Shown here: positions 1 through 64,000 of the stretch, in pieces
Layout of the letters: each line of letters starts with the position of its first letter
Numbering within the stretch: the stretch's first letter is position 1
NCBI GenBank assembly: GCA_964187785.1
Contig: OZ076409.1
Location: forward strand, 77,006,001-77,070,000
Direction: 5' to 3'
From: Amphiscolops sp. MND2022
Lineage: Eukaryota
Length of the DNA stretch: 64,000 nt
Position numbers and translations under genes: made by a program
Notes under the pieces: model-generated
What the model was told of the DNA's origin: nothing
Seen by the model: only the letters and a program-made list of their open reading frames with translations
Databases searched by the model: none

Positions 1-593
1 ACTAGTTTGCCCTTCGCAGAAAGTTGTCTATCGGTGCCGTCTAATTTGGCTCGATACTGCTCCTGTTCAGAATCACTGTGCCCTGAGTCTTCATGGAATC
101 CCTCTTCTAGATCAGGGAAAGTAGAAGAGTCCAAAATGACATTTGGAGCGACTGGTGGGTAGACGGCAACGCCAGAGCTGTCCATTAAATCTTCTACATC
201 TGTGGTGTCGCCATATAGTCCTGGTACTTCCTCTGTAGATTCGGTTTCCTTGTTACTGCCGGCCCCTGTCTCAATGTTTGTCAGATCATTCCTCACAGTA
301 ATGGGCTCCGACACAGAGGCTTTCAGAAAGGGGATGCTGACAGTGACCATCCGGGCAGTAACGCCTTGCCGACTTTGCAGTGGATCTATGATCTCAGCCT
401 CGGGTTGAGACATTACGTCAATAGTCCTTTCAATAAATGCGGTCACACTTTCTTCAGTAGACCTGCTGCCTTCGGACACTTGGGGAGAAGGCCTGACAAG
501 GCCTGGTAACTCAACGGTCTCTGGAGTCTCAGTTTCATCGTTCCCGACAACTGGAGCGGTAGTGGGTTCTGGCGAATTTTCCTCTGTTGTCAT
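1..593 (-). CDS. N-terminal acidic/low-complexity exon of the antisense accessory gene of element 0 (partial, runs off window)
   Basis: Open frame MTTEENSPEP...EEVPGLYGD...QLSAKGKL after the acceptor at 596; resembles ECPSLYGD...ELSGRARAIL of the element A gene. Upstream GT-AG intron at 596-798. Confidence 0.7.
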   Translation of the reverse strand, partial: MTTEENSPEPTTAPVVGNDETETPETVELPGLVRPSPQVSEGSRSTEESVTAFIERTIDVMSQPEAEIIDPLQSRQGVTARMVTVSIPFLKASVSEPITVRNDLTNIETGAGSNKETESTEEVPGLYGDTTDVEDLMDSSGVAVYPPVAPNVILDSSTFPDLEEGFHEDSGHSDSEQEQYRAKLDGTDRQLSAKGKL

Positions 594-1787
594 ACCTAAA
601 TGAAAAGAGATAATTCGATGCGGACAACTTCCTGAATATGAGTCCATCCAAACCGCAGTAAAATCTTCCGGAAGTGAAAAGGAATAAAACATGACGTCTA
701 AATTGCATTGACGAAAATGGACAGGAAGTGCATGAACGAGATGAAAAGCCTTGATCAAGCTTATTTCCGTTCAAAAATTAAAAGACCAGATAGCTTACCT
801 GCAGTTGTTGGCCAATTGGGAGCTGAAGGAGTATGACGTGAAGATCGTTGACGTATTGAAATTGTACTGCAATCCAGGCTAGAAAATCCTGAGGAACCGA
901 ATGTCCTGATCGGGCAAATCTTTGGCAGTGAAGAGGGAGGAGTAGGTCTTGATAACGACGAAAAGGGAGATCTGGACGAGTCCGGCAACTGGACAACGAT
1001 CCTGAACGAGGGGATGAGAGGCAGTATGAAATTCACAGAAGTGCTGTGGGGTAACGGAAGAAGTATAATATTCAAACAATGACTCTGTACTAAATAAACA
1101 ATGGATAAATACGAATATGGAAAAGTAACGATTAATGAATTGGAAGAAGACGAAATTGATTGCAAGAGCAAAGTTGGAGTTCGTGGCAAACTGGATTTGA
1201 TGTCAAATATTTTTACAATTATGAGAATTATTTTGTGGATGGAATCTGCCAGAGAAATCCACATTAGTTATATTTCGAAACATGCATTTTCATTATTTTA
1301 TTACCTTAGTTATTTCATTATTTTTAGTTATTTTATTATTTCCTTATTTGGATTATTATTTTTAATTCCGCCATATTGAAAAGCGGACTGAGTGGGCGAT
1401 TCCCATTGGCTGTCGCGGCGATGCGCTGCGCGTGGCCTTAAAACTTCATCACCCTCTCTTGAAATTCTCAAGTGGATATCAAGTGGAGATAAACACTAGG
1501 CGAAGTCCTTGAAGGTTCTTTGCCGACTTAGGCAAGCTGAAGTTGATCGTCGGTCAACAAAGCAGAAGGCGGTCTATATCAAAGAACATCTTGGAAAGTT
1601 TAGTCAGCGAAACATGATGCGGGAAACGAAAGACCGGGAAAATGTGAAGCAAAACCATCGAGAAATTGAGAAATGAAAATCGCCATTTGCTTCCTAACTT
1701 TCAAACTAAACAGCTGCTCTACTCAAACCAAATTAAAATTGTCCTATTGCATTCAAAATTGCAAAAAAGATAATAAAAGATAGATTT

Positions 1788-2627
1788 ATGGCTCAACGAT
1801 TTCCTGAAGACTTCATCGGCGCAGCGCCCGAGGGCATAGATATCATCTGCCTGTCCAGCGACGAAGAGGAGGGAATGTGTGACCTAAGCATGACTTCGGT
1901 GCTAGACCTTCAACTGTCATCGGAGGACGAAGAAGAAATAGATGACGAAATCATGATGATGGCCCAGTGTGTCGAGATGGAATTATCATCACCCATCCCA
2001 GTGCCTGGTCCATCCACAGCGCTGAAAATTAGAAACGAGGCCCCCCGATATAACCCACCAAGGTACGGGACCTCCGGGGCGAGTTTTGCAACAAGGCCTA
2101 CTCTTGACCAATCCTTCTTCTCATTAGAAAAAGGAAACGGCCCAATACGGCGAGACGACCGAGTGCGCAATAATCACCCTATCAAGCTGTGTAGGGAAAT
2201 CATTCCCATGGTGGACACTTCCATGTCGCCCCCACCAGAAGAGAAAGGACCAACTTACGACACCTATTCAGCGGACGGTCAGGGCGAGATTACCCAGCAG
2301 TCATTGGACGCAGTTGCAAACCATTTCCAAGGAATGGAGATTGAGACGAACAATCCTATGGCAAATTACTCAGATTGCGTGATATGTGGGAAATCTACAT
2401 TACAAATCCAGAGTGAAGCTGTCACAGACTACTTGCACAAGACGGCCATTTTGGGAGAATCGGCAGATCAACTAGAAGCGCGCAAAAGAGCCTTTTTGGA
2501 AGGAATGCAAGTGGGCACTTTCTTATTGCTACCAGGGGGAGTGTCGCAGGCTGCCGCCTGCGATGGCAACATTTACACGATTGACCATACGAAGCCAATC
2601 GCCCTACCTGGGACGCTCCCATTGTAA
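1788..2627 (+). CDS. Accessory ORF-X of element 0 (acidic, SIM-like motif, CxxC), C-terminus overlaps the 3' LTR
   Basis: 279 aa ORF clearly homologous to 7306-8088 (IICLSSDEEE/VIYISSSEEE, MSPP, CVICGKS/CMVCGRS, VSQAAACDG, PGTLP). Confidence 0.8.
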   Translation: MAQRFPEDFIGAAPEGIDIICLSSDEEEGMCDLSMTSVLDLQLSSEDEEEIDDEIMMMAQCVEMELSSPIPVPGPSTALKIRNEAPRYNPPRYGTSGASFATRPTLDQSFFSLEKGNGPIRRDDRVRNNHPIKLCREIIPMVDTSMSPPPEEKGPTYDTYSADGQGEITQQSLDAVANHFQGMEIETNNPMANYSDCVICGKSTLQIQSEAVTDYLHKTAILGESADQLEARKRAFLEGMQVGTFLLLPGGVSQAAACDGNIYTIDHTKPIALPGTLPL

Positions 2628-4169
2628 ACCAAAACTTTCAAACATTTAGTATTATTTTGAACATGTAATATTAATTGATGAATTATATTGTTATTTCTTA
2701 TGTAAAATACATTTGACAGCAAGACATACTGACAGGCAGAAAGGAAACGTGTTCAAATGTTTACCTGCTCAGTATGGCTAGCTAAGCCGCCTACGGTCAA
2801 TTGGCCAATCAGAGTGCAGTTTGTAATAGCCATCTTATTACTTATTACGTAACTGTGCTAATAACTATTTAGAATGGACCAAGGCGGCCAACTAACTTTG
2901 CCGGCCTTTTTGTGCTCTAATGCTATACTTGATTGGTATTCAGTAATTACAAATAGGACGAAAGCGGCTATGTGACATAGCCGTCCCAATTCACTGTATT
3001 AATTGTCTTGGTGCTATGCAGTAAATAAGGCCTGTCATGGCCGGTTGGCACGATGAATACTCAAATGCTGTATACTTGCCATATGAAATTGGTATTCCAG
3101 TTAATTAGTGGCTTGAAGATGCAAATAACCCACCCCATGCAATAAACAGACATATACACTGTTAACATGTAATTGTTGCTCTCTCATATTATGATGGGAC
3201 TGAATTAGAAAACCCCAACGGCCATACGCCGAACAGGGCCTTCATGAATTGTTGTGCATGTAAACTGTTGCTTGCATGAATTATACTTGTAAACAATTTG
3301 ACCCATATGTGGATGAGACTTGTCGGGCCCTTTGATCTAGCCGCCCGCACAAGTCTAAAATGATGTCATGTTACTATTTATAGTGCTGACGTATCTCTTT
3401 TTAGTTTGCGTTGCTATTTTTAGTATCATGACCGTTACAATTTTGCCTGTCATGCCCTCTGAGGTATATATACCCAAGTCGGCCTGACAAAGGTTAATCA
3501 TAATTTAGCAGCTACCTGATACACTACGCTCATTTTGATTAATCTGAAAATAGAAATACTTGTCCACAGGAACAATTCAAATATTTTCTCCTGGAATAAT
3601 ATTTTCAATGCCTTCTACGAGGAGACAAAAGGCCAAGTCTAGAAAATCGAGAGAATTAGATATGTTGTCCGACTACGGCAACATGGACGTGATGCTAGGT
3701 GGGAGAAGTTCCAACTCTATAGAGAGAGAACTCGATAGCTTGATTAACGTCCCTGAGGGACAACGAGACTTTCAGTCCTTTCCAAATAGAGAAAACTCAT
3801 CTCAAGAAAATGAGATTAGAGACATTGATAGTAGAAATGAACCAGTTAGGGAAAGTAGGCTAATTGAGTCTATCAATACGCTATCTGGTGAAATGAACGC
3901 TAGGATGTCACGCGAGATGGAGGCTATGATGGACCTAATGCAATCACAAATTACCAGAGCCATTAGCTCTGCTATAAGCGAGAGAATTATTCCGGAAATA
4001 CAAAATATGGTTGAAAACTTGCCTTTGTGTCAAAATGGCGTTGGGCCGGGTACGTCCCTAAATGAGGATGGAGTCAGAAGCGCATGGGAGAACGCAAATA
4101 CAAGATTGACAAAGAAGGACTCTAGGTCCGCTTGTGACTTGAGAGAACATCCGGACGTTAGTCCTTACA
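2542..4169 (+). repeat. 3' LTR of element 0 (1628 bp)
   Basis: TG...CA ends inferred by homology to the element A LTR start and by the Gag reading phase; preceded by purine run AGGGGGAG. Confidence 0.75.
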
Positions 4170-4237
4170 ATGCGACTTACCGGAAACTTCGAAAAAAAAT
4201 TCAAAAAAATTCGGAAATTTTTTTTCTCAATTTTTAG
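3608..4237 (+). CDS. LTR-encoded Gag N-terminal ORF running into flanking DNA
   Basis: MPSTRRQKAKSRKSRELDMLSD matches the element A Gag start MPTTRKQKKARKSRGLEMLSD; similarity stops at the LTR end (4169). Confidence 0.75.
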   Translation: MPSTRRQKAKSRKSRELDMLSDYGNMDVMLGGRSSNSIERELDSLINVPEGQRDFQSFPNRENSSQENEIRDIDSRNEPVRESRLIESINTLSGEMNARMSREMEAMMDLMQSQITRAISSAISERIIPEIQNMVENLPLCQNGVGPGTSLNEDGVRSAWENANTRLTKKDSRSACDLREHPDVSPYNATYRKLRKKIQKNSEIFFLNF

Positions 4238-4290
4238 TTTTTTGAGAGCTTTTGTTGTCTCCAGTTGTAGAAAAAGTGGTTTTCGAGTCT

Positions 4291-4336
4291 TTTTGAGCCT
4301 TAGATATGGCGCCGACTTGGGCCGTTCCCGGCTTGT
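4291..4336 (-). repeat. Dispersed repeat terminus (ACAAGCCGGGAACGG...GTCGGCGCCATATCTAAGGCTCAAAA), probable non-autonomous element
   Basis: Similar copies at 25023-25067, 54827-54872 and 56914-56959 (+). Confidence 0.7.
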
Positions 4337-5402
4337 TTCTGATTTGTTCTTATCCTCGGGAGGACTTTTTACTGGTGATGATGGAGTACCTTCCTAATCA
4401 AGCTGGATTCAATGTTGGTTGCGCGAGGTCAACTCATAATTCATCCGGCCACTCCGGTTTTGCTTTAGGGTTGACCTCTTTGCCTTCAAATCAAATTCTA
4501 GTTCTTCTTGGCTTGGTTTTCCAGGTGTCCAGGTACATTTCGTTATAAACCTTTTTGTGAAACAAAATATCTCGGTATTTGTTGGTTGAACTGTGGTTGG
4601 ACGGGAAAAACAATGTTTTTGTTTATGAGTTTTGTTTAATTTTCCTATGTTTTCAGTTAAAACGGTATGACCAATTTGTTCTTGCAACGTACGTCCAGCT
4701 AGCAGCGTACATCCTAGAACTGGGACAACGCCTAAGGTTGCATAAGCAGGAGACCATTGTCCTACTACAACGCTAGACACTCTTTTGATCCCAGATTGGT
4801 CTCCTAGGGGGACTATTCTAGTGTCGAGGAGGCTCATGTTAGAGCTCCGAGGCGATGCGCCAACACTCTCAAAGTCCGGACACGCCCCACAGACCTGTAA
4901 AAACGTTTCCTATTGTTCCTAATTTATTCTTGCGTCTCCTACATACCTTCGAGGTCCGAAAACGGCAGTTGGCTAAAATACATTGAATTTCCGGAATAAG
5001 ATCTAAAACGGAGAAAATAGGGATCTGCTAGATCAAACATCACCAAAAACCTGCAAAAACCCCAAATACGGTACAACAGGCTAAGGAAACATCAGGAGTC
5101 AGTGTCAGCGAGGAGTCTTGGACTTGCGAGGTGGCACATGCAAACTTCTGAGTTTCCTCATCTCTGGGGCAATTTTTCGGGTTCTGCTGTTAGCCGTGAC
5201 GTCTTCCGAAGGGAATGGCTCCGCACGGCGATTTCAGGGATATCTCCATGGCCATTTTTCTCTTGTGCGATGCTTCGAATTTTTAGAAAAACTCTATTTC
5301 TGGAAGGTGTTCTGTCACAAGGCTGCTGGACGTTACATCTATTGTCCCATTGGGGATTTCTGTAGGGCCATCTTTTTGAATTTGTTTTCACCACCGATAA
5401 AG

Positions 5403-6119
5403 TTATTTACTAACGGTTGTTAGAGGACTTCCGGTTCCTTCGTTTCTTCTCGCGGTGGTTTTCATCTTTGATATGACAGGGAGATACAAGGGCTCCATGG
5501 AGTAATCGTTGGCAAGAAACGCATAACACGTAATGTCATGAACATTTAGGTCAGGGTAATCACCGTTCAATTGATTCACATATTGTTCGTTTCTTAAGCT
5601 ACTCTTTGCGTTAAGGTTTCGCTGAACTTCGGAATTTGGTTCCGGTCTCTCGGCCGGAACGTCCCATCCCTTTCTGATCCTGTGTCCTGGTTCGGCCATT
5701 ATAACATTTTGGATTTGAGGAAGTACTTGAGTACTTATCGCGTCGTTTATGGCTCTCTGTATTTGGACACTTACGGAATTCATCATCTCATCCATTTCCC
5801 GTGAAATACGAGAGTTCAGTTCGCTAGACAATCTGTTTATTTCAGCGCTAGAATCACCTGTGATAGAATTGCGATCACACTCGGCATTCATCCTAGGTTC
5901 AACATTTCCCCTGGGTCTACTTCCGTTCCCGTCCCCATTGTCAGACTCATTACTAGCAAAACTCCTAGACCTCCTAGGTAAATTGCTATTCAGGCTACCT
6001 TCTCTTTCTCGTGCACCAAAATGGTTTTCGCCTAACATGATATCCAGATTTTCAATATCTGATAACATCTCAAGTCCTCTAGACTTTCGCGCTTTCTTTT
6101 GCTTTCTAGTGGTAGGCAT
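5403..6119 (-). CDS. LTR-encoded Gag N-terminus (195 aa) fused to flank-derived tail
   Basis: Near-identical to the first 195 aa of Gag at 20412, diverging exactly at the LTR end (5534). Confidence 0.7.
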   Translation of the reverse strand: MPTTRKQKKARKSRGLEMLSDIENLDIMLGENHFGAREREGSLNSNLPRRSRSFASNESDNGDGNGSRPRGNVEPRMNAECDRNSITGDSSAEINRLSSELNSRISREMDEMMNSVSVQIQRAINDAISTQVLPQIQNVIMAEPGHRIRKGWDVPAERPEPNSEVQRNLNAKSSLRNEQYVNQLNGDYPDLNVHDITCYAFLANDYSMEPLYLPVISKMKTTARRNEGTGSPLTTVSK

Positions 6120-7394
6120 TAAGACAGAACCGGGTTGAATAATTCAATTATCAAAACCGGAAAACTGACAAAAGTCGTTGTGTTAATTCAATCTTTATCA
6201 AAGTAAAGGTATGGGATTTGTGTCCTTTTTTTACAGAAATATAGCTATATATACTCCTAAAAAGATGACACTCACATTCCACAAATTCTTTGATCAAGAA
6301 AACATCATATGACTATGGCCTCAACGGGTCATGTGACAAGTGTTATTACAGCATCGGGTAGGGTGTTCAACACTTCAAAGCAGATATTTTAGGGTGATGT
6401 CCCGATTGGTAAAATTCCTAGTTTCAGGGTAGTCCTTAGGAATTCAACATCAAAAGAATGATATTTAACAGGGTACACAAGCAGCACCTTCAAGTGTCGT
6501 GTTTATAAACATCATCAACATCATCCTGTCAACAAATACCAATGTCTATTGAAGGAATGCAAAAGGCATCTCTTCGGAATGTGCTTGTGGCACGCGTTAC
6601 CACGCGCCTATTATTCAACGTGAGTAGGAACTAGATTAAATATTACATGATCAGTTCTGCTTAAAATAATACAGCATTTTTAAAATAACACACTTTCTGA
6701 CAATGCCGAAGATGGACAAATCCGGTTTATTAATTCTGCACTGTAATAAAAGAGAGAAAAAGCCTTATTCGGCTTTTGAGTGAGTACTAGGTTTATTAAG
6801 CTCATTGCGCGGCATTGGGGCTTTCATTCATTATTAAGAGTACATTTACAGTAATTTACGATTAGTACACCCAATTAACACATATACAGGCTATTCCAAC
6901 GAAGTGGCCGGAACCGGCCGTTTGACTAAAGGGCACAATTATTGAGTCAATTGGCCATACTCGGCCATTACATAATCAAAGTGGTATTACTTATAGAAAA
7001 GGAGCAACGTGATTGGCTAAGGAGTTGAGCTCAAGTGACGTCTCCGGAATAGGAGTTTCGTTCACTTGAACTCGTTTCCTTTCTACTGTACAGCTACATT
7101 GTCACGTATTACGTTTACAATAGCAAAGCGCCTTTCAATCTTTTGAAGTTACAAATACACTATTTGAATCTTCAAATGTGACTTTTAACAGACTAATTTT
7201 ACATGTGCAAGTATATATATATATCGAAGCTAACAACATCAACAAACATATTACGTATTGAATAACAAAACAGTATGAAAGTTCTAAGTTTGTAAATTAT
7301 CCCAATTAATAAATGGGTAATGTTCCGGGTACGAATTCTTGTCCAGTTGCCGACGTTGTCACACTCGTACCGTCACAGGCGGCAGCCTGCGACA
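5534..7394 (-). repeat. 3' LTR of element A (1861 bp)
   Basis: Direct repeat of 19827-21684; about 16 differences counted by eye. Confidence 0.95.
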
Positions 7395-8088
7395 CTGCCG
7401 GAGTAATAAAAAGAAAACAGCCGGCGTTAAGTCCGTTCTCGTACGCTTCCTTCCTAAGCCTGGTGATGTGCTCAGGCTCATCTCTGGGTGTGGATCGCTG
7501 CATGTACCATTCCACCTTCTCGTTCTTGATCGAGTCCACTGAACGGCCGCAAACCATGCATCCCGTATAAGGCACCGCACTGACATTTTGATAGGGCACT
7601 GTGTTTTGCACATGGTAGGACGCATGGAAGTTACTCGTGATTGACTGTGCAAGGGGAGTGTCTAAGCTTGGCCCTCTCTCGTGTTCCGGAGGTGACATTG
7701 GCGATTCTAGGACGGGCATTATTGTGTTACAGAGCTCTATGCGTTTCTTTTCAATTCTCCTTGGCGGGGCATAACACATTTCCCTGTCAAAATATTTAAT
7801 GCCCAGTTTCGGTGTCGTTCCTTCTTCTACATGAGACGTACTTGGCCCTACTCTCGCTTCATCTTCAGGCTCATCCATGGTCATTATCCTGCCCCCGATT
7901 AGCACGGGACTGGAAGTAACTTCCCTTTCAATCCGGGCAATTAGCTGCTCGGTATCTGTCGAACAATCGGTCTCCCAGTCTGAGGATTCTTCTTCACTAC
8001 TGGATATGTAGATTACTGATTTGCTAGAATCATCGGACTCATATTCCTCAAAGTCAAACAACTTTCTTGAGAGGTTGAACTTACTCAT
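7306..8088 (-). CDS. Accessory ORF-X of element A (SIM-like motif, CxxC), overlaps the 3' LTR
   Basis: Homolog of 1788-2627. The ATG at 8088 (MSKFNL) matches the homolog's length; the frame is open to 8286. Confidence 0.8.
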   Translation of the reverse strand: MSKFNLSRKLFDFEEYESDDSSKSVIYISSSEEESSDWETDCSTDTEQLIARIEREVTSSPVLIGGRIMTMDEPEDEARVGPSTSHVEEGTTPKLGIKYFDREMCYAPPRRIEKKRIELCNTIMPVLESPMSPPEHERGPSLDTPLAQSITSNFHASYHVQNTVPYQNVSAVPYTGCMVCGRSVDSIKNEKVEWYMQRSTPRDEPEHITRLRKEAYENGLNAGCFLFITPAVSQAAACDGTSVTTSATGQEFVPGTLPIY

Positions 8089-8973
8089 TATTAGTTTTTT
8101 AGCGATTTTTGAAGCTGATAAGGCAACTGATTCGAGGTGAAGTTTTAGGTAGAATGAATTTATCCGATTCAAGAATTTAGCCCAGTAAGGCTTTTCCGAA
8201 GTTTCCAATTTGGCGGTTAAAACATCGGTTAGTCGTCCTGATCCGTCGTAAACTTTCCTGAATGGAATTCCATAACTAATCGGCACCCTTTGATATTTCA
8301 GTGTTTACCCCTCATCGGCGTCATCACTATGAGAGGTGTGAATGACGCTTGAATTATTAATATCAACTACACCAGTCTCAAGTGGGTAATTAACGGGTCG
8401 CTTGTAAGCAATTAACGGCATGCGTCGCAAAGTTTTCTCAAAATGGGCTTCAGCCAATCAGAATTGAGCTTTGATAAATTGTAAAATTGAATAATAAAAT
8501 GGCGGAAAATAATAATCCCGAATAATTCCAAATGGCGATAGTTTCGCCTGGAGATAATTAGGGTAATGGGACAACCCGGCAGAATAAAATAAGGCGAATG
8601 GCCTTAACCGGCCATTAATTGGATAATCTGTAGAAAGGTGAGGTTGTTCTGTGCATTTCGCTGGCAGACTCCATGCACTATTATAAATATGTAAATAACT
8701 ATATAATATTAGTCTGGTAATTTCTTCAGCCACGAACTCCAACTTTCCAATTCCTTTATTCATCTTTAATTCCATTCGAATTCTATTTATATATCAATTG
8801 TTTCCCTTACTGGGATTCTCCTAGCTGATATTCATCTTCCCTTTGTCTCTAACTCTGCTGTCGATCCCCTCTCTGCAGCACTAGGGCCCCTAACTTCAGT
8901 CCACCCACGGCCATTTCCCTCAGCTTCTTTCGCCCGACGAGAGCATTTACTGTACGAGTAACATTACGGCAAC

Positions 8974-11900
8974 ATGTCTTCCAATCCAGGTTGGTTTGAT
9001 TTTCTCTTTCTTTCAAACAAGCTTAGCTTGATCAAGGCTAAACATTGTTCACATGACGCTTCCTGTTTCCATCAACTAGACGCGTGAAAGCACGCTTCAT
9101 TCAATTTTCAAGACACTTCCGGAAGATTTCCAACGCGGTAAAATGGACACTTTTCAAGGAAGCATACCGCTAAACTTTATCTCTTTTCGTTTAGATAATC
9201 AGGCTTCTGAGATTGAGAACGCATCAAACCCTTCTGGACTGCCGCAAACAATTTCCAATGAAGGTACAGTTCCAAGCGTGGCGTACATCGCCAGATCTGT
9301 GATTTCTCCTCAAAGCGTCGAATGTGAGGTAGACGTGAATGCCTATGCAGAAGCTAAAGTGCAAGAAATGGAGGTCGAGCAGATCCAAGTACAACAACGA
9401 TCACCCACCAGTGATCCCAATTTGATGACGGCCAATCCTGAGGCTTCCACTAATGACTATGTTCCCCAGAGTTTAGTCCCCGTTCGGTCTAGCACCCCAA
9501 TACCGATGGAGACTGCTGGAATATCCCAAGCTAGCTTGCACACATTAGAGGCAGGTCTAACAGTTGTAAACAACCCTGGATCCCAATTACCTGAGCTCCT
9601 TCCTGCCACTGAAGCGGAGACCGTTGTTCCGCCAGTTAGGAGAACCTTGGATGACGAGGATGGCGAATCTTCTGTATATGAAGTTCCTATGCTGCCCACC
9701 CAGGAACACAAAGTCCGGTTCTTGACCGACTTAACTGAGGCTGATAAGACAACCGTGGAGGCGAGCAGTACCGAATGTCCTTCACTCTATGGAGATATTC
9801 CTGGAATGTCTGAATCTGGAAGAGAGACCAGTGAATGCCCTGACACTACCGTCCTCAGGCAGCACCAGACCGACCCACAGGCATCCACTTCTCAAGGCTT
9901 TGACGTCCAGCCTCCTGAACTTTCTGGAAGGGCACGAGCCATACTGAAAACTTATTTCGATGAGACACATGCCTTTCGGTTCCCACCAGGACAAACAGCA
10001 GTTGCCTTCACAGAGTCTCAGGTGTATCACCTGTTACGCGTCTTAAGTGACGAAACGCTTCGGATGTCACATTCTACTATGGAAAGAATGATCCTGGATG
10101 CAGTCCGGGGCAGTCCTACAATCGCCCCATCACGCACTGACCTTTTCAAATCAAGGACCAGAGCACAGACTCCTTACAGGCAAGTTGATAGCAATTCCAG
10201 CGACGCCGGGACCGGTGACTTGCCAACTACGGATTCAGAGGGACATGACACCATAGACCGGGGCACACTTGGCGACTCTTCCTCATTCGGAGAAAGCGAC
10301 AGTGCTGGCGAAATGGCCTTGATTTCGGCCTCTTTTAAAACTTCAGTCAAAACCACAGACGTCCCGATTGTTTCACCTAGAGAGCAGCCAGGAGTTATGC
10401 AGACTGGTAGTCAAGAAACTGACCGAAGCAGTCAGGATATCACTTTATCTGAGGTGAGAGAACAGTCACTGCGGTCTAAGACCAAGTTGCCGAGTAAGAA
10501 GACCCCGAAGGGCAAGAGACTACCTCAACGTGGAGTCCCAATGCGAGAGGAGTTCTTCGCAAAAATCGGTTGGACCCGGTCGTTTATCTCTGGGCCAGCG
10601 GATCCGATCCACAACCCCTTCATGGTCTGGTGTCACATTTGTAAGAAGAATTTCTCCATTAGAAGTAAAGGGCAATGGAGATACTCAGGCGCCACAGAAC
10701 TGAGAAACATCTTAGACGGGACCAGAGGTGGAGGTACGAGTATCTGAAAAGTACCGATCCAATTACGCTCAAGACCCAACACCGAGTCCGAGGCAGAAAT
10801 GCGAAGATCTTGAGCAAGATAGAACTGGCCAAGGAGCTCCCCAAGTTTATCCATGTGGAGTTAGTGGATATTGGAGAACGTTTTCCTTTCTACGAGGATT
10901 TCGTTCGAGGTAGGACTACTCCCTTGGTTACTCCCGAGTCCCGAGCAAGAACTCAGCTAAGCATGGTAGCTGATTTCATCCAGAGCTATGGCGACATCAC
11001 CATCCTCCGGAGCATGTGGGCCAAAATCAGTTCCATTACTGACCATCAAGCTTCCCTTTGCGACTTCGACTGGGGAGAAGAGAGGATGACTGTAAGTATT
11101 ATTTGCTTTCCCTTCTCACAGGACTTTTCCCTTTCTGGGTTATTAATATTTGGTCTGTGTCCATTTTAGGCAATATTCCAGCATTTCTTCAACTGCGCCA
11201 TGAGTGACGTCGCTGACCAAATTTCCAGTCTGCAATGATTTGCCTTGGAATTTGAAGACCAGGGGCCCAACCGCTTCATGTCCGTGAGGTTCTGGAAGGG
11301 TCAATATCTTTGCAAGGTCATCGCTTGTCGCAGCAGGCTACCCACCACCGACCTCACTGGAGAGTTAGGTTCCATGGCGCGACTCTTGTCTGCAATTTCA
11401 ACAAAGGCAGACGTAGTGGCCTGTTCTGGGTGTCCGGCCGACCTAATCCGGACCATAGATGAGCTCCCAACTTCAGTGCGGGCTGTTCAGAGCTGCTTCA
11501 GGTTCAACCAGCTCAATCTGTCCAAGTTGATGCACAAGAAGAACTACAGTGTCTTCGGCCACATAGACTTCTTCTCAGTGCTACGCGGCTTGGTCATCTC
11601 CCTGGGCGGGTTGACCGATGAGGACTGGATACAGCGCAGTCCCGAACTGGCCAAAGTAAGTGGGCGCTCGTATCATATTGTAGCACTAACTCGCACTCCT
11701 AAGGGTTTCTAGACGGGTTATTGCAGTGGCTCCGCCTTTTCTTTAGGCTATTTCCAAGAGCGATCTAGACCTGTCTACACTGCCCTTCTTGTGTCAAGAA
11801 CTCATGGACGAGTGGAAGTCCGTGGTCTCTTTCCTTACCGAGCACTCTCCCAAACAACTGGGCCAAGGAGTCAGAACTAGAGTAAGTGTCTCAACTCAGG

Positions 11901-13267
11901 TTTCGTCTTTTCCTATTAAACGGGGAAGTCTTGTAGTCGCACCGTAAACCTTTTGTTGCAGGTTCAGAGCTTTGAATGGTCACTCATCTGTGATGAGTTC
12001 TTTCCAGTGAAGTTGGAATTCTTCTATCACCTCATTAGTGATTGTTAGTTTGTTTTGATAGTCTAGGATTTTCCTTTTGGACCAATACACCTAAGTATCT
12101 TGTGTTTTAGACAACTCTAGTTTCTCCTCCAACTTGCATAAGGGACGTGATTCCTGCTTCTATCTTTGCGGGGAAGTTGCCCGTTACGTCTACAGACTGT
12201 GCTTCCGGTGTTATGCTCCTGATACCATCCCTCTCGAAAATTCGTGGTTCTTGCTTCTAAACTTCCAAACCAGTGAGGGGGCATTCCTCCCAGTTGATGA
12301 GTTCCTCAATCGGCTGAATATGAAGAACAAAGTTGCTAAAGCTAGTAGGCAAAAATCAGAAGGCATCCATTCTGGGAAGAAATCTGACAGGTCCGCAGTG
12401 CAGAAGACCGCAGAAACCATCAAGAATGATTTCGTCCGAGACTGCCAAAATTTCATCCAGTTCCTGATAGGGGGTGTTCTTCACCAGGCCGGACTCTGCT
12501 CTAATCTCGTTCGTGGCCTTGCTGCTTTTGACCCTTATATAATGGTAAAAAGGCCCACTGAAGTAGCGTTACGTCACTTCTACTTATTATATCGGACCTT
12601 TCAGCTCAGGTCTTGGGTCAGTCTAGCAAATGAGTCCACCTGCCGGGACGAGTACGTGGAGCTATTGGACCATCTCAAGGCTTCTTCTCTTCCTTCATTC
12701 GATGTTAGCCAGGGATCACCGGATCTTATTGATTTCCTTGTCAATCTTGACTTTATGCAGGAGCATAGTCGTCTGTTATATCTATTCAAGTTGAGTTGTT
12801 TATGCATTACGTCTGAAAGTCCTCAATACCCAACAGTACGTATTGGAACTGCCAACACTACAAGTCATCAGAACAGACTCACAGACGTGGTTTTACCCGT
12901 CCAGAGTTATCTGTCAGGGGTTCCGGACTCCACTGCCTTCTGTATCAGTGACTCTAGTTTGGCTAAGTTTTCCTTTCTTTCTGCCTCCTTCAGTCAAACT
13001 GTCTCATCTGCCTCATACGACCCCTGGACTTCCGTTGACGAGTTTGGTAGGAATAGAATTTACAAGTCCCTTCTTACGTCATATCGTTCTGCCCTTTCTG
13101 GATTAGGTGAAGTGGGCCTCGATGAGACAACGTCTTCCAGCGTTGGAGATATGCCTGCAGTAGTCCCGCCCGGTGACCGCAAACGGAAGCGCATGGAGAG
13201 GAGCAGATCCCGCTCGAGAGCCTCGTCCGTCGTCAGAGAGTCTCCTGCCGGTTGTTCTAAGGACTAA
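8974..13267 (+). pseudogene. Antisense 6-exon zinc-finger gene (hAT-transposase-like) inside element A, ~1257 aa, with one frameshift and one stop
   Basis: Phase-compatible GT-AG exons 8974-8989, 9195-11091, 11170-11655, 11747-11881, 11962-12043, 12111-13267. Finger WCHICKKNFSIRSKG-MEILRRHRTEKH. Frameshift near 10672 and TGA at 11236. Confidence 0.85.
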
Positions 13268-13510
13268 TTGTACATACGTATTTATGTACTTATGAACTGT
13301 AAACTTTGTTATTTTTCTGTTTTGTTGTCTTTTGTATCTCCATTTGTTGCAATGCCTCTGTATTTATTTACCTGAAAGGGGTTCTTCGGTTGTCCCATTA
13401 TTCATTCAAAAAATACCATGTTGCATGGGACTGAAAAAATAAAAGAAATGAAATGATAGAAGAAAAGGAATAGGTCCAAGGCTTGTCACCTGGCCAAAAT
13501 TCAATCTTTT

Positions 13511-16500
13511 CTAGTATCTAAAGTCTTCTGAGTAGTTTGGGTTAGGGTTAGGCCTGAGATTATATTTCCCTCCTCTAGGGCTCAGACTTTCATTTCTAGC
13601 ATCGTTTTCAGGTATTTCGGGCACGTATTTTGTGCGTCATTTTCATTCGTCTAAATTCTTTCTGGGAGAATTTCATCATTTTTTGGTCTTTTATCCGTAT
13701 TCGGTAAAGTTTTTTCTCGTCCTTTGGGGTAAACGGCCGGATTCGGCCAATCAGATTTGCTGTTGCTAGTCGCTTCACTAGCTTCATTCCTTTTTGTGAC
13801 GTCATGATTTAATCTTTCATTCCGGTTCCGCGCCGCGTGGTCAGCGTAGTTTGTTTTGCCTCTCGTGATTATGTAATCCGCTTCATTCTCGGCTACGTCA
13901 TTTGTATTCGTTTCTGCCGCATTCGGTCGTTCGCCATTCGACATGCTGGTCGGAATAGTCTCGTTGCCTCGTGTAACTAGCTGCTCGCCAAAGTCGGTTT
14001 CCCACGTTATGACGTATAAATCATCTTGCGGAATGACAATTTCTTCGTCTGGCTGCAACTGTTGTTCTTGGAAATTGTCCTCAAGAGGCTAATTAGGGAC
14101 AAACTTTTTAAGACGAATGCGATGCAAAATTTGGGTTTTGTTCGTAGTGATCCGTCTTACTATATAGTTTTCATTTGGCAAAACCTTTTGGACTACAAAT
14201 GGTCCAACCCAACGGTAATCGCGGAATGGAATTTTTGATCCCTGATTGTCCGCTTTCGGCTGTAGGACAAAACAGTATTCGTTCTCCTTTAGTGGAGCGG
14301 CTTTTGCTTTGCGGTCGTAATATTCTTTGTACTTGATATACGAACTGCATAATGTTCTGCTTTGTTTTGTCAATCAGGATTTTTGTCCGGTTTTGGATCT
14401 CTTCAGCAAATTCGGTTGTGGGGTTAATTTGCTCGTTTGGATTATTTCCAAGCTTGTGATCCAAAATATTAAATGGAATTCTTCCATGAAATACTCTCGT
14501 TGGCTCACAACCGATGCTGGCGTGATAGCTTGTATTATGGTTCAGTACTGCTAATGGCAAGTATTTGTGCCACTGTCGGCGATATTCCCCACATGCCATT
14601 TTGAGATTTGTTTTCAATGAGGCATGAGTTCGCTCCAATTTCCCAATTGTCTGCGGGTGTTTTGTCGTTGCACATTTGAGTGTGATGCCCAAAATCTGCG
14701 TAACCTCCGCAATAATTGTAGAAGTAAATGCAGTACCTTTATCAGTGATAAGAGTAGTTGGTAGATATGAGTGTTTAGTCATAATGTCAATGAGCGCTTT
14801 TGCTACATTGATCGCTGATGCGTCCGTAAGGGGATAGGCGAACAAATATCTGGAGAATACATCAATTGCTGTTAAGACGTTTTCATATCCTCCACTTGGT
14901 GGAAGATTCGGCAATAGGTCTATTTGCATGGCGTCTTCAGGTCCGAGGTCCCATTCGGGCAAGTTAAGCAGCTCAGGTGTGATCGTTGCGTTAGGGACTC
15001 TTTTGTCTCTGGCACATTGTTCGCACCCTTCTACCCACTTTTTGACGTGTTTAGCCATGCTAGGGTAGTAATACCTCTGTCGAATTTCCTGCAGCATTTT
15101 TGAAATCCCAGGATGTTTATGCGCTGTCCCGTGAAGAGATTGGAGCAATTCTTGGAGTAAATGTTGCGGGAGTGAAATTTGATGGTATTTCACATTCCCT
15201 GATTCATCGAAATATTGCCTTGTCAGGATTTCGTCCTTTAGTACAATTCGTTCCAGATTGTTTGCGTAATGTCTATATCGGGCATCCTGGTGCAGTAGAT
15301 TTTCTGAATACTCTTCATGAAGCAGTTTTGCTTTCAGTTGTTGTAGTACCGCATCTTTGGATTGCTCGATAATGATCTGGTTCGTTTTCCTCAATCGGAC
15401 TTGTATATCGGGGTGTTGCTTGACCAGATTTGTTGACAGAATTTGTATAGTAACAGTGGGCTCATCAGTTGCTGGATTTTTCCTGATTGCTTCTTTTCTT
15501 GCCCAAAACTGTTCTTCTGTCTCATCGTCGTCATCGGTGTAGAAGATTTGTTCTTCCTGCGACACCCCTGCGGATTGGACATTGATTTCGATTGGTAGTG
15601 TCTGTACGTCTTCACGAATTTTCATCACCAATTTGTCCTTTGGATCTGCTTCCAATCGGGACAAATAGTCGGCGGCTGTATTTTGTGCCCCTGGGATGTG
15701 TGCTATGACAAAATTGAATTGAATGACGTAATCACACGCGTTCCACAGGGCTTGGGGTATTATTTTCGTTTGGAAAAATCTCGTGACAGCTTTGTTGTCC
15801 GTAATGATGATGACCGGTTTCGGCGCACCCCAGAAGATATGTCCGAATTCTTTGAATGCAAAATAAATTGCAAGGAATTCCTTGGCATAAATTGACATTT
15901 TGATCTGTGCTGGGGTGAAAGTTTTTGATCCGTACGCGACTGGTGCATACGATTTTCTGAGTGAGGTAAATTTCTGGCTTGGGTCGTCTTCGATTAGGAC
16001 CGCGTACCCGGCTGCACCAAAACTTGCATCAGTCATTAGTGCTATTTGTTTGTTCGGAATGGGTTGTTGTAGGGCCAGGTCGCAACATTTGTCTAGTGCT
16101 CTATTGATTTCTTCGAATTGTTGGACTAATTCTTTCGATACTAGGACCTTTTCGTCACTTTTGAGCATCTTGTAGAATGGAGCAAGGCGTTCGGAGAGTC
16201 TTGGGACATAATTCCTGTAATAGTTTAGGAATCCCAAGTAGCGCTGTAAAGCCTTTTTCGACTTCGGGAATTTAGTCTTTTCCAGAAAGTTTTGCACATT
16301 CTGTTTCTGGGGTTTGACGCCTTGTGGGGTAATAGTCCGTCCGAGAAAATCGATTTCTTTTGCACCGAAGTGACATTTGTGCATTGTTAACTTAAGGCCT
16401 GCTTCCTGAATGCATTTGAATGTAGCTCTCAGGTTCGTCATGAGGTGGTCAACATCATTGGCTGCGATGCCAATATCGTCCACATACTGGGCACACTGAT

Positions 16501-18697
16501 CCGCTTTGATGACTTTGTCAAGGTATTCCCTCATGAAACTCGAGAATGCGGATAGTGACCGACTAAGGCCTTGTGCCAAACGTCTGTAGGCGAATGTGCG
16601 ACTGGCAAAATTGAAAGCCAACATTTCGATTGAACGTTGGTCAGCCATTGGTAGGCAGTGGTATGCCTGCGAACAGTCTAATTTACAGAACAGTTTTTTG
16701 CCTGCCAAATGTTGGGCGGCATCAACTAGTGTACTGACGGGATGATTGTTGTTGATATAATCATCCGAGATGAGGTTGTTGATTTTTCTCAAGTCAACCA
16801 AGAGTCGGAGTTTCCCGTTCGGTTTCTTTTGTGCCAATATTGGGCTCGCGTATTTCGAAAATGGCAGTGTAGTTATTATGCCATATTTGTGTAACATTTG
16901 TGGCTAATTCGACTAGGATGTCCTCCTTCAGATTGATAGGAGCTGGAAGGCTTTGACTATAGGCTGGGGAATCGTCCTTAGGTGTCAGTTTCACTTTGAA
17001 TTCCTCGTTCATGCCTATATCAAATCGGTGTCGTGCAAAGATGTCATAGAATTCCACTAACAATTCCTCAATTTTCTCCTTCTCTTCAGGAGTAAGGGTG
17101 GAATCTTTCCAGTCAAAGTTTTCTAAGAATTTTGCACGCGATTCTGCATCTGTGGTGGGGTCGAGTGTCTCCAGGTCCTGTAAGGCCTGTAACTCGCGTA
17201 GGATTCGTTTTTGTATAGGTGTGTGTTCCTCAGGATTTCCAGGGTTTTCTGGAGTTGGGAACCAATAATTTTCGGAGTTTTGTGGATTTCTATTGGTTTT
17301 GATGAGACTGCTGACATAATGGGCTGCTTGCTCCTGGTCATTCTGCAAAAGGTGCCAGGTTGATGCCGGGTCTACCAGTTTGACATACTTCATCTGTTCT
17401 GGCGTCATGACAGAGAAATTGGCAATATGTAGTCCCTTTTTGAGTTTATAAGGGTGGTCTGTGAAGTTGCTCACTGGTATCGATATATTGCCGTCATTCA
17501 GAGTGACCAAGGCTGGGCAGAATGTGATGTCGCCTTCTTCATGTAGGAGGTCGCTCGGTTGCAAAATCCCAGTGACAGCATTTTCAGGGTATAGTAAGGA
17601 ATTAGTCCGGATTAGGACTCTGTCATTTGGTGGAATGGTTATTTCAGCAGGGTTGAGGATTGGTTCAAGTACGTTTGAGTACTTATGGTCAGCTGTTTTG
17701 AGCTGCATTGAAAAGAACGGGAAATTCAAAATTCCTTGTCTCATGTCCAGTACTGTATGATTTCGTTGAAGGAACATTAGTCCAATGATCGGTCCCGTCA
17801 GATGTTCCATCACTATGAAGATTTAATGGAACTCAATGTCACCAACTTCGAATTTGAGCTCGATGGTACTCTTAGGAGTTTCCAGTTGCCCATTAGCGAC
17901 CATGATTTGGAAATTCGGAGGCGGACCTTCCCGGATAACGGATTGTGGAGATAAAAGTCGAATTTTCCGGAGGTCCATTTCAGGAATTGCACTGGACAGC
18001 GCTCCAGTGTCAATAAGTCCATCTATGGTCAATTCCCCAAAGTCCATTGGGAAATACAACATGCGTTTTTTGCATTTGAGGTTGATGTTGGTTGACAGGG
18101 GTATACAGTCTGGTTCACCGTCTCTGGTGATTAAGACATTTTGGAACTGTTTTTCGTCTAGCAATGATTGTGGTATGGGTTCAATGTTGCTGTCATGGGT
18201 CTCAGTCCCCAATGGGTTTGGGAACACTGGATGGTTTGTGCCATCATTCTTTTGCCAGTTTTCAATTAGCGCTCTTGTTTTCTTGTTATGGGTAATTGGA
18301 GGGTTCTCGTGGGCTGTTCTATTATAATGTTCAGTATCGTCCAGAACATATTGAAATTGCAGTAAATCTTGGTTGTAAAGCTCGGTGTCCCAGTAGGGAT
18401 CTCTGCCGTAGTCTGGATCGATGTATGTCGGATTGTAATCATCGATTAGGGGAATGGGCCTGAAGCGGGTGGTGAAGGTAGTGGTGTAATCAGGGTCCCA
18501 AACAGGAATTGGTTTCTGGAATAAATGGGTGTTATTGTAGGTGATGATGGTAGCTTTTTCCATCTGTTGCTGCCAGACAACAGAGGGATAGCCCATCAAT
18601 TGCTGATTGTATTGGTGGAAAGTTTGCGTTGGAGGGTCCGATCTGATGTATTGTCGGACAGATATTAGTTCGTTATATTGGAGTCGTGGCGAAGTTA
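13511..18697 (-). pseudogene. pol: pol of element A (protease, RT, RNase H, integrase), frameshifted
   Basis: LIDTGA protease, YVDD RT, TDAS RNase H, H-HPG-CxxC and D..D..E integrase, WVGPF motif; split over several ORFs. Confidence 0.95.
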
Positions 18698-20412
18698 GTT
18701 TTTTGACTCATCATTAGGATATGAGGATTGGGAGCCCGATGATGTCGGTTTGGTCTGAGGTTTCTGAGCCTTTGGATTGAAAAGTCTTTATTCTCAGTTG
18801 AGTCCTCAGGTCTAGTGCGTTTGGGTTTAAGATGTGCACCAGCAACTTGCCAACATCGTTCTTCCGGGTGGTTCTTTTTGCCACAAGTGCCACACTCCGG
18901 GTATGTTTTCTTCTGCGTTGACTTGCCTTGTTGGGCATCTTTCTCTTTTTCTTTTTCAGTTTTTCGCAGTCTTTGACCATGTGGCCTTTTTCCTTGCAAT
19001 AAGTGCAAGTAATGTCTGACATTTGCCCAGTGGACAGAGGAGTTTTAGATTTTGTAGTCGAGGAGGTCATTGTGGCCTATTGGTAGGTCATCTGATTCCT
19101 CAAGGGCGTTGAGTTCCAACTCTCTCTCCAAATGAGCAACAATTTCATCATATGAGCCATTTTCTAGTCTGGCCATGTTGACAGACCGCTTCAACTTAGG
19201 TGGCAATTTTGCATAGAGCAAGCTGTCAATCATTTTCTGTGCATGATCACCAAACGCCTTCTCGGCTCCCTGGTTTAATTCTTCGAGAAAATCAGGCAGC
19301 TTCATCGTATTGGGATCGAAGACTAGGCGGTGCCATTTATGTTTGGCAGTCGCCTGTGACTCGGGTTTGACGTATTTCCGTCTAAAGATGACTAGTACGT
19401 CCTCTAGAGTTTGTCGGTTGCTTGAGCTGATATTTCTGAACGTCTGAAGAGCATTCTTCCTCAATAAAGAGTGGAAGTGATTGATCTTCATTTGCTCAGT
19501 CATTTCTGGCTGCATCTTGATCATAGTGTGAAATAGGTCTTCGAACAGCTCGAATTTCTCACTTTTGCCATCGAATGTCATGGTATTTGAGTTGACTGGG
19601 CGTATGGTGAGTTGTTGGGCTGTCAGTCTAATTTGCATTGTAGTCAAGACGTCTGCCAGTCGGGTGATGGGGTCGGAGTCAGCAGCCGTAGCGATTCTCT
19701 CTTGTGCTGGGATCGTCGTGTCGAGGTTGATGTCCTCAAAGGACCTGTCGAGATGATTTCGGGATGAGATGCGTCCTGAGAGAAACTCAGGAACTGGATT
19801 TGTAGATTCGTTGTCTCCTGTCACCATGTCATGAACATTTAGGTCAGGGTAATCACCGTTCAATTGATTCACATATTGTTCGTTTCTTAAGCTACTCTTT
19901 GCGTTAAGGTTTCGCTGAACTTCGGAATTTGGTTCCGGTCCCTCGGCCGGAACGTCCCATCCCTTTCTGATCCTGTGTCCTGGTTCGGCCATTATAACAT
20001 TTTGGATTTGAGGAAGTACTTGAGTACTTATCGCGTCGTTTATGGCTCTCTGTATTTGGACACTTACGGAATTCATCATCTCATCCATTTCCCGTGAAAT
20101 ACGAGAGTTCAGTTCGCTAGACAATCTGTTTATTTCAGCGCTAGAATCACCTGTGATAGAATTGCGATCACACTCGGCATTCATCCTAGGTTCAATATTT
20201 CCCCTGGGTCTACTTCCGTTCCCGTCCCCATTGTCAGACTCATTACTAGCAAAACTCCTAGACCTCCTAGGTAAATTGCTATTCAGGCTACCTTCTCTTT
20301 CTCGTGCACCAAAATGGTTTTCGCCTAACATGATATCCAGATTTTCAATATCTGATAACATCTCAAGTCCTCTAGACTTTCTTGCTTTCTTTTGCTTTCT
20401 AGTGGTAGGCAT
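18695..20412 (-). pseudogene. gag: gag of element A (zinc knuckles, frameshifted in 3' part)
   Basis: Retrotransposon Gag core (TFDGKSEKFELFEDLF), knuckles CTYCKEKGHMVKDC and CGTCGKKNHPEERC; slippery A AAA AAC (18704-18698) just before TAA. Confidence 0.9.
19815..19826 (-). other. Primer binding site TGGTGACAGGAG (tRNA-Leu-like, inferred)
   Basis: Immediately follows the LTR-terminal CA; the same 12-mer follows the LTRs of B and D. Confidence 0.85.
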
Positions 20413-21684
20413 TAAGACAGAACCGGGTTGAATAATTCAATTATCAAAACCGGAAAACTGACAAAAGTCGTTGTATTAATTCAATCTTTATCAAAGTAAA
20501 GGTATGGGATTTGTGTCCTTTTTTACAGAAATATAGCTATATATACTCCTAAAAAGATGACACTCACATTCCACAAATTCTTTGATCAAGAAAACATCAT
20601 ATGACTATGGCCTCAACGGGTCATGTGACAAGTGTTATTACAGCATCGGGTAGGGTGTTCAACACTTCAAAGCAGATATTTTAGGGTGATGTCCCGATTG
20701 GGAAAATTCCTAGTTTCAGGGTAGTCCTTAGGAATTCAACATCAAAAGAATGATATTTAACAGGGTACACAAGCAGCACCTTCAAGTGTCGTGTTTATAA
20801 ACATCATCAACATCATCCTGTCAACAAATACCAATGTCTATTGAAGGAATGCAAAAGGCATCTCTTCGGAATGTGCTTGTGGCACGCGTTACCACGCGCC
20901 TATTATTCAACGTGAGTAGGAACTAGATTAAATATTACATGATCAGTTCTGCTTAAAATAATACAGCATTATTAAAATAACACACTTTCTGACAATGCCG
21001 AAGATGGACAAATCCGGTTTATTAATTCAGCACTGTAATAAAAGAGGGAAAAAGCCTTATTCGGCTTTTGAGTGAGTACTAGGTTTATTAAGCTCATTGC
21101 GCGGCATTGGGGCTTTCATTCATTATTAAGAGTACATTTACAGTAATTTACGATTAGTACACCCAATTAACACACATACAGGCTATTCCAACGAAGTGGC
21201 CGGAACCGGCCGTTTGACTAAAAGGCACAATTATTGAGTCAATTGGCCATACTCGGCCATTACATAATCAAAGTGGTATTACTTATAGAAAAGGAGCAAC
21301 GTGATTGGCTAAGGAGTTGAGCTCAAGTGACGTCTCCGAAATAGGAGTTTCGTTCACTTGAACTCGTTTCCTTTCTACTGTACAGCTACATTGTCACGTA
21401 TTACGTTTACAATAGCAAAGCGCCTTTCAATCTTTTGAAGTTACAAATACACTATTTGAATCTTCAAATGTGACTTTTAACAGACTAATTTTACAATTGC
21501 AAGTATATATATATCGAAGCTAACAACATCAACAAACATATTACGTATTGAATAACAAAACAGTATGAAAGTTCTAAGTTTGTAAATTATCCCAATTAAT
21601 AAATGGGTAATGTTCCGGGTACGAATTCTTGTCCAGTTGCCGACGTTGTCACACTCGTACCGTCACAGGCGGCAGCCTGCGACA
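19827..21684 (-). repeat. 5' LTR of element A (1858 bp)
   Basis: Direct repeat of 5534-7394, followed by the PBS. Confidence 0.95.
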
Positions 21685-23268
21685 CGTAACATGATTGACT
21701 GAGACATGTTCTGGCTTTAACGAATCATATTTGTGTTTGTTTGGAACTACCAGGAACATTAGGAATTTCATTACCTTGTTTTCTACTGTAAGGTAATTCG
21801 ATTCCATTCTAGTAAGGATTGCTTTTCTATTTGATCTATGCTAACTTATTGCTTTTTGTCAAGTTTTTTTCGTATATTCTTGTATAATTGACCGAATGAA
21901 GTTTTTGATGTTTGGATAGTTCGTTTTACAAGATCGGTACTACATCCAATAATACTTTTCATACCATTTTTTACCTGTAAAGTCTATTTTCATGCCTTTT
22001 TCGAGTCTTTGAGTTTGTATACAGTGACTTGAAATATCTAGGAGCTGTTCCGTTTTTGTCCTGGGTTCTTATTTTCTTCTGTTCGAAACTTCAAGCGATT
22101 TTTGCATTGTTCGATGAGCCTGGTTATCGTCGTCAACGATATGGGTTCATTGTGTAGTTATTGTATAGTCATACTTTTGTGTTATTACTTGATGAACATA
22201 AACACAAATGCAGCAACGAAAGACAAATAATTGATATTGTACAACGCCAAAAATAAAAAAGTAAAATCTGTTGTCAGTATAGTTAAATACAATAGATTTC
22301 CTATATATCCCTGTTCACAAGCCCCAAATTTGAGAAATTAATTCGAGGCTTTAGATCAAAAAGTGACAAAAAATGAAGCAGCATAGTTATAACGTGAAAG
22401 TTTTGGAAGCATCCAAGACTGAGATAGAGATCATAAATGTTGGAAGAAGTTTTCAAATGAAATTGTGTTTGAACGATTAAAATAGGCATATTCTTCGAAT
22501 ATTTACAGTCTTTTCTCAACATCGAGAGTTTAATCTCACAAAATACTCTTGTTGAGCGTCAATTAGAATAGAATTGAGCGACCTGTGCAGTAACAAGATT
22601 GGTCGAAAAAAAAGTTTCCCATAGCTGAAAAATAAGAATAATATTTTTTGCATGACATTCTTGAGAAATGGAGAATATAATTTTTTCTCCGAATAACTTT
22701 GTCCCTACTCATATCGCTCAATGCTAATCCAATTGACCCTTAAAATGACTATTTTGTAAGATTGCTTTCAATTCATTTCTTTTGCGAAGTTCATGATGGG
22801 ATTATCATGTAACATTTTTGAATCATTGCATTGTTTTCTGTTGTCCTAGTATCGTTAAACATTCATACTGAACAATCCTCATTATTTCATCATCAATTAT
22901 GTTTGTTTTTCTGTTAGTTGATTATTATAGATCTAAGTTCAGCTTTCAACTATTTTAGTGGGTGGCATAAAGAAGTATCTCGTTTCAATCTTGGTAATTT
23001 CAAGTCAGTGCAGTTCATGGAAACAAAAACTACATTTTGCCATCAAGACTATAAGATAAACGAGTTTTTTGAAGATTGTATTGAATCAGCTTTGTTGACT
23101 CCGAAATTTATCATCTAATTTTGGCAAAGATACGATTTTATTCTTTTAAAATTTTAACTTTAAACTTGTTTTTATAACTTTTTCAAAAATTCAACTGCAA
23201 CCTTTGTTTTTATTTTTGAGCAACCGTGACTGCACTGCTGAAATGTTTAGTTGCGAGGCCCTCAGAAG

Positions 23269-24294
23269 ATGTCGATCGGAAACTCTAGACATGATTTGTC
23301 TTATTCGGATCATTCTACTGCATCAGCCTTGAGCCCGGGACTAACAACACGGCGTTCTCGAGGCATGTACCAGAAACAGACGTTCACTTTCGAACACTCC
23401 GAAAAACGAGATTCCGAGACAACCACGCAGTCAGAAGTTATGTCATCCTCAAGAGGTCAAAGGGTTAGAGCCACATCATCAAGTGCCCACTCAAATGAAA
23501 GTTTCGGCGAGTCGACCCGGAGTCTCACTTTACCCAGAAAACCAGAGGGAGAAACGATCAATAAAAATTGGATCAAGATATTGAAAGATAACAATCAACA
23601 ACCGGAAGATGATCCAAGAAAAGATATGATGAAAAAGTTGATAGACAAAAGATTTGGCCTTGAAACGAATCATGAACCAGTGAAACGGAGAGCACGACGT
23701 GCAAGAACTAGAACAAGTTCTTCTATTTCCAGCAGTGCCGCCACCGGTGACGAAAATATACCAGACGAAAATGAGGAAAAACTGCAACGAAGTGTTTCAA
23801 ATGTCGACATTTCAACAATTGCGCTACAAGAGGATGAACAGCTGGAACAGTCCAACTTGGTTCGCAAAACAGAAAGCTGTGATATAGTTCCTACATCTGA
23901 CTATATTTCACAGAGAATGGTTGTGCCCAAATATGACGAAAGCGAAAGAGAAAGCTCAGAAGAAGTGAAGGTTCTGACATCCCCCGAAAACTCAACCAAA
24001 GTTTTAGTCACGACAAACCGAAGCACTGAAGATATAACTAAGAGCGCAAGTCCTAATCAAATAGTTATAAATATTTTATCTTCGAACCCAGAGAATTCTT
24101 CAGCAACAAGTATCAACGTAGTATCTGAAGCCAATGGTGTTACCAACGTGTATGTTGGCACAATGCCAGCGGTTGTTGCGCCGAATGATAGACCAGTGAT
24201 TACGTCAGAACCAGAGGCCGTTGAAGTGAGCGACAAAAAACCATTGATGGATCAAAAGGAAGAAAAGAAGAAAAAATGTTGTTTCTGCTTCTAA
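23269..24294 (+). CDS. Probable host gene or terminal exon: Ser/Thr/Glu-rich disordered protein ending KKKKCCFCF
   Basis: Intact ~341-codon ORF with no TE motifs, in AT-rich flanks; possible splice acceptor at 23250. Confidence 0.6.
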   Translation: MSIGNSRHDLSYSDHSTASALSPGLTTRRSRGMYQKQTFTFEHSEKRDSETTTQSEVMSSSRGQRVRATSSSAHSNESFGESTRSLTLPRKPEGETINKNWIKILKDNNQQPEDDPRKDMMKKLIDKRFGLETNHEPVKRRARRARTRTSSSISSSAATGDENIPDENEEKLQRSVSNVDISTIALQEDEQLEQSNLVRKTESCDIVPTSDYISQRMVVPKYDESERESSEEVKVLTSPENSTKVLVTTNRSTEDITKSASPNQIVINILSSNPENSSATSINVVSEANGVTNVYVGTMPAVVAPNDRPVITSEPEAVEVSDKKPLMDQKEEKKKKCCFCF

Positions 24295-27200
24295 CTGTAA
24301 TTTTTCTCAGATCATCAAATCAAACAATTTAAAAAATAGTTCATCTCACTTGAAAATTAAAGATATCCGTAACTTTTAGTACTGAAAAACTGAAACGTTT
24401 GAGATTTTGATCATGGAGTATAAAATGTATGGATAATTTACTTCAAATATATGAGTGAAATATCTTGAGAGGTGAAAATACTTGCGTGTCGAACTGAGGT
24501 ATTTAGGATGAGACAAAAAAACCTCGACAATTTTTTTGCACAAAAGCCAAAAACATTGAAGTTCGCAATCGGAAAAAAATTATAAGTATAGTTTTTATAG
24601 ATTGCTTCGGCAAAAAATTAAAGAACAAAAATCTTTCGAATTTCGATAAGATTTACAACGGCATTTTCCGTTTTGAGATCAAAGAAAAGTTAAATAACAG
24701 CATGTTTGTAGATTATGTCATATTTCGAAATTATCATGCAGTTTCTAGTAAATCGCTTGTCGTAACTAAAAATTCCGGAAACAACTTTTGTAGCCAATAT
24801 TCTTTTCAACGCACCGCTTTTTCTGGAAACCATCTCATCTATAATGCTCATGAGCCAAAGGAACATGGAGTAATATCATTTTGTGCACAAAATGATATTA
24901 CTCCATGTCTGTTTTGACAATCAACGCAGTTTTTGACTGAGATTTTAATATCAGAATCAAGGCTACAAAATGTGTTCTTTTCTACGATCAGTGTTTTCGA
25001 GATGATGTATGATAAAGTTCAGCAAGCCGGGAACGGCATAAATCGGCGCCCTACTTAAGATTCAAAAATAGCAAAAGGACTTCAAAGCGTCAAGTATTAA
25101 TACTTCTTAGCGCGTCAATTTGGTTCCCCTTTGAGTTTTTCAGGTACTGTGGAAAAGAATTCTTTTCCACAGTACCTGAAAAACTCAAAGGGGAACCAAA
25201 TTGATGCGCTAAGAAGGGGGATCCTTTGTGATTTTTAACATCAATTCTGTTGCAAAATACCAGAAAAATGAAGTTGAGACACTTTAGAGGCATTAAAAAA
25301 TTTTCGAAAAAAGTCTGATAGTGCCGAAAAAATTTCAAAGGGGGACCCTTTAGTCTCGTCGGATTTTGTATGTTTTGCTAAAAAAAGAACAACTTCTATA
25401 GTTCAGTTCCCTGCGTGTGGTAGGTGCTAGACAACTAACATTACATAACCTAAAGCTAATGTGAGAAAAACAATAGTGTGAAATACTTTATTACGTAACA
25501 TATTAACAACCTGCCAAATTATGCCAAAGTGGCAAAATAACATCTATTGCCATAAATTGAAATACCGTCGAATTTACAGTTGCTATCATATTCTTCTTTA
25601 CTTCCACTCCTGAGTCGTAGTCGTTAACATGGCGCTGCGAGCAGCTGATGATGATCAATCAAATGCCCCAGTCCCTGGACTGAGTTATTTCTGGCAAGAT
25701 GCCGAAAAATCCCCTTCGTACAACTGGGACCAATGGCTGCAACTATTCGAGGTAGCAGTGTTGGCCCGTCACTCAATTTCCGTCTCCGAATTGACAAGAA
25801 ATGCAGAACAGCAACCCCGGGCCCAAGCACTGATGGGAAACATGGAGGAAGCCCCTGCAGCAAGAAAAGTAATTAGTATACTGTACATATCATTGGGAAA
25901 AACGGGCAGAAAAATGCTAATGGACAAGTTCCCCCAGATCAATATCCTACTGATCCAACTACAACAATTTCTCCAATATTGTAACGAGTGTTTCCAAATA
26001 CGTCGAAACAGAACGATGGACAGACATACCTTCTTGTCGCGAAAACAGAAGCCATCGGAATCACTACACCAGTACTGGAACGTCCTCAATGGATTAGCAG
26101 CCAAATGTGATTTTGGTAATCAAACAGAAGGTTTGGTGTACGACGTGTTTGTTCTGAATATGGCGAATAAGCAGGTGCAGGAAAAGCTGTGCACGGAGCC
26201 CAAAGAGACCCCGGCAGAGGCACTACAATTCGCCATTGCATTTGAAGACGGATTGAAAAGACAGAGAACATACGGCTACAATGGAAATGAGACGAAAATC
26301 AAAGAAGAACCAGTTTGTGCAATAAGTGGTAACCGACAGAATACAAAAGAATGTTGAAGAAGCGGTGCCGGTAATTTTACAATGGACCATTTAAAAGTCT
26401 GCAAAGGACCAAATGCGACATGTAATTACTGCAGCAGAAAAGGCAACTTGGAGAAAGTTTGTAATCAAAAGAAAAAGGATATTTTACAGCAAAGTGGTAG
26501 ATTCAGAGCAAGTGGCAGTAGTGAGCAAATAAACCGCCGCGTCCGATTGGTCGATCAGGAAGAAGAGGAGGACGATAATTTCTTGGTTTTGAACGTAGAT
26601 GGCCAAAATGAAAACATTAAACCGTATTATATGGAAGGGTTTATTAATGGGAATCGCTTCAAAACAATGATCGACTCAGGGTCGCCAGTAACCAATTTCG
26701 CGCTAGATGAGATTAAACAGATCATGCAAAGAGAAAAATTACAAGTGCGCCAGATGATTAAAAGCGAGTGGTACATGGATTTCAACGGGAAGCCGTTGAA
26801 TTTGCTGGGATACGTTTTCTGTGAATTACAAGTGGGGGATCAATATAATAAAAAGGCGAGAATCCTAGTCACAAAGAGTGGTACAAAATCGATCATCGGC
26901 AGAGATTGGTTGTCAACGTTGAAATATACAATTGCCCCAGCTAACAAAGGTGAGTGTGAAGTTAATTCAAATGAAAAAGAAGAAGAACTAAGTACGGAAA
27001 CCAAGCAATTTTGTAACGAATTTCCAAAACTGTTCAAAAGAAACGGGAAGATAAAAGATCACGAAATCAAAATAAAGCTAAAACCGGATGCAAAAATTAC
27101 GCAACAAAAAGGGAGAATAATCCCAATTCAACTACAAAACGCGGTAGATGCGGAAATAAAACGATTACTAAAAGAAGGCCATATAGAAAAAATTAACGAA

Positions 27201-27846
27201 ATCAAGGACGACGTATTTATACAGCCAACAGTAATAACAGTGAAGAAAGACCGTTTGGTAAAAATCGCGTTGGATGCAAGAGCGCTAAATCAAGCCATTG
27301 ATAAAGATAAATACCAAATGCCGAACCTTGATAACTTGTTAGACATGGTAGCTGAAAAGCTAGATAATGAAAAAGGTGAGGCATGGGATTCATCGGTTGA
27401 TATGACATACGCATACGGTCAAATTCCACTACATTTGCTAACAGCGAAACACTGTAATTTTCAAATTATCGGCGGAGAATCAACGGGGACGTATCGGTTT
27501 GTAACAGGTTTTTATGGTCTGACGGTTATGCCGACAGAATTTCAAAAAGTTTGTTATTAGCAAAATTTAGAGAAGTGTTTGTCTTTATCGATGATATTTT
27601 AATTGTAACCAAGGGAAACAAAGCTGAACATTTGAACAAAGTGCGGGAAATTCTAAAAGTGCTAGATGAAGCAGAACTACAATTAAAGGCGGGAAAATGC
27701 AAAATTGCTAAACAAGAAATCGAGTGGTTAGGGTTCAAGTTGACAAGTTCAGGCATTTCGCCAATAAATTCGAAAGTACAAGGAATTACAGAAAAACTCA
27801 GACCAACGAATTTGAAAGAACTACGATCGTTCTTAGGCGCAGTGAA

Positions 27847-28287
27847 TCAATTCAATAGATTTGTCCCAGATTTGGCTACAATTTGCTTTCTGTTACGACA
27901 TGCCAACGAGTCGTTTTGAGTTGAACTTATTCTCACTGACTTTGTAGGGGTATAAAAGTTTCTTGTTTCCTCTTCTACTTCTTCCTCGGTATTCTCCCTA
28001 ATGATTCCCCTTGTTTCAGGTTTCAGGAGTTTCAACATCTCCTTCTGAGATTCGACAAGAAGATTCTTAATTTCTGATGTTATTTCCTCTTTCAAGGAAG
28101 CCCTTAAACTTTCTAGGAGGCTGTTTTCAATCCGGGGGGATTTTGAGTTAGAAGGCCCCGCTACCTCATCGTCCTGGTTTAAGGAACAAGGATTTCCTAC
28201 TACTATGGGTGAAATCAAGCCTTCACTTACGTTCTCATTGGTGCTTTGCTGATCATTCCTTCTTTTCTGGCTTCTTGTTGTTGACAT
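27847..28287 (-). CDS. LTR-encoded Gag-N-terminus-like ORF in solo LTR C
   Basis: MSTTRSQKRR basic start and coiled-coil segment; 132 codons + 1 nt to the LTR end, the same phase as the other families. Confidence 0.7.
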   Translation of the reverse strand: MSTTRSQKRRNDQQSTNENVSEGLISPIVVGNPCSLNQDDEVAGPSNSKSPRIENSLLESLRASLKEEITSEIKNLLVESQKEMLKLLKPETRGIIRENTEEEVEEETRNFYTPTKSVRISSTQNDSLACRNRKQIVAKSGTNLLN

Positions 28288-30375
28288 TTTTGTAGAAACG
28301 TTTGATCTTGAAGAATTGATTTCTTTCAAATATATTTTCTAACAAAGTAGAACAAGGCAAGAGTTTGATGAAATTGAAAATTCAACTGAATTGTCCATTA
28401 CAAAAGACTGAGTCCCTCAGTTAGCTAAAATCATCGTATATATACCCTCTTAGCATCATTTGATCACGAGTTAAATCCTAATTTCCTCCGAATAATTAGT
28501 CGTTTCCTGTAATTTCGGTGCAAAAATCATATTGTTCCCAATTTTGCGTCGACATTCCGTCAAATTTTGAGACACGGCAAATCTAATCTAGTATTAGTCA
28601 TCAACCATAATCATATTATTTCAGCTCGGCGTCCTTTTGTTTCCTCCCAAGCAGAAAGTAGATATTACTTCAGTCTGTCAAACCGGAAATATTTCCCTGT
28701 TTTGCTGCTTTGGTTCGTAAGAAACTGACGCTGAGGTGACGCCGGCATGAACAACTAATATCTGAATTTTGATATTTCGCTCGAGAAAAATGCTATGACT
28801 AATGTTTTCAGCCCTGTAATTTCCAATGATGATAAGAAGGAAAGAGAAACAAGATTAAAGAAATAGCAACAATCTCAAATTAATTTCAAATTAAATGGTT
28901 AATGATTATCAAAATAAACCAACGACACATTGACGCTTGATGGATTGATGGACTAGATTGTCTAATTCAGACTTCTGCCCCAATTTAATGATATTTCAAA
29001 CACAAATGTTGTCTAATATTACTTTAGCATTCATTTAACGAATATACACAACACTCTGTCAACAGGTTTTAACTTGCACATAAAATATTATTTCGAACAA
29101 AACGTTTGACGACGTGAGAGCGGCACTTTGTGGGTTTCCTGAACAAGCAAGAGTTCAAAACCTTCTATCATCAGATCTTAATCATTACAAAATGTACAAT
29201 AGCAACACAAACATTTATTCTGAATTTATGCACATTGGGGTTAAAGCAATGACTATCCTGATTAGGGGACGACGACGTACCGGTGTCCAATTTAACACAA
29301 CAAGGTTATAGCACACGCTTTATGTAGTACAAAACACAAACATATGGAAATACGTTTCCATTACGAAAATACTATCGATTTACTTTCGTCATGCTCATAA
29401 ACTGTTACTTTCACCTATATTATACAGGAATTTCCATTTCAACTTAAGTTTTAGAGCAGAATTAACCCGGCAAAGGAAATGTTTGACGGAAACGTGGCGT
29501 AGGACCTCAAATTCCTCACTAATTGTCTTGTTAAATCACCATGCACTTTAAACGTATTCCTAGTACTAATTAGTTTGATTGATATTCATCATAACTTTTG
29601 GGTGGATTAAAATAGCTTGTTTTGATGGAATTTGGACGTACCGTGGACGTACGTATTAGTATTAGGCCTGGTCCAGAATAGTGGACGCAACGTGGACGCA
29701 AATTTGAAGTAAGAATTAGTCCGCACCGAGAAGACAACACCGTGACGTCACTATGGCGGAAAATTGGAATGATTTTAAGTAGTGTCACTAATATAGGCGG
29801 TAAATTGGAATGTTTCTCTAGTGTGCGCGGACGGAACGGTGACGTCACACTATATACTTTCAAGTCTGCTTCTTACCGACATCTAATATACATGTATTCT
29901 TTATTTTGTTTACTTAGCGCAGTGCCGACGTCCTAATCCATACTAATTGCCGTTCAAAGTGCAATTAAGTTGCCTTTCTTAGAAAAGGAGTGGATATCTC
30001 GGTGTGTCATCTTGACGTAGTTTCTATTTTAGATTCAGATAATGTCCTTTTTCCAATGGTAATTTTGGGTATGTTTTCATTTAGATCGGTCTATGGTCTT
30101 TATTTCACGACGTGTTTTAATTTAGTTTTCAGGTGGCGAATGTTTCTATTTTGGCGCACTAAGGGCGTCCTACCGGATATGTGTGAAATCATCTTATTTC
30201 AAATTTAGTTTCTGTTCTCATTTTTGTTTAAACTTTTCGTAAGTTGGGCGTTCGTTTTCGTATTCTTAGTCACAGTTTATTCCAAAGATAAGGTTTTAAA
30301 TTTCCAGTTAAAATAAGATTTGGGGAATCTTCAGTCGTCTGCAACCACAAGCCAGACCGGGAGCGGGCTGTGACA
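27891..30375 (-). mobile_element. Solo LTR C (2485 bp) of another long-LTR gypsy family
   Basis: TG...CA ends, TSD CTTTC (27886-27890, 30376-30380), interrupts the element E RT. Confidence 0.9.
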
Positions 30376-31057
30376 CTTTCCATTTCGTTCAATTTTAAAA
30401 AAGGAAGCCAATTGGGAACGGAATGAAGAACATGAAAAAGCATTCAGAAGAGTCAACAAAGAAGTGAAAAAAGTCGCGGAATTAACGCATTTTAAAAGAA
30501 ACAAAGAGCCGGGCCAAGCGGTTCATAGCTCTGGAACGTTCCTGTTGAAAAAAGGCAATTTCAGGATTTCAATAAAAAAAGAAGCGTTAGTATTAAATGT
30601 AATGAAAATTTATCTTTCATTTACTCACATCAGATGCGGGATTGTTAAGTGGTTAGAGCAGTCTATAGGATCTCAAAAACTGATAGAATGTCAGCTTCAT
30701 CTGGGCTCAGTGAAATACGAATGAAAACAAATTCAAAGAAAGTATCAAGTAAAACATTAGAAAAACTAAAACGTTTTTTTTTCAACCGCCAAAAAGCCTG
30801 CCAATATCACAATTCGGAGACCGGTGCTTTTTTCACACAAGGCTGAAAAACCTAAAGGGCGACCCTTTTGTATCGTCTAGCTTTGTAAACAACATGAAAA
30901 CAATTCAGTCGAATTCACGAAGTCCTGCTTGCAAGGCATGCACCTTAACTACAAGATCAAGTGGCGAGAGAAGTGGCGTAAACAATGTCTCAATGAGAAA
31001 AACACCGTTACTGTAATAGTCAGGCACAATTTGTTTAATGCGCCGACAAAGAGTTGG

Positions 31058-33312
31058 TGTCATGCCAGCATGATGGAAATATAATCTACTAAATATCTGT
31101 AATGTGAATATTATGTCTTATGTACTTAGATATGGGCAATATGATGTCATATAATAAGAACCATGGTTGTGAGCAACCCTACGTTACTTATACTTAGTCC
31201 CCATTCCCCCATGAGTTTGAGTTATATATATTTACTTAATACTGAGCGCTCTAGTTCCGGTGTCCGCATAAATGATCTCGCCAAATAGTCTCGAATGTGC
31301 TATAATTCATAAATATTGGTTTGTCACGACAAGGGAGAGAAGTGTTCCGGTCAAACTGGACCGAGAGATGTAGAAACGATGAAAGCTGTAACTTCTACTA
31401 GCTCCCCGCCTCAGGACTTGTAGTCGTGACAACACTTTCATGAAGTTCATGGCTAGTCCATCAGCGGACTTAACGATGAACCCGAATTGATTGATAAATT
31501 CATTAGATCCATCAGCGGATTTAATTTGGAGCTATTTTGAATGAAGTTCATCGCAATTTCATCTCCAGAATTGCATATGAACAACAATTGGGACGTTAAA
31601 CAGACTTTACATCACTAATCCATCAGCGGATTTTATGTGACCTTATTTTAGTAATTTCATCTTAAATTCATCGTTGTATTTCATGTACAGAAATTTCAAT
31701 GTGCTTCTCATTTCTTAAAGGACAGTAACCCATCCTTTATTCATCGTATTCACTAGCGTAGAAGGGAAATAGGGAAATGAGAAAGTACATCCTTAATCCA
31801 TCCTAAAAAAGAGTGAAAGTGCTGGTTATCTGATTTGCTTATAAAACCCATCCTTAATTCATCTTGATTTCGTTTGTGCTGAAAATTAACCATTTTAGTG
31901 GATGAGTTCATCCTAAACTCATCGCTAAATTGAATTGCCTTAGTATTCGGTGTTTTAACTGGTGAGTTCATCCTAAACTCATCGCCAATTTGTATTGTTT
32001 TGGTATTTGCTGTTTTAACTGACAAGTTCATCTTAAACCCATCGCCAAAAATTCACTTGTGCTAGAATTAGCGTTTATCGACTGAATTCATCCCGAATTA
32101 ATCGTCATTTTAATCTGTGCTGGAAATTGGCAAATTATACGTGGAGTTCATCCTTTTATCATCGTCAGCTTAAATTGTGTTGATTTTCGAGCGAGAAAGA
32201 CCACCATTCATCGCATTTTCATCCAGAGCTAAACTAGACTTGAAAATCAACAAATATTCTTACAAGTTCATCGCATTTCCATCTTCAATTTTTAAATCAT
32301 TGGTTTTGGCGCTAGAATCAGCGGAAAACATCGTTTTCCCATCCCGAATTGCGCTTTATCTTAAATTGACTTGAAATTAGTGCGTTTTTGAATGATTTGA
32401 GCTCATTTTAGTTGCTATAGAAACCATGATGCTGCGTGCAGGCAATTGCGACATTGTAAATTGATGACTAAACACCATTAACATATGTAGATGTACCGTG
32501 ATGCGTGGCCACTTTGCGGCAGTTCACAACACCGGTCACGTGACTTACCATTTTAACACCAGCTGGTAACAGCCAATGAGAGAAGGTTGGTAAGAGATTT
32601 AGCGTCTTACCAACCGAAAAGACACGTGAACTGCTGTAATTTGGACCGCCATTAGCGATTACTCAGACCGAATTGCGACAAGTTACCATCCAGTTGAATA
32701 GTTCACGCCAGAATTCTACTTGAAAATATATCCCCATTTCATCTTCAAAACTATAGAACTGAAACTGAGTAATTTCCTTGGTGCATTTATGATTGCGATG
32801 AAAACTGGATGAACTTTCCTAGCTACCTTACTAATTTCCTTGTTCTCACCTAACGATTTACTTGATTGTACGACTTCATCTCTAAAACACCTCAGTTCAG
32901 ATTAGTGAATTTGGGATCGAATAAATACTTGAATCAGTAAAATACTTCGAACAGCATCTCAGATAATCCAGTCTTCACTCATATTTCTTTTCTCTCAGCT
33001 ACATGAACCCAGACCAAGGTACCGAACTTAGAAGTGGTAGGGTTATAAATTCTTCGTCAGAAACATCTTCTCCAGCAGATCCAGACATGGCTCAGGCAAA
33101 CTCAAATGATTCTGACACCAACGACAATTCGGATATCTCTTCTCAGTTATCTGAAATAAAGGAAATTTATGAACGCCGAATTAATGAGTTACACCAGGAG
33201 TTTAGTCAACTGAAGGACCTAATGATGGCGATTGTAAGCAAGAATAATAACGAATCTCAGCCTTCTAGCTCAAAAGGTCCTTCAAAGCCGACCCAACAGC
33301 AAGGGTTCGACA
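31058..33312 (+). repeat. 5' LTR of element B (2255 bp)
   Basis: TGTCATG...TCGACA, repeated at 47944-51994. Confidence 0.95.
31549..32343. repeat. Array of 14 CATC-N7-CATC sites; nine at exact 60-bp period
   Basis: Sites start at 31549, 31610, 31658, 31731, 31788, then every 60 bp from 31849 to 32329 (32089 has one mismatch). Confidence 0.92.
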
Positions 33313-34513
33313 TGGTGACAGGAGTTACAGAAACCCGCTCCACCCGCCCGACATCAAGCTTCACAAACTTCAGACGATACCAAGAATATGACTCAGACGA
33401 AGAAGGCGATTCAACTCCCAGAAGCAACGAAGAACGGCTGTTAAACGCCATCGAGACGATCCCGCAACGCATAAAGAGCACTACAACAAATACGAAACTA
33501 CTGCAGTCACACGTACCAAATTTCAGAGGACAGAAAGACAAATTCGTCGAATTTGAACACCTTCTCCTCAACCACCTCAGCCCGTTAGCCAATAAAATAA
33601 CTGAGGAGAACAAGCTTCATTTCTTTCAAAGCCTTTTGAGAGACGAAGCAATCGAGTATTGGCAATCGATCCAAATAACACCACTGACAACGCTGAAAGA
33701 TGTGCTCGATCTCTTCAGAAAAGAATTCGCGAAAGAGGACCTCAAAGAGGTAGCGCGCTACAAATGGGACCAAGCCCGTTACGATCCCACAACGGAGACA
33801 TTCAGCGACTTCCTCAAAAACTTGAAAAAGACGGCGAAACAAGCATTTGGGGATGACGCAGATAAAATCATCAAAATGTTCTTGTTCGGCAAACTTCCAG
33901 TCGAAATACAACAAGAACTTACAATGGCTAACAAGGAGGAGAGCTCACCGGAAGAAATCAAGACATACTTGATGAGGAAATACCAATACCAACAGTATGC
34001 AGCACCGCCCACGACAATTCAACCATTCAACGCAGTCACCTCCTCTATTCCGACGAACAATGAAACAATGAAACCAAACCAACAAGGACGACGACAACAC
34101 AACCAACGGAAAAAAAACGATTCGAAGGACAATGCTTCTACTGCGGAAAGACAGGTCACCGCAAAACGGAATGTCGCGCCCGACAACGTGACGAAGCAAA
34201 CGGCATTAAGAAAGAAGATGCAATTCCGATGAAGAAAGCAACCGACCCAGACAAACCGAAGTACAATCCCAAGCTGGTTTGTCAGATTTGTGGATACACC
34301 GGCCACTCTGCAAGAGACTGCAGACGACGCATTCCCAAGGAAAGCAGCTCTGCATATGGAAAGATTCCATACACAACGAATTCACAGGACGACAACAAGG
34401 CTAGACGACAAGATTTAAAACGACAGCAAAAGCCGATGAATCCAATGCAAGCAATTACTGAAGACGACGAACAAATAAGCTACTCTGATGAAGACATTAA
34501 TCAGGGTTTTTGA
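33003..34513 (+). pseudogene. gag: gag of element B (frameshift near 34085)
   Basis: Gag core PNFRGQKDKFVEFEHL, knuckle CQICGYTGHSARDC; slippery G GGT TTT (34504-34510) before TGA, with pol in the -1 frame. Confidence 0.9.
33313..33324 (+). other. Primer binding site TGGTGACAGGAG
   Basis: Directly after the LTR-terminal CA. Confidence 0.85.
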
Positions 34514-37500
34514 TTCAGCCACGATTTCCGCCCGCTAGAAATACAACGCGCGACACACGACTTTCGACTCAACCGACTACACACAACCGTCCAATGAAGA
34601 AATGGCAGCCTTCACTGGACAAACGACCAAAAGCTGACGATGTCTATCAGCGAAGACTTTCCAACGATGAAAAAGCGATGGGAAATGCACGTCAACGCAA
34701 CGGCAGCCGCTTTTCTCCACTCGCTGAAATCAACGATGAACAAACGATGAACTGGCAACAAAACACCATGAGGCAGGTGGACGATGCCAAAGAGATGGAC
34801 ACCAACCATCTAGACGACGACTCGACTTCACACTCAACAATCGACAAACGGCTTAGTATTAAAAACATGCAAAACAAAGTAGTATTAACATTTCAAAAGC
34901 TAACAAACATGCAACTAAAACAGAAATTCACGTTCTTAGTCCCACTTTACATTTAAACAAGAAAGATAAAATGCTGTACGTCCCTCTTCAGTTTGATAAA
35001 TACGAAAATCATGCACTGTTAGACACAGGCGCAATTCAATGCGCAATGCCTGAAGCAGAATTGCGAAAAATAACAACGGCTCATCCAGAAGCCATCCTTC
35101 AAGAACTCCCCCCTCCGAATTTCAAAATTCAAATAGCAAACGGGAACTTAGTCCCAGTGCGTAAGCAAGTCTTACTTAGATTTTACGTTGCTGGAAAAGT
35201 CTTTGAAGAAACGTTCCTAATCCTTCCAACAATGGGCACAATTTTAATTGGAATGTCATTCTTTGAAAAGTACTCGGTCAACTTGGACATAAAAAACCAC
35301 CTTGTCCACTTCCCCAATCACATGATGTCCATGCAAGTTAGACAGCAAAAGAACAACAGATTCAAAACCGGTTTATTTGATTTGTGTTCCAGTACTAGAA
35401 CAGTGATCCCTCCTCTCCATCAAGTGATGATACAGGTCCACAGTGACGCGGACATCTCACTTACAACTGGTACAGTTGAGGGCTCACCTGGATTCATGCG
35501 AAAGACGTGTTTGCTTGTTTCCCCAGCTTTGGTTGACCTAGATGAGGGCAAGACGACAATCCAGGTCACCAACCCGAACAACCACACGTTCACACTTGAT
35601 GCCAACACCACTCTGGCACACTTTCGCATACCGACACCACATCAGGCGGCAAACATCACACCCATGCCAGTCGAACACTTGAACCTGATCACCAAGTACC
35701 CAGATGAGGCGGAAGCGGTGATCAACCAACTGTTCGTGAACCCTGAAATGAAGTCAACTAAGTGGTACCCAACTCCCGAGACGTGCAGTGAGCCAAACAA
35801 ACTCAACGCAATTGAGCGACGAATCTATGATGAGATTCTGGCACTGCGAGAGCTCGAGAAGCTTGACCCGTCCCAATCCGATGAACAACGGATGAACTTC
35901 CTGAAGAACTTCAACTGGGACGACTCGCTTCTTACTCCGTCTCAACGGTTACAGGTAGAGGAGTTGCTGGTAAAGTACAACTCCATTTTTGCTAGACATC
36001 GTTTTGATATTGATATGAACACTGATTTTAAAGTTAAGTTAACACCCCAACATGAAGAACCTGTTTATTCACAAAGTCTCCCTACTCCGACAAATTTGAA
36101 GGACGATTTGCTCGTGGAGTTAGCCTTATTGCAAGAGTACGGGATTATAACTACCTTGCCTCACAGCAAATACTCTTCTCCGATATTTGCTCAACGTAAA
36201 CCTAATGGTAAATTGAGGGTTTTAGTTGACTTGAGAAGAATAAACCATCTCATCAAAAACGATTACGGTGCGCACAACCATCCCGTAACAACAATTGCTG
36301 ACGCTGCACAACACATGGCCGGGAAAAAGTACTTCTGTAAACTTGATTGTTCCCAGGCCTACCATTGCATTCCAATGGCCGATGAGCAGTCTGTCCAACT
36401 GTTATCGTTTAATTTTGGTTCTAGAACTTTTGCCTTTTTACGTCTAGCACAGGGTCTTAATCGTTCTTTGTCAGCATTCACAAGTGTAGTCCGTGAGTAT
36501 TTGGACCCCTTGGTCGAAGCGGACCGATGTGCTCAATATGTTGATGACATTGGAATTGCAGCACACACCCCTGACGAACTGATTAATAACCTTGAACTTG
36601 TTTTTCAGCAGTTGAACAAAGCTGGTCTCAAACTTAGCATGAGTAAATGTGAATTTGGACAAAAACAAATTGAGTACTTGGGAAAAACCATTTCTAGCAC
36701 CGGTATTGCTCCCATTGAAAAACGCGTAACAGATTACTTAACCAAGTTGAAAACCCCCAATTCAGTGAAAGCGTTGCAACGTTATCTTGGTTTTGTAAAC
36801 TTTTACAGGTCTTATATTCCCCGTTTAGCTGATAAAACTTGTTGTTTACAGGAATTGATCAAGAAGGACGTCCCTTTCAAGCTGAGCCAACAACATAAAG
36901 ATGCTATTTTTGAAATCAATGAAAGTTTGTGTAAAAGCAACAAAAGTGTCTCTGAAATTGCCATTACCTGATAAACAATTGGTAATCATGTGTGACGCCA
37001 GCGAACACGCTGCCGGCTATGTTTTGTTAATTGAGGATTATGCTGACCCGTCAGTCAAACAAACATACGCCCCTGTTGCATTTGGCTCTAAGAAATTTCA
37101 GGGCGGCCAGATGTCCCTAACAATGTATGCCAAAGAGTTTTTAGCTATGCACTTTGCCTTCGATGAATTTGGCCACATTTTGTGGGGTGCGAAAAAACCC
37201 ATCATTGTTATGACTGACAATAAGGCCTTGACTAGATTTTTTCAGGCGAAGCATATCCCGCCCTCACTTTGGAATTTTTGCGATCAAACCCTCCAGTTCA
37301 ATTTTTTATTAGCACATGTACCAGGAGTTGAAAATCCCGCAGCGGATTACTTATCTCGTCTTGAGATTAGACCTGAAGACCGTGTACATTTAAAATTGAC
37401 TGATACTATTCCAATTCACAGAATCGAGATCGACATCGCCTCCCGAACACCAAAAGAGGAGGAAGACGAGCCTGATTACTTTCCCACGAGCGAACCACTC

Positions 37501-39602
37501 AGATGCAAGCGCCAGAAGGTTGTCAACGAGATGAACTTGGCACCTGGCACTGAAGTGGCTCATGACGATGGGAAAGGGATGAAGTTCACCAACTGTGAGA
37601 AAACAGCGGCCTCAGATGACTTCGCGACTGACAACCATCTGACGTACCGCCTCACAGACGGGGACGAGCCGATTCAACTCTCGCAATTCATCCGTAAAGT
37701 ATCATTATCACACCCGGTAATGAGTCAGGTTAGCCCCGCTGAGGGGATCGATCTAATTCAGGTCCAGAAAAATAACTGGGTTATTCAAAAAATGATTAGA
37801 TTTTTAGAAGGTACTGAAATTTTGCAACACCCAGTTAGTATGCAAGATCAGTTTTTTCAAAAGTTGCACAAAAATCGAAAACGCCTACAAGTTGTAAACG
37901 GTGTCTTGTACAGACAGTTTTTTGATCACACGGGACTGGAGTCTCACAAGCAGTTAGTTGTTCCTGAAGACTGTATTTTGAAAATAATTAGGACTCTACA
38001 TAACAGCCCGGTACAAGGACACCCTGGTTTAAAGAAAATGTTGTACGAACTTCGCAAAAGATATTACTCTCCTAACTTAGCCTGTAAAGTTCAAAAAGTC
38101 CTTGACGGATGTGAAAACTGCATGAAATCTAAAAGTGTAAAAGAAACGCAACTACGTCCACCGTTACAAAAAATCTACGACCCGTGCGACGGACCAGAAG
38201 ACCTGTTGGAAATAGACATCGTTGGTCCACTCCCGGCGTCGAACGGTTTTACACACATTCTAACAGCTGTTGACGTTTTTTCACGCTACCTGTTCGCCGT
38301 TCCGCTGAAGAGACCTGATACACATTCCGTAGTCAGAGGATTACTGTCGATCTTCACGAAACACGCGTATGAGCCCAAGCACATTCTGACCGACAAGGGC
38401 ACGGCGTTCACGGCTGAACTTCTGTCTGAAATCGCGAAAGCGGCTAATATTCACATCTCCCATGCCACGATAAAGCACGCACAGACAATAGGCATGGTGG
38501 AGAGAACGCACGCGAAACTGAAAAAGATCCTTAAAATTAGTGTAAATGCAGACAGACCACAATGGGACCGCTATGTCGACATAGCAATCATGGCCCATAA
38601 CACAACGTATCATGATTCACTGAAATGTTCACCAACTGAAATTTTCCACGGCAGAACACCATACAACCCACTAGATCTGCAATTCCGAAACGCAAACAAG
38701 CCGGCTGAAACAAAGTGCAAGGACGTGAACGAAATTCTAGACAAAAAGAACTTCATCTTCAGAGACAATCTAGACAACATCATTTCCGCCTATCACAAGT
38801 ACAAAATGTACTATGATAGAAAAGCACGAGCACAGCCACTGAAGGTGAATGAATTTGTGTTCCTACTAGATCCTAAGTACGACTCTCAGAGGAGCAAAGA
38901 AGAATTTAAAACTTTCCATTGGAAAGGACCGTACAAGGTGATGAAAGTACTATCCGATAGCAACTACATCATCCGCAAACTAGGCACACACCAGACTCAG
39001 TGCGTACACAGAATGCGACTGAGGTTGTTCAAACAGGAATTTCCGATTGATGACATCAACGTGTCCAAACATCTCTACCCAGACACTGAAAGGGTTGAAG
39101 ACACGGACATTTTCGACTCGAATATTCCGACGACCGACGAAGTAGATCAGAATGAGAATGACAATCTAGATCAAGACTTAGTCGAAGAAGAGCCTTCAGA
39201 AGAAATAGTTCCACAGGTACAAGAACGACACAGCCCACAAGTAATTCCACCAGAAATAACCACGAGAATAGACTATCAGCAAGTAGAAACTGACCACAAC
39301 AACTTTAGACCACCTACAGTTAGATTTGGAACGCAAGAGGAAATTATTCTACCGCCCCCCGCGATGAAAGTAGGATAAGAGTACCTCTGAGAGACGAACA
39401 ACACGAAAATCAATCACAACAGACCAACACGCAAACTGAAGATGAGGAAAGGATGAGTTCTAGACCGTCTAGAAACAATCAGAGTAGGTACAGGTTACGC
39501 GAGAACCCTACACCGAAAACATATCCTGATTTCCTCATTCATGAGATTACTGCAGCTAGAAACGCACTGAGAAAGACCAACAAAGTAAACGTAACGATTT
39601 AG
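34510..39602 (+). pseudogene. pol: pol of element B, frameshifted
   Basis: LLDTGA, YVDD, CDAS, HPG..CENC, integrase core, WKGPY. Confidence 0.95.
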
Positions 39603-42233
39603 CCACGAAAAACCACATTTCTAAACATACGATGAGTTACGGATGAAAATCCACAAAAACGAGTCAATTACATGCAATTTTAACTTAAAACGAACATGAA
39701 GATGTAAAATAGATGAACAATCACTTAAAACTACATGAAATACGCAAAAAAAACAAAACACGATGTAAAACGGATGAAAAACGACCAAAAAACCAGAAAA
39801 AACAACACATAAAAATTTTGAGATGAAAAAAGGATGAAAACACATGAAAATTGATCTCAGACACACGAGAGATGAAAAAGTGATGAATTTAGTCAAAATT
39901 TCGACCAATCAACATGCAATATTTACTAGCGATGCATTTGAGATGGAAAATGCCATCAGAATGCGAACGCACTCACATTCATGCTATCATAATACTCTAG
40001 CTCGGCTAGAGGATGAAATAGCGATGAACTCGATTCAAATATTCAGAAATTACATGAAATCAATTAATGAGATGAATTTGTGATGGAAACTACCATCAAA
40101 TCGTGACCGAATTTATCGTTAGCCTGACACGATACTCTAGCTTCGCTGGAGGATGTCAAAACGATGAATTTAGTCTAAATGGAAGTTCGAAAATATTAAA
40201 TGACTTACGAAAACCTCCTTGTGATGGGAAACACCATCAACATAACATCACAATAAATCAGCTAATTCCCAAACAACATGTAACTCCACGAAACGATAAA
40301 AAACGGCCGACTTTATTTCGAATCACGCAAATAGAATTATGCTACACAAAAATGAAATGATCAATACATGTAAGGATCAAAGACCTGCCAAATCAATGAC
40401 GTCACGAAAGAAATTGACAACTCCAAACTACATGCAATACAAATGAGCAACACACGGAAACATACATGTACCGTTTAAAAATGAACGAGATAATATATGC
40501 AAATCACACCAAAGCCATTCAAACCGAGACGAATAAAAATGAAACAAACAATCGAAAATACATGAAGCCTACTAACTTACATGCAAAATATAAGAACTGA
40601 CGAAACACCCACAAAACGAATAAAGGAGTGAGCCCCCCCAGTAAACATCAGTTCATAACAAGCAAAATACCCCTATCGAAAAGCCAAAAACATTCCTTCG
40701 TGCTGGCTGGCATTTCTCTGAAAAGAGTGCTGGTTAGTTGAGGCGGGGAGCTCACAACCATATTCGGATGAAGCTTGCTGCGTTGGTTATCCAGCGGCTA
40801 GTGGATTCTCAGTTAGTTTTGTAGGGGTTTTGTGACAACAAAGCCCTGTCCAAATGAACGAAAATAAAAACACCAAATTAAAATACATGAAACTAACACC
40901 GAACATATAACAACATGTCGATAATGGGGCAACCCATTTAAAGGAATACATTATGAAAACACGCGAACATGAAACCACACAATATCACAAAATTTAATAA
41001 CTCGAAACATGCAAAGCCGTAGATGTCAATTACGTTGATTGATCAGAATAAACGTCAAATGGACAAAGCCATTTCGACGTCTGATGACAAACAACCGACA
41101 CGTAAAAATTAACATGAAGACTATATATAGCTCAAAACTGAGAGATTTCATTCATCTGAAAGGAGCGGAGCAGCTCCACTCACCCAGCTCTGGATTGGTA
41201 CCTCAAGAACCTTGCACGCCTACGGGGTACCAATACCATTGCTGAGTGAACATCTCTTCGACTGCCACGCAAGCGGCGGTCACAAGAGTCCGAAAAAATG
41301 ATTCATGCAATAACATTCAAACTATGACAAATCCGAAACGCAACGAAAACGAGTATGACACATGTACACTAAAATTCATGCAATCTCGATAACCTGACAA
41401 ACGATCAACACCATATAACACTAAAATACATGAAGAAAACAATCCGAATCCACCGCAAAATTGATAAAATACCCTCATCCACCATGAAAGACGCAATCCT
41501 CGATTACGTTATAGCAAAATAAACACGAAAAACACGCAAAGTAAATATTTTCCAAAAATACGATGAAAAGAAGATGAACTCCGCAGCAAAATGAGCAAAA
41601 TTTCGAAAAGTCAAAACGTACGATGCAAAAACGATGAATTACAGCAAATAACTCGCCAAAATGATAAAATGAAAACGTAAGATGAAAAAACGATGATCTA
41701 TGTAGGGAAAACCACATGTAACAACATGCACTGATTCATATATAACGAACGATGTAAAAAAGATGAGAAAACAGTTTTCGCGACGTCGCTCGGCCGACTG
41801 AGGAAAACACGATGAGAATGAGATGAGACATCAAAATGAAACACTGATGAATTAGCCACACCTACACGAGATGTAATAATGATGAACACCGTGCAGATGC
41901 TCGATGAGAATTGCGACAACGAAAAAGCGATGCGAAAACACTACCGAAAGTGACCTAATGGCCGAAATTGTTGATTCCTATACATTTCTTATTCTGTAAC
42001 TACTACTAACAACTCAAGAGAAAAAACAAATATCGGGCGCCAAATAGTTAAAACTGTAAATAGACATCGCTACCGATCTTTCCGACGTAGCAGGGATTTT
42101 TTTCTCGATCACCCCCCTTTTCTTTATTCAAACGTTATACTCCAAGTTGGTCGCCCATCAAAATGCTAATACTACATACTCAATAACACAAATAATACAA
42201 AGAGTCAATCAAATGAGTACAAAAATTCAAATG

Positions 42234-45200
42234 TCAATTGCCGATCTCCGGACTCATTGCACGCTCTCCATTCATTTCGTATCCGAGCTGTTCGTACATA
42301 TGACGCCGATAGTCTTCACTCGCGACGATACCAATGTCGTCCCAAAGGAGATCTTCCGTAAACTCCGACAAATCCACGATGCGCCCAATTGCTTCAGAAA
42401 CATCATCCAATAGCGGACCTCCTACACTCTCGTACGCACGTAGTCGATGCGCTTTCAGGTAACTCAGAACTGTAGCACACACACTGCTAGTTACATCGCT
42501 AGACAAATGCCCCACTTGCACACATTTCGTTTCCAGAGGGAACTGCGGACCTTCGCACAAACACAACAGGAACCGCAGAAATCGTACGGTTGCGTCACTG
42601 TTACAAGCCCGTAAGAGGTCAATCTCAGAACCAGCCGTAGCTAGTACATCAGCGCTCATCAGATTGCGATAATTAGTCACAAAACTAGCCATGTTGCGAT
42701 CCATCCGCCTGCGTTCCGCTGATGTAATTCGATTGAGTTCCAAAAGTAATTCAGTGAAACGGCTAGCCTCACTCAAGATGAGTTCTTGTTCTGCCTCTAA
42801 TAGAATAACTGGACAGCAAATACTGAGGTAGAAGGTCACTTCTTCTTTCAGACCCTTAACTGCAAGCACTTCATCCACAACTGTCAGCAAAAAATTTTGA
42901 ACAAGCACAAAATTCTCTTCAAACTGAGCAGGATTTTCGTAGTCGTCCGAGTACACAGCAAACCTTCCACGCAACAGTTCCAATTTAGTACCACTCAACT
43001 CCAAACCAGACACGACTATGCCCAGACAAGCACGCAAATTCGTCACTGGAGGGAGGTTCGACTCGTCAACCACATGAACCAACAGGGCACGTAGGAAGCA
43101 TGCACTCTCATACGCCCAGTGACATCCTCGGACAGAACTGGCACTGAAACTCCACCGATATGCAGACACTACTGAAACAACAAAATAGCAAATGAGATCA
43201 TGCACGCGTTTTTTTTTCCTCTTTTCAAACAACACACCACCCAACCCAACTCCCCCCTCACAAAACTTTTAACTTATTCACCAGGACAAGACTTTACAAA
43301 CAAATAAAAACGCAAAACTTACGAGCCCGGAATACAATACTCAAGGCATGCAGTCGCATCCGTACACTTGCATCGCCACATAATACATAGTCCAGAGGAT
43401 CCACTACTCCCGTTTCATTTGGTGTCCTCAACAATCCACAGATAAATGGCCAGTTCTCATTCAATTCGCAAAGAACGTCAGGCACGTCCCACAATGACAC
43501 TTCGCCCTCTAAGATCGACTACAAAACAAATAGCGCACTACAATAGTTTTTTAACAAAAAGGGCCCCCTGCAAAAAAATAAAACATAACGACTCCACTAC
43601 AAGCATGACTTATTCAATACATAAAATTCTTACTACACCTACCCGCAACAGACTTGGACAAGACAGCAACATGTCATCTTTCACAAAGGGCTTCAACCGA
43701 GACTGCAAATGGTTGAGGATGACATGGACATCAGTGCCCCCCAACACTCGCACACTCGCAGTGACCACCAGTCTGTTTATGTCCGCCAGCCGAATGGGTA
43801 CGAGACTGATTGTCCCAATCCCAGCACTTGAAGTCAGAACACGACTTAGCTGCGGATACAGCTCACAGTTCAAGCCCAAAGGACAAATCTTGACCAGAGC
43901 TCCACAAAGCAGGTTCACGATCCACGAAACTAAGCGTGGTTCCCAGTCCTGGGTATAACTGAACGAGAACAAGATGTACTGCGAGATCCCTTCTGCACTA
44001 CACACACTCACGCGCCCAACGAGTCGGTCTGCCACTATCCCAATAGAGAAACTACTGAAGGTCGACTCACACCACAGGGCAATGAGTCGCCGCATGACAA
44101 AAGGCCACAATCCCAAAATAATCACGCCCTGAAACAGAATATATAATATTGTACATAAACACAAAAACCCGTAAACTCAGGACCATATGTAAACTACAAA
44201 GGCCAAAATACCACACCCCAATAATCTTACTTCACTCGCCCACCATCTCTAGTTACAAAATATAGAAAAATAGTTACCAGAACATCATCTAGTCGACACC
44301 TCCGTCCAAACATGGTCACATGCTGCGCATCAGTAGCCACCATTATCTCCCACAGCCCGCAAACACTCATCAAATCGCAGTCTCGATATAAAGCGTCAAT
44401 CACGAGGCACAGGAACAGTCGCACAGTACGTTCCTGGCTATCCGTCTCGTCCCGCTCCAGATCGTCCCAGACAGGCCTTCCTTCTAGCTCCAACTGAAAG
44501 ACTTCCGCCGGAGTAACATCGGGACACCTCTCCACCACAGGCACGGTCACGCCTTCCAGAAGAGCTGCTTGAATTGCACTATCAGACGTCGACATTAGGG
44601 TTCCATCACGATCGCGCAACGCAAGCCCCCGTCTGAGGCGCACGAGACAGTCGAGACGATGATGCTGTACACCGCGACCATGCTCCATAAACGTCGTGAT
44701 CCCACGACTTGCCACCTTCACATCTCGTTTACACAGCACGCAACGCACATATGATTCTCGAGACTGATGATATTTAGCATAGCCAAGAGCCAGGCCACAA
44801 TAGACGTGGTTGAACCAGCTGCGAGCAATCCGCTTCCGACCTATTTCATTACAAATCGTCATAGACAACGACTAAAATCATCTATCACACATCCGCAAAA
44901 TGGAAAAATGCAAAAATAAAACGGAAAAATCAAAAACGTTCACCCGGAGTGATGAAAACATGATGTAAAATAATATTTTCATTGGAAATATAAGCGAAAA
45001 ACGAAGAAAAAACGGAAAGATGAAAAAGAGATGTAAACTGAAAAGAAAAACGACGAAAATAGCTAAAAGCCGAATGAGAAAATTTAAGGATGTAAAAGAG
45101 ATGGAAAGTTCTAAAAAATGATCAGAAAAGAAAAACGCTATACTCAAGACTTTTGACGAGGAGAAAGTCATGGAAAATGAAAAAACTGCAGAAAATTATA

Positions 45201-46799
45201 TAGAAAAAACAGAAAACGATGGAAAATAGATGGAAAAGAAGAAAAACGTGAAAAACACTGGTGAAAGTGGAAATGAAAAAATAAATGAATAAAAGCTACC
45301 GATCAGATACTTCACAGGGTTAAAGCTGCTTAGGTAACCTGGCAAGCGAGACGCAATGGGCTCGTCGTCGGAGTCCACCTGACTGGGTCCCATGGGAGAC
45401 GTCGCAGCAGACACAGGAACCAGACCGGGAACAGCACCTTCTGGAGCAGGCTCAGCGGACAGAGGATCACCAGCAAGGACATCCTCGACTGCCTCAAGAA
45501 GGGTATCAGTGCTGTCGGTTGATGGCACAACAGACAGCTCAACGTCAGCCTCCACAGTTTCAGGGACGCTAGTAGCTGGCGGAGAGGGAGCAGCCGAAAG
45601 AGGTTCCAGAGGAGGATCATAATCCGTGGAAGTCTCGCCAGTTTCCACAACGGCCTGAACGGACTGGTCAACAACAGCCACGCAGGCATCGACTGCCACA
45701 TCCACAGGAGTGACGACGGCATTGACTCCTGCCTCTACAGTGACGCGAGGAGGGGGAGGAGGACTTAGAATTGCTGACTCGCGGTCCAGAAATCGCTGAA
45801 AGTTCGGCGAAAGTACCGACACTGGAGCACGTGACACTGGGGAGCTGACCGCGCCCAGGTACAAGTCCTGGAGAAACGAGGACATCTCCAGTGGAGGAGG
45901 CCCTCCTTGAGTAGCAGCGTCAACCTGTGATGCACCAAAGTCGCTCGTCCCTATACCCACGGAGTACGTGATAGGGAGAGGCCTTGGGACGTGGATAGGA
46001 GTTGGGCCTGAAAGAAGAAAACAGAAATCAGACGACGACGGGTGATGAAGAAAGTGCGCGTACACCGCGCGAAGAAAGAAAACAAGCAATGAAGTCACAA
46101 AAAAAACTCATCCTCAAAAATGGGATTTGAAGTGAATCAGTCACGAAGGACTGTGAACGTCCATGACACATCCCAAATTCATCTTAAAAAATGAATTTTA
46201 TAGGTAATCGACCGCGAAGGGCACTACATGCAGATGAGATGTTTACATCGGAATTACATCGGAGTGTCCGGACGATACCGTAGTACAAACGGAAATGTGA
46301 AAAGGAGTCAACTCACTATACTGCTGGATGCTATCTCGTAGCATGTCCCGCATGTGGCGATCATACCACTCGAAGGTGATGCTACCAAGGGAAGCATACC
46401 AAGGATAGTGATCTAAACATCAAACGGAAAGAGTCAACATCTGAAGGGACCAGAGATGAGAAATGAAGAGATCGTGGACTGAATTGAAGATCTGGAGGGA
46501 CAGAACTTACACTGCGGAAGATATGGGACGTTGGGAGCCTGACCAAGCGGTTGATCAGGTTGAAACTGAGGTTCAGAAGCTGCTGCTTGAGCTTCGGGAG
46601 CCTCTTGAGGCGGCACGGTCTGCAAAGTAGTCAGCTCAGAGACGACGCCGACAGATTGAACTGAGTCCGCTAAAAAACCAAGACGCGTCTTCAGCACCTA
46701 ATTATTCCCTGACCCGTTTGTGAAAGAAAAGAAAATGGTGCACTTACTTTCTGTAGCTTCAGTCTCTGGAAGAGAATGAACAAAATGGATGTCGGACAT
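42234..46799 (-). CDS. Antisense ~8-exon zinc-finger gene inside element B, apparently intact
   Basis: Exons 46799-46748, 46669-46511, 46412-46317, 46007-~45316 (donor uncertain), 44871-44278, 44128-43643, 43518-43323, 43171-42234. Finger CVLCKRDVKVASRGITTFMEHGRGVQH; homologous to the element A gene. Confidence 0.8.
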
Positions 46800-47943
46800 C
46801 GCTGTAGGTTTGCAAAACAATCTGAAAAGGAACGGAAGAGAGTGAGGAAAGGAACGAAATCGAAGAATCTGAGGACAAGAATTTGATCAGTAATTAAATG
46901 GCTTAATCAACCATGATTGCGAGATACAAATTCGCGGAAAATTTCAAAGAGCGCGAATGCAGCTTGAGTGCTAGGAGAAACCAAATACTTGAAATTCAGA
47001 AGATGGAAAAATCGATGAAAAACTCTCCGATTTCAATGACTGCCTACACTTTTCTTCCTAGTTTAACCAACTTGACAATTTTCTCTGAAAATGAATCACC
47101 CCCCAGAATTTGACTACAAAAGCTTCAAGTATTTGATTTTGATGACAGCTGCCAGTCTCAGATCAATACCGATGAAGTTGAGCGGAAACGCCCAAAGGAA
47201 ATCGTGGCGATTTTCAAACCGACTTGACGAAAGATGATTCAAGGATGAGAATGTTTGTCGATGACCGGTTGGATCTCCTCCAGTTCAGAAAATTCAGTTT
47301 TCAGCCAATCAGATTTAGCAGTAATTGCTATGGCGACAGTTCATCTCTCTCTCATCGCTGAGAAGTCAGACAGCGGAAGTAGCCTCAACGGTTGCTATGG
47401 CAACAATTCATCTCTTTCCTATCGTGAAAACTGATAGTAGAGTAACGGCGCCAGTCGTCTGCTAAATCAATATCGATGTCTCACTGTGTAAACAATTCAT
47501 CGTTCATTCATCCCCGACTTGCTGCCAACTTGTCAATGAAGCTAGTCGAATTGTTTGCTCAGTGTAGGCGTTTTGGAGGGAAACTTTTCTCCGAGAAATC
47601 ATCTTCTACCGAAAATAACCAGTCGAAAACTCCCACCAAAAGCATGACAACCAATAAAATGCAGATCAGCGGACATTCGATGGGCCAAGAACTAGAGTTG
47701 CCGCGTCGAAACAATTTAACCAAAATTACCCAGCATGAAGCCAGATATGACGATTGCCGAAAGTCCTCTCCTCAGAGAAGGTTTACACAGGACAGAACAA
47801 ACGAAGGAAATGTCAATTCAGAACAAACGAAGGATCAATTTTCTCCCTAACCAAACGAAGGAAACAGTCGAAGCCAACGCCGAGACAACCATCCTCTGCA
47901 CATTTGGCCCCTGCACTCTCAGTCCAAATCCCGCCCCGGGGAG

Positions 47944-50900
47944 TGTCATGCCAGCATGATGGAAATATAATCTACTAAATATCTGTAATGTAAATATTAT
48001 GTGTTATGTACTTAGATATGGGAAATATGATGTCATATAATAAGAACCATGGTTGTGAGCAACCCTACGTTACTTATACTTAGTCCCCATTCCCCCATGA
48101 GTTTGAGTTATATATATTTACTTAATACTGAGCGCTCTAGTTCCGGTGTCCGCATAAATGATCTCGCCAAATAGTCTCGAATGTGCTATAATTCATAAAT
48201 ATTGGTTTGTCACGACAGGGGAGAGAAGTGTTCCGGTCAAACTGGACCGAGAGATGTAGAAACGATGAAAGCTGTAACTTCTACTAGCTCCCCGCCTCAG
48301 GACTTGTAGTCGTGACAACACTTTCATGAAGACTTAACGATGAACTCGAATTGATTGATAAATTCATTAGATCCATCAGCGGTTTTAATTTGGAGCTATT
48401 TTGAATGAAGTTCATCGCAATTTCATCTCCAGAATTGCATATGAACAACAATTGGGACGTTAAACAGACTTTACATCACTAATCCATCAGCGGATTTTAT
48501 GTGACCTTATTTTAGTAATTTCATCTTAAATTCATCGTTGTATTTCATGTACAGAAATTTCAATGTGCTTCTCATTTCTTAAAGGACAGTAACCCATCCT
48601 TTATTCATCGTATTCACTAGCGTAGAAGGGAAATAGGGAAATGAGAAAGTACATCCTTAATCCATCCTAAAAAAGAGTGAAAGTGCTGGTTATCTGATTT
48701 GCTTATAAAACCCATCCTTAATTCATCTTGATTTCGTTTGTGCTGAAAATTAACCATTTTAGTGGATGAGTTCATCCTAAACTCATCGCTAAATTGAATT
48801 GCCTTAGTATTCGGTGTTTTAACTGGTGAGTTCATCCTAAACTCATCGCCAATTTGTATTGTTTTGGTATTTGCTGTTTTAACTGACAAGTTCATCTTAA
48901 ACCCATCGCCAAAAATTCACTTGTGCTAGAATTAGCGTTTATCGACTGAATTCATCCCGAATTCATCGTCATTTTAATCTGTGCTGGAAATTGGCAAATT
49001 ATACGTGGAGTTCATCCTTTTATCATCGTCAGTTTAAATTGTGTTGATTTTCGAGCGAGAAAGACCACCATTCATCGCATTTGCATCCAGAGCTAAACTA
49101 GACTTGAAAATCAACAAATATTCTTACAAGTTCATCGCATTTCCATCTTCAATTTTTAAATCATTGGTTTTGGCCACCAAAAAAAGAAGTCACCTTAAGA
49201 CTCTGAAAACAGTTTGATAAACAGAAAACCTCTAAAAACCAAAAACCGAGAAAAAATTTAAAAAGTCGTGCAGTGCCGAAAGACGTGACCCTTCAGTCTC
49301 GAAAAACGCGTTAAATAAACTGAAACCATCAAAGAGCCGAACCAGCGAACCCCTTATGAAAAGAAAAATTCGCAAAAAGCGCACCGGCAAAAAAACAGGT
49401 CTTTCTCGGAATTAATGAGAAATGACAGGACCAAAAAATGAACAATGAAATTATGCTCCGCTAGTTGCACAGTGTCAAAAAACCCTTTGTAAGGTCTCTA
49501 TGCTAGCGAAAAACCATTCTCGATTGAAAATCAAAGTGGAATATTTCTGTACTCACAGTATTCGAGTGATATCACATTGTCACTGTGCCTCTTATTACTA
49601 TTTGTCTTCAGGCTACGTTGCTAAAAATATTTGATAACGAGAGAAATGTAACTTTCAAGAAATGTAACAAACGAAAGGTCATCATGGATAAGGCATTTTC
49701 ATGATGCCATGTAAACAAAACTTTTGTATACACGAACGCGATCTCGCGAACTCATCGCCAATTTGTATTGTTTTGGTATTTGCTGTTTTAACTGACAAGT
49801 TCATCTTAAACCCATCGCCAAAAATTCACTTGTGCTAGAATTAGCGTTTATCGACTGAATTCATCCCGAATTCATCGTCATTTTAATCTGTGCTGGAAAT
49901 TGGCAAATTATACGTGGAGTTCATCCTTTTATCATCGTCAGTTTAAATTGTGTTGATTTTCGAGCGAGAAAGACCACCATTCATCGCATTTGCATCCAGA
50001 GCTAAACTAGACTTGAAAATCAACAAATATTCTTACAAGTTCATCGCATTTCCATCTTCAATTTTTAAATCATTGGTTTTGGCCACCAAAAAAAGAAGTC
50101 ACCTTAAGACTCTGAAAACAGTTTGATAAACAGAAAACCTCTAAAAACCAAAAACCGAGAAAAAATTTAAAAAGTCGTGCAGTGCCGAAAGACGTGACCC
50201 TTCAGTCTCGAAAAACGCGTTAAATAAACTGAAACCATCAAAGAGCCGAACCAGCGAACCCCTTATGAAAAGAAAAATTCGCAAAAAGCGCACCGGCAAA
50301 AAAACAGGTCTTTCTCGGAATTAATGAGAAATGACAGGACCAAAAAATGAACAATGAAATTATGCTCCGCTAGTTGCACAGTGTCAAAAAACCCTTTGTA
50401 AGGTCTCTATGCTAGCGAAAAACCTTTCTCGATTGAAAATCAAAGTGGAATATTTCTGTACTCACAGTATTCGAGTGATATCACATTGTCACTGTGCCTC
50501 TTATTACTATTTGTCTTCAGGCTACGTTGCTAAAAATATTTGATAACGAGAGAAATGTAACTTTCAAGAAATGTAACAAACGAAAGGTCATCATGGATAA
50601 GGCATTTTCATGATGCCATGTAAACAAAACTTTTGTATACACGAACGCGATCTCGCGAACTCATCGCCAATTTGTATTGTTTTGGTATTTGCTGTTTTAA
50701 CTGACAAGTTCATCTTAAACCCATCGCCAAAAATTCACTTGTGCTAGAATTAGCGTTTATCGACTGAATTCATCCCGAATTCATCGTCATTTTAATCTGT
50801 GCTGGAAATTGGCAAATTATACGTGGAGTTCATCCTTTTATCATCGTCAGTTTAAATTGTGTTGATTTTCGAGCGAGAAAGACCACCATTCATCGCATTT

Positions 50901-51994
50901 TCATCCAGAGCTAAACTAGACTTGAAAATCAACAAATATTCTTACAAGTTCATCGCATTTCCATCTTCAATTTTTAAATCATTGGTTTTGGCGCTAGAAT
51001 CAGCGGAAAACATCGTTTTCCCATCCCGAATTGCGCTTTATCTTAAATTGACTTGAAATTAGTGCGTTTTTGAATGATTTGAGCTCATTTTAGTTGCTAT
51101 AGAAACCATGATGCTGCGTGCAGGCAATTGCGCCATTGTAAATTGATGACTAAACACCATTAACATATGTAGATGTACCGTGATGCGTGGCCACTTTGCG
51201 GCAGTTCACAACACCGGTCACGTGACTTACCATTTTAACACCAGCTGGTAACAGCCAATGAGAGAAGGTTGGTAAGAGATTTAGCGTCTTACCAACCGAA
51301 AAGACACGTGAACTGCTGTAATTTGGACCGCCATTAGCGATTACTCAGACCGAATTGCGACAAGTTACCATCCAGTTGAATAGTTCACGCCAGAATTCTA
51401 CTTGAAAATATATCCCCATTTCATCTTCAAAACTATAGAACTGAAACTGAGTAATTTCCTTGGTGCATTTATGATTGCGATGAAAACTGGATGAACTTTC
51501 CTAGCTACCTTACTAATTTCCTTGTTCTCACCTAACGACTTACTTGATTGTACGACTTCATCTCTAAAACACCTCAGTTCAGATTAGTGAATTTGGGATC
51601 GAATAAATACTTGAATCAGTAAAATACTTCGAACAGCATCTCAGATAATCCAGTCTTCACTCATATTTCTTTTCTCTCAGCTACATGAACCCAGACCAAG
51701 GTACCGAACTTAGAAGTGGTAGGGTTATAAATTCTTCGTCAGAAACATCTTCTCCAGCAGATCCAGACATGGCTCAGGCAAACTCAAATGATTCTGACAC
51801 CAACGACAATTCGGATATCTCTTCTCAGTTATCTGAAATAAAGGAAAGTTATGAACGCCGAATTAATGAGTTACACCAGGAGTTTAGTCAACTGAAGGAC
51901 TTAATGATGGCGATTGTAAGCAAGAATAATAACGAATCTCAGCCTTCTAGCTCAAAAGGTCCTTCAAAGCCGACCCAACAGCAAGGGTTCGACA
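47944..51994 (+). repeat. 3' LTR of element B, expanded to 4051 bp by two 909-bp insertions
   Basis: Matches the 5' LTR apart from a 22-bp deletion near 48330 and the inserted units. Confidence 0.93.
48840..50992 (+). repeat. 909-bp tandem unit: ~335 bp of LTR plus a 571-bp copy of downstream flank
   Basis: 49176-49746 and 50085-50655 match 53196-53766; the LTR segment is present three times. Confidence 0.92.
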
Positions 51995-52050
51995 GTTGGC
52001 AACCTTTTCATGATTTAGAAACGTTTAAAGTGAGTATTTACCAAACGTAG
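51685..52050 (+). CDS. LTR-encoded Gag N-terminus (103 aa) fused to flank
   Basis: Copy of the Gag start at 33003, diverging at the LTR end. Confidence 0.65.
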   Translation: MNPDQGTELRSGRVINSSSETSSPADPDMAQANSNDSDTNDNSDISSQLSEIKESYERRINELHQEFSQLKDLMMAIVSKNNNESQPSSSKGPSKPTQQQGFDSWQPFHDLETFKVSIYQT

Positions 52051-52620
52051 CTATTCTCAAGAAGGAGTAAGCTATTCAATGTGAGGAAGGTAAAGAAGTA
52101 CAAAATGTTTTTAAAGTTTGAGTTAAGGGTATCAACAAATTGCTGAGTGAGTGATTCTTTTACGATAAATGTCTTCTTTAAGGGAAACAATTTTCACTGT
52201 ACAGGAAATCTATTAACAATTTAATGGACATAGAATCATTTTCATGGATGATTTCAATAGGGGTATTAAAATCTTTTTCATGCAACTATTTCAGTAATGC
52301 CCAGAAATGTTTTCTGATTTCTGAAGCTTGAAATCCAAAACACACAAGGTTGTGAAATTATAACAAAAACTATTGTACAAACACAGGCACCTGAACTAGC
52401 AGAGATGCAATCACAAAAAAAACCATGTGCAATCATGCATTTTGTTGTTATTCGTTTTTTTCATTAAAAAAATCAGGAATTTTACTTTGGGCGGTTTTTT
52501 TTAGTCGGTGCTTCGCGATGGCTTTTATTAGAGACCGGCAAACTGACAGGTTTTACAAGTTTCTATACGCCGTTGCTTAGTAACTTGTAATTTCTACTGC
52601 CACAAAGGTTAACCCGAATT

Positions 52621-52672
52621 TTTGGAGGTTTGACAAACAGAAGGACGTGGGTTCGAGTCCTGCCCTGGACCA
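52621..52672 (+). repeat. tRNA-like 3' half (B box GGTTCGAGTCC ... ACCA), possible SINE fragment
   Basis: B-box consensus at 52650-52660; no full cloverleaf seen. Confidence 0.35.
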
Positions 52673-55600
52673 AAAATTTTCGAACTTCCAAAAGTACAGG
52701 GAAGGCCAAAAGATCCCCCTTTGGTTTTTGGGGCTATTTGACTTTTTTCGGAACTTTTTTCAACGGAAGTACCCCATTTGTATTCAAGCAGAAACAAATT
52801 GTTTTGCAAGCAAAAAGAGCCGCTTTAGGTTTTTTGGCGCTATGCAACTTTTTTTCGCAAAGTTTACATTTTTTAGATTTTCTGTTGAGAAAAACCTTTT
52901 GTCAAGTCTTAAAGGTGTCATCTTTGGTTACTATATGTCCTGTGGGATTAATGAGAGTTTTCTCAATACCTGTAGGAAGGGCCGACGGTTTATCGGCACT
53001 GTGCGAACTTTCTTCAAAAATTTTATTTGGTCAAATGATACCTTCCCTTTTAAACATTTGGCTCGTTTTGCGCACTTGAAGGGTACCGTTTTGGAATTTT
53101 TGGTATTATGAGACTTTTTCGGAGTAAAAAGTTGCTCACAGCCGGGAAATAGGTCTTGCGCATAAATATTGAGAAAATTCTCTTCAGTCCACAGGACCAA
53201 AAAAAGAAGTCACCTTAAGACTCTGAAAACAGTTTGATAAACAGAAAACCTCTAAAAACCAAAAACCGAGAAAAAATTTAAAAAGTCGTGCAGTGCCGAA
53301 AGACGTGACCCTTCAGTCTCGAAAAACGCGTTAAATAAACTGAAACCATCAAAGAGCCGAACCAGCGAACCCCTTATGAAAAGAAAAATTCGCAAAAAGC
53401 GCACCGCCAAAAAAACAGGTCTTTCTCGGAATTAATGAGAAATGACAGGACCAAAAAATGAACAATGAAATTATGCTCCGCTAGTTGCACAGTGTCAAAA
53501 AACCCTTTGTAAGGTCTCTATGCTAGCGAAAAACCTTTCTCGATTGAAAATCAAAGTGGAATATTTCTGTACTCACAGTATTCGAGTGATATCACATTGT
53601 CACTGTGCCTCTTATTACTATTTGTCTTCAGGCTACGTTGCTAAAAATATTTGATAACGAGAGAAATGTAACTTTCAAGAAATGTAACAAACGAAAGGTC
53701 ATCATGGATAAGGCATTTTCATGATGCCATGTAAACAAAACTTTTGTATACACGAACGCGATCTCGTATCAGGAAGCACCCTGGAACTGGTATTGTTCAT
53801 GTCTTTGCGAAAGCGATCAGCGAACGAGTTTCGATCAAGAATATTTTTCGTTTTCTTGAGATACGAAAAAGCTGTTTTAACCAGGTATTATTAAATTGTT
53901 TTCCTCCAGCAGTTCCTGCCGCAACTTTTGTTTAACATTCCTATAACTTAGCTTCACTTGGCCTTAGGTGATCGAGAGTTCTTCTGTGCTTATGTGTGTT
54001 CCAATTCCGCACTATACAAAATATTTTGTGCTGACAAAGGTAGATGAAAGACCGAAGCATCACCCATTTGTGATTTTCCGGCACTATGGGACTTTTTTCT
54101 GATATTTTACCGGAGCCTTTATATATCATGGTGGCGATTGTTTGCGTACGAAAAAAAAAACAATTTCAAAGTTATATGAAAGTGAGAGAAAGAAAGAAAG
54201 AAAGAGAGACATACAGAGAGAGGACATCAACAAAAAAAATCAACAAAAGGCACAGGTTCATTTGAAGCGGATATCACGCCATGTACTAGCTGCTTAAATG
54301 GGAACTGCATTTGGTTCCTTTTCCAGTTGCATTTTCAATCAACTTTTGGATACCTGTGAAGTCTTACAGGAAAATGTAAGCGCTAGTGAGTTTCAGTTCA
54401 TTGAAGTACAAAAAGAACGATGAGGATGAAACGGAAACAGGTGAAAGAAAAATTACCCATGAAAATCACTTGATTTGTACGGGAGATCCATTGATATATT
54501 GCTGTAAGTTGTTTAAAGGAAGGTAGGTTTTGGAAAGCTATTTGTCTGCTTATTAATGCACTGAAAAGAGTAGATCAGCGATTTGAACTCAATCACATGT
54601 CATTTACTGATCACGCCTTTGTTTTTCCTGAATTCATTAGGTGGCAGAAACGCCATACTGTATAGTTTGATACATTCAAACGTTTTTCAAGAATTGGGTA
54701 AAAACGATTCGATTTGTACTATACCAGTTTCGATCACGGAAAAGATTTCAAGTCAAAATTTCCCAGGAAAACAAGTGAAAGTGTATTTCTAGCTAATTCA
54801 ATAGAATTTTTTGCAACAAGGTAAAAACAAGCCGGGAACGGTATAAGTCGGCGCCATATCTAAGGCTCAAAAATAACACTTCAAAGTGTCAAGAATTCTC
54901 TTCTACAGCGCGCGAAAAAACCGAAAAATTGGACCGAACTGGCGCATTGATTCAACATCCATTCTGTTGCACAATATCAAAAAAATGAAAGGGGTATCCT
55001 TTAGTATCGCCCGGTATTGTATTATGCGCTGAAAAAAGGAACAACACTTTTGGTTAAGTTCCTTGGTCCAAATGATCCATTTTGCCACCTTAAAGATTCA
55101 TAGAACTTTGTAGAACTTTTTTGGTCAGTTCGTGTGGAGGACTTCAAAGTGTCAAGCATTCTTCTACAGTACCCGAAAAACTCAAAAGTTGAACCAAATC
55201 GGCGCGTTAAACAGTGACTATTTAGTCTCGCCCGGTACTGTATGTTACGCGGAAAAACATGCAAAACTTTTTTGTTCAGTTTGCTGGGCCCAATGGTTCA
55301 ATTTTCTAGAGAAATGCAACTCGATAAAGTGTTTGGGCGGAATTGTACTGTGGAGTTTTTCAAAAATGTAACAGCGATTCAATGTCACTTTAGAAATTTT
55401 TGGAACTATATGGATAGTAATCATACAGCCTATTACCAGTGCATAAGGAACCACAGGGGACAAAAACCTGACAGGACTGTCTTAATAGAGCAACTGACGC
55501 TATACAAGTACTACTATATACCAGGCAGCCTGTAAATTCAGAGGTATTTTTTGGGAATACTGAAAAATGTCCTGAATTTTTCTATACTCGGTCGTTCAAA

Positions 55601-55989
55601 CTACGGTCGGAAAAAAACAGGTAGTTGTTGGCAAGCTCCAATTTTTTGGCGCTGAATCGAATGCTACGATGTTTCTGTTGAAGTGTTGATATCAAAGATA
55701 CGTGCACGATGTGATTCTCTTCAACCACTCATTCAATCTTTCCGTACAAGGTCCGGTTCGGAGTTTGCAAAACTCATCTGCACTTCGCACTCAGGCTACT
55801 TTCACAGCTCCGCTATCTTGTTGTTTTTGGCAAATTAAATCTGTGGTTTACAAACTTTTTTGAGCACACTAGCTGCGGTCACTTAATCGAAATAATATGG
55901 AATTTTTACAGACGCTTCACTTCATCTATGAACAGCATCTGTTGAAGTTCAATTGGAAAGAAAAACTTTGGAAAACTCTTACGCGCTAA

Positions 55990-56630
55990 CTTAAACAAAA
56001 ACGAACAAGCCCAGAATCTATTCTTTAAAGAAAATGTTGAAATAGTTGATGGACATCATGTCCTCGGGTCGGTAATAGGATCAGAGTGTGCTTCTGAAAA
56101 ATTCAGAAACCATAAACAAAGTGAATACAATCAGATCGTAAAGAAGTTGTCGAAACACGCAAAAATTTCTCCCCAAAATGTATTTCACTGCTTCACCAAA
56201 GGTCTTCAAAACAAAGTAACTTTTCTCTCACGCACGACTCCTAATTTCATAGAAAATCTCGAAGAAACGGAAAGAAAGATCAAGGAAAACCTGATCCCAG
56301 CAATAACCGGCAGAAGTGACATCACGGACGAGGAACGTTCTCTTTTCTCCCTGCCTGTGAGGGATGGTGGACTTAACATAGTACATCCTGAAGACAGAGT
56401 AGAAGAATTGAACTGGTCCAGACAAATGGCAGCATGTTTAGACAATGACGATGACGCGGAAGCTCAACAGTCTTCAATCGTGAAACAAGTTAGAAAAGAG
56501 GAATCTGCGAAAATCAAATGAAAGATATCAATCTTGAAGAAAAAACTCGATGAAAATCAACGCTACGCACTAGATCTGTCAATCGAAAAAGGTGCATCTA
56601 GCTGGTTCAGCACGCTGCCACTCAAACGAA
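55990..56630 (+). pseudogene. Non-LTR retrotransposon RT C-terminal fragment (CRE-like)
   Basis: VLGSVIG, FLSRTTP, LFSLPVRDGGLNI and GASSWFSTLP motifs; stop at 56519. Confidence 0.7.
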
Positions 56631-57062
56631 AAGCTGACATTCTATTGAACCATGGAAAATGATCATTTGCCCAAACAATAGGAATTCTTATGAGACTATA
56701 AAGCATATGCTTGTATCTGCTGACAAGAAAGGGCTTTAATGTGTTGGAGTTTGTCTAACGACGCAAATGGCCCATCTTCTAAAATCTATTTGATTTTATT
56801 TGATACTGATACAATTTTGAGTTTCTTTTGTGAACTTTTTTCAACGTTGTTTGCTAAAGATGTTCGCTAAAAATTTTCCCGTGTGATATTTATCCCGAAA
56901 TATATAGTTTAAGACAAGCCTGGAATGGCATGAGTCGGCGCAATACCTAAGGCTCAAAAATAGCACATGGACTTCAAAGTGTCACGTATGCTCTTCTACA
57001 GTACCCGAAAAACTCAAAAGTTGAGCCAAACTGGCGCGTTAAAAGGGGGACCCTTTCGCATG

Positions 57063-60000
57063 TGTCGCATCCCCCAAGATGCGATGGTTCCGCAGTGCAA
57101 CTCTAGAAAGGAACAAGTACTGGAACTTTTTCTATAGACTCGCACAAACTCTAATAAACTCATTGTGAACATGTTTTTGTACGTTGCTACTTTCAAAAGG
57201 TCATGTGAATATCATTTCTATACTTTGCTTACCATGAAGAAACACCCATTATAGTGCTAATGTACCTTGGATTCCTGATTAAGAGCCCCTATTTTCATCA
57301 CAAATCTGATATTTCACCGCTTAATCATATGAACTATAAGTTTCTGATGCATCCAAATCAACTCCGTAATAATTTGTGCTTTAGCATAGTACTATTATGC
57401 GGTACTGTGCTGATCGAGGTGTGACGTATACTCGTCACCATACGTTTTTGGTAATACCATTATGCGGCATTATACGTTTCAAGGCGTGATGTATATGCGG
57501 CACTAGACGTCTTTTGTAGTAACATTATGCGGCATCCTGCGGATCGAATAGGAATGATTATACGTCATTATGCGGTTTTCGCAGGACTTATTGAACAACA
57601 CTAGGACGTGCTTCTAATACTATTTAGAAACCATTTTACTTGTATCTTAACGTTGTTTTAAGATATTTCCAGGGTTTTTTAGTTTCTTCCCATCAGATAC
57701 TTCCCATGATGTCATGTAAATTGTGCTCTTTTTGTAACATGACCTCATTTGACATAATTCTATTTTTATGATATTTCCATATGATGACTATAGTAAAAAT
57801 GAGTGTCATGTTTTTAAATATTTTTCGCTTTTGTAATAAATTGGAAGGATTATTGAATATTTGATCCGCATCTTGAGCAGTTGCTTTTTGAACGATTGTA
57901 AACTTCTCAATTCTCGACTACTATAAACTCTACATCTCTGTTTTCTTCCGTGATAATCAAACTAATTCAAATTCTTCCCCAAAAGCCAAAATACTTTTCA
58001 CTTGAGACGAAATGGGGAATAGACGTAACAGGAGATCTAGAAGACTAGAAACCCCTTCCCCAGAGCGAAGTATGGAAAGGGCTCAAGCTGAAACACCAAA
58101 TACAGGTAATATTACTTTAACTAATAATAATGTAGTTGTTCAAGAAAATTTAGGTGAAAATAGATTTGGAGAACAACTAGTTGAACCAAGCCAAATCAGC
58201 AACGAGATACAAGCTTGGACCGAAATATTTGAGCAGAAGAACAATGATAGAATAGAGAAAATGAGAGAAGAGATGGACAATAAATTAGAAGCGATCTTAA
58301 GGGAGATCAAAACTAACAAAAGCGTGTCAACAGTCACAAATCCGTGGTCAGAAACTAATGAAACGCAAGATCCTCAACCATCGGGATCCAGAACAATAAG
58401 GTCTATAGGAGTTCATGCATCCAACAATGAAAACTCAGAAACTGAAGACGAGGATTTTCCTCTTAGAGCTTCGAAAGCAAAAGACTTAAAACAACCCGCA
58501 AAACCTATATATGGATCAGATGTAGATGTTACAATTCATTCGGATGAAGAATCTGATGCGGAGTCGATAGAGGATTATCACATGGTGACAGGAGCCAACC
58601 GAAAACTCCATAGACAAAGCTCACAAAAATTAGACGACACAATTGGATCCCACGCAGACCATAGCTTGCCAAATTTGACAACACAACCTTTTGACCCAGT
58701 GAATCAAATTGCAATTGCCATCGAGAAATTGGCGAACAAAAACCCATCACAATCACTATTTCATCCTAAAAATACTCTCACATTCAATGGAAAAAATGAG
58801 AAAATTGAAAAATTTGAATACTTCGAAGACTTATTCCACACAACACTTCGAATGCAACCAAACCTAACAGAAGACATGAAAATTAACCATTTTCACGCCC
58901 ATCTCCGAGGTTTGGCACTAAAAACATTTAAAAACATACAAAGGACACCGACAACAACTTTAGAAGACATTCTCAAAGTTTTCCGACGAAAATATGTAAA
59001 ACCGGAGTCCAGCGCATCTGCCAAACACAGATTCAATAGACTCTTCTTCGATCCAGAAAATCAAAAACTCCCGGATTTCTTAGAAGAACTCCAAGAAAGT
59101 GCTGAAAAAGCGTTTGGGGAGAACGCCCACCACATGATAGAGAACTTACTCTACGCGAAAATGCCTCCCCATCTTAAGAAGTCCATCAATCAAGCATATC
59201 TTGAAAATGGTACTTACGACCAAATCGTTAAACACCTTGAACGAGAAATGGAACTCAACGGTCTAGAGGCTGACGAACCTCTCGTCAAAACCCAAATGAC
59301 TGTTACTAAAAAAGAACAAACTACCGAAAAAACTAACAAAAAACAAAACGACAAAGCCAAAAAACAAACTCCCAAAACAGTACCGGATAAGACCCTCAAG
59401 AATGATCAATGCCGTTACTGCAAAGAAACAGGACACATGATGACTGACTGTCCTAAATTAGCTAAACGACGCAAACTTGAGGCTGATCCGGATGCTGAAA
59501 AATGTCAGACTTGCAACACACCAGGTCATGATGAAGAAAACTGCTACTTTGGTGCCAATATGGAGAATCGCCCATCAAAATGGAACCTGACAGACGCTCA
59601 AAAGAAAGTAATTGAAGAATACAAACAAGCCAAAAAACCAATAAGACCAAAAATTGAAAGACCCCAGCAAACCTCATCGAAGTATTCAAACTAGAAACGC
59701 CACGCCTTTACACAAAAACTCCACAAAAATCAAACTCGACCGATGACTGGCAGCATCAGTTGAGCCCAAAACCCACAAAAACAACAGTTGTACACACAGA
59801 ATTGACAACACAAATCTCTCAACAAACATTAACTGACACTCAACCCGAAGAATTATATAAACTCCTCCATGATGCACCAGACAACTACTTCACCAGACTA
59901 CCGACTCACCCCGAACTTGAACCAAACACCGAAATCAACCACGATTCCCCTGTTAGAAATCATGTCACAATAAAAACTTCTTGCGATGATAAAAAACAAC

Positions 60001-63000
60001 CTCTACTAAATGAGGATCTCTCTGAACACATACAATTCGACAAAGAACGAAATTTGTCATACCTCCCAATTTCAACATCTTTGACACTGAAGCGAAAACG
60101 ACACATGTACTACATACCGATGGACTTCGAAAAACTCACACTTGATGGTCTTATTGATACTGGAGCTCTCACCAGTGCAATCTCCGAACAAGACCTCAAC
60201 AAAATCAAGTTGCTGGCAAATGAAGCAATCAAAGAAACTGGTCCCCCACCCAACTTTCAAATGATGGTGGCAAATGGACAATTGGAAGTCCCCATTGGCA
60301 CTGTCCTACTCGAATTTGAGGTCGCAGACTTCATGTTAAAAGAAAACTTCATCATTATGAAAAACTTACCAAACCCATTAATTGAATTGTGATTCCTTCG
60401 TCGAAACAATGCAATTTTTGATGTCACACAAGGCATCTTAACCTTTCCCTATCTCTCAATGCAACTCAAACCCGAAAACCAAACAGCAATACGGCAAGCA
60501 ACGCCATTGTTTGCAGAAAATACATACACCCTAAGGCCTGGCGAGACACTCGCCATAGCAAGTAAAATACCTCATTTGATGGACCATAATGCAACAGGCA
60601 TAGTCACCCCATCACAAGAATTCGACAACCATGATAGCATTTTTATTACAGCATCACTTAGCACAGTTAATAATAACGCTATCGGGTACCAAATCATCAA
60701 CTTTTCGGAATTACCATACACAATAACTATTGACACCCATTTAGCCGATTTTAAAATTCTCACCCCTGAACAAATCAAACATATTCAACCCGTAGACCCA
60801 TCAATGCTATCTTTTATGATACAACAAGAAGAAACTACGGAAATATACATCAATGAACTTCTCAAAGTACCACAACCAAATTCCGAACAAGAATCGTACT
60901 GGTTTCCTACTCCGGAAGACCCAGGCGATCCCGCAACATATACTCCAATTCAACAACGTATATACAATGAACTTCTTGAGTTGAAAGAACTTGAAAAATT
61001 GAATCCACGTGATAACGAATCATCCAAAAAAACATTCCTATCAAACTTCGACTGGTCTGATACAACAATTAGCCCAGACGAACGCCAGGAAATTGAAGAG
61101 ATTCTTGTTGAATTTCGCGACATTTTCGCCAGACATCGTTTTGATATCGGGATAAACCGTGAATTCAAAGTGAAACTAACACCAAATGATGACAGACCAG
61201 CATACAGTCAAAGTCTGCCGACCCCCATTAACCTCAAAGATGACATCACGGTAGAACTTGCGCTCCTACATAAATATGGTATAATTACAACCTTACCATT
61301 TTCCAAATATGCAAGCCCAATTTTTGCACAACGCAAACCTAATGGGCGCCTCCGACTTCTAGTCGACTTAAGGAAAATCAATAATCTTATTACTGAAGAT
61401 TACGCCAACAATAACCACCCGGTAAGCACTTTATCTGATGCAGCCCAACATATGGCAGGGAAAAAACTTTTCTGCAAATTGGATTGCTCCCAGGCTTACC
61501 ACTGCCTTCAAATGGCAGACTATCAATCCATACAGATGCTTGCTTTCAATTTTGCAAGCAGAACATTCGCTTATCGTCGCCTCGCCCAGGGTCTCAGTCG
61601 ATCCCTTTCTGCATTTTCAAGCTTCATGAGGGAATACCTGGACAGAGCAATCAAAGCTGACCAATGTGCCCAATATGTCGATGACATCGGCATTGCAGCA
61701 AACGACACAAAACAATTATGCATCAACATCAAAACTGTCTTTGAGTGTATCAGAAACGCAGGATTGAAACTCTCAATGTCAAAATGCCATTTCGGTGTTA
61801 AACAAGTCGACTTTTTGGGTCGCACTATCACACCCGACGGAGTTGCCCCTCAAGCCGACAAAGTCAAAGATTTCCTAGCAAAACTCCGATTTCCTAAATC
61901 CAAGAAGGCATTACAAAGGTATATTGGGTTCTTAAATTATTACCGGAACTATATACCACGCCTCTCAGAACGTCTGACCCCGTTTTTTAAACTCCTCAAA
62001 GAAACCTCTAAATTCTACGTACCAACAACTCTAGTAGAAGACTTCACCAACCTCAACAAACTCTTGGAAAATTCTTGTCAGTTAGCGCTAAAACAACCTC
62101 TAAAAGACAAACAACTTATCGTCATGTCCGATGCAAGCTTCACAGCAGCAGGATATGCCATCATGATAGAAGATGACCCCAACCAGAAATTACAATCCAA
62201 ACGTAAAACATACGCACCCATTGCGTTTGGATCAAAAACTTTCAACCCAACACAGACGAAAATGTCGATCTATGCAAAAGAATTTCTTTCCATATATTTT
62301 GCACTCGTCGAATTTGGACACCTCATGTGGGGGAGCACCTTCCCAATCATCGTGTTCACTGACAATCGATCAGTAACCCGGTTTTTTCAAACGAAAATGA
62401 TTCCTCCAGCGCTTTGGAATGCATGCGATTATGTATTACAATACAATTTTGTAATCGCCCTTGTAGCTGGATCGATGAACACAGCCGCCGATTTTTTATC
62501 TAGAACCGAAGTTAACCCAATAGGGAAGCTCGAAATGACAATTCGCAACGATATTCACACAAAAGCAATTGAAGTGAATATACATTCAACTGGAATTGTC
62601 GAAGAACAACAAATTTACATCCTTCCTGATGAAAAAATTGATGAAAATCAACTTTGGGAAGAAAAACAAAACACTCGCAATCAAGCACAAAACGAAACTC
62701 ACAATGACCCAGAGAACGACGTCTCTGAATTACAGCAATTTCACAAACCTACATCCGGATTGATCTCTTGCTCCTCTGGACACTTCAAGGACAATGCGAG
62801 GATACGCCTTGAACAGAACAATGACATAGTCCTTCGAAACCTGAGAGCCAAAATAGAAGGCGAACCGTTTGATGAAAATGAATTAGCTTCCGATTTCAGA
62901 TATCAACACTACTTACAAAACATAACACGAATCGAGATTAAACACGAAGTTCTCACACGAAAATACTATACAGATACAGGAATGATCTCGCATTATCAAA

Positions 63001-63976
63001 TCCTCTTACCAATCCAACTTCTTGAAGAACTACTTCAAGCCCTGCATGGCCATAACTCAAACCATCCAGGAATCACTAAGATGATTCAAGAAGCACGTCA
63101 AAAATATTACTACCCATGTATGGCTAAATACATCAAAAAATGGGTCAGTAATTGTCAGGTTTGCATTCAAACAAAACGCATTAATAATGACCTCCTTAGA
63201 ACTGAACTCCTAAACTGCCCTGAATGGGTTCTTGGTCCGGAAGACATCCTGCAAATGGATATTTTGCCAAACCTCCCCCCAAGTGGAGGTTATGATCATA
63301 TCATCACAGCAATAGATGTCTTCTCAAGATACTTGTTTGCCTATCCTGTGACCCGCATTACTGCTACGGCAGTATCAAAAGTCATCATGGATATATTATG
63401 CAAACACACTTACCTTCCAACAACTATAATCACGGATCTGGGTACTCAATTCAATGCACAAATAACCCACGAAATTGCTGCAGTACTCGGAATTGAACTC
63501 AAACATGCTACAATGAAACATGCGCAAACAATAGGTCTCCTGGAAAGAACTCATGCCTCAGTTAAAACACACCTAAAAGCCGCGACAGGCAAATTTAGGA
63601 ACAACTGGCATAAATATCTTCCTCTGGCAGTCCTTAATCACAATACTACATACCATGCATCACTCGGGTGTGAACCCTCACGAGTTTTTCATGGACGCAT
63701 ACCACACAATATCCTAGACTATAAACTTGGATATAATCCCAATCCAAGATATCAACCGCAAACCGACATAGCAGACGAAACACAAAAGCGCATGAGAATA
63801 CTTCTAGACCAAACTAAGAAGAACATCATGCAATCTTACCTTAAATACAAAGCCTACTATGACCGCAAAGCAAAGGCAGCACCGCTAGAAACGACGGACT
63901 ATTGTTACATTCTGAACCCAAAAGCAGACACACAAGCGACGAAAATCCCGTTCCGAGAATTTAGATGGTGCGGACC
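57063..63976 (+). mobile_element. Element D: long-LTR gypsy, 5' LTR + gag-pol, truncated in the integrase C-terminus
   Basis: LTR ~57063-58582 (start inferred from the TGTC hairpin shared with other families), PBS TGGTGACAGGAG at 58583-58594. Confidence 0.88.
58012..59694 (+). CDS. gag: gag of element D (intact, 560 aa)
   Basis: Core highly similar to element A Gag; knuckles CRYCKETGHMMTDC and CQTCNTPGHDEENC. Confidence 0.92.
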   Translation: MGNRRNRRSRRLETPSPERSMERAQAETPNTGNITLTNNNVVVQENLGENRFGEQLVEPSQISNEIQAWTEIFEQKNNDRIEKMREEMDNKLEAILREIKTNKSVSTVTNPWSETNETQDPQPSGSRTIRSIGVHASNNENSETEDEDFPLRASKAKDLKQPAKPIYGSDVDVTIHSDEESDAESIEDYHMVTGANRKLHRQSSQKLDDTIGSHADHSLPNLTTQPFDPVNQIAIAIEKLANKNPSQSLFHPKNTLTFNGKNEKIEKFEYFEDLFHTTLRMQPNLTEDMKINHFHAHLRGLALKTFKNIQRTPTTTLEDILKVFRRKYVKPESSASAKHRFNRLFFDPENQKLPDFLEELQESAEKAFGENAHHMIENLLYAKMPPHLKKSINQAYLENGTYDQIVKHLEREMELNGLEADEPLVKTQMTVTKKEQTTEKTNKKQNDKAKKQTPKTVPDKTLKNDQCRYCKETGHMMTDCPKLAKRRKLEADPDAEKCQTCNTPGHDEENCYFGANMENRPSKWNLTDAQKKVIEEYKQAKKPIRPKIERPQQTSSKYSN

Positions 63977-63986
63977 GCAAACATAA
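59760..63986 (+). pseudogene. pol: pol of element D (stop at 60390, truncated after WCGP)
   Basis: LIDTGA, YVDD, SDAS, HPG..CQVC, integrase core. Confidence 0.95.
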
Positions 63987-64000
63987 TCCGCAAAAAATCC

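Follow-up and report, generated by a model that had tools for sequence, protein, structure and literature searches.

An antisense, intron-containing gene of likely hAT ancestry maintained by selection in Ty3/gypsy retrotransposons of Amphiscolops sp. MND2022

Introduction

The DNA analysed here (hereafter the window) is a 64,000-nt stretch of contig OZ076409.1 of Amphiscolops sp. MND2022. It contains an LTR retrotransposon, element A, in which a six-exon gene (8974–13267, plus strand) is located between pol and the 3' LTR, antisense to the element's own genes. This locus raises the question of what the gene is, where it came from and why a retrotransposon should keep it. A first-pass annotation made from the sequence of the window had described it as a five-intron gene captured from a DNA transposon and repurposed by the element. 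The structure of the gene, its conservation among copies and families, its possible ancestry and its possible function are described below.

Results and discussion

General features of element A

Element A is a Ty3/gypsy element whose pol gene (14171–18707, minus strand) encodes protease, RT, RNase H and integrase in the order PR-RT-RH-IN; in the window copy, pol is split by frame breaks upstream of the RT region. The element is bounded by a 5' LTR (19827–21684) and a 3' LTR (5534–7394), both on the minus strand, with TG..CA termini and 99.1% identical to one another, and is flanked by a 5-bp target-site duplication (left, 5529–5533; right, 21685–21689). A PBS-like site (19805–19826, minus strand) starts with TGG directly after the CA of the LTR. 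A TGG-starting site of this kind directly follows the LTR in all three of the families A, B and J (see below), and its LTR-proximal part is common to them. No purine-rich run that might serve as a polypurine tract was visible before the 3' LTR. A gag-like frame (19045–20436, minus strand; DUF1759 match, E = 1.7e-5) starts inside the 5' LTR and continues across the LTR end and the PBS, and a second copy of its start is contained in the 3' LTR.

Two further features are located between the 3' LTR and the antisense gene. One is an extra sense-strand ORF, orfX (7306–8304, minus strand), which shares about 90 nt with the 3' LTR; it showed no Pfam match, was matched in 20 of 20 other copies of the element and exhibited a dN/dS of 0.06–0.13 where dS was measurable. 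The other is a CCAAT-containing non-coding block (8440–8745, plus strand) upstream of the antisense gene. Stretches of this block are invariant across nine aligned copies whereas the adjoining 5' UTR diverges, and the block is likely to be the internal promoter of the gene.

Organization of the antisense gene

All six exons and five introns are on the plus strand, and each intron has GT-AG boundaries. Exon 1 (8974–8989) consists of only 16 nt including the ATG, and both the ATG and the donor site are kept in 21 of 21 sequences compared. After intron 1 (8990–9194, phase 1), exon 2 (9195–11091) encodes an N-terminal region of about 450 aa that is acidic, of low complexity and rich in S, P and T, followed by a zinc finger and a helical linker. 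Intron 2 (11092–11169, phase 0) separates it from exon 3 (11170–11655), which is predicted to form a helix-strand-strand-strand-helix arrangement that may, with low confidence, represent an RNase-H-like start; the model was made of the family J counterpart. Intron 3 (11656–11746, phase 0), exon 4 (11747–11881), intron 4 (11882–11961, phase 0), exon 5 (11962–12043) and intron 5 (12044–12110, phase 1) follow, and exon 6 (12111–13267) encodes a helical domain that weakly resembles the insertion and C-terminal region of hAT transposases and ends with a C-terminal basic cluster resembling a nuclear localization signal. This cluster is present near residue 1229 in all 10 copies with an open reading frame.

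The exons of the window copy total 3773 nt, compared with 3774 nt (1257 aa plus stop) in the closest open copies, in agreement with the five GT-AG introns and approximately 1257 aa given in the first-pass annotation, which had also recognized the long acidic N-terminus. The window copy itself is broken by one frameshift at approximately 10,670–10,680 in exon 2 and by an in-frame premature stop at 11,236–11,238 in exon 3.

The zinc finger (10631–10710, plus strand), which the annotation had noted as CxxC...H, is BED-like with the arrangement C-x2-C-x16-H-x5-H and crosses the frameshift of the window copy. All 17 sequences aligned, from three families, have the same four ligands. Pfam zf-BED was matched weakly in 3 of 17 finger exons (best E = 0.03).

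Conservation and selection among copies

The window copy was compared with 20 other copies of family A (21 sequences in total). The gene lies between pol and an LTR-type repeat in all 20 other copies, and the paired LTRs of the carriers are 97–100% alike; the 5-bp target duplication is present in the window copy and in 17 of the 20. The reading frame is fully open from end to end in 10 of the 20 copies (1252–1258 aa), whereas just 7 of the same 20 have an unbroken RT-IN. All ten splice dinucleotides are kept in 16 of the 20 copies, and exons 3, 4 and 5 have kept their lengths in 17, 18 and 20 of the 21 sequences, respectively. Because the splice dinucleotides and the lengths of exons 3–5 persist while the length of intron 2 varies from 72 to 249 nt, these comparisons confirm a real gene rather than a chance reading frame.

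Between subfamilies, the dN/dS of the core is 0.03–0.08, and when exon 6 is read in the same phase on the opposite strand, dN exceeds dS in nine of nine pairs. The substitution pattern shows that purifying selection acts on the antisense reading frame, and the dN/dS comparison raised in the first-pass annotation came out in favour of a selected gene.

Homologous genes in other gypsy families

The gene has homologues in three gypsy families besides A, two of which are represented in or beside the window. In element B, pol (34863–39378, plus strand) is accompanied by a homologous antisense intron-containing gene (42234–46107, minus strand; the span excludes the 5' end of the gene), and the relative layout of the two is as in element A in four of four copies of the family. 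The same layout was found in five of five copies of family J, with J2 matching in the last exon only, and downstream of element C. The two further families studied in detail, B and J, share intron positions with A: introns 2 and 5 are located at the same positions in all three, intron 3 is common to A and B and absent in J, and intron 4 is common to A and J and absent in B. The RT-RNase H regions are 56–72% identical among families, whereas the last exons are only 13–19% identical. The gene is thus judged to be old from the intron positions and phases that the families have in common despite the divergence of the last exon. It has also been shown to move between gag-pol backbones as a module. 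The annotation was correct in placing the gene inside element A but underestimated its scale: it is distributed clade-wide, in at least four gypsy families, and is not a peculiarity of one element.

With the last-exon profile, 1141 clusters (50% identity) matched at E ≤ 0.001. The search with the finger exon matched close relatives only, a word-based search for longer homologues of exon 6 returned none, and no related loci were found among metagenome and viral contigs.

Signals of hAT ancestry

Several weak signals for the last exon converge on hAT transposases. Among 30 language-model neighbours of exon 6, 24 were Dimer_Tnp_hAT (PF05699) clusters and one further row was FAM200/GTF2IRD2-like, with a recognition value (2195) and shared-feature counts (150–155) below the trust levels of the tool. 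In a structure ranking of the last-exon model, Hermes (8edg_A) was placed first of 48,161 with a Z of 5.5, tied with generic helical rows; the match covered 86 residues at an rmsd of 3.9 and laid model residues 130–235 on Hermes 426–567. The alignment obtained in a profile comparison with Tip100-like hATs (E = 0.046) extended over 140 columns and fell in the same C-terminal register, and 1 of 40 block-shuffled decoys scored above the real comparison. When 120 Tip100-like proteins were scanned with profiles, one or two forward matches and no reversed match were obtained at 5 bits. The order of domains, namely finger, helices, three strands, helical insertion and C-terminal helix, matches that of hAT transposases, and the hAT-like motifs quoted in the first-pass annotation are present in the protein.

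Other comparisons were negative. The language-model query with exons 3 and 4 returned no hAT neighbour. The model of these exons shows a helix, three strands and a helix, but its pLDDT is 49.6, too low to decide on the fold, and in the structure comparison it matched generic helices only, with no significant fold match. Whole-core profile comparisons with Tip100-like hATs were not significant, nor were profile comparisons with six hATs of the Ac type from the same genome. The comparison sets consisted of these two types; ZNF862-type hATs, the closest hAT subgroup, were sought by PF14291 and PF25431 family searches without a match and by motif scans that yielded one irrelevant locus. No relevant Pfam family was found in the four long exon frames of the window, in 26 last exons, in 17 finger exons or in 150 relatives, and none of the 150 relatives contained a hAT Pfam family. 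PDB sequence searches with three profiles returned nothing relevant. The fold match on which the annotation had made a hAT origin depend was not obtained, as Foldseek returned no match at E ≤ 0.001 for either the last-exon or the exon 3/4 model.

As the annotation had stated, canonical catalytic residues are missing. Predicted strand 1 commonly, but not always, ends with an acidic residue. In exon 3, the residue preceding the invariant Gly is the likely counterpart of the second Asp and is S, E, R or Q. Across 173 sequences of the last exon, no acidic residue in the stretch 205–302 is conserved at 60%. The counterparts of the second Asp and of the third catalytic residue, Glu, are therefore likely to be absent, the positions having been assigned by weak alignments. 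A DNA-transposase origin draws support from weak hAT signals in the expected register, and against it stands the lack of any significant Pfam, PDB-sequence or Foldseek match. Taken together, the convergence of these signals makes a hAT origin of the gene likely.

Comparison with known systems

Domesticated hAT derivatives include ZBED/DREF, ZNF862, GTF2IRD2 and DAYSLEEPER. Unlike these single host genes, the antisense gene is maintained by a retrotransposon and exists in many copies and families. It resembles hAT transposases (Hermes and the Ac-, Buster- and Tip100-types) in its BED-like finger and the predicted three-strand start of its core, with a weak C-terminal likeness of the last exon to Hermes 426–567, and differs from them in the lack of TIRs and of an 8-bp duplication and in the second Asp and Glu, which are not conserved. 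An additional N-terminal region of about 450 aa also sets it apart from hAT transposases and their derivatives. VANC of VANDAL and TnpA of Spm are transposon-encoded anti-silencing DNA-binding proteins and may be functional analogues, as non-catalytic DNA binders encoded by an element; they belong to DNA transposons, and the likeness is one of analogy only.

The HBZ mRNA is spliced, and HBZ and APH-2 are bZIP-type proteins. HTLV-1 HBZ and HTLV-2 APH-2 are described as nuclear regulators encoded antisense within an LTR retroelement (PMC11963269, in part), as is the gene studied here, whose nuclear location is a prediction. HBZ and APH-2 are short and driven from the 3' LTR, whereas the present gene is large and multi-exonic, has a conserved upstream block inside the element and is of probable transposase ancestry.

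The closest parallels in layout are the antisense extra ORFs of plant Ty3/gypsy Retand/Tat elements, such as gene23 of maize Grande and those of rice RIRE2 and Silene Retand, with the TRP28 domain (PF04195) (PMC7264820; PMC11963269, both in part). These are likewise antisense, located between pol and the 3' LTR and conserved across copies. For Grande gene23, an internal promoter and a nuclear product have been reported, its function being unknown (same sources). The consulted part of the review PMC7264820 describes antisense ORFs as having no similarity to other transposons and calls their origin and function unknown, and the word 'intron' does not occur in the available text of PMC11963269. 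The present gene differs from the plant ORFs in its five spliceosomal introns, its length of approximately 1257 aa, its BED-like finger and its likely hAT core, and PF04195 was not matched in any of the exon frames, last exons, finger exons and relatives scanned with Pfam (see above).

Extra coding modules are also carried by animal gypsy elements, e.g. the ORF3s of bdelloid rotifers (PMC5408684) and the additional domains of planarian Burro (PMC6431247). In the portions of these papers covered, the extras are env-like, DEDDy or GDSL ORFs or polyprotein domains, unlike the antisense gene; 'transposase' and 'intron' do not occur in the former portion, nor 'antisense' and 'hAT' in the latter. 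A search of largely open-access main texts found no publication describing an antisense gene of hAT origin within an LTR element.

Possible function and alternative explanations

We moderately favour the view that the antisense gene of this Ty3/gypsy clade is a selected, likely hAT-derived gene whose product is a predicted nuclear, DNA-binding helper of the retrotransposon; that the transposase was 'repurposed' is inferred from the selection on it. In this view, an ancestral gypsy element would have received a hAT insertion in reverse orientation, the ends of which were later lost. The introns would survive retrotransposition because they do not form splice sites in the genomic RNA, which is of the opposite strand. 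Transcription of the gene would start from the conserved block at 8440–8745. The protein may use its zinc finger, carried on the former transposase scaffold, to bind the DNA of the element, and the long acidic N-terminus, acting in cis or in trans, would maintain transcription of the element or counteract its silencing. Co-variation between the gene and U3 was looked for and not found: gene lineage tracks neither U3 nor promoter lineage (Spearman r 0.01–0.22), and recognition of a cognate LTR variant is therefore not supported. We also propose, tentatively, the more specific scenario that an ancient gypsy lineage domesticated a hAT transposase as an exchanged, intron-bearing, anti-silencing DNA binder, which helped the clade to expand through a gigabase genome.

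There is a modest chance that the hAT-derived protein acts after transcription instead, tethering or importing the pre-integration complex or steering integration by means of a scaffold that holds DNA ends. The same sequence evidence would fit this role, as would the independence of gene and U3 lineages and the conservation of the LTR termini across copies, and nuclear import of the pre-integration complex is raised as a possible role of antisense ORFs in part of PMC7264820. However, a protein made from a separate antisense mRNA would have no direct route into the Gag particle, and the acidic, low-complexity N-terminus is better suited to transcriptional control.

The chance is smaller still that the selected accessory gene is of non-hAT origin, e.g. 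another BED-finger helical protein or an unrecognized fold, its hAT appearance being due to convergence or chance. The negative Pfam, PDB-sequence and Foldseek results and the poor exon 3/4 model agree with this explanation, but for the last exon a hAT protein takes first place or nearly so with each of three unrelated methods, two of which agree in register, and the hAT-like domain order points the same way.

A self-limiting or host-serving factor, such as a dominant-negative hAT inhibitor or a repressor of its own element kept because it lowers the harm to the host, is improbable. The catalytic residues have gone while finger and scaffold are kept, hAT transposases are numerous in the genome (150 scored matches of 2215 candidates), and antisense transcription can itself silence an element (PMC7264820, in part). 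The carrier families are nevertheless numerous and young, and the distance between the protein and the resident hATs sampled exceeds what profiles can detect, which would make mixed oligomers unlikely.

Finally, a hAT DNA transposon nested in the element and mobile in its own right, or a passenger in decay, to which the broken window copy and a 13-bp perfect inverted repeat flanking the gene (8564–8576 and 13388–13400) might point, is highly improbable and, on the sequences of the copies examined, refuted, given that only the two nearest of the 20 other copies have both arms and that there is no 8-bp duplication at the repeat, which was thus rejected as a TIR, and that the position of the gene is fixed in all copies, the core dN/dS is low and the catalytic acids are missing. 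The gene is accordingly integral to the retrotransposon, as the first-pass annotation had held.

Implications

Because no Pfam family recognizes it, the gene will be overlooked by automated annotation. Domestication of transposases by hosts is well known; here the likely domesticator would be another class of transposon rather than the host. The locus offers a candidate ancestry for an antisense accessory gene of an LTR retrotransposon, a kind of ORF whose origin and function are called unknown in the part of PMC7264820 consulted, and shows how a retroelement can retain a five-intron gene across many rounds of reverse transcription. As the gene is abundant, its young copies are intact and its variants have been swapped between backbones, a role in the activity or silencing of these elements is directly testable.

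Element A and its antisense gene

Element A, on the minus strand of the window, is a Ty3/gypsy retrotransposon whose pol encodes, in order, protease, RT, RNase H and integrase (Pfam). Its LTRs (5534-7394 and 19827-21684, minus strand) have TG..CA ends and are 99.1% alike. A 5-bp target duplication flanks them, and the 5′ LTR is immediately followed by a PBS-like site. No polypurine tract was found on the sense strand ahead of the 3′ LTR (7395-7430), a pyrimidine-rich stretch belonging to the coding sequence of orfX, an extra sense ORF with a C-x2-C motif (7306-8304, minus strand). orfX, which overlaps the 3′ LTR, has a counterpart in 20/20 copies of the element (family A) and evolves under purifying selection; Pfam gave no match to it. 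A relative lies at 1737-2627 (plus strand). Because the gag-like frame (19045-20436 and 5403-6143, minus strand) starts ∼590 nt within the LTR, continuing across the LTR end and PBS, its initial ∼195 codons occur in both LTRs. A related frame is present at 3554-4237 (plus strand). An insert at 16794-17822 looks similar to a segment of element B, another gypsy element, that has a weak dUTPase match; the insert itself has no Pfam match.

Located between pol and the 3′ LTR, the antisense gene is encoded on the plus strand in six exons (8974-8989, 9195-11091, 11170-11655, 11747-11881, 11962-12043 and 12111-13267) separated by five GT-AG introns. In the window copy the frame is interrupted twice, by a frameshift at ∼10,670-10,680 and by a stop at 11,236-11,238. 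The open copies closest to it encode 1257 aa, in agreement with the five introns and ∼1257 aa proposed in the first-pass annotation. The acidic N-terminus and CxxC...H finger described there were also recovered: the N-terminus is acidic and of low complexity, and the finger, C-x2-C-x16-H-x5-H, is invariant in 17/17 sequences. A C-terminal basic cluster is present in all 10 open copies.

Elsewhere, the window contains a near-perfect 114-bp palindrome (25103-25216) and a possibly MITE-like family of short dispersed repeats (4290-4348, 25023-25097 and 54815-57043). A 347-aa low-complexity ORF with a C-terminal basic run plus CCFCF (23251-24294, plus strand), which has no Pfam match, is possibly a host exon.

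Conservation and selection in family A

Exon 6, the last exon, was searched against the 1.07-Gb genome and gave 7463 candidates; the 129 scored all match at 63-100% identity. Twenty of these, spread over the identity range, were taken with 20 kb each. The antisense gene lies between pol and an LTR-type repeat in all 20, the same position as in element A, and 17 have a 5-bp duplication, the remaining three being rearranged or truncated. The ATG and first donor are retained in 21/21 family-A sequences, and all ten splice dinucleotides are intact in 16/20 copies. Exon lengths are constant (exon 3 in 17/21, exon 4 in 18/21 and exon 5 in 20/21 sequences); intron 2 varies from 72 to 249 nt. The gene is open from start to stop in 10/20 copies, versus 7/20 for RT-integrase.

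Between subfamilies, dN/dS of the core is 0.03-0.08 where dS is measurable, indicating purifying selection, and that of the N-terminal 240 residues is 0.14-0.37. Near-identical pairs gave 0.11, 0.15 and 0.87, as expected if post-insertion mutations dominate. On the opposite strand of exon 6, read in the same phase, dN exceeds dS in 9/9 pairs; selection therefore acts on the antisense frame. The antisense gene is a genuine part of the element and is under selection. It would be transcribed from the upstream block, a conserved non-coding segment at 8440-8745, and its introns would survive because the packaged RNA is the opposite strand. A bidirectional promoter may be common to orfX and the antisense gene. 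Family A diverges most in U3 (6300-7300 and 20600-21600), where the median distance among 21 sequences is 49% versus 11-12% in pol; this suggests rapid promoter turnover.

Exchange between backbones and distribution among gypsy families

Across the 21 family-A sequences, distances computed from DNA for the finger region are correlated with those for exon 6 (Spearman r 0.94), but neither set follows the distances of U3, the upstream block, integrase or RT, for which r is 0.01-0.22. Between the window copy and F2, one of the fetched copies, dS is 0.2 in pol and ∼2.7 in exon 6; likewise in family B, pol is 96% and the last exon 51% identical. By these comparisons, the antisense gene moves as a module. 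The mismatch between pol and the last exon in both families implies that old gene variants persist on interchangeable gag-pol backbones, and template switching within conserved flanks (∼8440-8745; from 13,490 on) would account for the exchange.

Element B carries an antisense gene with the same finger (42234-46107). Its pol has, within 34863-36971 (plus strand), a weak dUTPase match between protease and RT (E 0.0047), its LTR contains 60-bp tandem repeats (31833-32048), and its right-hand end (48697-50957) is rearranged with 909-bp duplications. In family B (126 scored of 1212 candidates), 4/4 copies retrieved with their surroundings show pol and LTR-type repeats arranged as in element A. In family J, the third (150 of 7232 candidates scored), the layout is present in 5/5 fetched copies, four with a 5-bp duplication; one of these copies matched the last exon only. 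The pol of element C (58006-64000, plus strand) terminates at the edge of the window, and a fourth version of the gene, with longer introns, follows directly beyond it (L168:800-5106, minus strand).

RT-RNase H of the other families is 56-73% identical to that of A, and the last exons of B and J share 13-19% identity with that of A. Introns 2 and 5 coincide among A, B and J in both placement and phase; A and B have intron 3 in common, A and J intron 4. A profile of 26 last exons matched 1141 clusters (at 50% identity) among 1.84 billion proteins, 551 of them at E ≤ 1e-10; among the 150 matches listed, 68 are <50% identical to any profile sequence, and all 19 clusters checked are unnamed. The antisense gene is clade-wide and old.

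Origin and predicted function

The hAT origin proposed in the first-pass annotation is probable, on evidence that is weak but convergent. Among language-model neighbours of exon 6, 24/30 fall in Dimer_Tnp_hAT clusters, with scores rated weak by the tool. When 48,161 chains were compared with the exon 6 AlphaFold model (pLDDT 64.3), Hermes transposase came out on top (Z 5.5, rmsd 3.9 over 86 residues; Hermes 426-567 aligned with model 130-235), tied with generic helical entries; 48 of the other 49 matches listed cover the N-terminal hairpin, unlike Hermes. The alignment of a 173-sequence profile with Tip100-like hATs spans 140 columns and keeps this C-terminal register (E 0.046; 1/40 decoys higher). 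The finger has a weak zf-BED match, and the motif spacing presumably recalls ZNF862-type hATs.

Counting against a hAT origin, the structural check suggested in the first-pass annotation gave no significant Foldseek match for the exon models, and neither a significant Pfam or PDB-sequence match nor a match to Ac-type hATs was found. The family J counterpart of exons 3-4 was modelled as helix, three strands and helix (pLDDT only 49.6), with no significant fold match, and hAT was not found among language-model neighbours of exons 3-4. Several hAT families whose transposase frames are long and open occur in the genome (L128-L135, L164 and L167; Ac-type, one Tip100-like), none detectably close to the antisense gene.

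Catalysis is very unlikely, because the acid at the end of strand 1, though common in the alignments, varies, conservation is lacking at the likely second Asp, and the 173-sequence profile has no conserved acid around the expected Glu of the last exon, which we take to be the counterpart of Hermes Glu572. The earlier failure to recognize canonical DDE residues is thereby borne out.

We favour, with some reserve, a predicted nuclear protein that would bind element DNA and promote expression or resist silencing. That it instead helps to import or target the integration complex is a less probable alternative, and a non-hAT origin of the gene, to which the missing significant matches would correspond, is slightly less probable still. 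That the protein is a repressor or host-serving factor is improbable. A nested transposon, for which TIRs and an 8-bp TSD had been named as signs, is extremely improbable: the sole flanking inverted repeat with perfect arms (13 bp) has both arms in 2/20 other copies, and no 8-bp duplication was found at it.

Comparison with known systems

Plant Retand/Grande elements carry antisense extra ORFs in the same location, between pol and the 3′ LTR, described as of unknown origin and function (PMC7264820, PMC11963269). Antisense regulators exist in retroviruses (PMC11963269), and animal gypsy elements carry extra modules (PMC5408684, PMC6431247); term counts in PMC13524379 gave nothing relevant. Antisense extra ORFs are already known, and what the present elements add, within a partial coverage of the literature in which no earlier report of one was found, is a multi-intron, hAT-like antisense gene in LTR elements.

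Follow-up and report, generated by a model that had tools for sequence, protein, structure and literature searches.

A nest of LTR retrotransposons

The stretch of DNA analysed here, a window of 64 kb from a genome of 1.07 Gb, is a nest of large LTR retrotransposons from five families, which we call A, B, C, D and 0. Their main parts are as follows.

21684 to 5534, minus strand: element A, its two LTRs 99.1% identical, with the TSD TTACG at 21685-21689 and 5529-5533
19827-21684, minus strand: 5′ LTR of A, 1858 bp, with TG...CA ends
19045-20412, minus strand: gag ORF of A, with a premature end; its capsid region lies 3′ of the primer-binding site (PBS)
14171-18707, minus strand: pol of A, in the order PR-RT-RH-IN (Pfam)
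5534-7394, minus strand: 3′ LTR of A, whose gag-head copy (5403-6119) continues into flanking DNA
31058-51994, plus strand: family B element, with LTRs at 31058-33312 and 47944-51994 and the TSD GTTGG
30375 to 27891, minus strand: solo LTR of family C, 2485 bp, with the TSD GAAAG
57063-58582, plus strand: 5′ LTR of family D; the element extends past the window and its second LTR lies in the neighbouring stretch L033
2542-4169, plus strand: 3′ LTR of family 0; the 5′ LTR and PBS lie to the left of the window, in L031

The copy of A in the window is broken, with a gag of 455 aa against 570 aa in intact relatives and a pol in three pieces. The pol domains follow one another in the order RVT_1, RT_RNaseH, Integrase_H2C2 and rve (Pfam), which is the Ty3/gypsy type, and the best PDB match of pol is Ty3 Gag-Pol (E 8e-46). 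Integrase lies 3′ of RNase H and hence not before RT, as it does in the Pseudoviridae (Ty1/copia), and no match to the BEL-type Peptidase_A17 was found among the Pfam results for the ORFs of the window. Metaviridae traits are present in the two TG...CA LTRs with a TSD (5 bp in A and B; the solo LTR of C also has one), in a gag with retroelement capsid and nucleocapsid, and in a PBS complementary to the 3′ end of a host tRNA. The canonical layout of the family, a descriptive trait comprising a non-coding LTR and a U5 of 75-250 nt, is absent, although the length of U5 here is one that we infer. At the position of the polypurine tract before the 3′ LTR, which lies inside an ORF, there are short G-runs in 0 and B, a weak candidate in D and no clear one in A. 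The elements are a Ty3/gypsy clade with a Ty1-like layout that has been stretched to a whole protein domain.

The window holds further features besides. In the B LTR there is a 60-bp tandem repeat of 2.5 copies (31901-32049 and 48765-48913) with a 92-aa antisense ORF over it; the 3′ LTR of B also carries a 571-bp insert that is present twice via a 909-bp tandem duplication (48840-50992), and the 571-bp piece occurs a third time at 53196-53766. Long antisense ORFs with no Pfam match lie between pol and the 3′ LTR in A (9080-13267, plus strand) and in B (42234-46107, minus strand). The solo LTR of C was inserted into an unrelated broken gag-pol (25614-27890, plus strand), which we take to be Mag-like. 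A 341-aa low-complexity ORF (23269-24294, plus strand), also with no Pfam match, ends in a basic cysteine-rich tail, KKKKCCFCF, whose composition suggests membrane anchoring.

The gag frame starts inside the LTR and runs through the primer site

In each of the five families an open frame occupies the end of the LTR.

19828-20412, minus strand: LTR-coded gag head of A, 195 codons, free of stops, where the two other sense frames have 15 and 26
19815-19827, minus strand: terminal A of the LTR plus the 12-nt PBS of A, read as ATG GTG ACA GGA
33003-33324, plus strand: B head and PBS, 103 codons in the LTR, from the ATG at 33003 to the LTR end at 33312
27891-28287, minus strand: C head, 132 codons, in the solo LTR
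58012-58594, plus strand: D head and PBS, 190 codons in the LTR, from the ATG at 58012 to the LTR end at 58582
3608-4169, plus strand: 0 head, 187 codons, in the 3′ LTR

A preliminary description of this DNA had placed the start of Gag deep in the LTR with read-through of the PBS, and this is borne out, with 100-200 LTR codons in all five families; the ATG-to-LTR-end distances that it gave (586 nt in A, 310 in B, 397 in C, 571 in D and 562 in 0) are exact. There is thus a start codon within the LTR and an open frame across the PBS, as in the Ty1-type layout, and in A the frame reads ...VHD-MVTGD across the junction. The in-frame ATG GTG ACA GGA (MVTG) was described for A, B and D, where it is indeed found, but its restriction to those three does not hold, since 0 and C have it also: the PBS adjoins the 5′ LTR of 0 (in L031) and the LTR at 13 of 30 C-family loci. 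Beyond the window, the ATG lies at 586 nt in 28 of 30 A-family loci, the other two being disrupted by small deletions; the PBS is present in 22 of the 30, and 14 of these read at least 570 aa. For family C the ATG maps to 397 nt in 29 of 30 loci. When 30 PBS loci were picked by the PBS motif alone rather than by protein similarity (the first 30 along contig 1), at least 100 codons were open upstream in the A|TG frame in 24 and in neither of the other two frames in any (0/30 each), with intact-looking LTR heads of up to 215 codons.

The shared phase of 3n+1 in the five families is real, but does not amount to five separate instances. Identity among A, B, D and 0 is 63-94% in RT stretches, and among A, B, C and D it is 28-45% in the post-PBS Gag; in addition, the TGA within the PBS (TGG TGA) closes one of the three frames. 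Given this common ancestry and the closed frame, the phase is best counted as one inherited layout. The heads of different families are scarcely alike, with a best E of 1e-4 apart from A and 0.

The LTR ends in CA and is followed without a gap by TGGTGACAGGAG, a complement, over 12-13 nt, of the 3′ end of a tRNA-Leu(CAG) gene with CCA added. The PBS 12-mer occurs 7,993 times in the genome, against 65 for a control, and 7,527 of these occurrences stand directly after CA. The tRNA-Leu(CAG) 3′-end pattern has 1,009 genome matches, and ARAGORN called a tRNA at one of five loci tested (L070). Near 35.59-35.64 Mb of G000:C8 the tRNA-Leu 3′-end pattern forms a dense tandem array with units of about 230-300 bp; the confirmed tRNA gene at L070 is located outside this array.

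The LTR-coded head is under purifying selection

For the A clade, 104 loci were reduced to 85 with intact gag, to 18 clusters at 94% identity and finally to 17 representatives, L015 being left out for an aberrant C-terminus. Among these copies, which were chosen by protein search and open frame, which recombine and whose pairs share history, codons 1-195 give a pairwise dN/dS of 0.15 (bootstrap CI 0.13-0.21; 119 of 136 pairs unsaturated), and the head of the closer 564-aa group gives 0.12. The LTR-coded part gives 0.14 in D (23/23 loci), 0.17 in B (20/23) and 0.16 in C (11/13). Neutral evolution of the LTR segment would have refuted the preliminary description; values of 0.12-0.17 in four families contradict neutrality, and the LTR-coded head is under purifying selection in all four. 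Within the A-clade head, selection is concentrated in two blocks.

20323-20412, minus strand: basic N-terminal block, codons 1-30, dN/dS 0.02-0.05 (about 0.03)
19984-20145, minus strand: predicted long helix or coiled coil, codons 90-143, dN/dS 0.03-0.11 (about 0.05)

In both blocks dS is about 1 and dN 0.02-0.05, and third positions hold 85% of the differences in codons 1-30 and 68% in the coil. The two spacers of the head are variable, at 0.28 and 0.46 (range 0.15-0.46), and the capsid gives 0.01-0.04. Met1 is invariant in 17 of 17 representatives and the length of the head changes by whole codons only (568/586; 571-586), while the non-coding LTR 5′ of the ATG can be aligned between most A-clade subfamilies only in short islands.

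Within the coding U5, synonymous sites are unusually conserved at gag codons 151-170 (about 19900-19965, minus strand; GAGAGACCGGAA...TCCGAAG), 75-135 nt before the LTR/PBS junction. This conservation is likely to mark a cis-acting signal; a common fold was sought at codons 146-172, and no single structure was found across the 17 copies.

The transcript likely begins upstream of the LTR ATG

Upstream of the gag head of A lie three further features.

20538-20545, minus strand: TATA box of A, 133 nt upstream of the ATG
20413-20512, minus strand: ATG-free stretch of A, likely the 5′ leader and likely, at a putative position, R
21298-21374, minus strand: conserved island with a CCAAT box, common to otherwise poorly alignable subfamilies

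All 85 intact A-clade copies, which comprise 10 distinct upstream types, have a TATAWA between -121 and -144. In 0 the motif stands at -143, and 12 of 13 C loci have it between -155 and -158; further upstream, bins covering -200 to -900 contain it in only 0-3 of 14 sequences. Its position is not fixed in D, where 10 of 23 copies have none within 300 nt and the others have it at -90, -177 or -279 to -298, and it is mostly absent in B (present in 4/20). The last 100 nt before the ATG hold one ATG in 14 sequences, each an upstream type, against about 19 expected, and an ATG at -78 to -82 occurs in 11 of 85 A-clade copies. The TATA box and the ATG-poor leader thus suggest that transcription begins before the LTR ATG, which is likely in A, 0 and C. 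Transcription from near the CCAAT island would begin 700-1000 nt upstream, with 15-26 ATGs in between, and this idea was dropped in view of the TATA box near -135; to judge from its conservation, the island is likely an enhancer or promoter in U3.

Assignment of the U3/R/U5 borders requires RNA data, according to a survey of LTR structure (PMC3601003). In the simplest reading, a leader of about 100 nt would be followed by a short R and then by a long coding U5: U3 would end near -105, R would lie around the leader and the first codons, and U5 would comprise some 500-590 nt of coding sequence. We found no conserved AATAAA that would mark the end of R; an AATAAA inside the head was rejected as a poly(A) signal, being at the A position in only 2 of 17 copies, and a conserved 3′ splice site at -45 was rejected as it is not common to the subfamilies. 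Directly before the ATG stands a 45-nt imperfect palindrome flanked by CCGG (20413-20460, minus strand), which is kept in several otherwise unalignable upstream types. A candidate hairpin before the ATG has z scores of -2.2 to +1.2 and is absent in the L071/L113/L116 group.

The head may act as a matrix-like domain

The preliminary description had the head as mostly a basic start plus a coiled coil. Families A, 0 and D show a clear basic start, each with seven K/R in the first 20 aa; it is weaker in C (four) and B (two). "Mostly" goes too far for A, where the two blocks make up only about 40% of the head and the rest is variable and modelled without confidence. The helix at 90-142 is predicted at a pLDDT of 69-78 in a family member and is the only part taken from the model of full-length Gag, whose mean pLDDT is 39; a dimer prediction for the coil scored 0.02 and gave no usable answer. 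A search of the ESM Atlas gave no usable match for the head and a search of viral contigs no relatives; 18 metagenome loci were dropped as relatives, a zinc knuckle being their sole match.

For the capsid region the nearest solved relatives are PNMA2 and dArc, with a profile E of 0.003 and Foldseek E values of 1e-3 to 5e-2; its top fold matches are all retroelement capsids, none of them at E<=0.001. Among 22 gag members, Pfam finds DUF1759 in 11, Retrotrans_gag in 9 and Ty3_capsid in 6, and the D gag contains zf-CCHC. N-terminal coils occur in Gags of the Arc and PNMA types, and by analogy with these the head here is likely a matrix-like N-terminal domain, in which the basic start, a flexible spacer and the predicted coil would provide contact with RNA or membrane and multimerisation.

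A second coding overlap at the U3 end

The other end of the LTR also carries codons, as an accessory ORF runs into it from upstream.

7306-8304, minus strand: accessory sense ORF of A, which continues across the PPT position to a stop within the 3′ LTR and has no Pfam match
21598-21684, minus strand: first 29 or so LTR codons of A, corresponding to the C-terminus of the accessory ORF, which is read in the 3′ LTR copy

A frame of shared phase crosses the PPT position into U3 for about 29 codons in A and in 0, about 13 in B and about 16 in D. The accessory ORF is long in A (7306-8304, minus strand) and in 0 (1737-2627, plus strand), carries a CxxC and a ..CDG motif and ends inside U3; the same phase and motif recur at the B junction (about 47944, plus strand) and the D junction (L033, about 7683). 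The first 27 LTR codons of 17 A-clade copies, a set from which L002 was left out for a frameshift and two loci because they have no LTR start, give a pN/pS of 0.25, with 65% of differences at third positions. On sequence grounds, then, there is a second coding overlap, at the U3 end of the LTR.

Mosaic copies suggest exchange of heads between subfamilies

Sliding comparisons reveal mosaic copies, the clear cases being few, with breaks in two places, the PBS and roughly +10 to +75 of gag. L133 and L002, for instance, are 93-100% identical over the 1 kb upstream and share 89-100% in the gag body, yet in the head the figure falls to 52-77%. One of the head types is found with four upstream types. 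Since U5 is copied first and then changes template, subfamilies would exchange the head as a unit, which is the pattern of the mosaics. Of the LTR recombinants in the plant element Onsen, most are consistent with a switch at first strand transfer (PMC5668417). The breaks fit what is expected of intermolecular first strand transfer if R lies at the start of gag, and they fit equally a homology-driven switch in the most conserved stretch. One subfamily (L071-L100) has at least 30 copies that are 99-100% identical to P0116 with gag open, and has thus expanded very recently.

One long Gag and its alternatives

Our preferred explanation, which we hold with high confidence, is that the first 100-200 codons of gag lie in the LTR and read on without a change of frame across the LTR end and the tRNA-Leu PBS, that the RNA likely starts about 100 nt before the ATG, and that the product is likely one long Gag. 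Selection acts at the protein level and the frame runs through the primer site, and the LTR is thus likely translated; the head and the post-PBS part would be made as a single long Gag from the LTR ATG. The contrary idea treats the stretch as non-coding U5, with an open frame that is either a relic or maintained by DNA or RNA signals, and has Gag start at the junction ATG. It could draw on the variability of the two spacers (dN/dS 0.15-0.46) and on the local nucleotide constraint near codons 151-170 and the PBS, but the concentration of differences at third positions in codons 1-30 and the coil, the low dN at a dS near 1 and the restriction of length changes to whole codons largely refute it, and we regard it as extremely improbable. 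Translation of the head mainly as a short product of its own, from 3′ or solo LTRs, by splicing or by early termination, with the gag frame secondary, is also very unlikely. Every 3′ and solo LTR does carry TATA box, leader and head, run-off ORFs of 196-238 aa are found at 8 of 8 such A loci, and many head-only proteins of 100-250 aa are predicted in databases; the run-off tails, however, are whatever flank comes next, selection acts during replication of the element and via the 5′ copy, and the frame across the junction has been kept in four families at a dS near 1.

A different kind of alternative, in that it would add to the long Gag rather than replace it, is that there are two isoforms: translation would start at the LTR ATG for the long one and, through leaky scanning or an internal RNA, at the junction ATG for a short capsid-nucleocapsid form; the short form would then have a role in assembly or act as a brake in the manner of p22. 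All 85 intact A copies have the junction ATG, with G at -3 and +4, the context of Met1 is weak (T or C at -3 in 84/85), the post-junction part (343-411 aa where open) has the size of a whole Gag, synonymous sites are constrained shortly upstream, at codons 151-170, and Ty1 p22 is made from an internal RNA (PMC13709905). Yet the junction ATG consists of the CA of the LTR end and the TGG of the PBS, so that all three of its bases are fixed by the integrase (att) end and the primer site and its invariance is uninformative on initiation; the -3 base differs between families, being G, A, C or T. Several AUGs moreover intervene between Met1 and the junction, among them the in-frame and invariant Met28 and Met113, and with these in the way leaky scanning across 586 nt is unlikely. 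The long and short isoforms proposed in the preliminary description are thus left unsupported, the junction ATG most likely arises as a side effect of joining CA to TGG, and a second isoform seems to us improbable.

Comparison with known systems

The principle that translation crosses the LTR end and the primer site is already known from Ty1 of S. cerevisiae, which also has a short leader and whose PBS lies inside the GAG ORF, at RNA nt 94-104 (PMC4974528); its internal-start Gag fragment p22 is the model for a short isoform (PMC13709905). It follows from the PBS position that fewer than about 31 codons of Ty1 can lie in the LTR, against 103-215 here, where they form conserved domains of their own. 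The LTR-coded part of Ty1 is about a dozen codons. Ty1 belongs to the Ty1/copia type (Pseudoviridae), whereas the elements here have integrase after RT-RH, and its primer is the initiator tRNA-Met rather than tRNA-Leu; the present elements are thus an unusually long Ty3/gypsy variant of the known principle.

Among the Metaviridae, the ICTV profile describes LTRs that do not code, with 75-250 nt of U5, a PBS of 18 nt and a PPT of about 10 purines (PMC7879559). The elements here share with this canon the TG...CA LTRs, the 5-bp TSD, the tRNA PBS, capsid plus zinc knuckles and the order PR-RT-RH-IN (PMC7879559), but differ from it in that both LTR ends code, U5 is likely 300-600 nt (a length that we infer), the PBS matches its tRNA over 12-13 nt, and an ORF covers the position of the PPT, which is weak in A. 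PNMA2, dArc and Arc, to which the comparison extends for the capsid part alone, are host genes derived from Metaviridae and have no LTRs. ORFs that overlap U3 are found in HIV (nef), MMTV (sag), foamy viruses (bel) and the plant CRM elements (the integrase tail), and the accessory ORF here resembles these in entering the LTR from its 3′ position. The overlap in those systems concerns U3 only, and we know of none that also has a structural Gag head in U5. Within the one literature library searched, we found no Ty3/gypsy element with a long LTR-coded Gag head, nor was the layout found in the accessible portions of PMC5408684, PMC13524379, PMC9503155 and PMC9911081.

Implications

The clade has about 7,500 copies with a PBS in a single genome. 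Some 20-40% of its LTR is selected protein-coding sequence, and the integrase end and the primer site must double as codons. Minus-strand strong-stop DNA would be 400-700 nt long, and the Gag head recombines apart from the promoter and the capsid, which could speed adaptation to host defences. For annotation, a gag that is taken to start only 3′ of the PBS loses a third of the protein, and solo LTRs would look like small orphan genes.

A more far-reaching possibility, to which we give some but limited credence, is that the LTR in this clade is a protein-coding, exchangeable module at both ends, and that its 3′ and solo copies give rise to a copy-number brake and to chimeric genes. If this is true, U5 would encode the whole N-terminal domain of Gag, with reassortment among subfamilies whenever first strand transfer takes place, and U3 would encode the tail of the accessory protein; thousands of 3′ and solo LTRs would each be a promoter, a leader and a head of 100-200 codons that can be fused to host DNA, and the head-only proteins made from them could poison assembly.

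Follow-up and report, generated by a model that had tools for sequence, protein, structure and literature searches.

A spaced CpG pair recurs along a family of Gypsy retrotransposons that carries an antisense zinc-finger gene as its candidate reader

Why should a solo long terminal repeat (LTR), a remnant that has lost the antisense gene of its family, keep several copies of one rigidly spaced motif? This question is raised by a 2485-bp solo LTR of a Gypsy family, here called C, at positions 27891-30375 of the 64,000-nucleotide stretch of Amphiscolops sp. MND2022 DNA that was analyzed (the window). The LTR lies on the minus strand, which is the sense of gag, and its insertion splits the pol gene of another Gypsy element. 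Its TGT..ACA ends and the CTTTC target-site duplication on both sides (27886-27890 and 30376-30380, plus strand) agree with the TG..CA-type ends and 4-6 bp duplication of the Ty3/Gypsy LTR class, and the initial annotation of this DNA was right to call it a solo LTR. That annotation also proposed a family motif, GACG-N7-GACG, whose 11-bp geometry would be shared with a "family B", and suggested that different families use specific recognition codes.

Results

Paired CpGs in the solo LTR

The reported sites are all in place. Exact GACG-N7-GACG matches occur on the plus strand at 28727-28741 (the same in 29/29 other copies), 29635-29649, 29684-29698 and 29830, and on the minus strand at 28547-28561. 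The extensions are likewise as described, with TGGACGTA present twice (29633 and 29644) and GTGGACGCA twice (29681 and 29692), as are the near-matches at 29485 and 29733. The entire window holds five exact matches, all of them in LTR C, compared to a shuffle mean of 0.83, and 0/100 shuffles reach five. For the LTR itself, the expectation is 0.024 (0/1000 shuffles). Five of the six GACG direct pairs found in the LTR at gaps of 0-20 have gap 7, and GACG-N7-GACG ranks top among the 4-mer/gap pairs of LTR C.

Real as these sites are, GACG-N7-GACG is too narrow a description of the family motif, being one subset of a simpler pattern. When pairs are pooled over 12 C loci, the palindrome GACG-N9-CGTC (counted on both strands) occurs 128 times versus 8.3 expected, and GACG-N7-GACG occurs 98 times versus 8.3. 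What they have in common is a pair of CGs at a distance of 11 bp, and we take CG-N9-CG to be the underlying unit, here called the barcode. The halves of C pairs are quasi-palindromic, with GACGTC the most frequent. The solo LTR carries 18 CG-N9-CG sites, compared to a mean of 3.1 and a maximum of 9 in 1000 shuffles, and 36 of its 89 CpGs sit in such pairs.

Two of these sites (27896 and 28159) fall in the gag head, an open reading frame coded within the LTR (27891-28287, minus strand) that runs on into gag in full-length copies. The near-match at 29485-29499 (plus strand), which reads GACG-N7-GGCG, is a perfect CG-N9-CG. A stretch at 29733-29758 (plus strand) combines the other near-match with a CG-N9-CG at 29746 and contains the palindrome TGACGTCA at 29743-29750, and another at 29826-29847 (plus strand) holds two interleaved CG-N9-CG sites (29826 and 29832) together with the GACG-N7-GACG at 29830 and a second TGACGTCA at 29840-29847. 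Five more sites, absent from the initial annotation, lie unstranded within 28923-29388 (28923, 29110, 29270, 29353 and 29376), and three more within 29918-30250 (29918, 30155 and 30238).

Full-length family C elements

LTR C matches 39 other places at 93-95% identity (40 scored of 4258 candidates in the 1.07-Gb genome). Ten pairs of family C LTRs, about 16.2 kb across, were taken as full-length copies. The gag-pol reading frame begins inside the LTR in 10/10 of these copies, and 10/10 also carry an antisense gene that is interrupted by introns and encodes a C-x2-C-x16-H-x5-H finger. The antisense gene forecast for full-length elements is thus present, but the forecast internal clusters of GACG-N7-GACG are absent, each element having 1-4 exact internal sites. 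The paired LTRs are 98.6-99.6% identical, which indicates that the family is young. The C integrase lies in the last, 3′ part of pol and shares 50-59% identity with that of the relative B, on which the Pfam domain order (RT-RNaseH then integrase) was determined.

CG-N9-CG is found at a density of 2-6 per 500 bp over the entire C element, including the LTR, gag, pol, and the antisense gene. The mean gap between sites is 158-159 bp in C and 111-117 bp in lineage C2. In 4/4 stretches the sites are spaced more evenly than expected at random (CV 0.58-0.64 versus 0.98; 0/2000 simulations), where sites ≤13 bp apart were merged, a step that lowers the CV slightly. EM motif fitting converged on CG-N9-CG for C2/C3; the fits for C, D and E drifted to sequence composition.

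Several other features of these elements deserve mention. A third sense ORF before the 3′ LTR (L033:2516-3289, minus strand; window 7306-8304, minus, and 1737-2627, plus) is acidic and Ser-rich and extends into the LTR. Its A and B versions contain CxxC and have no Pfam match. One contig region (G000:C149:1723-59312) presents five family C LTRs in 13.8-kb steps, which is either a tandem chain of four LTR-sharing elements or an assembly artifact. Within family C, antisense cassettes are silent-site saturated between copies with 91-99% identical integrases (L031-L058, finger exon versus integrase), a combination indicative of the exchange of old cassettes between young backbones.

Excess of the barcode at silent coding positions

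In C pol, CG-N9-CG counts of 37, 33 and 35 compare to means of 15.4, 14.4 and 14.0 for synonymous-codon shuffles (0/300 shuffles each), and C gag has 9 versus 3.4 (1/300). The same shuffles reveal no CG-N9-CG excess in D, B or F pol, and the unrelated Gypsy pol that hosts LTR C (26358-27560) gives a borderline 5 versus 1.9 (15/300). Gap 9 is the sole raised gap among gaps of 2-15, and CG-N9-CG tops the 3072 dinucleotide-pair/gap combinations in both C pol and C2 pol. The total number of CGs in C pol is not elevated (255 versus 271).

Retention of individual sites follows the pairing. Between two C pol genes with 86% DNA identity, silent-class CGs are kept in 40/47 cases within pairs versus 78/133 outside them (p 0.001). 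Three C2 comparisons gave p values of 0.066, 0.009 and 0.002, and neither gap 8 nor gap 10 shows the retention effect. Among antisense exons close to saturation at fourfold sites (identity 0.23-0.44), each carries 13-18 CG-N9-CG, and these coincide at only 1-9 positions. The site positions of the C barcode turn over while their density stays constant. Pooled over antisense exons, the excess is modest in C (148 versus 99.5 at 10 loci, where 1/10 alone beats all 200 shuffles) and larger in C2 (203 versus 89.4 at 12 loci, where 9/12 alone do so). Because the copies are related, these pooled counts are not independent, and it is the single-gene tests that carry the claim.

Lineage-specific motifs

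A survey of 72 loci, all sampled around antisense fingers, covered lineages C (18 loci), C2 (24), D (11), B (7), A (1), F (1) and E (10). Per 10 kb, C contains 66.5 CG-N9-CG and 7.8 GACG-N7-GACG, and the latter occurs at 0.0-0.8 in other lineages. The corresponding values for C2 are 75.1 CG-N9-CG, 6.0 CGGA-N7-CGGA and 0.8 GACG-N7-GACG. Lineage D has 39.7 GATG-N7-GATG, a motif found at 0.0-0.7 elsewhere, and 0 GACG-N7-GACG. GCC-N6-GGC reaches 9.3 in B and 8 in A, TATRCG-N4-TATRCG reaches 11 in F, and lineage E exhibits no clear motif. D pol also holds GATG-N7-GATG (34 versus 3.6), and in a scan of B pol the core CC-N6-GG ranks third (74 versus 44.7). There is no motif excess in the one copy of F pol, and that in E pol is weak. 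From this comparison, the families differ by one base (C versus D), by flanks (C versus C2) or by spacing (B and F).

The suggestion of family-specific recognition codes is therefore borne out in that the spaced motifs are lineage-restricted and nearly mutually exclusive; that the antisense protein reads them is what we infer. The shared 11-bp geometry holds for C and for the GATG-N7-GATG element but is not universal, since it is 10 bp in two other lineages. Judging by this geometry, the "family B" of the initial annotation is probably the element at 31057-49174, here called D.

Besides solo LTR C, the window contains four such elements, and the motifs of D, B and F are confined to their own elements. 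Element D (31057-49174, plus strand) is full length, with an antisense finger gene at 42234-46107 (minus strand) and 63 GATG-N7-GATG sites (30 plus, 33 minus). Element B (5533-21685, minus strand) is also full length and has an antisense finger gene at 9080-13267 (plus strand) and GGCC-N6-GGCC / GCC-N6-GGC motifs. Element F (57415-64000, plus strand; the start given is the first array, not an LTR edge) has a further finger type and TATRCG-N4-TATRCG arrays, and it leaves the window into locus L116.

Other observations concern the surroundings of these elements. The antisense gene of element B has a frameshift within its finger exon (10669-10747), and many other copies are open over about 696 amino acids. 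A 909-bp tandem duplication lies at the end of the second LTR of element D, with another partial copy (48840-50992 and 53196-53766). Near-perfect palindromes of 114 and 46 bp occupy 25103-25216 and 24863-24908. A likely host ORF at 23251-24294 (plus strand) is of low complexity, with a basic stretch and CCFCF at its end, and has no significant Pfam match. Spaced arrays in both orientations occur near locus ends at L096:370-425 (AAGAT, 11-bp period) and L057:270-515 (CAGA, 10-bp period), and these are possibly the barcodes of other families. CG-N10-CG was considered as a code for lineage E and rejected, as its excess disappears under synonymous shuffles and reflects a codon-phase effect in coding DNA.

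The antisense zinc-finger gene

Every sampled lineage has its own antisense zinc-finger gene, the loci having been sampled around such fingers. In C, manual reading finds only the last four exons of the gene to be phase-compatible; at locus L033 the finger exon occupies 4913-5503. The C-x2-C-x16-H-x5-H finger is conserved, has no match to Pfam zf-BED, and is modeled with a pLDDT of 94-98 over the finger. Values of dN for the finger exon are 0.04-0.40 with dS saturated in 14/15 pairs, and by these estimates the exon is under strong purifying selection.

In the available text of PMC10368747, the Hermes BED finger contacts bases through N67 and R70, which lie in the helix preceding the first His, together with S66, Q64 and two backbone carbonyls. 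Manual matching to N67/R70, counted back from that His, identifies the finger residues at -4 and -1. These are E/R in 14/14 C, 19/20 C2, 7/7 B and 8/10 E fingers, T/E in 10/10 D fingers, and E/S in F. According to the available portion of PMC11514455, C2H2 fingers recognize CpG with an Arg-Glu pair, Arg reading G and Glu reading C. By this rule, lineage D, the one whose motif has T in place of C, is also the one whose finger has lost both E and R at these positions, although this is a single contrast. The simpler notion that Arg before His always means CG was dropped, since the F finger has Ser there yet has a CG motif. Moreover, lineage E has an E/R finger in 8/10 loci yet no clear barcode. 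Two residues ahead of the helix, the C fingers have K/R/E and the C2 fingers Q/H, and fingers that are only 52-70% identical over the finger exon have the C barcode in common.

Motif groups agree with finger groups in a quick tree of 61/66 loci (L069, L102, L103, L104 and L106 had no finger match, and C sits in an open fork with E), and they agree equally with integrase groups, where D is represented by one locus. No cassette swap across clades was found among the sampled loci. Given this shared descent of motif, finger and integrase, the reader is not singled out by the grouping, and our candidate is chosen because the element itself encodes it. Querying the genome with the divergent finger P0240 returned nothing at E 1e-40, and no relatives were confirmed in viral and metagenome contigs.

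The antisense protein might have originated from a transposase. For the last antisense exon, Hermes is rank 1 of 48,161 chains (Z 5.0, rmsd 8.5, 184 aligned), a score within the range of chance helical matches. Searches of Pfam (with the antisense ORFs of the window and 37 finger-exon proteins), PDB sequences, Foldseek and the Atlas yielded no transposase match to the antisense exons, and with longer-protein searches included they named no family; RasGAP matches from the Atlas had low recognition value and were set aside. With regard to the DDE triad, inspection of 21 loci by eye shows no invariant Asp where the first candidate strand in the middle exon ends. Among solved folds, zinc fingers of spliceosomal and TUT proteins come nearest to the finger (Z 3.0-5.0), with ZBED3 at only Z 2.0, and we take these nearest folds to be matrin/U1C-type RNA binders. 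Homology of the antisense protein to hAT transposases is only weakly suggested by the structural comparison.

Discussion

A proposed reader and competing explanations

We propose that the antisense zinc-finger protein binds the family C barcode, with GACGTC as the best halves of CG-N9-CG, and marks the copies that carry it as self. It would act as a dimer whose two fingers sit on each CG pair of double-stranded DNA at a distance of one helical turn. Such a protein could descend from a hAT transposase without cutting ability, and it would coat the element roughly once per nucleosome-sized step and hold it open to transcription. The outcome would be activation or anti-silencing, not packaging or integration. 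The solo LTR C would be bound in trans, because it has kept 18 sites and lost the gene. A DNA target also fits, because the D motif is equal in both orientations (30/33). We assign a probability of about 0.5 to the reading that the antisense protein is a double-stranded-DNA-binding, dimeric barcode reader that activates its own family. More speculative is the broader proposal that a family identity is written along the whole element, silent codon positions included, that a tamed transposase coats and protects only its own family, and that the code evolves via a single base, the flanks or the spacing, all in an animal that gives no sign of CpG methylation.

What the data establish is the barcode and its even spread, the excess at silent positions, the turnover of sites, the lineage specificity of the motifs, and the conserved antisense finger gene. 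Perhaps the barcode serves replication instead, with the RNA or new cDNA being coated by Gag, integrase or the antisense protein, so that packaging, nuclear import or integration selects members of the same family. Even spacing from end to end would suit the coating of a 16-kb molecule, the motif tracks integrase clades, and the closest folds to the finger come from RNA-processing proteins. Furthermore, CG-N9-CG is symmetric and so is also present on RNA. However, the non-palindromic motif of D is divided 30/33 by orientation, which counts against single-stranded RNA though not against cDNA. The C and C2 integrases are also 72% identical, and the domain content is ordinary in gag-pol relatives that bear other motifs. 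On balance, we consider a replication role rather unlikely.

Host DNA-binding proteins might also read the motifs, with every lineage adapted to another host factor that permits its expression. LTRs often gather host factor sites, and the two perfect TGACGTCA palindromes at 29743 and 29840 are presumably CRE-like. However, ten arbitrary 10-kb genomic stretches have CG-N9-CG ratios of 0.6-1.4 and thus no excess, at least five rigid geometries would require five host dimers, and the sites are spread evenly over pol rather than concentrated at a promoter. A host-factor code is therefore doubtful in our estimation.

A neutral origin through tandem duplication, shared descent or mutational bias seems improbable. 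Some noncoding clusters are indeed tandem repeats (L033 3380-3630 and the L116 arrays), relatedness makes pooled counts non-independent, and half-site columns in the LTR are barely less variable than the rest (7/56 versus 353/1972). None of this readily accommodates a silent-site excess that 0/300 shuffles reproduce in single pol genes, the retention of paired CGs, under-dispersed spacing, or constant density despite turnover, all with a total pol CG count of 255 versus 271.

The role of CpG in the barcode raises the matter of methylation. In 29 LTR copies, transitions affect 0.8% of CpG positions (40/4960) versus 2.0% of other C/G positions (431/21632), a low rate that is due in part to the many CpGs that belong to barcode pairs. 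For the CpG observed/expected ratio, the window gives 0.92 and LTR C gives 1.05. A PF00145 search produced five matches, and DNMT1/3 were not found with this query, which can miss intron-rich genes. Among the loci examined (L111, L112, L113 and L115), one of the two chromosomal DNMT2-like genes adjoins a histone H2B-like ORF, and two methylase-like matches sit on small contigs; by sequence, the chromosomal matches look like DNMT2 and the two on small contigs look foreign. An origin of the GACG/GATG difference from methyl-CpG decay is rejected in view of the lack of raised CpG transitions, these observed/expected ratios, and the failure to find DNMT1/3 with this query. A standing methyl-CpG code, in which C is methylated and the GATG of D is a deaminated or methyl-mimic form, has in its favor that GACG to GATG is exactly CpG to TpG and that Arg-Glu pairs can favor methyl-CpG (available portion of PMC11514455), but given the same transition rates, the ratios of 0.92-1.05 and a PF00145 search that yields DNMT2-like genes and no DNMT1/3, it is the least credible explanation of all. 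The most fitting interpretation of the barcode CpG is that of a recognition core without methylation.

Comparison with known systems

Our literature search, which covered titles and abstract openings and left most subscription papers outside its coverage, found no description of a CG-N9-CG barcode. A similar arrangement of genes is seen in the plant Gypsy elements Retand, Grande and RIRE2, which according to the available text of PMC11963269 have an antisense, transposase-labeled TRP28 gene between pol and the 3′ LTR, with family-specific tandem repeats nearby and a proposed DNA-binding regulatory role. The TRP28 domain (Transposase_28, PF04195) is plant-only, and no PF04195 match was obtained for the antisense ORFs of the window or for 37 finger-exon proteins. 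For Retand TRP28, that same text ties no target motif to the protein and reports no coding-DNA barcode.

Hermes provides a parallel for recognition. In the portion of PMC10368747 noted above, one zinc finger reads a 4-base motif, and paired, exactly phased sites are bound cooperatively. Unlike the sites in C, those of Hermes cluster near the element ends and serve cutting, and its finger is CCHC rather than CCHH. For function, the available text of 10.64898/2026.08.24.746577 describes Spm TnpA and the AtMu1 transposase as sequence-specific activators of cognate copies via a family motif. These are transposase-derived DNA-binding proteins, often without catalytic residues, and the antisense protein is a candidate counterpart. 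In contrast to family C, they belong to plant CACTA and MuDR elements, and "retrotransposon" occurs 0 times in the main text of that article.

The silent-site results show that selection at the DNA level acts over an entire pol gene. If the proposed reading is correct, several further consequences follow. Antisense extra ORFs of Gypsy elements, whose function has hitherto been obscure, gain a candidate DNA target. At least five natural candidate protein-motif pairs become available for cross-comparison, and the finger series could provide a small natural code of single-finger DNA recognition. Solo LTRs would scatter ready-made binding platforms genome-wide (4258 first-look candidates, of which 40 were scored).

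The VANC/VANDAL system of Arabidopsis also bears a likeness by description. VANC is an anti-silencing protein whose output is DNA demethylation and which belongs to DNA transposons, as set out in the available text of PMC5735166. There too, a transposon-encoded accessory protein is accompanied by many copies of a short family motif, and related families are 1-2 letters apart. VANDAL motifs, however, reside in noncoding tandem repeats and are absent from the coding probes examined in that text, whereas the C barcode runs through gag, pol and the antisense exons as a rigid pair placed evenly in silent codon positions. Family C is, moreover, an animal LTR retrotransposon with no sign of CpG methylation. 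By analogy, the system would work like VANC/VANDAL, TnpA and AtMu1 but is none of them, and if so, sequence-specific self-recognition would extend from plant DNA transposons to animal retrotransposons.
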